Origin: Catajapyx aquilonaris
Taxonomy: Eukaryota
Reading direction: 5' to 3'
DNA: 63,047 nucleotides
Assembly: GCA_000934665.2 (NCBI GenBank)
Contig: JYFJ02002106.1
Location: 1 to 63,047, forward strand
Shown piece after piece: positions 1 through 63,047 of this stretch (position 1 is the stretch's first letter; every line of letters begins with the position of its first letter). The notes below the pieces were generated by a model. It saw only the letters and a list, made by a program, of their open reading frames with translations, was not told the origin of the DNA and made no database searches. The translations under genes were made by a program, and so were the position numbers.

Positions 1-237
1 ACATAAATTTCTGCTTTCAATGTGGCTGCAATATGCACTACTAGACTACATAGCGATTAATGAAATCTGTCACAAATGCAATATTGGCTCACCCGAATAT
101 TATGCAGGACCAAATTATCCGAAATTTCCTTCTGCCGTCTCCTTTTTGCAAATTCTATACCTGGAAAACAATACTGTATTTTCCCACCGAGGGTCCAAGA
201 AATTGTCTGTTATACCCAAGGTGAAGTGAAAATGAGT

Positions 238-343
238 CTGTTATATCAGGAGTGAAAATACACAGTGCCTAATGGAAGCATGCCGGGACAGCCTTTATAA
301 CCAAGTATGTTATAGCCGAGGCTGTTGTATCCGGATTCAACTG
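238..343. mobile_element. Partial pogo/Tigger-like (Tc1/mariner) non-autonomous element, same family as 6530-6650
   Basis: Aligns by eye with 6544-6650 (ctgttatatcaggagt.aaaatacacag ... gtatgttata.cc ... tcaactgTA). Ends in CAACTG followed by TA. Confidence 0.6.
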
Positions 344-792
344 TAAATCTGTAATAAGTACAATGCGTTCACCTTATAGCAGCGGCAGGGTATAACGGGT
401 ATAACATTTCGCTAATAACAATATGGCTAGTTGGTAAACAAGAATTGACGTCTCTAGGTGATGGCATTATGAACTAATGAATTAATGACAGAAAAAATAC
501 GAGGTAAAAAATTCACAGCTCCAATCCTGTAAGCATCCTCCACATCCTCCACATCCTCCTGGAGCAACAGGTAACCTGCTGTACACAGTTCGTACCCAGC
601 AGCCCGTCAGAAACGCACGTCAATTATATCTAGCGGAGTGAATGAACAGTTGCAAAACCATATCACTTGCTGGGAACGAACAATCATAGATAAAGACACC
701 ATCTCTTATTACTTGTGATTGAAACTAATAGTGACACACGACACGTGAAACAACAGAAGTCTATTTTTATTATAACTTAAATATGATCAGTT

Positions 793-3700
793 TTACATCT
801 TTTTCTTCTTCCCCTTGTGTCCTTTCTTGCCTTTCGATGACTTCTCCAAAGTATCTGTTTCAACCAATGGTCTCTTGTAACCGCTAAACAGTTAAAATAA
901 ATTTTGAATCAAATTACAATTGAACAACTTCTGTACTTTCATTTTACGTACCTCTTGACACTGACGAGCCCCTTTGGTCCACCTGAACCCAAGGCCTGGT
1001 CCCAGTCGACCTCCGACCCTTTGATTGCATACTGAGCCAGGTCTTCCACCTGCATCTTCTTCACTTCCTCCTTCTGCTTCTCCTTCAGTTCCTTCGCAGC
1101 ATCGTTCAACTCCTGGTCCAATCCTATTGCCAGCGGAACCATCTTTTGAATCACACTGCTGCTGCTAGGTCCTAGTGTGGATTCAATTGCCTTCACCTCA
1201 ACCTTAGTGAGGAAGCCCGCTATCTGCTTGAGCGAACGTTGGAACAGGGCCAGCACCTGGCCGACAGGAAGGTTCAGTTCCGAAGATATCGCATCAACAC
1301 TCTTGCGTTGGAGACCCAAACTCAGAAGGATAGCCTAGAAAATGGGTATCGCGATTACGTAGTTGCCGGCAGCCAATTTTGATGAACATATAATAAGAAA
1401 GTGCCTTACAGCCTGAACCGCAGCCAGCTTTACGTCACCAAGCTTCTGCAAGAAGTACAATTCCGCTATTCTCGGAAGCAAGTCAGTCACCAGATGGTAG
1501 TCAGCCAGATTTCTTGAGTAGGCTTCCAGTCTCTTGCGTTCGTATTTGTTCACGTGAATTTCCAGTTCCTCCCTCGACAGCACTGCGACAATTTTTTAAA
1601 CATATTCATGCACAGCAAGAAAACGAAAAATAATATCAAATCATACCTCCAGGTTCAAGATTAACAGTTCGGTTCTGCAAAAGCCCTAGAGACAACTTCG
1701 CAGTAAAGTTGCGGAACTCCGATCCCAACAGGGAAATGAAGCGTCGTCTGAAGTCGGTGAAGTATTCCGGAAGCCAGTTGCCATCCCGTTCTGAATCATT
1801 GTTTAGAGTTTTCAGCATTATGCATGAATATTCGCCTGTTAGGTCATTTGCAGTCTGCCTGAAATGCAATGAACAAAATGTTGCGTTAAAATTATGAACA
1901 GCCTTGCTTGAGAGCGATTGAGTTCAGCGTCTTACCTGACATACACAGGAACAAACCCAGCTCTTCTCCAGAACTTCAGAAGTGGTTCAGTCACTCCGTA
2001 GCTAACTCCTAAGTAGTTCAGACTCTCCGGTTGCCTCTCGCTGAGCTTCAATAGAAGTGGCGGCAGCTCCTTCCTGGGTCCGACTCTCTCTTCTAGAAGT
2101 CCTACTGCGTCAGTCTGAACCGGCTCGATTCTAGTCTGAGCTGTGCCTTCCTCATCGGAAATGCTTGGAACTTTAAACTCGTAGTATTTCTGAAGCACTT
2201 CGACAGCACGGGCGCCATATCCCATCCCTTGAAAATCAGGGTGCGTCGCTATTCGTATTATTCTTGCCCCAGACAGCGCCGGAAACTCCTCGTCCTGAAA
2301 CTGTTGCGCCACACTCCACGGGATCATATCGCCTGCAGCTTTCTTGCCTCGGTACATGCTATTCTGAACCGACTGCTTTGAAATCGCACCTTCCAAGCAC
2401 ACCTGAAATAACGAGCATGTTTTAAAATAACGCAACAGGTTTACATACTGCGCGCAATTACCTGAATCACAACCAGTATTTCAGGCAGCTTTTTGGAATC
2501 AGAATCAACCGGACCAAGCAGACAAAACAGATGGTGCGCTGGTGCGTCGCTCATCATCTGCAGGTCGTTTGGGGTGTTCTTGTAGTGGGAGGCAACGTAC
2601 AGGGACATGAGACGCTGGAGAAACTGCTCGGACGCCTTGTGATAACTGAACAGTGTGTCACGGTTGATGTAGTACAAGTCGCACTGCTGCGGAGGAGGAC
2701 AGCCAGTCAGAAGCGGATGGATTGAAGTGGCGTCGAGGCAAAGCAGGTCGGACAGCCAGGACTCGACAAGGTCGCCAGGTTTGTACCGAATGGACTCGGA
2801 CATCGTGACTTCATGTAGAATGCGGCCACCTGCCTGCTTCCGCAACTGGTCCAGCAGCTTAAGGCTTAACGAACGTCCTGTGCCTTCATATCCGTTAATG
2901 GTTGACGACAGAAATACAAGGTACGGCCCAAGCAAATCCCGCACAAGTGGTAGGGGAATGGCTGCTGCCTCGTCAATCACCACCAGCTCCGCCTGCCCCA
3001 ACATTCGAGCATCATTAGGACGAATGTACTGGACGGTCTGGCGATGATCCCGGAAAACATTCACGCGAACCACTGCCTTGTTGAAGTCAGGGTTGGTCGA
3101 CTGAACCACATCGTAGTCCATGTGCTCCTGGTATCCAAGAGCATCAAACCCGGAGAACAGGAACTTGAAGAGTGTTCCCAGATTCTCGGGTGTAGGGCTG
3201 GTCACAAATATGTTGGAATAGCCAAAAGCAACTGCGGCCGCAACAGACAGGCCTAGAGCAGCTGATTTTCCACGGCCACGGGCTGCAGTGACGGAAACTG
3301 TTGATCGTAACGCCTTCTCTGAAACAGCCTCCACACATTTAAGAAGGGCTTTTGATTGGTCCAGCGTTTTGCAGAGGGCCACGAGGCACCCGACAGGCTG
3401 AGTGTCTCGAAGGCTTTCCTTTAGATCCTTCAGCTCTGGGTCAACAGTGTCCGGGTTTGTCGCTGTGGACGAGGGCGGCATGGAAACCACATGCGAGGAG
3501 TGCGGAAGGACTTTAAGCTGGTCATTGATTAGAAGACAGTTCTTGCAAGATGCCAACGAGAGGATGAATCTGAAAAATAAATAAATAATTGGTTGGCATC
3601 AGTTTACTTGTGTTCGTCAAAATCCTAAATTATTTGTACTGTTTAAATAAATTTCTGGCCTTTATACCTTCACGTAATTCTTGCTGATCATAATTCACAT

Positions 3701-4329
3701 ACACAACTCACCTCTCATTGAAACGGCCGACTACATCCGTGTGAGCCTCTGTCCTATACCGTGCATGTACGTCCATGGTCATGGTGTACAACTGCCTCAA
3801 AGAATCGACCGATCGCAACAAGATGACGACCATGCCTCCTCCCTCGACGGTCTCAATCGTTCGGGCCAGCAGGTTTGGCGTGAGGGCCTCAAAATCTTGC
3901 AGTACGCACATCCCAAACGTAGAGCCCAGGATCTTGTGCGTCTCGGAGTAATAACAATACCTGTAAATAGTACGAGGTGAGGATTTGCGACTGTTTGGTG
4001 GCTAATAACCCGACTAACCGTATGGAGGTGGAAGCCACGAATATCTCAAAGGGATTGTCCTGGTCTGCGTCTGCCCCGGAGGTCTGCAACCTGAGCTGCA
4101 GCTGCCTCATCCGCTTCTTCCGGTGGCTGCTGAAGCCGAGCTCCTTCTTGTAACACCACATGACGGAGGGATGCGGCTTGAGGGGAGAGGCCTTCCCCAG
4201 CATGTGGTGGAGGATGGCCACCTGGTCCTTCCCTTTGTCTCCAACCACCACAAACAAGCTGCGGTGACCAGTCCGTGCCACCTGCTCTATCGCCACTCGG
4301 ATGCGGTTGTCCACTTTCTTACGACCCAT
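793..4329 (-). CDS. NAT10: RNA cytidine acetyltransferase NAT10/Kre33 (multi-exon)
   Basis: N-terminus MGRKKVDNRIR; LQDFEALTPNLLARTIETVEGGG; P-loop AARGRGKSAALG; DEAAAIPLP; STINGYEGTGRSL; GNAT motif RIATHPDFQGMGYG. GT-AG introns. Lys-rich last exon 793-883 ends in KGKKKKM*. Confidence 0.96.
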
Positions 4330-4356
4330 CTTCTAAGTCAACAGGAAGCCACCGCT

Positions 4357-4459
4357 ATGTAGTGAATCCATGCCATGTATGAAGTCAGTACAGTACATAT
4401 GTATGAAATACACTACATGTATGAAGTATGTGTATGTAGCAATACAGTACGTGTATGAA

Positions 4460-4494
<35 letters not shown>

Positions 4495-5335
4495 TGTGGG
4501 TAATGCTTTCACCCCTACCGGGGTATATAGCATGGACCTTTATTGTATTTTGAGATGTTAAGTACATGGTGCCTATTTAATGAAAGCCCGGGCCCACGGG
4601 CAGGATGACAGGAGGGGATGTGCAAGTGCAGTGCGGTAACGGTGCTTGGTCGTTTTGTGAACTCCCCCGGGTGGTTTAGTCTGTGGATATACCACCCGAG
4701 ACAAAGCCAGAGACGACCCCAGAACTCTGCACGAGATGAAGGGGGTGTCCCCGGGCGGGGATCGAACCCGGGACCTTAACATCCGTGGGCGCGCACGTTA
4801 CCGCGGCGCCACTCCGTCTCCCTACGTGTATGAAGTATATGTATGTAGTAATACATGTATGAATAGTATGTGTATGTAGTAAATGCATGTATGAAATACG
4901 TGCATGTACTGTAGTAAATGCATGTATGAAATATGTGTATGTAGTAGATACATGTATGAAGTATATGTATGTGGTACATGTAGTAAGTATACGTATGTAG
5001 TACATAGTCGTACATGTACAAGTATGAAGTAAGTATACGTATGTAGTACATAGTCGTACATGTATGAAGTAAGTATACGTAATTATGTAGTGTGTATGAA
5101 GTATGGGTATGTCAAGTGTATGTCGTAAATACATGTATGAAGTAACTATGTGTATGTATGTAGTAAGTACACATACAGTGTAGTAAGTACGTGTATGTAG
5201 TAAGTACAAGTAGTAAGTACAAGTAGTAAGTACGTGTATGTAGTAAGTACAAGTAGTAAGTACGTGTATGTAGTAAGTACAAGTAGTAAGTACGTGTATG
5301 TAGTAAGTACATGTATGTAGTAAGTAAATGCAAAT
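4357..5335. repeat. Low-complexity GTAT/GTAC/AAGT satellite upstream of the NAT10 ATG, interrupted by a SINE
   Basis: Degenerate units such as gtagtaagtacgtgtat and catgtatgaagta. Produces spurious Y/T/H-rich ORFs. Confidence 0.9.
4461..4822 (-). mobile_element. tRNA-derived SINE with (ATT)n tail and 15-bp target-site duplication
   Basis: Minus strand: A-box TGGCGCCGCGG (4801-4811), B-box GGTTCGATCCC (4758-4768), GC-rich body, (ATT)n tail at 4461-4495. TACGTGTATGAAGTA flanks both sides (4448-4462 and 4823-4837). Confidence 0.8.
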
Positions 5336-5829
5336 ACTTTCCATAATAAGTCAAGTTTCAAGTACACCGAAATGTACATAGTTTACAAAGCATAACCATC
5401 ACAAGTGTAATAACCAACTGAGTACATGTGTAATAACAAACACATACCGTTTACAAGCCTGGAACCTGTATTTGCACAGTAATTAATGGACAAATGCGAT
5501 AAATACACGCCGAGAAATGTCAGCATTATTTTTACGTACACGTGCGAAAAAACATGGCGGACGACACATAACGTAGTAGCTGTTAGAGTGTAGCTGCTAC
5601 TTGCAGCCTGCTTAAAATAGCTGGGATCTAACATAATTTGTGGAAATCGAGCTACTTTTCTGGTCAGTAATTCAGTAAAACTATGCGAAATTTAATACCC
5701 AGGAAGTAATCTCACCAATATTTGCACTCAACAGTGTTAAAAAGGCCGGGAGCAAATCGCCAAAAGCTATTCAAACACTGCGACTAATAATTAACAGTTA
5801 CTTTACATTTACACATCCCAAGCTGTCGT

Positions 5830-6063
5830 GTAGTGCGCATGCGTTTTAACAAATAGTTGACTGTTGGTGGAATTACTCCCAGAGAGCTCTCTTATTGGCT
5901 TATTTTTTGTCCTCATGTGCACTGGCTAGTACGTGTAAACCGAATGAGCTCGATTGGCTTCTCTCCGCCTTGGCTCGATTGGCTTCTCTCCGTCATGGCT
6001 GCCACTTAGACATTCGCAAACAAAATTTGTGCGAATTTTCCGTTCCAAATTGTGTTTTTAGCC
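5830..6063. promoter_or_regulatory. Bidirectional promoter NAT10/TRAPPC2
   Basis: NRF1-type TGCGCATGCG at about 5834. Three ATTGG (CCAAT) boxes at about 5895, 5953 and 5978, including a duplicated gattggcttctctccg. Confidence 0.55.
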
Positions 6064-6832
6064 ATGTCAGGAAGCTATTACTTTGTGATCGTTGGGCACA
6101 GGGACAACCCGGTGTTCGAGATCGAATTCCTGGCTCCCAACAAGGAAAAGGTCAGCCCAATTTCATTAATACCTTTTTGTGTAGATGATTGCATTATAAT
6201 ATTTCTGTCATTTCCCTCCTTTATGCATTAAAAAAAAAAAAAAAGGAAGGGCATCGTCATTTGAACCAGTTCATAGCCCACGCTGCTCTGGACCTGGTGG
6301 ACGAGCACATGTGGAAGACTAACAACATGTACCTCAGGACCGTGGACAAGTTCAACGAGTGGTTTGTCTCAGCGTTTGTGTCCGCCAGTGGGATGAGACT
6401 GATCATTCTTCACGACAACAAGAATGAAGATGGGATCAAGAATTTCTTCATGGAGATGTGCGAGACGTACATCAAGGTATCAAGTTTCATGTCAATGCCG
6501 TCGAGGTGTCAATAATAATAATAATAATGCAGTTGACTCCAACTGTTATATCAGGAGTTAAAATACACAGAGCCATATATATGGAAGTTAGCCAGGACCA
6601 GCCTTTTGAGTATGTTATAACCAAAAGTCTGTTATATCCAGAGTCAACTGTAATAATAATAAAGTAATTGTTGCCTTAAAACTATGAATAAGTTGTGAAT
6701 CGGCAGTGATGATCATTCTTTTCTTTTCCGCAGTACTCCATGAATCCCTTCTACGACCAGAACACGCCCATCAACTGCCCCGCCTTTGAAAAAAAGGCGC
6801 AGTTTTATGGAAGGAAATACCTGACTGGTTGA
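6064..6832 (+). CDS. TRAPPC2: TRAPP complex subunit 2 (sedlin/Trs20); exons 6064-6150, 6246-6476, 6734-6832
   Basis: [22 protein letters not shown] ... [21 protein letters not shown] ... YSMNPFY ... FYGRKYLTG*. Confidence 0.96.
6530..6650. mobile_element. pogo/Tigger-like MITE in TRAPPC2 intron 2
   Basis: TIR CAGTTGACTC...GAGTCAACTG followed by TA. Second copy at 238-343. Confidence 0.7.
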
Positions 6833-7831
6833 AAATAAAATGGACAGTGTACCTTGTAAAGATGTTACTTATGTTCTATGTTAATGATAATTATGTAAAG
6901 GTGACATTCCTTTAAGTTGAATAAGAATGTGTTTTAGTGGTGCTTGAATAAAAAGTGTTATTCATGTTTAGAGCATTTAAATGAAAAGTATGATTACATG
7001 TTTCATTGTATTTGTACTTATTGCTGGTTGGTGAGGAAGAAGTCAATACGTGCTGATCACAAGTGCCTAATGTTCTTGTGATGTTAGGAGGACTCCTCCT
7101 CACATCATGTTATCACTACATCAACACTTGTTGGTACCTGTCCCAAACCCCCAAACCAATTAAACATTACCTGTCAATGAAATGCACTGCTCAGAAAAGG
7201 TAATTATATTGCTTCAGAAGAAAGTTGTATGTAAAAACTGCACTGCAATTTGCATGAAGTTGGCTTTCATGAAGTATGATATTAATTAAATTTTAATGCA
7301 TGGAAATATACGAGTCCAATCATTGCAAAAAGTTCTTGGTAGCTTCTGAGAAACAAATATTGTGTTTTTCCTACATTCCAGCTGCACATCGATTGGAATT
7401 TTAATATAAGCAATTGAATTATTCACTCAAAATACCGAACAGCATTTTCGATCAAATGATTACATCACGCTGCTGCTATATTTTTTGTATCTAATTAATT
7501 TGCATGCAGTACTGCCATACCTACTATGCTAAATACCCAGGTTATTTACGCACATGGAGCGTATCCCCCACAGGCTTGAAAATTAATATGCCCATAAAAT
7601 GTCATTTTCAACAAAAGAAAAAATGCATGTGACGTAACTGTAATAGGTTCCAGCATTATTTATTAAGCCGCACCCGGTATGGAAATTCACATATTTTATT
7701 ACACTACCAGCATAGAAATTGTTCATGTTCAGTGAGCTTGCATTACATAATCTTATTGCGAATTATTTATTTTGGCAAAATGTCAGTCATCGCTTTGCCT
7801 CTGTGTGGCCTCTTCAATGTACATAAACTTG

Positions 7832-10269
7832 TTAGAAGCGGCTGGCCACGAAAATTGCAACCAGACCCGTGAGCACAGCCGTCGAGATGTTTATTTTGGC
7901 AGCCCCGCTGTCAATAATAACGCTCTTCATAACAACCCTGGTTCCCAAAGGTTGTACTGGCCTGAAATTCGGTCCCATTGAATCTCGCGTCTCGTCCATC
8001 AGAACCCTGAATTGATTCAGCTGCAAAATATTGGAAAAAAATTTTATTAATAATGGTGTCGTACTGGTGGCGCCAATTCGGGCAAAAAGAGAGAATCTAT
8101 TCGCTCTTTTTGCCGGACACGGCTGTGTGGCGACACCAGAGCTTACTTGTCTTGATCCGACTCCGACAGGGTTTGCCAAAACAATCCAGGTGACCACCTC
8201 GTCGCATGTCGGTGTGGTCAAAGAGCCATGGTACGTGTAGAAGTTGGTCAAATTGGACGGAATCATTGTGTTGACCATCACCCCTCGGATGGTCATCTCA
8301 GCCTTTGGTTCGGCTATGCTTACAAGGACCTCTGTCACCGGAGTAAAATGGGGGTTCTCACCTTGTTGGATCTGTAATAATTAGTCCAACAGTTTATAAG
8401 AGAGATCAAATTATATGTTAATGTTAATTAAACTCACATTAAATAAAACACCAAGTACGGAAAGTCCATCAGATTTCTGCAAGGCTTCTGGGATTGTCGC
8501 ATACTTTTTGTTCCTATGGACAATATGCATTTCCAGAGGAAAGCTGTGAAAATAAATGTTTCAATTGCAGTATTTTTATGAAGTTATGCTCGTGCCAACA
8601 TCAGCATCATCGGTATCATATGTACCAACGAAACATTCTGTCGGTGCTGGTGGTGTACCGGAACATCCCTTTTAAAGATTGTCGTTTGAATGATTCAACG
8701 GGAGGGTTCGACCGATTGGATCTAACAAGTCTAAATTCATTCGATTATTGCTCAACGCCGCGCCGTTCTTTCCCTTAAAAGGTTGCTAGGGGCGAACAGT
8801 TTGCCAGAAAAAAAAATAATGGGCCCAATGATACCTTTTAGAGTCGATCAGATGTTCGCTTCCAGAGTAGTCGTCTACACCCCAATGGAAATGTATCTGC
8901 TCGCAAATGTACGTATCATCCTTCAGTGGTCCTCCTGACATTTCAGGTGGACTTGCCCATGTAGGCTTGACGTATGCTGCAAATAATTTGCAATTATTAT
9001 TTTTAAAAACAACAATAGCACATGGAACACGTACCTGAATGGCCATTGTTGGACAGAGTGATAGAAGTTGGAGGCTTCTCATATCCCACGAGATTGATTG
9101 CCTTCATTGTCAATGCCTTCAGGTCCTTCTTGACAATGTCGATCGGGGATTGCATCTTGCCTGTCTGGCATACGCCAGGCCATGATGCAGGGCCTGAAAC
9201 AAATACAATTTGCCAAAAATTATTTCCTCGAGAGTGGGGTAGCCAGAGGTGACAATTCGCATTTTGGCACAGTGGCCAGATATGTGTCCAGTGCATGACA
9301 TGAACAATTTCGAGTAGGCTAAACCTTATAACTCACCCTGTGATCCACTGTAACTCCAATGTGCTGAATCCACCAGTGTCCCTTTATAGAAACAGACGTT
9401 GCATTATATTATTATTAGGAAAAATGAGTGCACTTCATCTTTATCACAAATCATCCGTGCTGACCTCACAGCCTTCACCTTGTGCTTTTTCAAGACCTTG
9501 ATCTGTCTTTGGGGTATTATGAAGTGAAATTACAGCCGGAACAGACATTTTCAATTGGGGTCTTACGTGAAGCCGTAATAAAATGCACAAGTCTGCCCAT
9601 ATAGAGGTATGCCTGTCAATGTAACTTGAGATGCTCTGTTTGAAGTAACTTTAGAGATATATTACAGCCAGCCACAGGGACCAAAATGGGAGAGAGAGAA
9701 TGCAAAAGAAAAACATGTACCACACACTAAAATAGTGCTTGAGTTGTTTTAACGACTGGTGAACCCGCCGAAATGCTTCGGGTTTGTCAGCCTCTTTTTT
9801 TTGATTTGATGCCAACTAAAAATCTAAAAACACAACAAGTACCCAGCACTTAATCCCGTGTCTTTGAAGTTTTGCGAAAGTATGCGAAACATTCGGCTGT
9901 AATTTGCTTCAGACTCAACTTCAATTTTTCAAGTCCAAAAATATTATTTATGCCATTTTGAATATTATTGGATGCCTACTTGTGTGTATAATTATTATTG
10001 TAAACTCAGCTGAATATGTGCAATATGATGATGAGCATGATGTGGTGCGGATTAAAATGCAGACCTTGAGTACTTTTCAGTTACATGTCCATCAAAAAAA
10101 AAAAAAAGTATTTAGCTTATGTCATTAACATAACACTTCACATACTATTAGTAAACACTTATTGAAGTGGTTATAAGAAAAATTGATATTTTGTTTTTTT
10201 CAAAAAATATTGTAACCTACCTCGATAGAGCAACAGGACAATTGCAAATGCCAAAAGGTGACTCTCCAT
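7832..10269 (-). CDS. Alpha carbonic anhydrase, secreted/GPI-anchored type (CA4-like)
   Basis: Signal peptide MESHLLAFAIVLLLYRG; HWSY; MQSPIDI; Zn ligands in QIHFHWG and FPLEMHIVH; GSEH; YHGSLTTPTCDEVVTW; NFRPVQ. Hydrophobic C-terminal tail after DSG. Confidence 0.92.
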
Positions 10270-11178
10270 GATTATTATCTGGTCAGAAAGTGTCACTATT
10301 CTAAAAAGAGCTACCGTGATGTGCTCTCCATGACGCAAAGTAGATTTGTGATTTGCGCCTGTGCTTGTTTCTGCCCCCACAGAGGAAGCTGTGTTGATAT
10401 GTCTGGACGAAGGNGGGGGGGTGGAAAAAAAGAGGGACTGACGGATACATCGTGTTTCTGTTACGCGTGCGCATCACATAAGCACAAATTGTACGAGTTG
10501 CAAACATGTGAAAATTGGCAGAGAATGTCGATATGACGTGTGTCGGTTTGATTTTAATCATGTGTCCCATTCATGTCAGGTATTGCAAAGAAAGTTGCGT
10601 AATTGTAGTGACAATTACACGTGGATGGATCAAGCAGTGAATGGGAGGAAGAATTCATTACTTCGGCGGATCTGAATGGTGCTGATCGCGCTAATGTTTC
10701 TCTAACGAATGGCGAAATTAATTCAACGTATAATTCAACTAAAGATAAAATTTTTGATATTGCACTAATTAAATTTTGGTCAACTGAAATATTCAAAGGT
10801 TCCCTGTACTTAATGCCATCTTATGTAACATTTCAAGATTTGATCGCACCTTTGCACGTATGCCAAAATAATGTGCAGAAAATATTCCTCGGAATCTTTC
10901 GTCTTATCGTCATGTGAGCTTCATTCCAGGACCACACCCACACATTATTTTTCTGCTCTAAGTCCAGCAGCATCTATTTTTATTCCATTCTATGTCCCAC
11001 AAACCCGATTTAAAAAGAAGACAAACACTACTTGTCTCCGACGGTCACATTATCAAGCGATGGTCATCGGACGAAACAGGGTATACTGTTGTATAGTAAA
11101 GAGGATCAAGTTCGAGGCCTCATTGTTGTGACTTCTTCGGCAATTTGAGGAAATGATATATGACGCCTTTGATGTTCA

Positions 11179-11446
11179 CGTCTCTCTGTTTATAGGGCGT
11201 TGCCAAGGCTAGCGGCCATTTTGAAGTGTGGGTAACGCCAACGAGGTATAAATAGGGTACAGGCAAAAATAGGTATTTGATGGTTGTGGCGGCCATGGCA
11301 ACTAATACATGGCAAGAAAGGCAAGAACACACGCGAATCAAAGATGGCGGACCCTATTTTTTGCCTGTACCCTATTTATACCTCGTTGGCGTTACCCACA
11401 CTTCAAAATGGCCGCCAGCCTTGGCAACGCCCCAAACAGAGAGACG
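11179..11446. mobile_element. Foldback/MITE with about 95-bp inverted arms
   Basis: 11179-11275 (cgtctctctgttt...ggcgttgccaaggct...ggtacaggcaaaaataggt) is the near-perfect reverse complement of 11351-11446. Confidence 0.85.
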
Positions 11447-12525
11447 GGGAAATCGAATGTTTGCGCCTCTGATGTAGCATATGTTCCCTGGTTCAACAAT
11501 GAACATGAAACGAATTCTTGATTTTCAGGACAATCATAATAGCCCACATTTTGACTATCAACATTTATTGAGTTAAGCATTATTACAACCTCGTCGTTAC
11601 CGAATTCATTTTAAGTCTAAAATTGCAAATTCCATTGGGGGGGGGGGGGGGGGGGCATANCTTGGTATACTGTAATGTGCTAAAATTTTCAGATTTTTAT
11701 CTGCTGCTCCACTAGAAATATTCGGATTTGAAACTAATGGAATTGCTATACGAATTTCCAAATTTTTGAAAAATTGTATCAGAAAAAAAAGGAGGAAAGT
11801 CTTGTGGTTCGGTATGAAAAACACGTTTCTCTCGATTTGTACCGTATTAAAAAAAAAAAAAAAAACTCTTCAAGCGCTTTTTCCTTCCTGCTCATGAAAA
11901 TGTGACTTATTAAGAAACAATTAGTCATGTGTTAATGGCTTCATGCTGTAATTTATTCCACTCTTTAGGGGACTGTAGCGGAGGGGACCGAGAATTTTCA
12001 GTTTCAGCAAGCCCTTAAAGTTGCAAAATTGTAAAAGAAATATGGCATTTAAGGGGAAAAACCAGAACCAATAAAAATAGGAACAAAAACATTATTTAAA
12101 GTTTTTTTTTAAAGAGGTAATAATAAGACCTCCGTCCGTGGCGTAATGAAAGTACCGACACCAATGCAGGAGCACGTACGTATGCCTTATTGTTTCGGGT
12201 ATCCTGAAAATGCAGAATTCATTAGAAAAAGACGACCCTCTAAAATTCACAAATTTACGTTTACATGTGAAAAATTCAACATTATAGTTAAAATCAGCAT
12301 CTAAAGGAGGTGACGATTCTGCATAAATGTTTCATGGCAATAAATTCGAACGAATCGTATAGATATTCAATGTGATTAATATTGAAGTTCCTAATTTCAG
12401 AAAATATATACTTATATATGGAAAATTAATGGGTGGAATTTTCGTTGTACTATACTTGTAACTACTGTATATAGTTACTGCTAACTAAGCAGCAGCCTAC
12501 CATTGCACTACACTATGGTACTGCT

Positions 12526-13087
12526 AACTAACGCTCTCTTCGTCCAAAGGCATGAAGACTCACTATGTGGAGAAGGCAGGAGACAGGGCCTTCGTCGCCC
12601 GCAAGTGGTGCCTATTGAGTGGGTGTCTCGCAGGGTTGCAACCGGATCCTTCCTGAAGCGCAATCCTGGAGTGAAGGAGGGCTACCGCTTCAACCCACCC
12701 AAGCAGGAGACTTTCTTCAAGGTATGTCGCCGCATTAATTACTGTAATGCCCACTAATCTAAGTAATGCCCGCTGGGTCATATCTGGCACACCATTTAGT
12801 GCAATTTTTGCAACTTTTATATTTCTTGTAAGTGCCAAATTGCACTAAATGGTGTGCCAGATATGACCCAAGGGGCATTACAGGGTTGAACATGTCTCAC
12901 GTGTCGGTTAACCATTGCAGGATGATGCTAACCATGACCCACAGTGGTCTGAGGAGCAGATTGTGGCAGCTGAGATCAAGGTTGGAGGCACGACCATCGG
13001 TCAGGATGAGGTCGACATCATGTTTCAACTACAATAAACCAATCCTGAAATTTCAGGCATCAACGAACCTTCAATTACCAAGGTATC
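12526..13087 (+). pseudogene. Inverted, unprocessed PAICS fragment
   Basis: 12526-13022 matches the reverse complement of 52950-53313 including the intron, with a 7-bp frameshifting deletion (cgacatg). 13020-13087 matches the PAICS 3' UTR at about 51955-52017. Confidence 0.92.
12742..12883. mobile_element. Hairpin MITE inserted in the pseudogene intron
   Basis: About 45-bp inverted arms gtaatgccc..tgggtcatatctggcacaccatttagtgcaattt / aaattgcactaaatggtgtgccagatatgaccca..gggcattac. Absent from the parental intron at 53053-53110. Confidence 0.85.
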
Positions 13088-14492
13088 TGAAATCATCGCT
13101 GGTTGGGTTAACCGTAAAAATTAATGCAACAAAAACTGTTGCAGATCAGGAAGACTGTTCTTTTTATTATTATTCATGACACCTAAATGCTTACATATAA
13201 AGCAGTATAAAAGTGAGAATTTTTTGTCCAGAGGTTGCGTTTTTGGTTTTACAAACGGTGGTTATGGAAATAAAATGTAGTGTACTGTATTATCTTTGGT
13301 CACGCAATGACTTGGCGCTGTCTTCACATGGCATTTATGGAGAACAAACAAAATCCTGGAATGATCCTTGGTGATTTGGATTTTTAAAAAAATTGCATGC
13401 CTAAATACTGTCACAAGAGATCTTTCTTCCATGAGAAACGTTACCAGTTTAAAATCTCTGGCATAAAAACATACTGCAAGATGTAAATTATTTTTTTCCG
13501 TATTAGAAATGGGATAGACAGTACTTTTAAGGCAATTCCTCGACAACACAGGATGTAAAAGGATTGGTCAATTGACAATAAACATTCTAAGCTGCATCAC
13601 CTTTTACAGTTCCAGTAATCAAGTCGATAGCGGGGAGAAAATTATTGCCAATTATAAATTTGCACCGTAATACTAAACAAAATTGTCTTAAAACATCGCA
13701 CACTTTTGCCTAGTAACTATCATTATATATTTAATTGCTCCGTATGTACACTTTTTTAAATTATTGGCAATGACTGTGAGCAATGTTTATGGAAACATCG
13801 TCATGAGGATTCCCTAGGCACGCCTACAAAATCATCTATGAGAGCTGGGCTCACAAAAATGTTTTACATTTTTAGTACCTGTATTCATTTTAAAATTGCT
13901 ACTCATATACTGTATAATTATATTCATCACACGCACACGCACACACACACCTTTTAGTACCACATAACTCTGGATCTAGCGAACTCTAAATCATCACTCA
14001 TAAAAGGCATTATGATTTGAATCGAACGAATTCACACAACCACCATGAATGTTGCACAAAATGCAATTATTTCTAGGTATCACTCTCACTAACACCTAGA
14101 AACTGCACGAAATTATGCATTGTGCACGATTACAATGTAATGAAAACACAGCCAACTAGTTCCAGCACTTTTCAGTTTAAAACTTATGTCATTGTGGCAC
14201 TCCCCAGATTTTTTAAAAAGCCAATTGCAATTTGCAAAATATTGCATATATGATAGTATACAGAAGGAAATTCACACCTCTTCATCAGTATATTTATATA
14301 AAAAAAGATAAAAGTAAGATCTTTGGTCTAACTCGTCTACTCAGTCAACATCACATACTCACGACACTCCACACATTAACAAAAAAGAAATCATTCAAAC
14401 TCCTGAGCGAAGGCGTCTTCCACACAGCTCCCCCAAAGGTTTTGGAAATTCATAAGAGAAACGGCAGGGACAAAGACTAAGGATATCAATTT

Positions 14493-17400
14493 TCAGAGTT
14501 TTTCTTCTTTTCCAGCTATCGAAAGCACGGAGGGCTTGTCTGTCCGCTTTGGGATCAAAGGGGCTGGACACGTAGGGAAGAAGTGCAGCTCACGATCAAG
14601 TGTTGTTGACTGAAACATGGCAAATAAAACACAGCTCTCAGAACATTCAATTGTTATCGGATCTACTTAAATAAAAGGCGAGCATATAATTTCTGGACAC
14701 AAATGGAAAAAACTAATGCACAGCAATGCTTCTGATAAATTAAGAGAGGAAATTGCACTAATATTGACAACAGTCCAGAAAAACTCCACTTTCATATTGC
14801 AGCAATTACATCCAATTAATTACATATCAATCTTAACCTCCCTTATCATGTCAAGATTAATCATTTATAACAATAATTATTATCACATCGATTAAAAATA
14901 ACAAAAATGCATTTTCAAAACAAAATGACTTTGCAATGCAATATCATCACCAAATATTTAAAATTAAAATTAAAACAGTAAAAAGTAAATCATAAAATAA
15001 AAACATCAACTTACTGCCAAACTTGCTTCTTCACTACTTCGTCCACATTTTAAATTCCAGGGGTAGGTTTCAGAAGTGTGACCAAAGCAATCAATCAAGA
15101 CGGGGGGGTGTGTCTGGGGGAGGTCGGTGGTGGAAAAATGTGTGCAAAAATAAATGATGGAAAGTAGATTTGCACAGGAATTGCAAAAAAGGATAGTATG
15201 TTGTCCAACATAAACATCAGCATGCAGTCCTTTTTTTCTCTCTTTTTCCCCTTATACATGAAACACCAGGCTTGGATTTGCATTCCGCATGCAAAACTCG
15301 AGGAGGACCCCCTCAGAACATATCCATTGCATGCAAGCATGGGGTTGACTCTGCCTGTAGAAAAAAAAGCATACATAAAATGCAAGTAAGTGTGCAAAAT
15401 AACTACGAGGTGCAAGGCATGCACTTGATATTGTGCTGGTCTAAATTGGTTTAAAATTTTGCTAACATTTCCAGTCTTACAATGCATAGTGAATCATAAG
15501 CCATCAACTCTAATGCTACTGTATAATTTAAACTAATTTCACACTTTCTGAAGGTAATTACATTATTTACACAAAAAAATAGGCAATATCAAAGATGTGA
15601 ACATCTTTGCCTCTAAATTCAGTTGCGTCTCGTGAAACTATTGCTACGTACAGCTCTTCTGAGTTAGTCATTAAATGGTGCTGTTAATCACCATGCAGTC
15701 AGCTAACTCTCACATAAAACATGATTACTCGGAAAAAAAATACTATTGTACACACTTTCATTAACTCATGACGACAAACAAAAAAAGTACTGCCAAAAAA
15801 TGCAACAAAATGGTGCTAGAAAGACATGTGCGAAGAGGAGAAAAAACTGGGCAGCCTCATTCCAACTCTGCTGGATTGTGGCTGCAATTGTCCGGCAGTG
15901 TGCCGGGTTAGTGATTGTCAACTACTTACTGCAATTAGTGTCATACCGGCGGACTTGTGGTGGTGGTGGTGGTGGTGAGGAGGGGCTTGGGTGTTAAAAT
16001 GCAAACCAAGTTTATGGTGGGTCAGTTTATAATCATGAGAGTTGGCAGTGTCCAGCACATCTTCCTCCTGCGGAATAAAGTGAAAAATCAGACATCACCG
16101 TACTAAGTAATACAAGAGCAGTGCAATCCATTGTAATTTCTCCTTGTATTAATACTAGGGAAGAATCCTGCACAAAAGCAACAACAAATAATCATCACTC
16201 CAATCTAGAGGTGGCATTCCCTCCTCTTAACAACATAAGATTAATTTCAGATACCAAAGGCCACAAGATTGCCATACATTTGTCTGACTTACGAGAAATT
16301 CTCGAAGTAAAATTAGGACTAACTGTGAGCCATGGATGTGCCAGGACTTCCGCTGCTGTGAATCTGATGTCTGGATCTACTTGCAGCATGTGGCTAATGA
16401 GGTCCTTCCCGCAGTCAGAGATGTCATCCCAGTAAGGGGAAGTGAACTCGTAATGTCCACTGAGAATCTGATCAAAAAGCTCCTCCTGGTTGTTGGAGGG
16501 GGACACAAAAGGTGGAAACCCACACAGAAGGATGTAGGTGATAACTCCCGCTGCCCAAATGTCCACCTTCACACTGTATCCAGACTCGGCCAGGATTTCA
16601 GGAGCCACGTAGGTTGGAGTGCCACACACAGTGTAGAGGGACTCGTTCACTACCTGAGCCAGTCCAAAGTCTCCCAGCTTCAATGATTTGCTACCATCCG
16701 GTTTGTCAACCACCTGCAAACGCAATGATTTGTAATCAGTGGAATCTAATTCAAGACACTGGAAATTACACAATTGCATTACATAACAGACATTACCATG
16801 TCTTTGATTTTAATGCTGCATAATATTTGCAATTTCTAACAGCAAATAAATTTAAAGGAACAACCACTTACTAGAAGGTTTTCAGGCTTGATGTCCCGGT
16901 GAACAATGTTGAGGTCGTGAAGGTATTTCAGTGCCGAGACCAAGTCATGTACCATTGGGCTGGCCGCCCTCTCACTGAACTTGGTCACTGCTGCTATGGC
17001 GTCAAATAAGTCTCCACCCTTCAAGAAATAAAATCCTGCATTATCATCAATTTACATATGGTATTCTCAAATAATTACAGACTACATTGCACGGTTGAAT
17101 ATTCAAATTAAATGTGCCTGGTAAAATTTCAAGCTGATTCAAATGAAGGAATTTTACAGCAGATCTCACATGTAACTTGAACATCGTCCCTTAACACTCT
17201 TAAAAAATCATCGTGCTAATCCTCACGCTACCTTGACTAGCTCCATGACTAGGTAGAGTTCGTCCTGAGTGTCGTACTCCTCCATCAGCCTGACAATGTT
17301 GTTGTGCTTCACCCTCCTGAGGATTGCCACCTCACTCTCTATCATCTGCTCCTTACCCCTGCATTTAGACTTGTCTATAACCTTCAGTGCATAGGCATTG

Positions 17401-20400
17401 TTGTTTGACCTGAGGATAAAATGGAAGCACTTCACTTCAAGTAGGATGCATAATATTTTACACTGCCAATTTATGCCAATTCTATGCAATTGTATCACAC
17501 GTTTTAAAGGAACAATGTAGCACAAATGAAGTATATAAAAAATGATCAACAGCAGCATTGTTAAAAAGGCGTAAAATTAAAGCGTCATCCTTTACACTTC
17601 CACACATCTGCCAAAGTGAATCTAAACTGACCTGCAGATGCATTCCCTGACAACTGCAAAGTTCCCATCTCCGATTATCCTCCCAACTTCATACTTGTTT
17701 GTAATCTGTGGAGGGCACTTGTGTGGAACTTCAGTACAGGCCATTGGGGAGACACTACCATGGCCATTCTGAGTTTGCTTAGACTTTGTGGGCATCTTGG
17801 GACGTGACTTCTTAGGCGACTTTGGGGCAGTGAATGAGGCTATTGAGACAAAAGGAATTACATTAATTAAGCTTACGATAAATCTATAGTAGAAGCCGTT
17901 TAACATTACATTCGCCATTTGTTTGTGATCCTGGCGACACTAGGCGTCTACGGGTGGCTCTGGGGGAACCTATAGAAATCCTATAATACTTGCGGCAGCT
18001 CATGGGGCTCTTGCTGTAAGGCTGAATGGATTTGCATTCTGAGGATACAATAACAGCATTGTAATTAATAATCTTCTGGGTTTTAGTACACTTAGGAGAA
18101 CTTAAACTTAATCAAAGCCATGTTTACCATCAGAGTCTAAATCAAAGTCATCGTGCGAGTATTTCTCTGGTCCGTAGGCAAGGAAAATGTCTTCTTCTCG
18201 GAAAAAGTCTTGAAGGGTGGCAATCTGGAAAGAAATGAAAATGCAATCATTATTCTGCAGGCAAACATTAGATTGTTCAATTCCAAGACAGAGTGAATCA
18301 ACACTGGCAGTGACATTCATAAATATGAGTTTGTAACTGCAGATAATGAGAATTCCTGTTTTCCATAACAACAGCTGCAGAAGTTTCCTGTGATTTGTCA
18401 ACTGCAGTCAGGATTAATGTACATCCTTCTTGCTACGTACACTTTCCAGTGCCCAACGTGCCAAATTATATCATGTACATTCAATTTGTTATTTCATGGG
18501 ATATGGTAGTCCAGAGAAAATGTGCTGTAAAATGCAAAACATTAATCTCTGCGCTAGCCACTAATTTTCATTAGCTACTTCAAAAGTGGGATTTTAAACC
18601 TGGAGGCATCCACCGTACATTTCCAATGTTTCTCCATCATTAACTGTGCACCCAAAAAATGAGACCCATTAGGAAAGTATCAAGACAGGCTGGGAAAACC
18701 ACCTGGTCCCAAAATTTCAATTCCAACAGAAAATCCCACAGAGCCCACCACATTCCTTCGCCATAACCACCCCTATGTTATCTCAAACAACTTCCTTCCC
18801 TCTGTAGAAAAACATCGATGTTGTTCAAACCATCCAGAAATTTCACAGTCTTTTGGGTCCAACAGCCAGGAGTGTGTGCCTGACGTCAGAAAGGATGCTC
18901 CCTTCTTTGGCATTTCCTGTCTGGGGGACATATCCTTTTGTCCTTTAACCGGCCCCGGGACACATTCAATCTGACCACCTGAAGACATTCCCATCCTCCC
19001 AAATTTAACCACCGCTTACCCAACCCATATGAATTCCTGAATTGTTACAATAGAGCCGACATGTGCTAAAGCAACCCTCTTCCTGGTGTCTTCAAGCAAG
19101 CGGAAATTGAGCCATGCACTTGCTGGGCTGACAGCTCCTCTGGACCTACTCCAGTTGGACCCACTCCAGAGATTACAACCAACACATTTTGGTACAGTTG
19201 CAAAACGTGCGTTACCCACCCAAAGTGCACTAAACCTTATTAAAAGGGGTTTATGGCCTCTTTAAATATCAAGTACTATACGGTCTTACCCCAGCTACAG
19301 TATTACCACGACACTTATCTTCCAGACAGTTTATTTACAAAGAAATCCCCAGGCTTAGCACACACACAAAAACGAGCGCCTTTATGCTGCTATTTTCACG
19401 CCCAGTGTATGGCTCTGAAACTGTTTACTCAATATGACAAGGCTGGCCCACAAAAAAAAACGTGCTTCATAGTACTCCAAATCTGATTACACCACAGCCC
19501 ATATCGATTCGTCACCATTTCTTTCGTACCACTTTCGGAAATGGACGGGTTGCTACGGTGTTATGGACAAAACGACGGCGGTAGGCCAAAGTTTATCTCC
19601 GTCTGGAATTAAAACAAAAAAAAAAAAACCAATCCCATCAAATCCCTACCTCTTTTTACCCATTTCCATCCTGTTTTTCCTCTCCATTTATTCCCATGGA
19701 CTTCCGCCAAGATCAAGCAAAAGGCACGCCCTTGTGATAAAACCCGACTAGTAAATATCAAAAGGCCTGATTAAACAGGTACGATTCAAAGCTCTGTGTT
19801 GATTATGGCGACCCACAAACCTAGATGTGCGCGACACAAAGCTGGAATTTAATATAAGACCTGATCTAGCTCCTCAGATCCGACCAAGGCAAACCCTCCC
19901 TTCTCAAAAAAAAGGATAAAAGAATCCATTTGAAGCGCCTTTTGCAAAAAAGACACATTCAAAGCTAGGAACCCTAGGGGTGGGATAAGGGAAATGGAAG
20001 CTTCAGCAGGATTCAACCCCCCTATGCCTTTCTAGTGATAAAAGCACAACCAGGCAAGGTTCTTCAAGGCTATCGATCATACCCCCAAAACTATCATAGT
20101 TTAAGCTGGATCGATCTCCTATGACAACATCTATATATATACGAGGGGACAAACTCAAACATCGCCAAGTCAGCATATGACTAAATTAACGTCTAGTTAA
20201 GTGCCCCGTCACCTAATTTCCTCTAGTTCCCTTGTGCTCGTCTTCAGCTGCAATTTCCCCAAAGTAACGAGCCCTAATTGGCTATATTAATTGCCAAATC
20301 ACGCATGGTCCATCAAGCTGAAAGACTACACGCTTAACTGCTCCTCCAAATTGGCAATTTTAATTTTCGAAACCTATTGCAAGCGCGGGGGGGGGGGGGG

Positions 20401-23400
20401 GGGNTTTTCTTTAGGAAAATAGCAAGCCGAAGACACACACACACACACAAAAAAAAAAAATACAAAAGATTACATCAATTTCCAAGCTGCAAACTCCGCT
20501 TCTAAAAATGGGATCTACTGTTTTTTTTTCCTTCCTCAAACCTTTTCTTAAAGTCTCCACGCTTCCAGCTCAATCATCCCATCTTCTTTTCCTCTCCAAA
20601 AAAAAAACTCTTTCCTCCGAACAAAGAACTACTCCAATTCAGCTTCACGCTATTGAACTACCAAGCACTGCGGAAAAACTACTCCCATCGAATTTACAAC
20701 CCCGATAATTACATCACTTGATGAGCCTGTACCTTAATAAGCCCTACAATATTTAGTCATAACCTCACATTGAATATGGAGATGCTCATATAATAAATTA
20801 ACCTATTGATTTAAGACTCAAGAACCCTCCCAGCAGATGTGGTTAGTGAATCACTATAACCCTATATCGATTTGGAGCCACAATTATTTTTCTTAATCAA
20901 CCCTATATACGACAGTGGGGAGAGTCCCACTTCATTTCTTCAGCAGAAAGAAGAGGCTAACTGAAGCGTCGTTGATGGCCAAGTTTATGGGAGCACGATT
21001 TTAGTTCCAAATCGAATTAAAGGGAAGGGAGAGCAGTATCTTGCTAAGAATGGGAGGGGGATGATTCAAGACTTTTTCTGCGCTGATTCATGCCCTAGTC
21101 AGGTCTGATGGTGTAAAAAAAAAGGAAGAGAAAAAAATATCGAATAGCAGGATGGAACCTAAGAAAAATGACAAAGAGGGTTCCCTTTTCCAAGGCGGTA
21201 GAAAAAATGGGAGAAATTTTTGTGCTCGTAAATCCGAATCAGGGCTTGCTTTCTCAAGTTGGGGGTCATGATGACAATTGGGCTTCATGTTTTGTTATTA
21301 GGGATGTTTAAGACGACCAACCGCACTGACTGTGATAATAGTGTCCATCAAGGCGTAGATAACGAGTGTTTTTGCTCGACTGGTTCGCAATAGACCTACC
21401 GATGCGTATTGGCAACATGGACAATAGCTTGACATCGAAAACTATCAAAGTGCAGCCTTTGTGCTATATTACTAACCTTCACCCCAGCCTTATATCACTC
21501 CAAGTCACGCAAGGCCTGACATTCGACATGTACTTAATTTAATTTAAATTTATCGGCGACCCAAATTAGTGTGAATTTTCTCCCTATAACCCCAGTTTTC
21601 ATTCCATACCCACTTGGTTTAGAAATGTAATATATCAGCCGTTTCATAATTCTCATTAAAGAGCACTTACATAACTACACGAAAGTTCGCGAAGGACAAA
21701 CCGCACGGAGGGGATATACAGTACCACACTGTACGCTAATGCGGAATTTCCTAAAGTATGTCGCACTTTTTTTTTTGTCAGGGGCCACATGGCATCCCGA
21801 ATTAATTTCCCAAACTATAGTAAAACATGTCGCTTTTAATGTGAAACGGCAGTAAAACTGTGGGCTACAATTAAACTCCAGGACAAAATATGCACCCAAA
21901 AAATAAGTCTCGTTTTGGTTATCTCCATAAAACATAAAATTTTTGCTTAGATTAATTTTCCACCCCCACCCTCTCCATTTGCTTCCCTCACCCCTCCAGT
22001 CCCCCCCTCTTCTATTTTCTCGCTCCGCAGACATAATAAACTACGCTTAGGGACATTTACGAGGTAGCGCACTTTTCATAAAACTTGCCCAGATGAGTAA
22101 TGGTGGAGCACTGCATCGGGATAGAAGACGTAACGACGTTAAAATATATTACACCTTCCGTAAATTGAATCAGTACCTGGAAAGTTCGGCAATGGTTTAT
22201 TGAAATCAATACGCGATGGCATGTTTCTTTTCTTTTTTTTTTCCTCAAAGGCACGTGACGAATGTCCATGTATAGTAAAAGGTTACTAAGGTTAGAAATA
22301 AAGCTGAGTTGTCAGCTAAGCATCTGTAAAATTCGAATCGGTGGGAAAAGTGTGCGTGTTTTAGAAAATATCACGGACACCATTGCTTTTTTTTGTGCCA
22401 ATCAGTTGCTCTGGCTGCTTCGCACACCATCATGCTTGTTACCCCTGCGACCTTTTCCCTTTGGAAAAAAAAAGCATAGTACCAGCGGAAATGCACAATA
22501 ATAATAAACCTCTCTAGTTTCACATACGAAGGCAAGTGACCTCAATCAAGGGCATGTAATAAGCAATAAATTCGTCTCCTGGGCAAATTTCGCATGTCTT
22601 TTTCCCTCTCAAAACCGGTCCTATCATGAGAAAAGGTTGACATGTAATCGGTCACACAGTCCAGAACTGTCCAGCTTGAGAACTAAGTTCGCAAGGATAC
22701 TGTCATTACATAGCGGCACTGTAATAATGTAACACACAGGTCTACTGTACGATAACTCTCTGAGGCAGTGTTACAAATTAGATCCGCAAGAAGCGGTTGG
22801 CAGGTGCATCCTTGGAGTTCCCAATGACGTTACGCAGGCTGCTCAAGACTGCAAGTTCATTTTTATCGCCTTCATTTTCACGGATGCAGTTGAAAAGCCA
22901 AGTGTGACAAGCGCAGTACAATGATATATCTTTTGGTGATTTTTCATCAACTTTGCACAGTGCTACGGATTCAGCAATAAATTATTCACACTGAAGACAT
23001 GATTTGTTACTTTCCAGTGCACACTCACAATGTGTGGTATCATGCACAACTTTCCACGGTTACATGACAAGGCTGAAACTGACAGTGGCCCTTTCCCTCT
23101 TTCATGTCAACCTGTGTACCCCAACTGATTTTTAACAATGGTTATAAGCATCAGCCAGACGCCACAAAATTCTACCAAAATTAATAGTCTATTATTTTAA
23201 AAAGTGTAATTACTTACCGCTCTGCCGTCCAGAGTGAACACTTTTCTGACAGCTCCGGTGTCCAGCTTGATAGCCTCTGTGATATCAGCCAGAACCTGCT
23301 CATACGAATGTGCTGTCTTTCTGTTCAGTAGTAGCCTGACTGCCTTTCTCGGCCGAATCCCATTACGAATCACGGTGATCAGCTTTGGCCTTATAAAATC

Positions 23401-24021
23401 CCTGGGACCCAATGCTGCTGAATCACTGTTAGGCCCAGGAGGTGTTCCCTCAGGAGCCAATGCACCTCCGGCAGCCCTAGTCCTCCAGTGTGGTGCTTCA
23501 GCCTTTCCATAGTCCATCTTCTTGTAAGCCTCTGTCCCACAGCATACGTAAGCCTGACCTTCCTCCAGTTCTTCCAGTGTGGACACCTTCCGCCCATCTA
23601 GAGTCATCACTTGTCTGGCACCGCTTGGCAGATTACGACCATCAACCAGTGCTCGGGTCAGGTCACCCAGCAAGCTCTCAAAGGTTCTGTACTTGTCCGG
23701 AGTCACGGCCAGTACAAGACCCTTGAAGAATCGGTCCCCGTTCCGGAAGAACCTGATTTTTTTGGCTTTTTTCTCAGCAGATATCTTAAGAATGGAGGTT
23801 CTGAGCATGTTCTGGCTGTTGCTGTGAGTGTGATCCTTTCCAGGTGTGTGGTCAGAGGAACTGGTGCTTGTGCTAGTACGAGACACACTGCTCTGGACGA
23901 GCAGCGGGTCATCACCATCAGTGCGGGTCATTGCGTTAACAACCTCTTCAGCAGTAGTCACTCCAGAGGTGCCGTTGACAGTGGCAGCTCCAGGGTCTTG
24001 CTGTCCTTCCAGATCTGTCAT
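14493..24021 (-). CDS. DCLK: Doublecortin-like serine/threonine kinase (two DCX domains plus CaMK-like kinase)
   Basis: [63 protein letters not shown]-terminal exons 15930-16067 and 14493-14629 splice to AGMTLIA|STTLDRE, resembling the DCLK1 tail. Confidence 0.93.
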
Positions 24022-27000
24022 GATTCCATGGAGCTGTTCACAGCTGCAATTAAAAATTGATTTATTATTCCTGGGTGTCCATTGCATATCAACAGTAATG
24101 CGCATTCTCAATATTTTTAACACCATTGATTAACCGGCTCCAATAATACACTTCAACTTATATGAGCAAGTTTGCATCCGCCATGTGCCCACTCTTCTCC
24201 TACCACGCTGTTTATTTTATTGAGCACCACCTACACTCAATCGGTTCCAATGACTGGACACGAGCCTACTAATTGCTACCCTGTCCATCGTCAGCACTTT
24301 ACCCATCAGTCACACACTAACCATATCTCTGAAGACATGCTCAGGCCTGTGGCATTCAGCTTGGTTAGAAGGGTTTATGAAGGCAGTGTTCCCACGAACT
24401 GGTTGCCATTGGAACTAAAGGATGTGAATGGAGAAAAAAAAAACAAGCTTCCTAGCAAGAATTAGAAAGTTATATTTGGACACTTTTACAGCACTGGGAC
24501 GGCAATCAAGGGCTCATCATTGCTTCGCGTCGAGGGAACACACATTGAGTCATAAAAAAAGGAGGGTGAAAAATAAAAGCGTGCATTTGCCAGGTTGAGA
24601 ACTTTTTTGCATTATCAGGTAATTACTGTTATTTATCTGTCTATGGGCTAGTCATCGCTTCCGCTTTACCTTCCTCTCCCCATCATATACGTACACGAGA
24701 GGTGTTGCGCAAGTTCTTGACCTTACCACAGGAAGGCTAAAAAACAATGAGTGGGATCCTGAACAATTCTCCTTCCAACATCCACCTACACAATCTAACC
24801 AAAACCAACACTGCTGCTACTTTATCATTCCATAGTCAACCTCCACTGTATCACACTACAGTTTTTGCAAAAAAAATCAAGAGCACCTCATTAGGGCAAT
24901 GAATCAGTTACAATCAGCATGTGACAACCATGAAAGCCAATTAATTTCATATTCAACATTATATGAATGCACACGTTCAAACAATTATATGGTATGTTTA
25001 TCCAGGCTATTCAATGCAACCCCAAAAGCTTCCCTTGCTCGCAGGCAAAGCATAGTTTGTAGAATGACATACGAAACCGAGTTTGTGATGGCAACGGCGG
25101 AAACATTGACCTCATAACGCCATGTTATAGCCGCGTTTATCAAACTAACTAACCCGACATCATTACGTCGTCTACGATCGATTAAAAGTACACTATTAAG
25201 ATAGTACCAGCACGGTGCTGGCGTCGTCCTACGAAAGATACGGCACATCATATCGAACGCATACATACCTGCCAAGCGTCAGTGAACCCATAGGCACGAG
25301 TCTATGAATAATCGCAAACATTTGCAACAATGAAAAGCTGGGTACATTCATACGTTTCTCCCTAACATCCAGCGTACGTTATGCTTATACTAAAAGGGCA
25401 ATACCCCCATTCATTCTACATGGTTAGCAAAAAAATTCTGCAGCTCAGAACAAATCCGGTGACGTAATGCATACTCACTGTCCCCCACACACAATCCGAG
25501 CTATTATGTAGAGCCTCCAAATTACCTAACATATTACAATTTCAGGCCGATTGCCTTTCGACATTTTCTAATCCCCCCTCTGAATGTGCCCTGAATATTT
25601 AAGTAAGGTCGTGGGTTTAATTAGGCTCGTTCAACAAATAGCAATGTACACACACCATGAACAATCATGGCCACCAGAGGTTATCTCACACAAAAAAATG
25701 CTTCCATCGCAGTCACGACGTTACACATTTCAAAAGCTCAAAAAAGGCACGTACTACATAAAACAAAACAAAAAAAACAGAAAGGTTGCACGTACACATG
25801 CTATTATAAATCCTCATTTGAAGCTGACGTGTCGCTGAGGATTGGATCTCACAGGACTGGTCAACAATCAAGCTGTTTGAAAATAAATTGATCAGTTCAA
25901 GGAAATTCCAGTTCAGGCCAGATGAAATAACTCAGTATTACGTGTTCGCATACGGTTCTTGATATAAGCTGACTCACAGGAAAATGATTTGTCACCGACT
26001 CATATCCCTTGAAATAGGGGCCTGGTTGAAACCGCCACCAAAATGTCGCCATGGTATTTATGACACACGACATAAGGCTTGCCACAGGAAGCCGCCACAT
26101 TTCAGCTTTAAAAGGAATTCAATTCAGTCTCATACTCAGCTGAGCATTAAAGAGATTACGTGTAAGAATCGGGGAAATGCGAATCGATTTTTGGCCTAAT
26201 TGCCTGCTATTTTTAATTAGGCTTAAAATAATACAGCCGCATACTGACGTCAGGTCACACCATGGTGTTGGACTTTGTTTTTGTCTACGAATCTGTCGGA
26301 CCTAGTTCGCCAGACAGCGTTATATATTTAGCCCAGAATCGCGACTATTTATATTCACATCTGTTTCCTTCGACAATGTCAAACGCTTACGTACTCTCAT
26401 TACAGTCGCGTGCCCAACCTTTGTATCGACCTGCCCGAAAAATCCAATATCTCCCCTTCCAACTTATACTGCATACATTTTCGGCTAAAAAATAATAAAT
26501 GGTAAAACTGACCACAATATGAAACCTCTTCCTGGACCGATGACAAAAGATATGTCTTCTCTGGTAGAACCACCAACCGGGCCTTGTTGCCGTGTCCTCA
26601 CCAGACTGCTGCTGGAGCCAACTCAGACATACATTTTCTTTCTTTTCCTTTTCCCCCTCCTCCAAGTGAACCCCTCCAGAGAATCTCCCCCAGTTGGTGA
26701 AGCCCAGCCGAGCTGAACCCATGACTCATCTGCAAATCACTTGACGCTCCCTAACCCTCATCTCCGATTCTCCCCCACCCAAACATACTGCACCCCTACA
26801 TCCCTATCGACAATCTGTATCGACGTCGACAATGTCCACCGGTTCGAGACACGTATTTTTTGGGGGGAAGGGAAAAAGGAATGACTGGCCATGACCTTGC
26901 GCAACTTATTAATTGCTAGGTTCGTGGGCGCAGTGACCATGAATGGATTTAACGGACAAGGTGCAACGGGGAATATTGCAGTACTGTGTGGTACCTGGTA

Positions 27001-30000
27001 CGAGACTTGACTGACCCATCAGGCAAAATTTCGACGTGAACTTCCGGATAATGTGAAGAGAACAATCGCCTTGAACTCTGAACTGTGCACCACCCAAAGA
27101 AATATGGTATAATAACCACTGGTCAAAATTTTGAGCGCAAAAAAAGGCGTTTGGGTTAACTGTCCATTTCCTCTCCTTATCTCTCTTAATTACTTTCGGT
27201 CGGCGCAGATAAAGTATAAAGGCTGCATAGAAATATACAGTTCGTGCATCGCCTGTAGCGTGCGCGACACTTTCCATTATCCTATATTTTCTTTTGATCT
27301 TGCTTTCAAAATTGTAAACCCACAGCATGCAACCGTTTCATATAATAAAGTGGGATTTACACGGTGTTTGAAACATTTAGAGAGCACTACAGATGAGTGT
27401 CAACTTCTACCCTCGCTGACAACATTCTTCAATTAGCTATACGATATCTTTACACAGCCGGTTGGCAATCATGCCAAATAGCTACTACCCGCTGATGCAC
27501 TAACAACAAAAAACCCCATTTTCATTTTTAAAAAAGCACAGGAAGCTGATGGACCCAAGTGATTCACCATGCAGAAGATGCCACACTTGATGACCTTAAT
27601 CACCCCATTGAAAGCTTGAGGACCAGGGCCATTTTCAAATTGAACTACTCCCTTGTTCCTTGGAAAACAACAAGGACGAGAGAGTATCCCCGCCCCATAA
27701 CTTCACGCCCATTACCACATCACCATTAATTGTAGGCGCCTCCGTGTAATGGCACCTCACTTAAGCAACACGAGGGTACAGCGCATTGTTGGTAGAAGGC
27801 TGTCGGAAATCAATGGAGATAAATGGGCCGTTGCGGTTTCCATTGGCTCGACGCTATTGTACAGGTAGGCGGCACAGCGTAAAAGGTCTATTGACAAACA
27901 GACATTGGTACGTGCGCAATTCGCCAGCATCAAGAGTCAATCCGGTCACGCTTAACTCCCAAGAGAAATTCTTTTGTCGCAGGCAAAGCTAGAATAATGT
28001 TTGGTTTTCTCGCCATCAGTTATTAATGAAAAAGGCCTTCCACTTCCCACTCTAAGGTCACTTTTCCCCCCCCTTCAAACTTTTTTCTGTACTCGGCACC
28101 CTCCGACCTTCCACCTTGCATATATGCACGCTTCTCACGCCATGAGGATCGATCTCTTCGCAGAATTCTTTGAATGCCAAAGGCAAACCCTCCTTATATC
28201 CGTGACACAAATGCTGCGGCCCTTATTCAGTCACATAAGTCGTAAAAAGCTTCCAAGTTATACGATTTACGCTTTAAACTATCGGATAAAATGTCTTTTA
28301 AGTGCCTGAAACATTACAAAAGGCACCAAAAAGTGTTAATATTTCAAAAATGGCTGCTGATTTTCTAAATGCGATTGGGTGCAAACACTGCTGCATAATA
28401 TTGACATTCAGAGTTCCGCACCGGGGGAATGTTGCGGATTATTTCAATGCTAATGACAGCTTACTTCCCCCTCTCCAATTGAAAACTGCATACTCTCACA
28501 ATATGGCTGCAAAATCGCCGACCTTCACTGTGGTAAATGCATGAAAACCAGGTAATCAACTCGGCACGCTTCCATTTTAATATCCCAGATTAGCAAGACT
28601 CCAGTACATGGCATATATGCAGCAACGTTTCATTTCACAAAATTGAAACTGTACTATTTCATTACAGTACTGTAATCGCTAAAATAGCAACACACTCGAT
28701 TCGAAAATATGTATATTCAATTTGAGCAATCTGCTACAATAATTATCAGGTGACGAAAAAATAGTTAAAAGCACTGGAACTAATTTAAACAGTACAAACA
28801 GGTCAGTGGCATCACACACTAAAAATATACCAAAGTTATGAATCACACTGACGTGTTTACATCCAGACCGACTCAAAAACCCCCATGTTAAACCCATTTT
28901 CCTCAAAACTTTTAGAGCCAAGTTTTTCCTCTGACTCAGCCAATAACTACTAGACTTTAGGTAAGAAACATACCGCAGGCGCTCCAGGGTACAATAAGAA
29001 GTCCAAATCGCGATTTACTGCCGAAATGTCTCGTGAATTATTGTTGGCCACACACAGTAGCAACGGCCCCACCTTTTTTTTTTCTTTCAAATCCCAATAA
29101 TTAACTCTGGCTGCGCCTATACATTTATATCCACCCGAGAATCGTACATCAACATGACTTTTAGCTAACGTCTCCTGGCCTGTCGATTTATGCCAGAAGT
29201 TGCTTCGTTATGGTGGGCCATGATATGTCAAATTTTTCGAGCCTGTCAGACTATACCATGGAGAAAAAAAGTTTGGCACGTCTGAATAGACGACGGCCAC
29301 ACTATGTCGCCCATTGTAAAAAATTTAGCGCGGTGGAAAATGACGTGACTGACGTGAAAAAAAAAAAAATGGTCCAAGGAAACCCGTCAATTCGCCGCAT
29401 TTCCTGACGCCACGGCACCTTTTATTTATAGTCTTCACCGTTAGAACGATGCTATAGCCGCACTTGAAAACCTGATACCGACTATAGATAGCAAAAAAAT
29501 CTCAAGTGGAAGTGATATGGAAAAAACAATCAATTCGGTCTCCCTTAGAAGCCATCTCTGGTTACATGCAGAGTGAAGAAGCGCTCTAGATTACATTGCC
29601 GTTGACAATCCACTTGAAGCAGTCAACGGCCACGATATGAAATCTATAAGTGCAAATACATATGTCTACTACCGTTCCTTAATGTAAATAAGAAGACACA
29701 ACGAGATACACACATAATAATTAACATTCAGTGTAATTTCAGTTGGGTAGGAAATTAGTATAGATGGCGTAGGCTGCTTATAGGTGGGACAAATAACCGA
29801 CGGACAGAATAAGCGGATTAGAAAGATTTTCTTTTAAAACTGCAATACTTGTAGCTTATATGCTGCACCCTATTTCGATTTTGGCTTCTCAACAGCGTCT
29901 GGAAGAAAAGAGGGCAAATCCCCTTCCTGGCATAAAGCAAGGGGAAAAAGATAGCCCCCCTCGGTGGGATTAAGGAGGGGATTCTCACCCTTCTGATATA

Positions 30001-31349
30001 CACGGCTATCGATTCGCCCCCCTTCATAATGCTACCATTTCCAGGATACCATTGAGCCTCCTCCGGATCAAAACTCTGGCAATTTGGTCCGATTCCAGCT
30101 TGCCATCCGAGCTGGGGGTGGCAATCATCAAAGGGGCTGGTGGCATGAATTTTCAATAGCCATTTTCTCCCTCTATTGTGCAAATTTTACGCCAAGGAGG
30201 CGTACATTCAGGCGGCGACGGGGGAAATGAACGGCAAGTGTTTTCTGGGACATGCTGACCTGCTACTCAACAGGAACACGTGGGGAATGCAAATCCTAAT
30301 TTTGGAGGCCCAAGGTGTCTATTTGCAGATCCCCTAGTATTTTCCCTTTTGCTTGCCAGAATATCCAGCAGCGCCAGGAAGGGCTGGGTCAAATGGGGTG
30401 TGTTCGCTACATGGAAGGAACAGTACCGTGGGAAACGGGGCTGTAAACTTTGCGGGTTACAGCACTTTCTTCGGTCGCCTGCATCACGTCTCTCTGCGGC
30501 ATCTGCACTGTACTGCATACAGTGTGTTTTTCCAACTCGACTGATTTATTAAGTGGGCGAAATTGTTTTTGGCACTTCTGCAAATGTGTTGTTTTCCAAT
30601 ATTAGACTGGATGTGAGCATCGGTTGGGGAGGCATCGGCTCAAGATATTGCTGGGATTGACCCACTTGAAAGCAATTGGCATCCGAGGTCGCAAATTGGG
30701 GGACTGACACTTCCAGCCAATGGAACTTTGGCAGGTCCAAGAGTACAACCAAAAAAAAATATGCTAGGAATGAGCCCCAAGTCTGGGTTCGAGACATTAA
30801 GCAGTTGCGACTTTTAAAATATCCCTCTGCTAAAATTTCTATTCAGATGAACTTCATCTGTTGTCACATGAGTGTACGGTATATCATGGGATTCTTTGAT
30901 AGCCACAGAATTCCATCTTGGTATTTGCATTTTCCATGATATTATACTGATGGAGCTGTCAACAAAGTTCCATCAGCAAGTTTGCTCAAAAAATTGGTGC
31001 TTCAACCTGATATATTAGGAAGTTAACAATTTCCAGCCACTGCTTGGTATACATCCTATGCACTATACCAAGTCACTTGTGAGCCGCCATACGTCCTGCT
31101 CACTCATTACCAAACCAGCAGGCCAGCTCACCAGCTGTTACGTATATTGATGCACGATTGCCCCAATGATTCATCCATTAATGCAGCGTGCACTTCCTTC
31201 TCCCAGGCTACATCACCGCAAAGGCATGCCTCTTTGACAAGGTATGTCCCCACAAAAAATTCAACAAACATTCCATCTTACAAACCACACGCAGATTTTG
31301 GTACGTATAATTTTATTCCAATTAAAGAAATATTTCAAGGATTGACACT

Positions 31350-31950
31350 ATTAATCAGCTATATTAGTTGAGTGTCACTGGTCTATTTTAACTTTTTAAG
31401 CAGCTACATACTATTTTCGTAGCCAGCCTATTGTCACTGACATTACGCTGTGAAATTCAACGATTGTCACTAATCAGCTACATCAGTTGAGCGTAGCTAG
31501 GTTATTTAAGCAGCTATATCAGTTGAGAGTAAGGTATTTTAAGCTGCTATATTAAGTTATTTTCGTAGCCATCCTATCTATTGTTACTGACATTAAGCTG
31601 CGAAATTCAATGATTGTCACTAATCAGCTACATTAGTTGGCAATTTTAAGGAGCTACATTACGCAGCTACAATAGTTGAGTGTGATTAGGCAATTTTAAG
31701 CAGCTATATTAAGTTATTTTCGAAGCCATCCTATTGTCGCTGATATTCTTCTTCACGACATATTTCTCTATATAAAGAGGTAGTCCCAGAATAACGAGGA
31801 GATCGTCGCTGATATTAAAGCTGTGAAATTCAATGATTGTCACCAATAAGCTGCGATATATGCATTAGTTGAGTGTGACTGTTAATCTGCTATATTATAT
31901 TTGATTTTTTTCGTAGCCATCCTAATATTGTCGCTGATATTAAGCCGTGA
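31350..31950. repeat. Degenerate tandem repeat, about 4 copies of a 120-240 bp unit
   Basis: Recurrent blocks ttttcgtagccatcctattgtc.ctga.att and gaaattcaatgattgtcactaatcagctac.ttagttg. Confidence 0.8.
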
Positions 31951-32339
31951 ATTTGAATGTATCTGATACGTCTGTGTATTGCCTCTAGAACAGAACGTCT
32001 CTCGAACCACTTTTAAGTGTCAGTCAAGTACCGGTGCACTCCAGCAGCTTCTTTTTTGTCCTACTTTACCATCTGGGGCCCCCCCTCCTCCAGTCCTCTT
32101 TATTTTAACCCCACCCAATAAAAGGGCCCCCTCCAACTCTCCATATCCTGTGGGTTGTACTTACTTGTGTAAATGTCGGTCGGTGGGTGACGTCAATAAG
32201 GAACGACGGTCGACGGGCGTAGGTTGTCGGAGAGAGAGACCAGCAGCAACCCACACTCTCGAACACTCTCAGGTCGTCTGAAGTTCCACTGTTCCCAACA
32301 GAAGACGAAGAAAAAAAAAAATGGGGTTGGCTAGATTGG

Positions 32340-32512
32340 TTTCTCTCCCAAATACGCGGTGTTGCCAATACGCACCCACAAATTTGGCAACGCAGCAGGA
32401 AATCAAGATGGCGTCAAATACTGTGGCGTGATTTCTTCACCCGTTTTGTGTGTGTGGCTCTTTTTGTGCCTTTTCATAACTATTTGTTGGAAATGATTCT
32501 GTGAATCGGGAG
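32340..32512. promoter_or_regulatory. Tim8(-PEX3) promoter, probably divergent with the DCLK 5' UTR exon
   Basis: Inverted GTTGCCAA/TTGGCAACG pair (32361-32392), YY1-type AAGATGGCG (about 32405), and a minus-strand donor CAA|GTAAGT at 32165. Confidence 0.5.
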
Positions 32513-33453
32513 ATGGATTCTGGATCGTCCCGACCGGACCCCCAGCTCCAGCACTTCATTGAGGTTCAGGCGCAGAGGCAAAAGTTCAACGTAAGCATCA
32601 GCATGCTGGGCTGGGGCGGGTCAATGTAACTGTTGGCCAGCCTGTAAAAAGGAACACGAAAAATTTGGGGAGTCAGGACTTAAAATTTTGCAGTAATAAT
32701 ACAATAACACTCTCCTACCAATGGTTATATCATAGCAACAGCTATTCAGATATGAAATACTCATGTCACGGTAATAATTAATAACATTATTTATGTATTA
32801 TTAGCTACCATTAACTATTATTTGACAGTTTATAGATTAATAGCTAATAATCAATAATAGCCAATAATTAATAACTTAATAATTAATAATAGCCAATAAT
32901 TAATAACTGTTAACGATTAATAGCTGTTAACAATTAATAGCTAATAATCAATAATAGCTAATAATTAATAAATTAATAATTAATAAATTAATAATTAATA
33001 ATAGCTAATAATTAATAACTTAATAATTAATAATAGCCAATAATTAATAACTGTTAACGATTAATAACTGTTAACAATTAATAGCTAATAATCAATAATA
33101 GCTAATAATTAATAAATTAATAATTAATAATTAATAATAGCTAATAATTAATAACTGTTAACAATTAATAATAGCTAATAATTAATAACTGTTAATAAGT
33201 TATTCACTAACTATATTAGGGAAATGTGTCGTGATGATGACGACAACTTTCGTTGCAGGTCCTGGTGCATACCCTGACTGACCAGTGTTGGGATCTGTGT
33301 ATGGACAAGCCAGGCAACCGGCTGGACACGAAGACGGAGAATTGTCTGTCGAACTGTGTGCAGCGGTTCATCGATACGACCAACTTTGTGGTGAATCGAT
33401 TGGAGAAGACGTCCCAAGTGTCGGCCTCGTCCGATTCCGAGTTTTCCGATTAA
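32513..33453 (+). CDS. TIMM8: Mitochondrial small Tim chaperone Tim8; exons 32513-32590 and 33259-33453
   Basis: DPQLQHFIEVQAQRQKFN|VLVHTLTDQCWDLC...CLSNCVQRFIDTT: twin CX3C motif and Tim8 signature. Confidence 0.95.
32800..33200. repeat. AT-rich minisatellite in the Tim8 intron
   Basis: Repeated aataattaataa(tagc/ctgtt) units with a higher-order duplication of about 150 bp. Confidence 0.9.
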
Positions 33454-33454
33454 G

Positions 33455-34720
33455 ATGTTTGCCAGGGTTAAGGGGTTCGTTTCGCGGCACTGGCGCAAGG
33501 TGGCCATTGCTGGTGTGGCTGTCGAAGGCGCTTACTTGCTGCTGAGATATGCGGAGAGGAGGTTGCAGGAGGAAAACCTGAAGAGGGTTAAGGCGACTTT
33601 GGAGAACGGCAGACGCACCCAGCACTATGAGAGTACTGAGCGGACTTGCGGGACTGCCATCACGTCGCTCTTTCCCGCCATGAAGGATCAGATTAACAAG
33701 ACCCTTGATTGCGACTCATTGACAACACTCTTGAGGAACAAAGCACCAAATAAGGTACGAGGGAATTTAATCAATATGAATGTGAAGCATATTTTGACGA
33801 ATTGGCATTATTTTATTCAGATTGAGTTGTGGGAAGAGCTGAAGATTCTTGCATTTTCCCGTGCCACGGCCTTGGTCTACTGTGGCGCCATGCTGACCAC
33901 CCTCCTGCGAGCCCAACTGAGCATCATCAGCGGTACAATGTATCGCACGACAGTCCTGAACTCCAAGAAGGACCAGACCGAATGCACCAAAGATATACAG
34001 AGGGCATACCTGTCATCCTGCCAACACTTCTTCAGCAATGGGATAGTCGAAGTTTGCAAACTAATCGAGACTGAAGTCGTTCAAGCTGTCGGTTCCATTC
34101 CACTGAAGCAGTATCTAACTCTTCAGGATTTGGAGCAAGTGTTTTGGGGGATCCAGACTAGGATGAACCACGTGGCGCAAGAATCCAGTCCGATACATGC
34201 TGCATCCAAATATTTAATTGGAGATTTGGCCGATTCCGAAGAGGATGACTTGATCCTGAACACTGTTGATGTGTTAGAAAGTGAGGAGACGAAGGGACTG
34301 CTGCAGTCAACCGTAAGCCGTGGAATCAACCACCTCATGGACATAATGGCCGATTATTTTGCCAATGCAGCTAAAACAATCCCACCAGTTCCAGCAAATG
34401 TTACGGTCGCTACAATCGAGTCACCTGGGCAAACGAAGGAAGAACTCAACTCAACTGAAACCTCGCCAAAGTCGTTGCACGCTGGCACAAACACAGTCGA
34501 CAACATGTGGGTTAACATCGTGCATAAGGATGGGTCAGCATTGGGAAGAGATGGATTTGTTAATCCGAATCATGTGTCAGTACCACTTGCAAAGTTGATT
34601 CCACAGGTTAGTGGGTTGCTTCACACTGGAAGCAACTCCTGGATGAATCACCTGGTTATAATGGAAAGTTTGAAAGTTTTTGGAGCCAACATTTACGAGG
34701 CTTTCATTCAGGAGGAGTAG
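33455..34720 (+). CDS. PEX3: Peroxisomal biogenesis factor 3; one 66-nt intron at 33755-33820
   Basis: FVSRHWRKVAIAGV N-terminal membrane-targeting signal; QHYESTERTC; NK|IELWEELKILAFSR; VPLAKLIP; FGANIYEAF. Confidence 0.95.
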   Translation: MFARVKGFVSRHWRKVAIAGVAVEGAYLLLRYAERRLQEENLKRVKATLENGRRTQHYESTERTCGTAITSLFPAMKDQINKTLDCDSLTTLLRNKAPNKVRGNLINMNVKHILTNWHYFIQIELWEELKILAFSRATALVYCGAMLTTLLRAQLSIISGTMYRTTVLNSKKDQTECTKDIQRAYLSSCQHFFSNGIVEVCKLIETEVVQAVGSIPLKQYLTLQDLEQVFWGIQTRMNHVAQESSPIHAASKYLIGDLADSEEDDLILNTVDVLESEETKGLLQSTVSRGINHLMDIMADYFANAAKTIPPVPANVTVATIESPGQTKEELNSTETSPKSLHAGTNTVDNMWVNIVHKDGSALGRDGFVNPNHVSVPLAKLIPQVSGLLHTGSNSWMNHLVIMESLKVFGANIYEAFIQEE

Positions 34721-35504
34721 AAAAATGGGAGTTAGTGAACATTGTGGGAGAATTTTTTTTACTCGCAAGTCAGTAGGATGGAAATAAAAATGGTGAAGGA
34801 GAATATTAAGCTTTAAATTAATTTTTGATAAGGTTCACGGGAATGGTTTTCTCCCCATCTTGTCTCTCTTCCAAGTTTTATTCAACGTAGTATTCAGACG
34901 TGCCAATCTGATTGGCTTATGGAATTTATGCATACTGAAAATAATTCCTCGAAATGCAGGCACTTACATAGGTTCAGTTAATGTCCAGTTAATTGTATCT
35001 ACAAACCTATGTTAATATTATAACAAATAGCACATTTTTCTCTCCACATTTTGCAAGTAGGCCACAAGGACCTTATAAGTGAACTGCACTGATGGAATCA
35101 TGATATTTGCGTACAGGCATTGAATATATGGACGTGCCTTGGGTGAGCGGCTACACAAGCAGTTTTACCCCCACCCATTCCAAGTCTATGTACAACATAT
35201 TAACATGAAATGTATTATGCGGCTGAGCCGTCGGTGGTATACCATTGCTGTAACCGATGTCAATAAATTAAATGTACTATTCATGCCCCATAATAATTAA
35301 CATCTGTTGTCAGATTATATTCCCTAATTCCCTAATCAGGAGCTCAGAACTAATTTCCAAATGCTTATGACAAGGCTCTTCTGTCTCTCAGGAAATGTCT
35401 CGACCTGAGGTTACTCAACCCTGCAATTTTCAGTAGTTACATACGTATATAGGCCAAATACTGTACAGTACCTTGTATGAACACAAACTTAGGAACAATA
35501 ATTA

Positions 35505-35631
35505 TGGCCGGTTTCACCAAGCCCGGTTTTCATAAAAAACCCAGTTCTTTCGGAAAATCCCTGCAAATAGAATGGGGATTTTCCGAAAGAATCGGGGTTT
35601 TTATGAAAACCGGGCTTGGTGAAACCGGCCA
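35505..35631. mobile_element. PIF/Harbinger (Tourist-like) hairpin MITE
   Basis: Near-perfect 127-bp palindrome TGGCCGGTTTCACCAAGCCCGG...CCGGGCTTGGTGAAACCGGCCA, flanked by TTA on both sides (35502-35504 and 35632-35634). Confidence 0.85.
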
Positions 35632-37932
35632 TTAATGGCTATTCACAATACGAGGGTCAGTTTCATGTTACGTTTGGAATTAAAAACTGGGAAGCGTTTG
35701 CTATACTCACTGTGTTGCTGACGTCTCCTCTTCACTGTATAATTAGGTGCACGTTTGAAATCATTGTCCTTTACAACTGTAGGCTGCAGATTCGATATCA
35801 TTCGTAGTCAACTATTCACCCTGTGGGAAATGGTAAACAAGAGTTATATCCCAATGCAACTAGCAATGACGTCAGTATAACATGTCTTCGAGGATTGTGG
35901 CACATCAAATGTGTTTATTTTTCCATACGACATCTTATTTACAATGTCTTCCGGTGTAAATAAGTATACATTCGCCACCGATTTCATCTTAACTGCTAGG
36001 AGGCAATTTCAGCACGGATATTCAAACAACTTGGTTGGCATTGTGTTAACTATATTACTACAGTGCAAAAGTGGCAAACATAAAGAGAAATAAAGAGGGA
36101 GGAAAAAACAAAAAAAATACTTGCTGGTGACTAGAATTCCCAACACACTTCGAAGGTTACATAAAACTGGCACCTTTTCAAATACAGCCTATATTGATGT
36201 TGAGTCACCACTCGTGTAATGTGACTTATTTTATAATAATCAATTATTATGCGATTCAAGTTTAACCAAAAAGCCACTGGGGTAAATAATACATTTTTCA
36301 GGGCATTCGGACACACGAACTGGCCTCATCAATACCAATAACAATTGTTGCAATTATTTCTGGTACGAATTCCTTTTCCTAGCAAAAATAAGTACAGTCG
36401 CAACTGCCGAAAAATAGTCGGAATGTGACGTTTAAATGGACGAAATTAATTCTGTAAGTTTTAATTATGTGGTTGCATGCACAATAAATTTTGTTAAAAA
36501 ACAGTGCTGCAATGCAAGTTACGCTTGATGAATCTGAAAGTCAGGAACTAGTCCTTTGTACTCGGTTCATCCAAATAATCATAATAAAAAGTGACGGATT
36601 CCAATCAAGTCATCGTTGCTAAGTGACATCACAAGGGGGGGGGGATTTCTCTGCTAAACATAATCACAGCTAGTGTAATGGAACTTTAGACTCTACAGAA
36701 AACGAAGGATAAATGGCCATCATTTTAGTTTGGAATTGCAAGTTAAATTAGCAGCATTGTGTGGATTCCTTCGCATACGAATTGACAGGTGATCCTTCAC
36801 TCGTGCCTAAGGCAGTTTCTAAAATTAATTAATGTTCCACAAACAACTCTTCGTACTTACATGAAGGAATATTGCATGTCTACAATATGTAGGCATTCAT
36901 TTAATCGATACTCAAATTTGATATACAAATCGAGGAACATTATATCGCCTGCTTCATAACATTTCTGGCGGGGCAGGGGATCATAATGAAACGGTGAATT
37001 GCTAATTTCATATCAAGTTGGCAAAAAGGTGAGCTTGCCTTTTTTTTTCTCTTCAAAAAGGTGTAATTAAGTAATTACTCAAAGCACCGAATGTGCTGGT
37101 TATAACCAATAGCACTTCTGAGATATGTCACATAAGTCGATGTGAGATTTTTGCATGCCAAAAAATGTTTTATGTGAAATTGGCTTAATGAAATTGTCAA
37201 ATAATTTACTAATTCACACCACTTGTGCAGATGTGACGGAATGTAAAAAAAATTCCTTCATTCACATGTGTTTATTAGGTTTTCCCTGTTCATTCCTTCA
37301 TTCGCTTATCTTATACCCGAAGGGCTTCTTTCTTGAGATAAAATCGACACTTCCACTCGTCATACGATTCAGACCAGCCAGTGTTGCTTACATTTACAAC
37401 TCCTCATTAGCTGACGTTACATCTCAATCCAGGTCTTCAACTATGTAACACCATTCTACCTTTTGAAGGCATTTTATGCTTGAGTCAAGGAACAGCCAAA
37501 ACTCGTGGGGGTTTTTCTTATCCATTGTTACCCGCAGATATTCCTGCGACCTAACGACTAACATGTTAAAAATTCCTCTACTTAACACTTAAACAAAGGA
37601 ATTGATAACTTCCTCGAAACCAAAATGCCAGCCACTCAGCCCACCGTTTTCTCAGTGCATGTAGAATTCACCTCCACACACACTAAACATGACAAGTGTC
37701 GTGAAAACACACGGAAAAAAAAAAATTAATGCTGCTGGTTTTCTTATGCATGCATCATATTATATCTTCGGTATAAACTCTTAAGCCCCTTTCCCTCCAT
37801 TTAAAAAAAATTATCTTAATAGCATTACAATTTTTTTTGAATGCAAGTGGTAGTTGGTGTTACTTGTGTAATATTATCCCTTTTTTTTGGGCGTCATATC
37901 TCTTTGTGCCACTAAGACTCGGGGGGTAACTT

Positions 37933-40310
37933 TTACTGTTCCAGCCAAGATGTTGTGGATGTGTTGGGTGACTTCAGCTTGATGTTGAACTGCTTCAAAG
38001 TGGCCTCCAATGCTTGCTGGTTTCCAGAGAAGTATGCGGATACGGCATTGTGGAACAGGACTAGTTGCTTGTGCATGACTTTTATCTAAAGGAAAAAGAT
38101 AGTTAGTGACAATCATTTCTCAACAAATAATAATTGCTTACACCAGCAAAAATTATCAAGTCAGGAGACAGCATGGTTGCAACCTTCATACGGAACAAGT
38201 GCGGCTCGCATTTGACATGTTACAAGATTATTTTTCGCAGAAAGAATTTTACGCATGTTTCTGAGGATGTGGCCTGACTGCAGATGTTGTGCATAATATT
38301 TCGCTGTTCAATACCAGACTTTTAGTGATGCAACTTTACATTAAATGGAACATCGACTACCGTATGCGCAATCTGATATTTTCAAATAAATTGCTCTGCT
38401 TTCTCTCCACTTACCCTGTTCTCATCAAGAAATTTCAACTTGATGACAACGTCTGCCCTGAGCCTCTCGAACCCTGCCTTATGCACATTGTAGTTCTTCT
38501 GGGCTTCCTCCAGTTTGGCTTGGTTTGCCGCTTCACCAGGAGGTACCTGCAAATTTCAATCAATTTATTGTGACTACCTTCCACATCAATATTCCATCAT
38601 TTCACTAATAAATAACGCAAGATAGAGCTAACGCTCCTAACAATATTCTACTTAAACATTACACCGTACATCTACCCACATTACGAATATGCATTGCAAT
38701 AAATCAAGAAGTTCTTCCTGACCTGCGACAGAGTTTCCAAGTCTGTTCTATAAGCATCGTACTCCACCCTGGCAGTCTCATATAGCCGTACTGTGAGTAG
38801 GGTATCTTCCATAGTCTTGTTACACAATGTATTCACAGAGGAGACAAAAAAGTTAAGGGCTGCCAGTAAGGTCTCCCCATTACGGGTGAGTCCCCTTTGG
38901 GTCTCCGCGTTGTAGAGGAATTCCTCCTGAAGCTCTGGAGATTTCTGAGATAGATCCGAGAAGGACTCTCCCAGGGCATGCTGTGTTTGGACCACGTGGT
39001 AGAAGTGAGAGGTCAAGGCTCGGGCCAGCCGAAGGAGGTTCGAGTACTTGCGTTGGGTGTCACGCAGCTGCTCGATCTGGGCCTCCAGTTCTGCAAGATA
39101 ACATTTTCATATTGTAATTATTCTGACATCAACAAAAATAATTAACAACACGGTACTGTACAGCAAAAATAAATTGTGTTGGACACATGAAATGTAATGT
39201 TTTATTAATATTTATTTAATATTATCAAACCACAAATAACTGGTGGATAATGAACGTGCACTGCATATGACTAATAATTAAGTTTGTGTGTGCATTCCAG
39301 TGCAAAACCGTTTCCTCCCGTAATCAAAATCCATCATGCGAAAAGAATTAATAAAGGAATTTAAAAAAATTATCCGATACAAGGCCAGGGGGCCTCTCAC
39401 AAGGTATCCTATTATTACTCCATAACTCGGAAAATTGGGCATCATCATTCTACCAATGCCATAAAAATAAAAATTCTGTCAATAATTTCAGGTTCCGCAC
39501 CTATTGTAAAGTGAGTTTATATTACTTTACAGCAAGATGATGTGCGCGACCCATTTTAAAGACTTTTCTAATAATAAATATCAATTTTTAAATAGCATTA
39601 AAGCATAAAAGGAGTCCTACTGATTACCTTAAGGCTTGGTTGAATCAGCCCAAATTTTAAAAAATGCTTTCATTGTGTACTGCAAGTGTGTACGGAACTG
39701 GTTGTCATTACAATTTTCTGTTACATTTTTCCTTATGACTTTCAACAAGCCTGATGTCCTTGAAATGAGGAATTTCATGTACTTTTTACAAGTGACCTTA
39801 GTATCTATTGTTTCTGGTTACAGATAAGAGCACATGACATTCCCAGATACGACCCGGATATTTACCTGTATCAACAGTCCTGGACGTCTTCCCCAGCTTC
39901 TCGTAAAGGGTCTGTCGGGTGCATTTGTAAGTGGAAATACTCCAGTTGCGTAGGCTCTCAATCTTGGACGGCGGTGTCTTAACCACCTTGTTAGGGTCAG
40001 CCCCATTCTGCGACAGGGTGGGGCTGGTGGCAGGAAGGCTTGTCGGGGAAGTCAGCGGAGACTTTGGAGAATTGATCCCTTGCGGAGGATAACTAGGGAG
40101 CGAGTTTGGCGGAGGCGGTCTGCTCTGCTGCTGCGGTGGCGCCGGATGCGGTGGCGCTTCTTGCGGCGTCTGCCCCTGTGCAGACGGCGGCGGTGTCCCG
40201 GAATGCACGGCACTCCCGCTCTCATTCATCAGCGGTGCGTCACGCAGCATCTCCTGCAAGTCCACTTCGCTCGGTAGGTTGCTCACAGCGTCCACTGCCG
40301 ACTGGGCCAT
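37933..40310 (-). CDS. ARFIP: Arfaptin (AH/BAR domain); exons about 39866-40310, 38723-39091, 38415-38547, 37933-38086
   Basis: [60 protein letters not shown]-terminal SWLEQ*. Confidence 0.94.
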
Positions 40311-41047
40311 CCCTAAGAACGCCAACAGCTTTTAATGGAACATCAACACGCTCTTTTCTATACACATAAAAGGCAAATTTTGTCTGTTTGTCCACAGTCT
40401 GCATGTCTGTTTGTCCAGGTTTCTGTCATTTTTCCTGTCCTGTTTGTCCGATACTCACTTGACTTGAGCTGAATTCTCATGGAATTTCCGCCCCCGACTC
40501 TTTTGGTTCTTTTTTAGCAAGTGCTTGTCACCATTTGCACCGGTTTAATTTTTACACGTCGACTGCGCGGAAACACGAACGCGGCAGCTGAAGAATGAAC
40601 TCTCCTTCCCGGTCTAGCCCCCTTTTTGTTGTAGGGGTTTTTGAGCTGCCAGGAAGTGTGGCGGGGAGGCCAGCTCTTGTGTGGGTGTGTTTTTTTGAAT
40701 CCCGGAATTCTAATCAAGGATTTAGCCTTGATGAGAAAACCACAGGACGAAGAAGAACAGGGCTCGGGCTGAGTTGGAAACAGCGCATGCGCATCGGGTG
40801 GCTCAAAGTAGCATAGCACATGCCGCATTGCTGCTTTTTAAAAATTAATAATATTAATAATAATAAAGCAGTTTAGACTAATATATTCCAATATATTCAC
40901 GAATAATTGTACAATGTCAGTTTAATTATAATTTTTAATTAATTTAAAATTAATTGCACAGTGGCGTTGAAACTGCAGCGGGCGCATTGTGCACTATTTA
41001 GTGTCACTTTTTTTTTGTATGTGTACTTTATTAGAGGACATGCTGCA

Positions 41048-41799
41048 ATGGACGAAGCAAGTGCGGTAAGTACTGAGTAATTACATGTGTACTTAGCCTC
41101 ATGCAGTACTTCTATTGCAGCTGAAGGCCTTTTTTAAGATGTGTAATTGGATGACGGATGTGTGCTTCAACAGTTGTATCGAGGGATTCAACCACCGGCA
41201 TTGCAGCGATGAGGAAGTACGTATGTCGTACATGTTCACATACTTGTACTTGCACATGTATTAATTGTATTTGTATTACTTTACTTGTACTTCCATCAAG
41301 AGCTCTTGCTTGTTGCTTCCATTAATTACTGTAAGTACTTGTACTTCCATGAATATTACTGTACGTACTTGTACTTCCATGAATTACTGTACTTGTACTT
41401 CCATTTCCATGAATTACTGTACTTGTACTTCCATTAATAACTGTACGTACTTGTACTTCCATTAATTACTATACGTGTATTAATTGTATTTAATTACTAA
41501 TTAGTTACTGTACTTGTATTTAATTACTAATTAGTTACTGTACTTGTATTTAATTACTAATTAGTTACTGTACTTGTAATAATGTGGATTCATTTTTTCA
41601 GAATAGGTGTATTGATGCGTGCACCACGAAGTTGATTTACAACAACCACAGGATTGGGACTACTTACGCTGAGCTGTACCCGAAGATTATGGAGCGTCGT
41701 ATGGAGGATACGATGAAGCAGATGGCGGAAGTTGAAAAGCAGCAGGCGGCTCAAGCGACGGCTGAAGCAACGACTGAAGTGAACCCTTCGGTGCAGTAA
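41048..41799 (+). CDS. TIMM10B: Small Tim chaperone Tim9b/Tim10B (FXC1-like); exons 41048-41065, 41121-41216, 41601-41799
   Basis: Twin CX3C (CFNSC...CIDAC) with a C-terminal extension typical of Tim9b/10B. GT-AG introns are in phase. Confidence 0.85.
41240..41580. repeat. Intronic tandem repeat (ttactgtacttgtacttccat units and a 30-bp unit x3)
   Basis: Direct inspection: ttgtatttaattactaattagttactgtac occurs three times at about 41485-41575. Confidence 0.9.
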
Positions 41800-41848
41800 A
41801 TATTGGATTTTTGTGAATTCGGCTTCCAATAAGGGAGAGAAAAAAATC

Positions 41849-42829
41849 ATGGCTGTTGTTGTGTTAATGGGGCTTCCGGCTAGTGGGAAAACGCACTTCG
41901 CAGACAGCCTGAAAGCACGTCTCAGCTCCATCGTACATGTTCAGTACGACCAGTTCATTCCTTCAGACTGTAAAGGAACCGAGTGGAAACAGTGTCGAGA
42001 AGTAATTAATGATGCGACTGAGCTGATTTTGAGTCGCATCACAGAAAAGGAGCACAGCGTTACTGAACAGACTGTGAAAGTTAATGACCGAGAAATTTCA
42101 GCCCGGAGTGTCTTCCAGGAGCTGGATCCAGCAGTGAATAAAGAAACCATCGTAATTGTTGACGATAACATGTACTATCGCTCCATGCGATACGAGTACT
42201 ATCAACTTGCACGGAAATATGGAGTTGGTTTTTGCACGTTTCATCTCAGTTGTCCAGCTGATGTGTGTGTGAAGAGGAATAGTCTCCGCACAAACCCTGT
42301 TCCTGAAGACACCATCCTAAAAATGGCAAGTTTACTCGAAGAACCGCAACCTATGAAGAACCAGTGGGAGGCCATGAGTTTTGCAATCAGCTCGGAAATA
42401 ATTCACATGGACACGGTGTTAGAGGTGATCAAATCGGCCACGTTGAACCCAGTTCAGAATGTAGACGATAGTGCTGAACGTGCCCAGGACAGAGAAACCT
42501 GCTCTAAAAGCTTCATGCACAGGACAGATCAAGCTCTACGCAAGATGGTTGCAAAAGGTATGATTGAAGCCACCCAGCCCAAGGCTGAATCGAGTGAAGG
42601 AAATCCTGGCAGCAGCAAGTCGGTGCCTGAATCAGCCGATACAGCCGCACTTGCCCAACAACTGAATTCGACACGACAAGAGATACTGGCCGCAATCCGT
42701 GGCGGCGAGATTCTACTTCCTCCCAAGCTGTCTGAAGACGTTAAGAACGACTCGGCTGAAACGGACGAGAAACTGGACGAATTTATAACCAAGTTATTCT
42801 ACATCAAGATCGAAGCCAAAAGACAATAG
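41849..42829 (+). CDS. PSTK: L-seryl-tRNA(Sec) kinase, intronless
   Basis: P-loop MGLPASGKT; IVDDNMYYRSMRYEYYQLARKY; RN..R..PVP; LEEP.P.KN.WE; HRTDQALRK. Confidence 0.9.
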   Translation: MAVVVLMGLPASGKTHFADSLKARLSSIVHVQYDQFIPSDCKGTEWKQCREVINDATELILSRITEKEHSVTEQTVKVNDREISARSVFQELDPAVNKETIVIVDDNMYYRSMRYEYYQLARKYGVGFCTFHLSCPADVCVKRNSLRTNPVPEDTILKMASLLEEPQPMKNQWEAMSFAISSEIIHMDTVLEVIKSATLNPVQNVDDSAERAQDRETCSKSFMHRTDQALRKMVAKGMIEATQPKAESSEGNPGSSKSVPESADTAALAQQLNSTRQEILAAIRGGEILLPPKLSEDVKNDSAETDEKLDEFITKLFYIKIEAKRQ

Positions 42830-42870
42830 CACATTTATTGGTCAATTAATACAATGAAGTAGGATAATCC

Positions 42871-45059
42871 TTACTGTGTCAATGCAAGTAGTTCTTCATA
42901 CTGTAGAGAGAGAAAAATATATTATGTCGATAACAAATCATGCTTCCTTCACATGAATGTAGATGCTACTATCAATTCCTAGACCTTCTAGGCTCCTACA
43001 CAAATTAATTTATCGAACGCATTCTTACCTCCCGCTCTTTTTCTGCCTGCTCCTCAATTAGGTTGTTCAGAATGCCCTGAAAACGTTGCTGCAAGGCCAA
43101 GTTCTCAATCCCTGCCACTTCCGCTTCCTGCTGCGTTCGGCGAAGGCGGAGTTCACCTAGTTCTTGCCGCAGGATTTGGAGACGTGCCATGATCTCAGCT
43201 GAGGAGGATTAAATGGGTACGAACGGTTAGAAACAAACCTAAAATAAAATCTGTCCCCTTTGTGAACATTAGCACCTTTGGATGGCTGGATGCTCAGAGC
43301 AAAGTCAAGAGGATCTTTAAGAAATTCGTCTCTTTTGGCTGCTAGTATCATCTCCTCCTCGTCCAACACCTCTTGTTTCGGTATAGTCAGGATGTGGAAG
43401 CCTGGGTCTTTTGATCCTGCGCTTGTGGAAGGAGTGGAAGATGTGCCTGCAGTGCCTGGGCCGGAACTTCCTGCTCCACTAGAAGCACCACCTCGACTGC
43501 CGGAAGAGGGTTTCTCAAATATGCTCTTCTCCTGGAACATCTCCTGAGTGAAATGCGTCACCAGTGGCTTCTTGGGTTCACTTGATCGCTGTTGTAACTG
43601 TAGAAAAAACGCAGGGCTCAATTTGGTTATGAAACATGCGACTTGAGAGCCGAATATTGTCAGACTAAGAACAAAAGATGACAAACCCGCATGAGCGAGG
43701 CGATGTGCGAGTCAGACATTCGGGAGTCATCTCCTGAAAAGCGGCTGTTGTCCTCTAGCTCCATTATGTTGATTTTCGATTCTTCCTCCTCAGAATCACT
43801 CAGGACTTCACCAAATATGTCATGTTCAGCTAAATAACGACATGGTTGACATTAGAAACTCTCGTGTCAAATAAAACAAATATGCTCTAATCACAAGCAA
43901 AAAAAAAAAAGGTACCGACCCACAGCTTCCATGCTCATTGGAGTACTGAACTCCATCGTGACTTCTCCTTCCTTCAGCGCTCCTCCTCCACCACCTCCTC
44001 CCATCGAATCCTTGGACTTCTCATCCTCTTCATCAATCACCTCCCATCGCACACGAGTTGCATCATTGTCCACACGAAGGAGACGCTTCACCTCTTTTTC
44101 AATCTCGGGAGCATCAGTGTACTTCGTCAATAAAAATGTTCACAATGTTAACTCATCTTTAAACATACAAATGCCAGTTGTAATTACTACAAGAGGAATC
44201 TAAGGGCCTGTTTCCATCGGCATAATTTTCGAGCACAAAATCAAACAAACTTCATTATTGTTACTTTATTATTAATCGCCTAGCAACATTTTGCATTTTG
44301 TCCAGAACAAAAATTATGACGGTGGAAGAGGGCCTTTGACCCTGTCTGTAACCTGGATTAAATACCCATTACCTTCTTCTTTAGCGTTTTCCTGAATCGC
44401 CTCTTGCGGACATTTTTCATCGGTGGGGTTATCCCATGTGGAAGAAGAAACTTCTTGTCCACTTTGTTCGGATCCTTCTTTTTTGTTTTAGTTGTTATCT
44501 CATCGTCAGTTGTGGCTGGATCGTCCTCTTCCTCTTTGCAAACCAGCATCTAACATGCAAATTGTTACCATTAATTTGCAATGCGATTTACCTTATTAAC
44601 TGCTGCGTACCTGACACACATCCGCTGTCTTATAGAAACTCTTACTATCAATGGTCTTCAGCGACTCAACGAGTGTGGGCAGGTCAACCACCTTTCCATG
44701 CAATGTCCAGTTATCAAAAAACACTTTCCCATGCCTCATATCCGGTTCCATCTGAATATTCAGCCTCTCTTTCACCGACATCGTCCCGGACTTCAAAGCT
44801 TCCCGCAGGACTTTCGCCGGTTCCTGTTAAGACCAGTTGGTTGTCTTAGTTATACATAATTATTTTGCTCTAGGGATATTACCAGAGGCATCCTGATTAT
44901 AATCTGATTCTCCAGCTCAACCGGCAGATCAGATGATGACTCTTGCAGCTGTTGTCTGATCCCTCCACTTTTGCCTTCACCTCCTCCTCCTCCACTGCCT
45001 CTGGAGCCTCCAGACGATTGTCCAGGACCAGAAGGAAGAAGCTTCGCATTCCGTGACAT
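42871..45059 (-). CDS. TAF7: TFIID subunit 7
   Basis: [73 protein letters not shown]-terminal coiled coil [10 protein letters not shown]. Confidence 0.95.
44203..44335. mobile_element. Degenerate Harbinger-like MITE in a TAF7 intron
   Basis: agggcctgtttccatcggcataatttt versus reverse complement of aaaattatgacggtggaagagggcct (imperfect TIR of about 27 bp). Confidence 0.6.
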
Positions 45060-45341
45060 GATTTTAACGCTGATATTTCCAAATATCAAAAAATTACTCT
45101 CTAAAGACCAAACTTATCAAAAAAAAAATCTCTTCAAAAGGCGCCATCTTGGATTTGAGCCATCTGTCGCATAGCTGCTACATTAAAATCGCTGCTACAC
45201 AAAAGATCACTGCTAAATGAAAACTCGCGGTTATTTGAAAATCGCGGTGATCCAACCTGCTATTTAATATAATGCGATTCATATGAAAAATATGGTACAA
45301 AATATTTATTAGGTTAAATACCATGTGTTTTTTTATTCTTT

Positions 45342-47478
45342 CTAGTTTTTACGTCGGGGTCTGGATTTGTGAAGGCAGAGCCAGGAGTTTGGAGGCTCGT
45401 TGCCTTGCCGGGGGCTTCCGTCGTCGAATGGGATGTGCCACATTGTGTCGGATTCTTTCTGCGGGGCGGTGAAATGTAATGCGGGTGCCTGCAAAATTTG
45501 GGAGGATAAGTCGTATGCTGTAGTGTGCAAGAGACGGTTCGTACCTTTACTCGGACTCGGCCGCTGGCTTCGACGTATACGAGCTCAACTTGGTGGGCCG
45601 CTTGCCATCTGCGGAATATCATGGACAAGTTCACGTCACCCAAACTAAAGGCGTGGTTTCGCATCATGTCACGGGAAACAAACTGGGTTCCAAGGCCGCT
45701 GTATAACGTTGCGTACAGTAAGAACGGGTCGTCTTGCGAGCTGCAAAGACATGGCTTGTAATTATCCCAGCCCATTACAGTCGAGGCTGAACACTTACAT
45801 GTTGTCGGCCAAGAACATCTCAGAATTCTGTCTGACATAATCCATATCTTGGTTTTTCCAACTCAGCATATGTTGGCGTCCAATTATTAAAATTTTGTTG
45901 CCTGGACGAGCGAAGTGACGTACCACTGCAGCCAGCTGTCATTACATAAATGAAAACCATTCAGTTCACCGAACACCCAATTACAAACACACAAGAAAAC
46001 ACGTTTTAAAAATTAAGCTAATTGCACCGTGTCAATGTGATCAGACATGCTGTACGGCTGTCATAAAATTCAATAGAAGCTTACCAGCCGACCCTTCTCA
46101 GCTGTAGATCTAGCTCGTGATGCATATGCAATGTTAAGTCCATCCAAGACAACTCTGTATGGCGCAGTTTTCTTTATGAACTCAAAAAACTTCTCGAGTT
46201 CCTCCGGATTTGTCCTTAGGAACACATCTTTTCGATATAACACTCGTTCTGAAAATGCTTTCCACAGCTCCTTGAACTCAGTTGGGGTCACTCTGATGGG
46301 CTCCAACTTGTGATCGCATCTGCTACACTTTCCTGTGAGATCCGCTTTAGATATCTGCCCAACCCAATTCCCAATTTCAAACCATTCCTTCAGCTTCAAT
46401 GCCAACTCCTTCGACGGAAAACCTCCGTACTGCCGCCAGAAATTCAGCAGCGTCTCCATCATCACCATATCATTGCATTTGTCGAGCCACCCAGTGTAAG
46501 TCGACTCAAATATATTTTTTCCGTCCAACATCGCTTGCCTCAACAAATCCCAACCCTGTGTGTATTCAGCATCCTTAAACGCAGCGGCCGCCAACGCGTT
46601 GTAAGCCTGAGCGCTTGGAGTGCACGTGACGCGAATAGCCGGCAGCAACGGCAGACCCTCACGCCACCGACTAGTCGCCGCAAGACCAATAATCATGTTC
46701 TCCGCCGTGTATCCATCCATCACTTTGGCCTGAAAGACGAAGCAACGAACCAAAATTATACCAGCAATGATATCAGAAGGCAACTTTTGTTTGTTTGTTT
46801 GTTTGTTTGCCTGTGCAAGGTTGGATACCATGGTGACCTGTTTCCATGGCAACTGGCATACATGTTTCCATGGCAACTGGCATACACGTTTCCATGGCAA
46901 CTGGCACACATGTTTCCATGGCATCAAAAATGACCGATTGTCGTTGATTACATTAACACGTAAACATGCCATATGAAGAAAGGGTTACGCTGCAAGTAAT
47001 AAATTGAATTATTAAGATTTAATTGCACCACCTGGCTTATGACTTGGTCGCAGAGCTTCAAGATGTATTCCTCTCCGCATTCTTCCACGCGTCCTGCACA
47101 TACGCGGGCGAACATGGAGAGAGTGGCCTGGTTTGGTTGGATTTCCTCTCCTTCCAGATAGTCCAGGAAGGACTTGGCGACTTTGTAGTGCCCGAAGATC
47201 AGGCAGGATCGCATGACCACGCCTGGGAAGTTCTTGTCTGTCGTTCCGTAGTCGCGTTTGACCGCGTCGCTTCTGAGTTCCTTCCACTGGTTGGAAGAGA
47301 GAGGACGCCCTTCGGACACGCAGGTCTCCACCAGGGTCTTCGTCCTCTCTTCCGCCTGTTGGAGCTCTCCTGATCGGACCCTGTGTCTCATCTGCACGTG
47401 TCTCAACACGGTCCAAGTGCTGCCTCGGAACAGCTGGGTCGGGTACATGCTCATTACTTTCGTGTTGATCTGAAGCAT
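45342..47478 (-). CDS. PRORP: Mitochondrial RNase P catalytic subunit (PPR plus NYN nuclease); start at 47478 or 47454
   Basis: Zn motif GKCSRC; VVLDGLNIAY; LIIGRQH; SQDDPFLLYATL; VSRDMMRNH; WHIPFD...SWLC. Confidence 0.93.
46840..46925. repeat. 24-bp minisatellite of RFX X-box-like motifs in a PRORP intron
   Basis: GTTTCCATGGCAAC at 46840, 46864 and 46888; GTTTCCATGGCATC at 46912. Confidence 0.9.
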
Positions 47479-47836
47479 TACCCCCCGTATAGTATAAATT
47501 GAATAAAACTCAACACAATGCAAGGCACGGCATGAGCTCAAAGGACGCCGCCATATTGGAGAATCAATGGTGCCAACCGCCCATTTCGTTCCATCAGCGT
47601 CATGACCACATTTTTAATTAGTCTAATTATTTTGTATCGTTTGGATCGTATATACTTCATTCAGTTTTAAGCTAGAGAGTTTTAGCGACTAAATTTATGC
47701 CTGGATTGGCACTCCTGGAGGGAACCGCCAAGGAACGTGGCCGCCTTCTTCTTCTTTCCCTGGAACAACTTTTTTCCAGGACATCTTTCCATCTTTGTTT
47801 CCAGCTTTCCAGACCAGATTCGAAGGGAAAGGAAGG

Positions 47837-50365
47837 ATGGCCTCTGCCCTGTGTCGCCTTAGATGCGTCGGGGTCATCCGGCAGGCCACGGAGGTGAGGG
47901 AGGAATATTCTGGAACACACACGCACCATCAGATCAATAAACTCTAACGAAGCATCTGTAGAATTACATTCGAAGGAGTACAATAATAGTTTTTTCTAGA
48001 ATAAATGCATCATACTAAAAGTTGATTCAGAATTTTTTGCATTCCTTCTATAATATTACAGCATATAAATAATTATACCATAATATGGCAGTATAATGTA
48101 ATGTAATGTCTAATAATTATTATAACATCTAATAGATAATACATCTAATATAACATCTGATAGAGATAGATAATACATCTAATATATAACATCTGATAGA
48201 GATAGATAATACGTCTAATCTTGGTCTAATAGATAATACATGTAATACAATGTCTAATAGATAATACATGTAATACAATGTCTAATAGATAATGCATGTA
48301 ATACAATGTCTAATAGATAATACATGTAATACACTGTCTAATAGATACATCTAATATAACGGCTAATATGTAATACATGTAATAGCTAACACAATATACG
48401 TATCATCTTACATTTAATAAAGCAGCAGTTATCTTATAATGTAAAGTACTGTTTTTTTATTATACAGAGTGTGCGAGGATTGGCGTTGACGAGTGCTAAG
48501 AGGCTACCAGAGCCTAAGGTTACTCAGAGCCACAATGGTGTGAATATCGTTTGTATTGAGGAGAAGTCGCCGCTGTCCACGCTCAGTGTCTACTACAAGT
48601 GAGTGCGGCATATGCGTTTATTAATTGAATTGATGGGCTAATGAGGATTGGTCTTTTAGGGGTGGTGCTTGCACCGAGAGGACGGGCAATCTGGGAGCGA
48701 CTCATGCCCTGCGCGTATGCGCCGGTCTGTCGGGGAAGCGGATGAGTCAGTTTGGGATTTACAGGAACCTCCAGCAGTTAGGGGCGGTCGTGGAGTGTGG
48801 TACTGGAAAGCAGCATGTTTCGTACACTCTTACCTGCAATCGGGGCACAATGTGAGTCTACATGTGGATGGACTTGAGGTTTATATTTATTAATATTTCT
48901 GTCCTTTCAGTTCCGATGCATTGAAGTACATGACTGAGTTGGTTTGCTACCCTGCTTTCTACCAGTGGGAAATATCTGATAATACGCCTCGTTTGGCTCT
49001 TGATCTTGCCCTCATGAAGCCTCAGGTTTGTTGATGGATCGCAGTCATAATAATCCGGGTGTGACATACGATCGCACGGACCTTCCATAATAATAGCACT
49101 ACAAGCCCTTTGCATTTATTAGTCAGGCTGTGTGATGCTGGTTGTCATACTACAGTGTTCTTTGGCAGGTACGAGTGATGGAAAAGCTGCACAAAGTTGC
49201 TTTCCGCGAATCAGGAGTAGGGATTTCGATATACTCACCACAGCACAAGGTTGGAAAACACAGTTCCAAAATGGTAAGTTGCGGACCTTTACACTTCATT
49301 TCTTCTGCAAGAAGCCGACTGCCCTATTAATACTTTATGTTCCAGCTGGATGAGTTCATGCAAAACCACATGCACTCAGGTGGGACTTGGGTGATTGGAA
49401 GTGGTGTGGGCGAGAAGGATCTGGTTGACTTTGCGGACACCTTGGATTTGGATGGCGGAATGCCTCCGGCCAGGCCAAGTTCAAAGTATACAGGCGGTGG
49501 AGAGTGGCGGCAGAGTGCGGACACTTCTGGCTTAGCGTATGTGGCTGTAGGAGTTGAAGGGATCGGGTAAGGATTATTCACATCGCACCACATACAGAAT
49601 TAATTGAGAATCAAATTGGCATTCCAGCGCAAAGGATCTGTCTCAAGCCTTTGCCTTTGAAGTCCTGAGCAACATCATGGGTAGCGCTCCTCGCATTTAC
49701 AACAAGAGCCCGACGTCATCCCTGCTGTACAAAGAGGCCATTCTGCCGCTGAAGGAAGACATTGACGACGTGAGCATTCGCTCATTCTCCTTGTCATACT
49801 CCGACACCGGGTTGTTTGGCTTTCTGGCTGCAGGACCATCCCATTTGGTAGGACAAGTGGTCAACAAGGGGGCCAGTACCTTGCGTAATACAAAGGTGAC
49901 CAAAGACGAGCTGGATAAGGGAAAGAACCAGCTGAAGGAAACAATTCTGAGCCACAGACGTTCTAACACTGTGAACGTAATGGGATGGCAGGGCATCACC
50001 ATTGGGAAGGTCGTAGGATTGCAGGCAGCTGCTGGAATTGTGGATAAGCTCACTCTGGAAGATGTAAACAGGGTAAGTGCGATACTTCAAATGGACAATG
50101 TACTCAACAAAAATTGTGTAAGAAAAATATGGGTTAAGATGACATATTTTTTCCTCAACTTCATGGTAACAGTAGCTTAGATTTTTAGTTTGTACATCTG
50201 CCAAATGTCTGTCTTTAATGAATGTTATTGTGGCTTTACCAATTAAATGTGCTTTCATTGCAGGCGGCTGGCAAGGTGGGAAGCGGTTGGTTCTGCATGG
50301 CTTCGTACGGTGACGTAAGCTGGGTGCCGTACCTGGACTCTCTTCCTGCTGGAAGAAACATCTGA
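47837..50365 (+). CDS. UQCRC2: Cytochrome bc1 core protein 2-like (inactive M16 peptidase family)
   Basis: Presequence MASALCRLRC; LGATHALRVCAGLS; FGIYRNLQQLGA; MEKLHKVAFR; SKYTGGGEWR; YSDTGLFG; MASYGDVSWVPYLDSL. Confidence 0.85.
48090..48390. repeat. AT-rich tandem repeat (tctaatagataatacatgtaatacaatg, about 28 bp) in UQCRC2 intron 1
   Basis: Direct inspection. Confidence 0.88.
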
Positions 50366-50672
50366 ATACTGCTCCGTTTTCAGTTGATGCTCGACAGGAC
50401 AGCCTACAGCTACATTCCGTCATGCATTTAGGAAAATACTTTTTTTTTAAAAGACAGAAAAGTGAGAATAAACGCAACGCAGCAGTATTGTAACCATCAC
50501 ACTTTAAATAAGGATAATTTGTTGTGTATGGGTAAGAGCATCCGGATACCAAAGATCACATTCAGAAAATTAAGATTAACGCAACGATTGGAGATAAAAA
50601 TGGAGCATGTATGTGGATGTTCACATTTAATCGTCATGTATCAAAAACGTATTAAAAGGTGTCAACAGCTGA

Positions 50673-51780
50673 TCAGTCTCGCATCTTTCTTTTCCTGCTC
50701 TTCGTCATGGTCTCCTTCTTTGGCTCGGACAGATTCTTCAGGTCGGACGCAAACAGCATCTGCAATTGGCAGTAATTACAGCATTGTGCAAGGTTATGAA
50801 TATTAATTAACTTACCGCCTGTGCCCATCCAGCGCACTCCCCGTACAATTTCTTGTAAAAATCCGACACCTCTTGATACACATGCGGAGTGAGCGACTTG
50901 CTGGTGGATCCCTTGGAATGAACCTTGGAGGCCACCTGACGGACATGGGTGTCCACTGGAACCACATCCAAGTAACCCAGCCCCATAAGCAGCACACAAT
51001 CCGCAACCTTCGGCCCCACTCCGCTCAGTCCAATAAGCGCTTCTCTAGCCGCACTTGGCGACCCACCATCACTTTGCGCCAAACCTCGCAACCAGGATTC
51101 GCCGCCATTCGCTTCAATCTGCTTAGCCGCTTTGCATATGTACTGCGCCCGGTATCCGAACCCTTCTGAACGTAATTTTGATTCCACGTCTGCCGCTGTG
51201 AGATGCGAAACAGGCGGAAAGCCATGGAGTGACCGGCCGTTTGGAACGGTGGCCAGTAGCGGACCGTAGAAAAGACAGAGCTTCTCAACCATGGACCAGA
51301 TTCTGTGGACATAATTGTATCGTTATAAAGTGCGATTGTGCATGAGTCGGATACGTACCTGCTGACGTTGTTGTTGGATGAGCATATGAATGCGAATGTG
51401 GTCTCGACCGGATCCTGATTGAGCAAGCGTACGTTCCTCATGTTTGCGGTGAGTCGCTGGAAGGCCTTGTCTCTTCGGCACCACTCCGAGTACAGCGAAG
51501 GCAAGTCAGCGTCCAAGCGCAGGTATGACCTCAGCACTTCAGAGTCATCCTTGTCCTCATTATTCCCAAGCCTGCGGTACATCACGTGCGTCTCAGTCTG
51601 CCTGAGCATATATGCCCTTTGACCCACCACTCCGCTCCAGCATCCTTCCTCTTCAAGCCTCCACCTGAAGCTCTGTCCTCCGCACAAGGTTCGACCCAGG
51701 TCAGACTCATCACGGGTCAGGGTCACCAGCTTCGTCCAGGTCAAGGCTGCTGGATCCACTCCTTTACGTGCAGCAACCAT
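50673..51780 (-). CDS. OGG1: 8-oxoguanine DNA glycosylase/AP lyase
   Basis: TLCGGQSFRW; QDPVETTFAFICSSNNN; GFGYRAQY; HhH-GPD motif LSGVGPKVADCV...VPVDTHV; AGWAQA|MLF. Confidence 0.96.
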
Positions 51781-52120
51781 TGTTTACTAAGCAATTGCTG
51801 GGTACTTGTGTACACTGTACAGGTCGATTTTGACTTGGAAATAAGTAGCTGCTATTCAGACTCCCAAAGTTGCGATTCATAATCGCGCTTTTGGATAGCG
51901 GCTACTTTCAGGACAAACAAACAAACAAACTCAATAACGTTTTTTAAAATTTGACACCTTGATGAAGGTTCGTTGATGCCTGAAATTTCGGGGATTGATT
52001 TATTGTAGCTGAAACATTATCTATTTTGCTGATGCGACTTTATTGCCTTGGATTAATTGAAGAGTGAAAAATAGAGATTACATGGTCTGAATGTCTTCCC
52101 GACAGTGTATGAAGATACAT

Positions 52121-54561
52121 TCACCAGTGGCGGGCCTTCTTGTCGGCGTGCTTCAGAGTAATGAGGTTGAGCAGCTTCTTGACCCTGAGCCTGGACCAAA
52201 TCATGTGGTCACCGAGACCCAGGATCTGAGCAGCGTTGAGAGCAGCTGCCTCTGGGTAGAGGACCGTGGCACATCCCAGCCCGGAAGGCACGTTGAGAGA
52301 GGACCAGACATCATGGCCGACATTCTCGGGCTTGACAGGAGGGCAGTTGATGACAGGGTAGGCCGTGTTGCCGGACAGGACTGGTCCAAGTCCGTTGCTG
52401 CGACCAGCAACTGCGATGAAGACGGTGGGCAGCCCCGAGCCCTCGTACTGAGCCAGTACGGCCAGAGTCTCCTGAGTTCCCTTATGTGCGGATGTGACAC
52501 GCAGCTGGTAGGGGACACCCAGATCCTTCAGGTTCTTGGCGATGGTCTTGCAGTGGACCTCATCGGTGGCAGATCCCATCAGGACCACAGCCATGCCCTT
52601 GGGGGCAGGGGTCAGAAGGTCCAAGCGCTCGGAGATCCACTCAAAGTTGCGCTTCACCTCAGCCAGAGCCTCGGCAGTCACAACAGAGAGATTGCGGTAC
52701 ACCTGCTTGTCCTTCATCAGACGCTTGTCACCAGAGGGCCACAGGCGCCATGCATCGCTGTCGATCACATCAGCCACCATCAGCTCGCCTGCCAGAGAAT
52801 TGCACATTATTACCAGTCAGCACCCAGTCAAACGCTAGAAACCAACCGTTGGCGTCCACTCCAAACTCAATCTTCATGTCGATGAGAGCACAGTCGATGC
52901 TTGCCCAGGCCTTCTCAAGCACCTCGAAGAGGGCGACGGTGGTCTCGCGCATGATGTCGACCTCATCCTGACCGATGGTCGTGCCTCCAACCTTGATCTC
53001 AGCTGCCACGATCTGCTCCTCAGACCACTGTGGGTCATGGTTAGCATCATCCTGAAATGGTTAACCGACAGGTGAGACATGTTCATTAACTAATTAATGC
53101 GGTGACATACCTTGAAGAAAGTCTCCTGCTTGGGTGGGTTGAAGCGGTAGCCCTCCTTCACTCCAGGATTGCGCTTCAGGAAGGATCCCGTTGCAACCCT
53201 GCGAGACACCCACTCAATAGGCACCATGTCGCACTTGCGGGCAACGAAGGCCCTGTCTCCTGCCTTCTCCACATAGTGAGTCTTCATGCCTTTGGACGAA
53301 GAGAGCGTTAGTTCCGGCCCATCATTTTCAATGGGATGGACTTACCTGCAGTGGACAGAAGCTCGAACACCTTGCAGGTGGTGGCGTTGGAGATGATGGA
53401 CTTCCCCTCCATGTCGTGCTGCTGGGTGCCATCACGAGCGGTGATGCGGTCCTTTGACTCCACATAGACCAGGTCGGGATGTTTGGGCAGATCAAAGACC
53501 TTCTTGGTCTTTCCCTCGCAGATCAGCTTTCCTGGTACGTAATCTGTAAAAGCCAACATAGCATTGAAGGAGCGAACATGTACTTTTTAAGAGCAGGGAA
53601 CACTCATTAAGGCTGTAATTAATGGCTACAATAACCAGTACAATCCAGATTTGTTTTATTGAATGTTGCAATGTAAAGTACATGGTAAAAAAAATGATCC
53701 ATACCATTTTTATAATAATGTTAGTGATTGTAACTTGTGAAGATGATTGATGAGGTAAATGATCCTTGACTTCATATACTTGAACTTGAACTTTGGTACT
53801 GACCTATATAATTTATGCACATTACATTTGGCATTGATAACTCCCACTATATGGTGATTGGTTCTGGTGCAATGCCCAAATTATCCTACACCCTTTTTAC
53901 TCCCCCGAATTACGCAATTTACTCACAGTACCGTACATAAGTTTGCGCCCGGTTTTAAACTCACCCATGGTTATTTTCTCACGGTTTACAAAGGAGCTCC
54001 CTATTCGAGCAACAGCCGGCACAAGGGTCACCAAGTCAAGGTCAAGATAAGCTGCACAGGAAGACGGATCATTCGGCTCTCATTACCAGTAAGCTGATTA
54101 CGCAATTATGGCTCATGAACACAGGGTGGTCGACTACCTAATGTCTCACTAAATACAGGGTGGTCCATTCATTACTGGAAAAACGCTACCTTTTTCCTTT
54201 TCTACCTGCTGTACTTTATCGGTGTATGACCTGTACTATCCGGTCTATAAAATACTATCGCGTACGAAGAGCGCATGTGCTACGTATATCCCCCGCGACG
54301 TTCGTACGTCGCAAAACATATGCAACATTGGGCAATACGCCGAATTGACCTTTTTATCTGAAAAGGTCGTGGCCCCCCTAAAAAGGTGAAGGACATTTTT
54401 TGGTTGCTGCCCCGCAATTTTACCTCCCCCGGCCTCCTCGAAAAACCGGCAGGTCGTTGACTATATTTAGTTAATTAGCTATTGTCTAGACTTGTTGTCG
54501 ACAAAGATTTCTAGTTCTGTCTGGTAATACCTTTTAACAGTTGGTACTTACGAGGTGCCAT
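52121..54561 (-). CDS. PAICS: Bifunctional AIR carboxylase/SAICAR synthetase (ade5); first exon uncertain (ATG at 54561 or 53968)
   Basis: [69 protein letters not shown]. Confidence 0.96.
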
Positions 54562-54599
54562 GTCTTCTTCTTTTCGCAGCTGCTTGTGTCTCACACTCC

Positions 54600-56229
54600 T
54601 TGCCTGCTTGGTTACCAAGGCCAAATAGGCAGGTTAGCCCTCGAGGCCTCTGAGATAAGCCCTCGGATTCCAGAGGGGTTGGTGGTTGGTGGTGGCGACG
54701 AGGGGGGCTGTTGAAGAAGCAAACCAATCACTCCTTGGCGTCTATTGGACGCATGTGACCAAGAAGTGACCACCCTTTTTGTGGCCTTGACACTACTACC
54801 ACCACAGTCCACACCAAAGCTTCTTCTGGGACTAATCCACACACGTGATTGGTTACCAATCTTTGAAGCTGAGGACCTGGTTTTGGGTTTCGGCTGGGTT
54901 CGAGATAAGCAGACAGGCAGAAGAGGGCCGCCGGGTAGGAACAGTCCGCTGCTTTTGAAGAGAGGTCAACCAAAAAAAAGTTGAGGTCAGTTTTTTTTAG
55001 GGAGTGTTGAAACCACGTGTTTCGCGCGCCATTTTTTCGCAATTCCCGCTCGATTTTAGGTGTGATAACTCATATAAACAGGTGATAACAGTAAGACGTT
55101 GCGTTTGAAATTAGGACGTTTTTCGGATAGGTCTATTGATAGTTAGTTTGGGGGGATGTGGCAAGATGGCCTTATCCCAAGGATAGGAGTGACGCAAAAG
55201 ATTTGGGGTCAGAGGTTATGCAAAGGGGCCACGTGGTTTCATGCGGTTATTGCAAAACAACCGTCGCAAAACATGAATCGCAACAATGTTTTTGATCTTG
55301 GAAGTTGTTACATTTGATTTCGTGTATTACTGAAGGACATAATTTTACCAAGTTATTTATGGCCAAAAAATTAAATCCATTCAGCAGTTCGGGTCAGTTG
55401 CATCAAACCGAATTGGGCCCGATTTCTCGAACAGTGGTTCAAAATAATGCAAACTCGGTTCAAGTCCTGTTTAATCCCACTTATTCAGAGGCTCTGAACT
55501 GGGACTAAACCTGNACTCGGATTAAATCTGAGCTTGGATTAAACCTGAACTGGGATTAAACCCTCTGAACTGGGATTAAACCTTAACTTGGATTAAATCT
55601 GAGCTTGGATTAAACCTGAACTGGGATTAAACCCTCTGAACTGGGATTAAACCTTAACTTGGATTAAATCTGAGCTTGGATTAAACCTGAACTGGGATTA
55701 AACCTTAACTTGGATTAAATCTGAACTGGGATTAAACCCTCTGAACTGGGATTAAATCGGACCTGAACCGAGTTTGCATTTGAACCACTACTGTTCTCTA
55801 GAGAAATCGGGCCTGATAGTGAAAATTGCGTATCCAAAGGGGTGTATTGGCTTATATCGAGTTTTGGGTTTATCAATAATTATTATTCATGTGTAGTAAT
55901 CATCACGAGACAATTAGCGGGCGTGGTCCACGTTCAATGCCCTGCAATTACCCGAGAGGCGCAATAAAACTGGTTCTTTTCTTTTGAGAAACCACGTGCA
56001 TTGCTCCATAGCCACGTGCGTATAGGCACATACGTAAACATTCTGTTGACGCCACATTGTTGAAATATTGTTAACATTAGTTGAAGTTGCACGTGCTATC
56101 GGTGCAATTACAGTGACTTCCGTTCACTGTAGTGCCCCTGCAATCTTATGCACATTAGCTAACTCATTGTTCGAATGGCAGGTTATCTTTTTCCTTGAGG
56201 TGTTTCAAGGAAAAGGGAAGGCAGCAACG
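54600..56229. promoter_or_regulatory. PAICS/PPAT bidirectional promoter region with E-box cluster
   Basis: CACGTG at about 54842, 55014, 55230, 55993, 56013 and 56090. E2F-like TTTCGCGC at about 55020. Several CCAAT/ATTGG boxes in 54620-54860. Confidence 0.6.
55415..55813. mobile_element. TIR element with an internal 17/20-bp tandem array
   Basis: Arms gggcccgatttctc...gtggttcaaa..tgcaaactcggttca and tgaaccgagtttgcatttgaaccac...gagaaatcgggcc. Internal ctgaactgggattaaacc array at 55494-55757. Confidence 0.85.
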
Positions 56230-59200
56230 ATGGACGATGTGGCCGTGGGTGAGGATAAGAGTTTGCGCCATAACTGCGGCGTCTTCGGATGTGTCTCGTC
56301 TGGAGAGTGGCCAACGCAGATCGACGTGGCACAGCTAATATGTCTGGGACTGGTCGCATTGCAGCACAGGTATGCTGACTCTACACTGATGCCTACTATA
56401 ACACGCAAAAAAAAGATTGTCGCAAATCACCCCCAAACACCCGGGGTAAACAAAAAGTCGCGGACACCACACGAATAGTGCGACAATCTTTTTGCGCGTT
56501 ATAGTACCGTATAGAAAAGAAGAAGAAAAATTGACCCGTTTTGTGAATTATAACAGAGGTCAAGAGAGCGCTGGGATTGTGACCAGCAAAGGGGAGGACA
56601 CCAAGAAGTTCAACATCCACAAAGGGATGGGATTGGTCAGCAACGTTTTTGATGACCACGCCATGGCCCGTCTGAAGGGCAACCTGGGTCTGGGTCACAA
56701 CCGGTACTCGACCTCAGGTGCATCGGAGGTGGTCAACTGCCAGCCATTCGTGGTCCACACCAAGTACGGAGCACTGGCAGTGGCCCACAACGGAGAGCTG
56801 GTCAACGCCGAACGTCTCAGGCAAACGGTAAGGCTGCTCTTAAGTAGGCCACTCGTTAGTATACCATAGTCAATTCTATGTTATGAAATCAGGCTGATCA
56901 TTCATTCCTACGGGACGAAGTGGCGGGAGTCGGGTGTCGGCGGCCAACGAACGTTAATGTGGCTTTGCCACGGCGAGGTCCACTCGGACGTCACATGCAT
57001 CGCGTCCTCCCATTCCGACGCGCCCTCTGAAGTGTCCCGGTGCACCTCGCCGTGGCAAAGCCACATTAAAGTTCGTTCGCTTCCGCAGGGAATCGACTCC
57101 CGCCGCTTCGTCTCGTAGTAAAGATCAAATTGCGAAATTTGACCCCCCCTGGGAGTCTAGTCTGGCCGTGCGAATGATCTAATCGCTATATCCAGGTGTA
57201 CAGTGTTTATCAAACCGGCCTTATACTTCCTGGGTCATTCACACCCTTATTTGACCCCCCAACAGGTGCAGGACAGGGGCGTGGGACTGTCGACATTGTC
57301 AGACAGCGAGCTGATCACCCAGGCGCTGTGCAAGAGCCCTGATGAGGAAGGAGAGGACAATGGGCCCAACTGGGCTGCGAGGATCAAGGAGGTCATGAGG
57401 TTGACCCCACTGTCCTACTCGTTGGTCATCATGTACCGGGATCGTCTCTACGCTGCCAGGGATCCGTATGGGAACAGGCCGCTCTGTCTAGGGAAGCTGG
57501 TACCTGCCCGTGGTTACGGTAAGTACATTTTGTCTTCAGCAAATGTTCAGAAATTGTCAATAACAGATGTGGTAACGCAGTTGAATAGTTGCCAATACGA
57601 TAAATCGTGTTACGTCATTCGGTTGATCGGATTTGCTGCCATACCGCACATAACATATTTCCAGATCGTCACATTTGGACATCTGTTTTAATGCTATAGT
57701 AACTTGAAAAATCCTCGCTTCGCTCACTGGGTGCCGGGGTGGGTAGCGAGCGATGTAGACCCTCCGGCAGACAGCGAACGAATTGATAGTTCTTCCTTCC
57801 ACCCACCAGAGGCGCGCTGCTCCCCAACTCCCATTGCGCATGCGCAGAACGGGGGCCAATCAGAAAGCATAAGCATACAGCATGACTATAGATTAACCCG
57901 CAAAATTTGGCAACGCTGCCCAGCCCGCTTCCCATTTGGACGTAGTACGATATGCCACAACTAGATGGCGCGGATCCGCACACTACTGCCGCCAAGTGGG
58001 AACTACATGCACGTTGGTGATGAGGAAACGCGTGTATGGACAGAGTCACGCCTACCCCTATCTGGAAACTTAAGTATAGAAAGCAACATTAATTGGGCTC
58101 ATTACTGATCGGTCTTCACACTTACTAATGTCTTGCTAATGTCCATCATCAGTTTGTTATCGCCTCGTTGGCGCCTCTAAATGACACTCATTATTTTTTT
58201 AACGACGTCGTAAAAGTCACGAGTTGTAATTTCTGTTTATTCTCCTGGCTTAGGCTCACAGGTTTCGTTTTTCAGAAACTGACCATGATGTTGAATTGTT
58301 GAGGGCCGAGGGGTTATCAGGAGATGTCAAGAGTAATCTTTGCTTTCGTATGCTGATGTGACCTCGAAGGGGTCAGCATCTCACGCCCTGCAAGATGGTC
58401 AATGTTCAATTTAAGGAGTAGTTTATGGTGGCCTTATCTCCCCCGCGATTGTGACACGCTGCAAGTGACATTTTTCCGGGTCTTAATTATTTGCCTGACA
58501 AGCTCTTTTTTTTAATTACACAAAAAATTCCATACCTATATACAATAAAGTACCCTAAGATGACATTGAAAATGTGTTGAAATATTCTGTAATTAGAATA
58601 ATATGCTTATAAGTCGATTTGTGAAATTAATAATCTTAGTATATTAATTATTATTTCTTAATTAGTTAAAGGAAAGGATGAGGATGACAATGAGCATGTG
58701 GAAGGTTGGGTCATCTCATCGGAATGCTCCGGATTCCTGTCCATTGGTGCCAGATACATGCGGGAAGTGGAACCCGGAGAGATTGTTGAAATCACCAAGA
58801 ATGGAGTGAGGTCCATTGCTATTGTTGGAAGGAAGCCGGAGACTAAGCCACGTGCCTTCTGCATCTTCGAGTATGTGTACTTTGCTCGGCCGGACAGCAT
58901 CTTCGAGGGACAGATGGTGTACACGGTTAGGATGCAGTGTGGGAAGGAGCTTGCGAAGGAAGCGCCTGTGGATGCGGATATTGTCAGCTCCGTCCCTGAG
59001 TCCGGGACTGCTGCTGCACATGGATATTCAGTGCAGGTTTGTATTTCACAAGAAGTCGTACTCACTAGTATGCTATGATTGAAACATGTCTTTTCAGTCC
59101 AACATCCCGTTTGCCGAAGTGTTGTGCAAGAATCGGTATGTTGGCCGCACATTTATCCAACCCAGCACCCGCCTGAGGCAACTGGGAGTGGCCAAGAAAT

Positions 59201-59707
59201 TCGGGGCGCTCTTCGATAACGTCAACGGCAAGAAGATTGTCCTCATAGACGACTCGATCGTCAGAGGAAACACAATCGGACCGATCATCAAGCTGCTGAG
59301 GGATGCTGGAGCAAAGGAGGTTTGTACGCTGCAAAATTAGGAAGAGGTACAAGTAATTCCACAATTAAATATCCAGGTGCATGTGAGAGTGGCATCTCCG
59401 CCATTGAAGTACCCGTGCTACATGGGTATTAACATCCCTACCAGAGAAGAACTGGTAGCCAACAAGTTAGAAGCCCCTGCTCTTGCGAGGCATGTTGGTA
59501 AGTACAAATCGTAGAGTATTTTCCTAACATTTCATGCAGTTCAATAACTCGCAACTGATAATTCCAGGTGCGGACAGCCTTGTCTACCTGACTGTGAAGG
59601 GCCTGGTGGCAGGCGTCACTCATTCGATAAAGGGTGTGAGTCCAAATGAGGTCGGCCACTGCACTGCTTGTCTCACAGGAGATTACCCGGAGAAAATTGA
59701 ATGGTGA
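56230..59707 (+). CDS. PPAT: Amidophosphoribosyltransferase
   Basis: Propeptide followed by catalytic [80 protein letters not shown]; ends KIEW*. Confidence 0.97.
56908..57118. mobile_element. Foldback MITE in PPAT intron 2
   Basis: Arms ctacg.gacgaag.ggcgggagtcg...ttaatgtggctttgccacggcgaggt and acctcgccgtggcaaagccacattaa...cgactcccgcc.cttcgtc.cgtag (about 80 bp, imperfect). Confidence 0.82.
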
Positions 59708-60052
59708 TTACAATAAGAACAATACGGCCTTTAATATTTTTTTTGAGAAGAGTTGACTGATGTTTTATCATTCTACTGTAAGGTGGTACAGTACTTTTGC
59801 ATTGCAAGCAAGGGAAAAAAAACAAAAGTTCCTTCAAAGTTTCTCATGTATATTTTTGTAAGGGAGTTCCCTTCAGAGCATGAATTCGGATACATGCAAA
59901 GGTAACCAGTTTTGGATAGTAATCTCCAATAGCTAGGTAGTTTTTTTAGTAATTGTTTCGGGGCTCCCCAACCTTCCAATCAAAAAACTGTCATGTACCA
60001 AACTGGTGTGTCATTGTAACTTTATTTCCGTACCTGCTCGCAAAATACAGGG

Positions 60053-62336
60053 TCAGAGTTGTGGATTTCCATCTTCGAGCAGAGTTTCAATGTCAACAAC
60101 TTTCTTAGGACATTTTGCACTTAGAACTTCTACTCCATCTTCGGTAATGAGGACGTCATCTTCTATTCGGATTCCAAGTCCTCGGAAGTGTGATGGCACA
60201 TCCTTCCTGTGCTGGTTAATGTACAATCCAGGTTCCACGGTCACTACCATTCCAGGTTCAAGTCTCATGCTGCGATTCATTAAGGAAGAATCGTGCACAT
60301 CCATACCTAGGTAGTGACTCACATGATGGGGGCAGAAACTGTATGCAGCCTGCAATGCAAAAAATAATAATTAATATCATATTGTGAACTCCTTGTACAT
60401 AAAGCAACATTGTCACGATGCTGCAATGTCATCACAATATACCTTTGAGAGTTCATCCTTGGAAAAGTTGTCCGGTATAACCCCCACGGATTTGAGTCTG
60501 TCTCCAAGTAGTGTGCACATTACACCAAAGAGCTCGTCTAGAGTTGGCCTTTTGGTGCAGAGACCAATCAAAGTCTTCTGAACGTCCAGAACCGCTTCAT
60601 ACAAATCTCGCTGGGCTGGAGAAAAATGGCCAGACACCGGCCATGTGCGGGTTATGTCGCTGCAGTAGCCGTGGTATTCACAACCTGTAACGAACAACAT
60701 GACGGAATTGTGCGACTAATAAAGAAATATTTACTAGAAGTGACAACACACCTGCATCCATAAGTACCATTTCACCGTCCGCCACTGTCTGATTGTTGTT
60801 TACGTAATGTATTACATTAGACCTGGATCCGCCAGCCACCACCGGAGGGTAGGCTAATTGCTGCGCTCCTCTCACACGACACTCATAGTCCACTTTTGCG
60901 AAAATGCAATGTTCATCCACACCAGGTTTAGAAAAACGCATGGTCTCAGATATGGCCTCGGAGGCTATCCGACAAGTGTGGCGCATCAGATTAATCTCGG
61001 CTGGAGATTTGATCAGTCTCAGTCTGTGAACCAGGGAGCGAGGCGACTCCAGCAACTTCTGTGAGGGTGAGGACAGGAAATCCCGTATATATCGATGTAT
61101 ATTGACCCCCGAGGAGGTTAAGTCATACCAGAGGGTGAAAGGAGAGGAGCTGTATGATTGGGAGGTTTGTGCTAAAAAGGGGCCTAGCTGACCCAAGGGT
61201 AGCCCTTGATCCAGACCAAACAGAGACGGGACATCATCAGGATGTGTGCTTGGGCCATCCCACAGCTCACTCTGGGAATCACGTCTGGAAAGATAAGTGA
61301 TCGTCAGTGCCGTACATGACGGTAAAGCAAAGTTGCGTACTTTGGCATGAATAGTGTGGACATATGGTCCGGCAGACTCTTCCCTGGAATGCTCGCCAGA
61401 ACCAGTGCACAGTCCGGCTCAAGGCATCCGCTGAGGTACAAAAAGTCAGAGTTCTGTCGGAAGATGTACGGGATCTTTTCGCTCATGTAGGACTTTGTGG
61501 CTGCCGGTATGACCACAATGTGACCAGATGTCTTCTCGGACGACCTGCTGGCTTGTCGCTTGATTCCTTCCATTAACCGTTGTCTCCTGTGCTGGAATTC
61601 TGTGGTTGTCATCCCCGGGAACAATTCTCCCAACTTGAGTATATGGGGATGGGTCGACGGTACTGGCTGGCCATACGAACGTTGTGGTACACATGGCTGA
61701 AACATAATGTACTGTTAACGTCATATTCATGACTTGACCGAGATTAATACTGCAATTTTTAATGTAGCCGATTGTTTTTTAGTTAGCCAATTACAAAAAA
61801 TAAATAAGAATCAATAAATCTAATAATAAATAAATTTTAAAATGTACAATACATATAAATACAAAAAAATACTTAAATAAAGTGCATAAAAATACAAGTA
61901 TAAATAATAAAAAATAAATAAGTCATATGTGCCAGGATTAATATTAGATCTGGCTCCCTTACGAGTGCCTCAAAGTTCAAGGGGCCAAAAATTGCACAAC
62001 TTTTCTCTACACAAATTTTGCAATCCCAACACAACATGGCGCAATTAAATTTTTTTAACGACAATGCAGCCCTACATGTCTGTAATTTAAATCTATAATA
62101 TTAAAATCCTTGCAGGAATTTAAATATTGGGCTCCCAAATTACTTTTTTTTCCCCCTCCCCACTCGCTCACCTGCTCGCACTCTGTTCTTGTGACCTTAA
62201 ACCTGTGGTGCTGCTGCCTTTGAGACCTGGACACCAGCAGTCCAGCTGCAAACGAAAGTGTGGGGTAATTAATGGCGCCAATTAATTAAATATTAATTAA
62301 AATACCTGGCCTGCTCAAAATCCACCATGAACCCAT
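60053..62336 (-). CDS. XPNPEP3: Mitochondrial Xaa-Pro aminopeptidase 3 (Icp55)
   Basis: [85 protein letters not shown]. The start [10 protein letters not shown] gives consistent exon phases. Confidence 0.94.
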
Positions 62337-62578
62337 CGTACTTGAAGTATCTGCACGCCGTGGTATCGACAGGTAGTACGAGGGCCGAAAATAACATGTC
62401 GGCTAGATGTGAAAATAAGCGGCTACACTTTTATGATCCAACGATGGAATAGTCAGCTGGTCCGATAGCAGCCTTCGAAAGACTTGTGTCGGTTAAAAGT
62501 CTTTTCTTTTTTTGGGTCGCCCTTTCCCGGCCTCGAGGAGGGTTCGGCCCCGGGCAGGCAGGCCCCCCACCAGGGGCA

Positions 62579-62702
62579 ATGTCCTTTCCAACCTTCGGAA
62601 GCACGGCCCCTGCTGGAGGCACAGGCTTTGGAGCTCCGGCACAAGGGGCAGCCGCTGGAACCACGCCGTTCGGCGGGGGAACCGTCGCAGGACAACAACA
62701 AG
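62579..62702 (+). CDS. First exon of a probable FG-repeat nucleoporin (Nup54/58/62-like), continuing beyond the window
   Basis: MSFPTFGSTAPAGGTGFGAPAQGAAAGTTPFGGG followed by the donor AG|GTAAAT. Confidence 0.6.
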
Positions 62703-63047
62703 GTAAATGGAACAAAATGGGGGGGAAAAAAATCTGCTTGTTTGTTTGTCCTTATTTGGTAACAATAATATGGATAATATAATTAACAATACATGAATAA
62801 TTTAGTAATATGAGTAATTCCTTGAGTAATTCTGCAATAATATGGATAATTTAATAATATAATGGATAATACAAGTGTAATAATAATAACAATAATAATA
62901 ATACATTGTAAATCGCCCTACGTTATTGGTTTTATTTAAGAGCACGTTACATTATATCAAATAAGTCACTAACTGTAAACACTGAGTCACTATCTGTATC
63001 ACATGATCATATTTTTCACTTTGAGTTGACTACATTATTTTTATTAG

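What the first reader, a model, noticed from the sequence alone, without database searches (positions are those of the whole stretch)
33400..33500. Tim8 stop and PEX3 start are separated by one base (TAAgATG): probable dicistronic Tim8-PEX3 unit
Seen: the Tim8 TAA is at 33451-33453 and the PEX3 ATG is at 33455 on the same strand. There is no room for a Tim8 3' UTR/polyA site or a separate intergenic PEX3 promoter, so Tim8 mRNA must run into the PEX3 CDS. The Tim8 CDS has only one internal ATG. Inference: PEX3 is translated from the same mRNA by termination-reinitiation or leaky scanning. That would couple a mitochondrial import chaperone to the peroxisomal membrane-import receptor. I do not know of this pairing from model animals.
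Basis: partly seen in the sequence, partly recalled or inferred. Interest (0 to 1): 0.85.

Follow-up and report, generated by a model that had tools for sequence, protein, structure and literature searches.

The report
Conserved Tim8-PEX3 two-gene messenger RNA
A small mitochondrial import chaperone gene (Tim8) ends one base before the peroxisome-building gene PEX3, spliced RNA runs across the junction, and the same gene pair sits back to back in water fleas, copepods and insect-like relatives, so it is a real, old, but ordinary-in-kind two-gene messenger RNA.

Summary
In detail: the Tim8 stop TAA is at 33451-33453, one G follows, and the PEX3 ATG is at 33455. Both genes are intact (Pfam).

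- **RNA evidence.** One RNA-derived contig joins Tim8 exon 1 to exon 2 and continues 51 nt into PEX3. A second contig carries spliced PEX3 to about 35289.
- **No room for a separate Tim8 3' end.** No AATAAA or ATTAAA lies between the Tim8 stop and the PEX3 stop.
- **Conservation.** 33 of 80 Tim8 loci fetched from metagenome contigs carry PEX3 directly downstream on the same strand, with spacers of 2-206 nt. They include Daphnia-type DNA, polyneopteran-type insect contigs and 10 contigs that begin with the published copepod spliced leader.
- **Translation mechanism.** It is unresolved. The signatures of leaky scanning are absent. I favour reinitiation after Tim8 termination, but this is unproven. 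A separate PEX3 start site inside Tim8 is not excluded.
- **Novelty.** Dicistronic genes are well known in Drosophila (159 pairs). Tim8 and Pex3 are not in that list. This scan noted the pair earlier in a springtail genome (e1-7498700).

Verdict: a new member of a known kind.

The parts
32425..32512 (+). 5' UTR of the Tim8-PEX3 RNA (minimum extent; the true start may lie further upstream)
   Evidence: record 1 has 166 loose letters before 33259. Their last 30 letters equal window 32561-32590, a unique match. The contig therefore reaches back to about 32425.
32493..32504 (+). 3-codon upstream ORF (ATG ATT CTG TGA) ending 8 nt before the Tim8 ATG
   Evidence: It is not conserved: 12 of 19 related transcripts have no upstream ATG.
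32513..32590 (+). Tim8 exon 1 coding part (26 codons), donor GTAAGC follows
   Evidence: The splice to 33259 is seen in RNA contig record 1.
32591..33258 (+). Tim8 intron (668 nt, GT..AG) holding an AT-rich tandem array at 32832-33195
   Evidence: Absent from the RNA contig.
33259..33453 (+). Tim8 exon 2 coding part (64 codons plus TAA)
   Evidence: Pfam PF02953 3.5e-19; alignment A1; covered by RNA record 1.
33454..33454 (+). 1-nt spacer (G) between the Tim8 stop and the PEX3 start
33455..33754 (+). PEX3 coding exon 1 (start codon in context aagATGt, A at -3)
   Evidence: RNA record 1 reaches 33505 and record 2 starts at 33494.
33755..33820 (+). PEX3 intron, 66 nt, GT..AG, in frame and without a stop, so the raw ORF reads through it
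   Evidence: joint 33752>33819 (cut +2), removed in record 2. The relative P0001 lacks these 22 residues.
33821..34720 (+). PEX3 coding exon 2 with stop; spliced protein 399 aa
34721..35289 (+). 3' UTR; AATAAA at 34783 and 35262, ATTAAA at 35267; the RNA contig ends near 35289
   Evidence: record 2 runs 189 letters beyond 35100.

Best explanation
Tim8 and PEX3 form one conserved dicistronic transcription unit of a hexapod-like arthropod. One promoter lies upstream of Tim8 exon 1 and one poly(A) region lies downstream of PEX3. The spliced mRNA carries the 90-codon Tim8 ORF, one base, then the 399-codon PEX3 ORF. Tim8 is translated by normal cap-dependent scanning. PEX3 is most likely made at a lower rate by ribosomes that stay on the mRNA after terminating at the Tim8 UAA and start again at the AUG one base further on (termination-reinitiation or resumed scanning). 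A minor share may come from ribosomes that bypassed the Tim8 AUG, for instance after translating the 3-codon upstream ORF. Status of the steps. Shown: the adjacency, the splicing, an RNA contig across the junction, and conservation of the pair. Inferred: that single molecules carry both ORFs. Unproven: that PEX3 is translated from them, and by reinitiation. My odds: co-transcription as a dicistronic RNA about 0.85; PEX3 made mainly from that RNA about 0.55; reinitiation as the main route about 0.35.
For: (1) Stop and start are 1 nt apart.
(2) Run X1 holds spliced contigs. Record 1 is the Tim8 exon 1 end joined to 33259-33505, so it bridges the junction with 196 nt on one side and 51 nt on the other. 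Record 2 is PEX3 with its 66-nt intron removed, reaching about 35289. No contig covers the last 59 nt of the Tim8 intron, and there is no loose end at the 5' end of record 2.
(3) The share of words held by X1 is 0.66. The exonic fraction of the query is 1742 of 2651 = 0.66 if exon 1 from 32425, exon 2 and PEX3 are all present (my arithmetic).
(4) No AATAAA, ATTAAA or listed variant lies between 33454 and the PEX3 stop. The first AATAAA is at 34783.
(5) 33 of 80 Tim8 loci from metagenome contigs have PEX3 directly downstream on the same strand. Spacers are 2-206 nt (median 66), and there is a purine at -3 of the PEX3 AUG in 33 of 33. Of the 19 best Tim8 matches, 17 are linked; the other two have only 356 and 211 nt of downstream sequence.
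(6) 18 of these contigs read as spliced transcripts with a full Tim8 followed by PEX3. Ten of them start with the published calanoid CopepodSL, so they are mature leader-capped RNAs carrying both ORFs (PMC4664967 Table 1).
(7) Linked loci fall in at least four separate PEX3 clades.
(8) The PEX3 AUG is the first AUG after the Tim8 stop in 20 of 33 loci. The junction RNA is not structured (z = +1.68), which suits scanning or reinitiation rather than an IRES.
(9) The layout is known to work in insects: 159 dicistronic pairs in D. melanogaster, two of them with a 1-nt spacer.
Against: Contigs are assemblies. A Tim8 mRNA with a long 3' part and a PEX3 mRNA starting inside Tim8 exon 2 would merge into the same contig, so single molecules with both ORFs are not proven (tool caveat). 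The two contigs overlap by only 12 nt (33494-33505), and their mean word depths differ (8.3 against 43.2). That could mean extra PEX3-only RNA, or simply 3' bias. From established knowledge of eukaryotic translation, reinitiation after a 90-codon ORF is usually inefficient. No reinitiation-promoting motif or structure was found. Spacer length is not conserved, and 13 of 33 loci have 1-2 AUGs in the spacer. No ribosome or protein data exist here.
Confidence: 0.6

Rival explanations
1. Two overlapping transcription units. Tim8 mRNA merely uses the PEX3 gene as a long 3' untranslated part. PEX3 protein comes mainly from a monocistronic mRNA that starts at an internal promoter in the Tim8 intron or exon 2.
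For: Mean word depth is 43.2 for the PEX3 contig against 8.3 for the Tim8-containing contig, and the contigs break at 33494-33505. In D. melanogaster only 45 of 159 dicistronic loci appear to be exclusively dicistronic, and alternative promoters for the 3' gene are common (PMC4528330, passages).
Against: No contig covers 33200-33258, the intron end, and there is no loose end or alternative 5' exon on the PEX3 contig. A start inside exon 2 would leave a 5' UTR under 196 nt lying within conserved coding sequence. In 10 copepod contigs the spliced leader sits upstream of Tim8 on RNAs that continue through PEX3. Depth per contig cannot rank parts of a gene (tool caveat).
Confidence: 0.25
2. A dicistronic mRNA with PEX3 translated by leaky scanning past the Tim8 AUG, as in green-algal bicistrons and Drosophila stoned/Snapin.
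For: Only one AUG (33301, weak context, T at -3) lies between the Tim8 AUG and the PEX3 AUG in the window. The PEX3 AUG has A at -3. The 3-codon upstream ORF ending 8 nt before the Tim8 AUG could let re-scanning ribosomes skip it (inference).
Against: The Tim8 AUG has G at -3 and G at +4 in the window, and a purine at -3 in 18 of 19 related transcripts. Out-of-frame AUG count is 0 against 0.73 expected (P=0.41), and no relative shows significant depletion. Relatives have 1-8 intervening AUGs. 16 of 17 have at least one internal in-frame AUG in Tim8, contrary to the rule reported for stoned/Snapin (Wall et al. 2005, known to me only as cited in PMC11892635). The upstream ORF is not conserved: 12 of 19 have no upstream ATG.
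Confidence: 0.12
3. Alternative splicing from the Tim8 exon 1 donor (32590|32591) to the AG at 33453-33454. This would join 26 Tim8 codons in frame to the PEX3 ATG and give an N-terminally extended PEX3 without Tim8 exon 2.
For: The AG immediately precedes the ATG, with TTTTCC 8-13 nt upstream. Exon 1 coding length is 78 nt, phase 0, so the join would be in frame (inference).
Against: No such joint appears in the X1 contigs; the only joints or loose ends are exon 1>33259 and the PEX3 intron. The pyrimidine tract is poor. Spacers in relatives differ, so the site is not conserved. An extension would cover the conserved N-terminal membrane anchor of PEX3.
Confidence: 0.02
4. Chance adjacency or an assembly artefact with no shared RNA.
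For: None beyond the general rarity of such layouts.
Against: An independent RNA contig agrees with the window across the junction with no differing letters. The same order and strand occur in 33 loci from other organisms.
Confidence: 0.01

Closest known systems
Drosophila melanogaster dicistronic loci with 1-2 nt spacing: CG34314-Rad1 and CG33932-Rpp20 (1 nt), CG42730-tectonic (2 nt). Source: FlyBase list, File S1 of PMC4528330
   Same: Two unrelated complete ORFs on one strand. The stop and start are 1-2 nt apart. There is no room for a promoter or poly(A) site. They are annotated as sharing a processed mRNA, with a small first ORF and a larger second ORF.
   Different: A different gene pair. 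Neither Tim8 nor any Pex gene is in that list: 0 hits for Tim8, Pex3, CG1728, CG6859 and Pex in the files searched, with one supplementary file not searched. The translation mechanism is also unknown for most of those pairs.
Drosophila Tim9b dicistronic locus (File S1 row 342, 162 nt between stop and start)
   Same: Another small Tim-family chaperone gene that exists only on a dicistronic transcript with an unrelated partner.
   Different: A different small Tim, a different partner (not looked up) and a longer spacer.
Springtail Tim8-Pex3 locus noted earlier in this scan (e1-7498700)
   Same: The same gene pair in the same order, read as one bicistronic mRNA, and said to be shared by related springtails.
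   Different: Another genome. It is an AI note that I did not re-examine. Here the spacer is 1 nt, and the pair is shown to extend to Daphnia-type, polyneopteran-type and copepod sequences.
Green-algal bicistronic genes such as TOM22 and OST4 loci (PMC11892635, passages), and Drosophila stoned/Snapin as cited there
   Same: A short first ORF (median about 290-600 nt) encoding a small organelle protein, a short inter-ORF distance, and deep conservation of pairs.
   Different: Those work by leaky scanning, with a weak first-ORF start context and few AUGs upstream of ORF 2. Neither feature is found for Tim8-PEX3.
Spliced-leader operons of nematodes and tunicates, and the calanoid CopepodSL system (PMC4664967)
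   Same: In copepod relatives the Tim8-PEX3 RNA carries the spliced leader at its 5' end.
   Different: The leader is seen only upstream of Tim8, on RNAs that still hold both ORFs. Nothing shows a leader on PEX3. The window's RNA contigs show no leader.

Membership tests
Arthropod dicistronic locus (FlyBase 'gene_with_dicistronic_mRNA' sense) | Two complete, non-overlapping ORFs for unrelated proteins on one strand, separated by too little sequence for a poly(A) site plus a promoter | tested here: met
   1-nt spacer. Pfam PF02953 and PF04882. No poly(A) hexamer before the PEX3 stop.
Arthropod dicistronic locus (FlyBase 'gene_with_dicistronic_mRNA' sense) | Processed (spliced) RNA that spans both ORFs | tested here: inconclusive
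   A spliced contig bridges exon 1, exon 2 and 51 nt of PEX3, and a second contig carries the rest. They overlap by 12 nt only, and contigs do not prove single molecules. 18 transcript-like contigs of relatives hold both full ORFs.
Arthropod dicistronic locus (FlyBase 'gene_with_dicistronic_mRNA' sense) | Both proteins translated from that RNA | not testable with these tools
   No ribosome profiling or proteomics is available.
Leaky-scanning bicistron (green algae; stoned/Snapin) | Weak start context at the first ORF | tested here: not met
   Window: G at -3 and G at +4. Purine at -3 in 18 of 19 related transcripts; the exception, L052, has a doubtful start.
Leaky-scanning bicistron (green algae; stoned/Snapin) | Depletion of AUG in the first ORF and spacer | tested here: not met
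   Window: 0 out-of-frame AUGs against 0.73 expected, P=0.41. No locus of 17 has P below 0.05. Relatives have 1-8 intervening AUGs.
Termination-reinitiation (stop-start coupling, viral TURBS type) | Start codon overlapping the stop or within a few nt of it | tested here: met
   1 nt in the window and 2 nt in L015. The other 32 relatives have 29-206 nt, so tight coupling is not the conserved state.
Termination-reinitiation (stop-start coupling, viral TURBS type) | An upstream element (structure, or a motif pairing with 18S rRNA) that holds the 40S subunit | tested here: inconclusive
   No stable fold at 33385-33525 (z = +1.68). No enriched 5- or 6-mer in 23 spacers compared with shuffles. Complementarity to 18S rRNA was not tested.
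Spliced-leader operon | Spliced leader added to the downstream cistron | tested here: not met
   The window's PEX3 contig has no loose end at its 5' end. In copepod relatives the leader is seen only before Tim8. Leader-PEX3 RNAs could not be searched for.
Tim10/DDP small Tim family (Tim8) | Twin CX3C motif and a match to the family profile | tested here: met
   PF02953 3.5e-19. C10, C14, C29 and C33 are invariant in 28 sequences. The named best hits are Tim8 proteins.
Peroxin-3 | A match to the family profile over the cytosolic domain, plus a conserved N-terminal hydrophobic segment | tested here: met
   PF04882 2.8e-28. 47 homologues, all carrying PF04882. The N-terminus aligns from residue 1.

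The most novel reading that the evidence does not exclude
Tim8-PEX3 is an ancient, obligately dicistronic gene of Pancrustacea, shared by copepods, branchiopods and hexapods, so several hundred million years old. In this reading PEX3 has no promoter of its own, and its dose is set as a fixed small fraction of Tim8 translation by reinitiation after a 90-codon ORF. That would hard-wire peroxisome membrane biogenesis to mitochondrial import capacity, and would show that animal ribosomes can routinely reinitiate after a full-length ORF without a dedicated RNA element.
Probability: 0.25. Interest if true: 0.7.

Novelty: new member of a known kind. Interest (0 to 1): 0.45.

Why it matters
Dicistronic mRNAs are an accepted but mechanistically poorly understood feature of arthropod genomes. 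This pair offers four useful properties:
- It has a very short and simple junction (TAA-G-ATG).
- It couples an abundant first product to a low-abundance second product.
- It is conserved across deep lineages with variable spacers (2-206 nt).
- It includes a natural contrast between taxa with and without spliced-leader trans-splicing.

That makes it a convenient natural test case for asking how the second ORF of an animal dicistron is translated. It also matters for annotation: gene finders that require one gene per mRNA may miss or mis-join Tim8 or PEX3. Any functional meaning of pairing a mitochondrial import chaperone with the peroxisomal membrane-protein receptor is speculation at this point.

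Tried and rejected
- **RNA runs.** No RNA holder is listed as such. The only holder is X1, kind '?'. Its contigs turned out to be spliced.
- **Laying reads.** I laid only 33200-35100, not the whole locus. Exon 1 was therefore seen only as a loose end.
- **AUG depletion test** for leaky scanning: negative.
- **Upstream ORF** as a conserved device: rejected, since 12 of 19 relatives have no upstream ATG.
- **Conserved spacer motif.** The recurrent TAGTG/GTAGT/AGTGAT words looked suggestive. However, they occur in 11 of 23 (5-mers) and 7 of 23 (6-mers) spacers, within what shuffles give (95th percentiles 12 and 8).
- **RNA structure at the junction:** none.
- **Sigma-70 promoter and terminator scan**: not meaningful for a eukaryote, and the hits lie in the AT-rich array.
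- **Own genome:** not held, so second copies of Tim8 or PEX3 could not be sought.
- **Matching contig lengths** between PEX3 hits and Tim8 hits. Two exact matches (1461, 1671) are about what chance would give, so they were not used as evidence.
- **Earlier findings** by place (near) and by sequence: nothing.
- **Literature.**
  - only two papers hold both Tim8 and Pex3 (plant translocation systems; an SLC25 review), and neither holds 'dicistronic'.
  - 20 of 294 papers were listed, none with Pex3.
  - led to the Tribolium small-ORF paper, which has 0 mentions of Tim8, Pex3 or 'peroxi' in its main text.
  - The sloth1/2 paper has 0 mentions of Tim8 in its main text.
  - I therefore found no printed description of this pair.
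- **Stop-codon readthrough fusion:** rejected. PEX3 is in another frame, and the Tim8 frame hits TAA after 5 more codons.
- **Organism naming** by a NAT10 exon: only a hexapod-like placement. Best named hits are polyneopteran insects and beetles at 72-74%, and a springtail at 69%.
Full report
**Observation.**
The window reads ...GAT TAA g ATG TTT... with TAA at 33451-33453, G at 33454 and ATG at 33455 on the + strand.

The upstream gene is Tim8.
- Exon 1 coding sequence is 32513-32590, followed by GTAAGC.
- A 668-nt intron ends in TTGCAG.
- Exon 2 is 33259-33453.
- The spliced product has 90 residues.
- It matches Pfam zf-Tim10_DDP at 3.5e-19 and keeps both CX3C pairs, which are invariant in a 28-sequence alignment.

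The downstream ORF, 33455-34720, matches Peroxin-3 at 2.8e-28.
- Its first residues align with the first residues of PEX3 from relatives, so the ATG at 33455 is the real start.
- A 66-nt in-frame intron (33755-33820) is hidden in the raw ORF. The spliced PEX3 has 399 residues.

**RNA evidence.**
Only one public run holds the stretch. It is X1, kind not on record, holding 0.66 of the sampled words. I laid its contigs on 33200-35100. I started after the AT-rich tandem array in the intron (32832-33195), because the tool turns away long repeats. Two records were laid.
- **Record 1** (413 nt) covers 33259-33505. Before 33259 it carries 166 further letters. Their last 30 letters equal window 32561-32590, the end of Tim8 exon 1, which is unique in the window. 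So a spliced exon 1-exon 2 RNA sequence runs through the TAA-G-ATG and 51 nt into PEX3.
- **Record 2** (1730 nt) covers 33494-33752 and 33819-35100, with the PEX3 intron removed, and continues 189 letters further, to about 35289.
- Nothing covers the last 59 nt of the Tim8 intron.
- The 5' end of record 2 carries no unlike letters, so no alternative 5' exon or leader is visible.
- Both introns are absent, so X1 is RNA-derived.
- The share of 0.66 equals the exonic fraction of the query, 1742 of 2651, if exon 1 from 32425, exon 2 and PEX3 are all present (my arithmetic).

Caveats:
- Contigs do not prove single molecules.
- The two records overlap by only 12 nt.
- Their mean word depths differ (8.3 and 43.2). 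I cannot tell whether this is 3' bias or extra PEX3-only RNA.

**Sequence logic.**
Between the Tim8 stop and the PEX3 stop there is no AATAAA, ATTAAA or common variant. The first AATAAA is at 34783, 63 nt after the PEX3 stop. A second AATAAA at 35262 and an ATTAAA at 35267 precede the end of record 2. Unless a non-canonical site is used, Tim8 RNA must therefore run through the whole of PEX3.

As far as the contig reaches, the AUGs on the spliced RNA are at 32493, 32513, 33301 and 33455.
- 32493 opens a 3-codon upstream ORF that ends 8 nt before Tim8.
- 32513 is the Tim8 start.
- 33301 is in frame within Tim8.
- 33455 is the PEX3 start.

**Relatives.**
PEX3 has one close unnamed relative (P0001, 64% identity). 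Named relatives reach only 26-37%: Orthoptera, Phasmatodea, Daphnia and others. Many unnamed Tim8 proteins lie on contigs of 1.3-2.2 kb, long for a 90-codon gene.

A scan of metagenome contigs with a Tim8 alignment returned 80 loci. tblastn with 47 PEX3 proteins sorted them as follows.

| Group | Loci |
|---|---|
| PEX3 directly downstream of Tim8, same strand | 33 of 80 |
| No PEX3, but at least 1200 nt downstream; all weaker Tim8 matches (38-68% identity to the window) | 23 of 80 |
| Too short downstream to tell | 24 of 80 |

Among the 19 best matches, 17 are linked. The other two have only 356 and 211 nt downstream.

In the 33 linked loci:
- The spacer is 2-206 nt, median 66.
- The PEX3 AUG has a purine at -3 in 33 of 33, and A in 26.
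- The PEX3 AUG is the first AUG after the Tim8 stop in 20 of 33.

Eighteen loci read as spliced transcripts holding a complete Tim8 and then PEX3.

**Who has it.**
- **Copepods.** Ten contigs (L035, L046, L049, L051, L053, L054, L059, L060, L063, L067) begin with a shared leader. It matches the published 46-nt calanoid CopepodSL (Table 1 of PMC4664967, passages read). These are leader-capped copepod mRNAs that carry both ORFs.
- **Daphnia.** L014 is Daphnia pulex-type genomic DNA. Its Tim8 piece is 100% identical over 50 residues to the named D. pulex protein, and its PEX3 sits inside the Daphnia clade with support 100. The spacer is 50 nt.
- **Polyneopteran-type insects.** L007 and L008 group with the two orthopteran PEX3 (SH-aLRT 87).
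- **The window's own clade.** The window and P0001 group with L012, L013 and L019 (support 84, quick tree only). For the window, L012, L013 and L019 the best named Tim8 match is a springtail.
- **The window's organism.** A NAT10 exon elsewhere in the window gives polyneopteran insects and beetles at 72-74% and a springtail at 69%. The organism is hexapod-like without a close named relative.

The pair is therefore old and widespread in Pancrustacea. It is not universal among the Tim8 loci sampled.

**How PEX3 may be translated.**

Leaky scanning is not supported.
- The Tim8 AUG has G at -3 and G at +4 in the window, and a purine at -3 in 18 of 19 related transcripts.
- Out-of-frame AUGs in the window's Tim8 number 0 against 0.73 expected (P=0.41). 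None of 17 genes shows significant depletion, and 16 of 17 keep an internal in-frame AUG.
- Relatives have 1-8 AUGs before the PEX3 AUG.

An IRES is unlikely with a spacer of 1-2 nt. The junction folds no better than shuffles (z = +1.68). No word is enriched in 23 spacers beyond what shuffles give.

What remains is reinitiation, or resumed scanning, after Tim8 termination.
- For: the 1-nt distance here, the good PEX3 start context everywhere, and mostly AUG-free spacers.
- Against: the length of Tim8 (90 codons) and the variable spacers.
- A low-efficiency route would suit an abundant chaperone followed by a scarce membrane receptor. That is inference.

The 3-codon upstream ORF could let some ribosomes skip the Tim8 AUG in this species, but it is not conserved.

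A separate PEX3 start site inside Tim8 cannot be excluded with contigs. In Drosophila such alternatives are common: only 45 of 159 loci look exclusively dicistronic (PMC4528330, passages).

**Comparison with what is known.**
- FlyBase lists 159 dicistronic pairs in D. melanogaster.
- Two of them have a 1-nt spacer (CG34314-Rad1 and CG33932-Rpp20).
- Tim9b is listed as dicistronic-only.
- The list has no row for Tim8, Pex3 or any Pex gene. Twelve supplementary files were searched and one was not.
- Green-algal bicistrons, including a TOM22 locus, work by leaky scanning with a weak first start and few AUGs (PMC11892635, passages). Those features are not met here.
- A yeast study reports 80S-mediated reinitiation on bicistrons (PMC11952965, abstract only). 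I take it only as a sign that such routes exist.
- My literature searches found no description of a Tim8-PEX3 dicistron.
- This scan noted the same pair before in a springtail genome (e1-7498700).
- It has also noted many other stop-start dicistrons in this same genome. I did not re-test those notes.

**Verdict.**
It is strengthened by deep conservation and by leader-capped copepod mRNAs that hold both ORFs. In kind it is ordinary for arthropods: a new member of a known class, and already seen once by this scan. The open and interesting part is the mechanism of PEX3 translation. The comparative data argue against leaky scanning and leave reinitiation or an internal promoter.

Noticed in passing
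window 32832-33195: An AT-rich tandem array (periods 7, 17 and 144; GC down to 0.14) fills most of the Tim8 intron.
   Followed up: no
window 31428-31950: A 150-nt direct repeat (2 copies, 81% matches) and related 'gcagctatat...' units lie just upstream of the Tim8 promoter region.
   Followed up: no
window 33476-33523: The two RNA contigs of X1 end and begin here, overlapping by 12 nt only (33494-33505). No loose ends are seen, and mean word depth steps from 8.3 to 43.2. The cause is unknown: a coverage gap, 3' bias, or a second RNA population.
   Followed up: partly
L064:1-954: In another lineage a transcript-like contig has a Tim8 ORF followed about 260 nt later, on the same strand, by a TMEM208/SND2 ORF (Pfam 3.5e-49). 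This may be a different Tim8-first dicistron.
   Followed up: partly
L058:52-1621 and L037:343-2790: Other unlinked Tim8 contigs have a Bcl-2 family ORF (L058) or an AAA ATPase with a nucleolin-binding domain (L037) downstream on the same strand.
   Followed up: no
L052:1-376: One copepod-type contig lacks the spliced leader and has a different Tim8 N-terminus, as if an intron were retained or another first exon used.
   Followed up: no
L006-L011 spacers: The polyneopteran-type contigs have a tiny ATG AAA TAA ORF inside the 55-66 nt spacer, just before the PEX3 ATG.
   Followed up: no
window 2441-3595 (-), 16195-16806 (-), 23197-24126 (-), 41783-42826 (+), 46070-46981 (-), 51025-51780 (-), 60678-61415 (-): Other gene pieces in the window by Pfam: NAT10, a protein kinase, doublecortin, KTI12, PRORP, OGG1 N-terminal domain and an M24 peptidase.
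   Followed up: no
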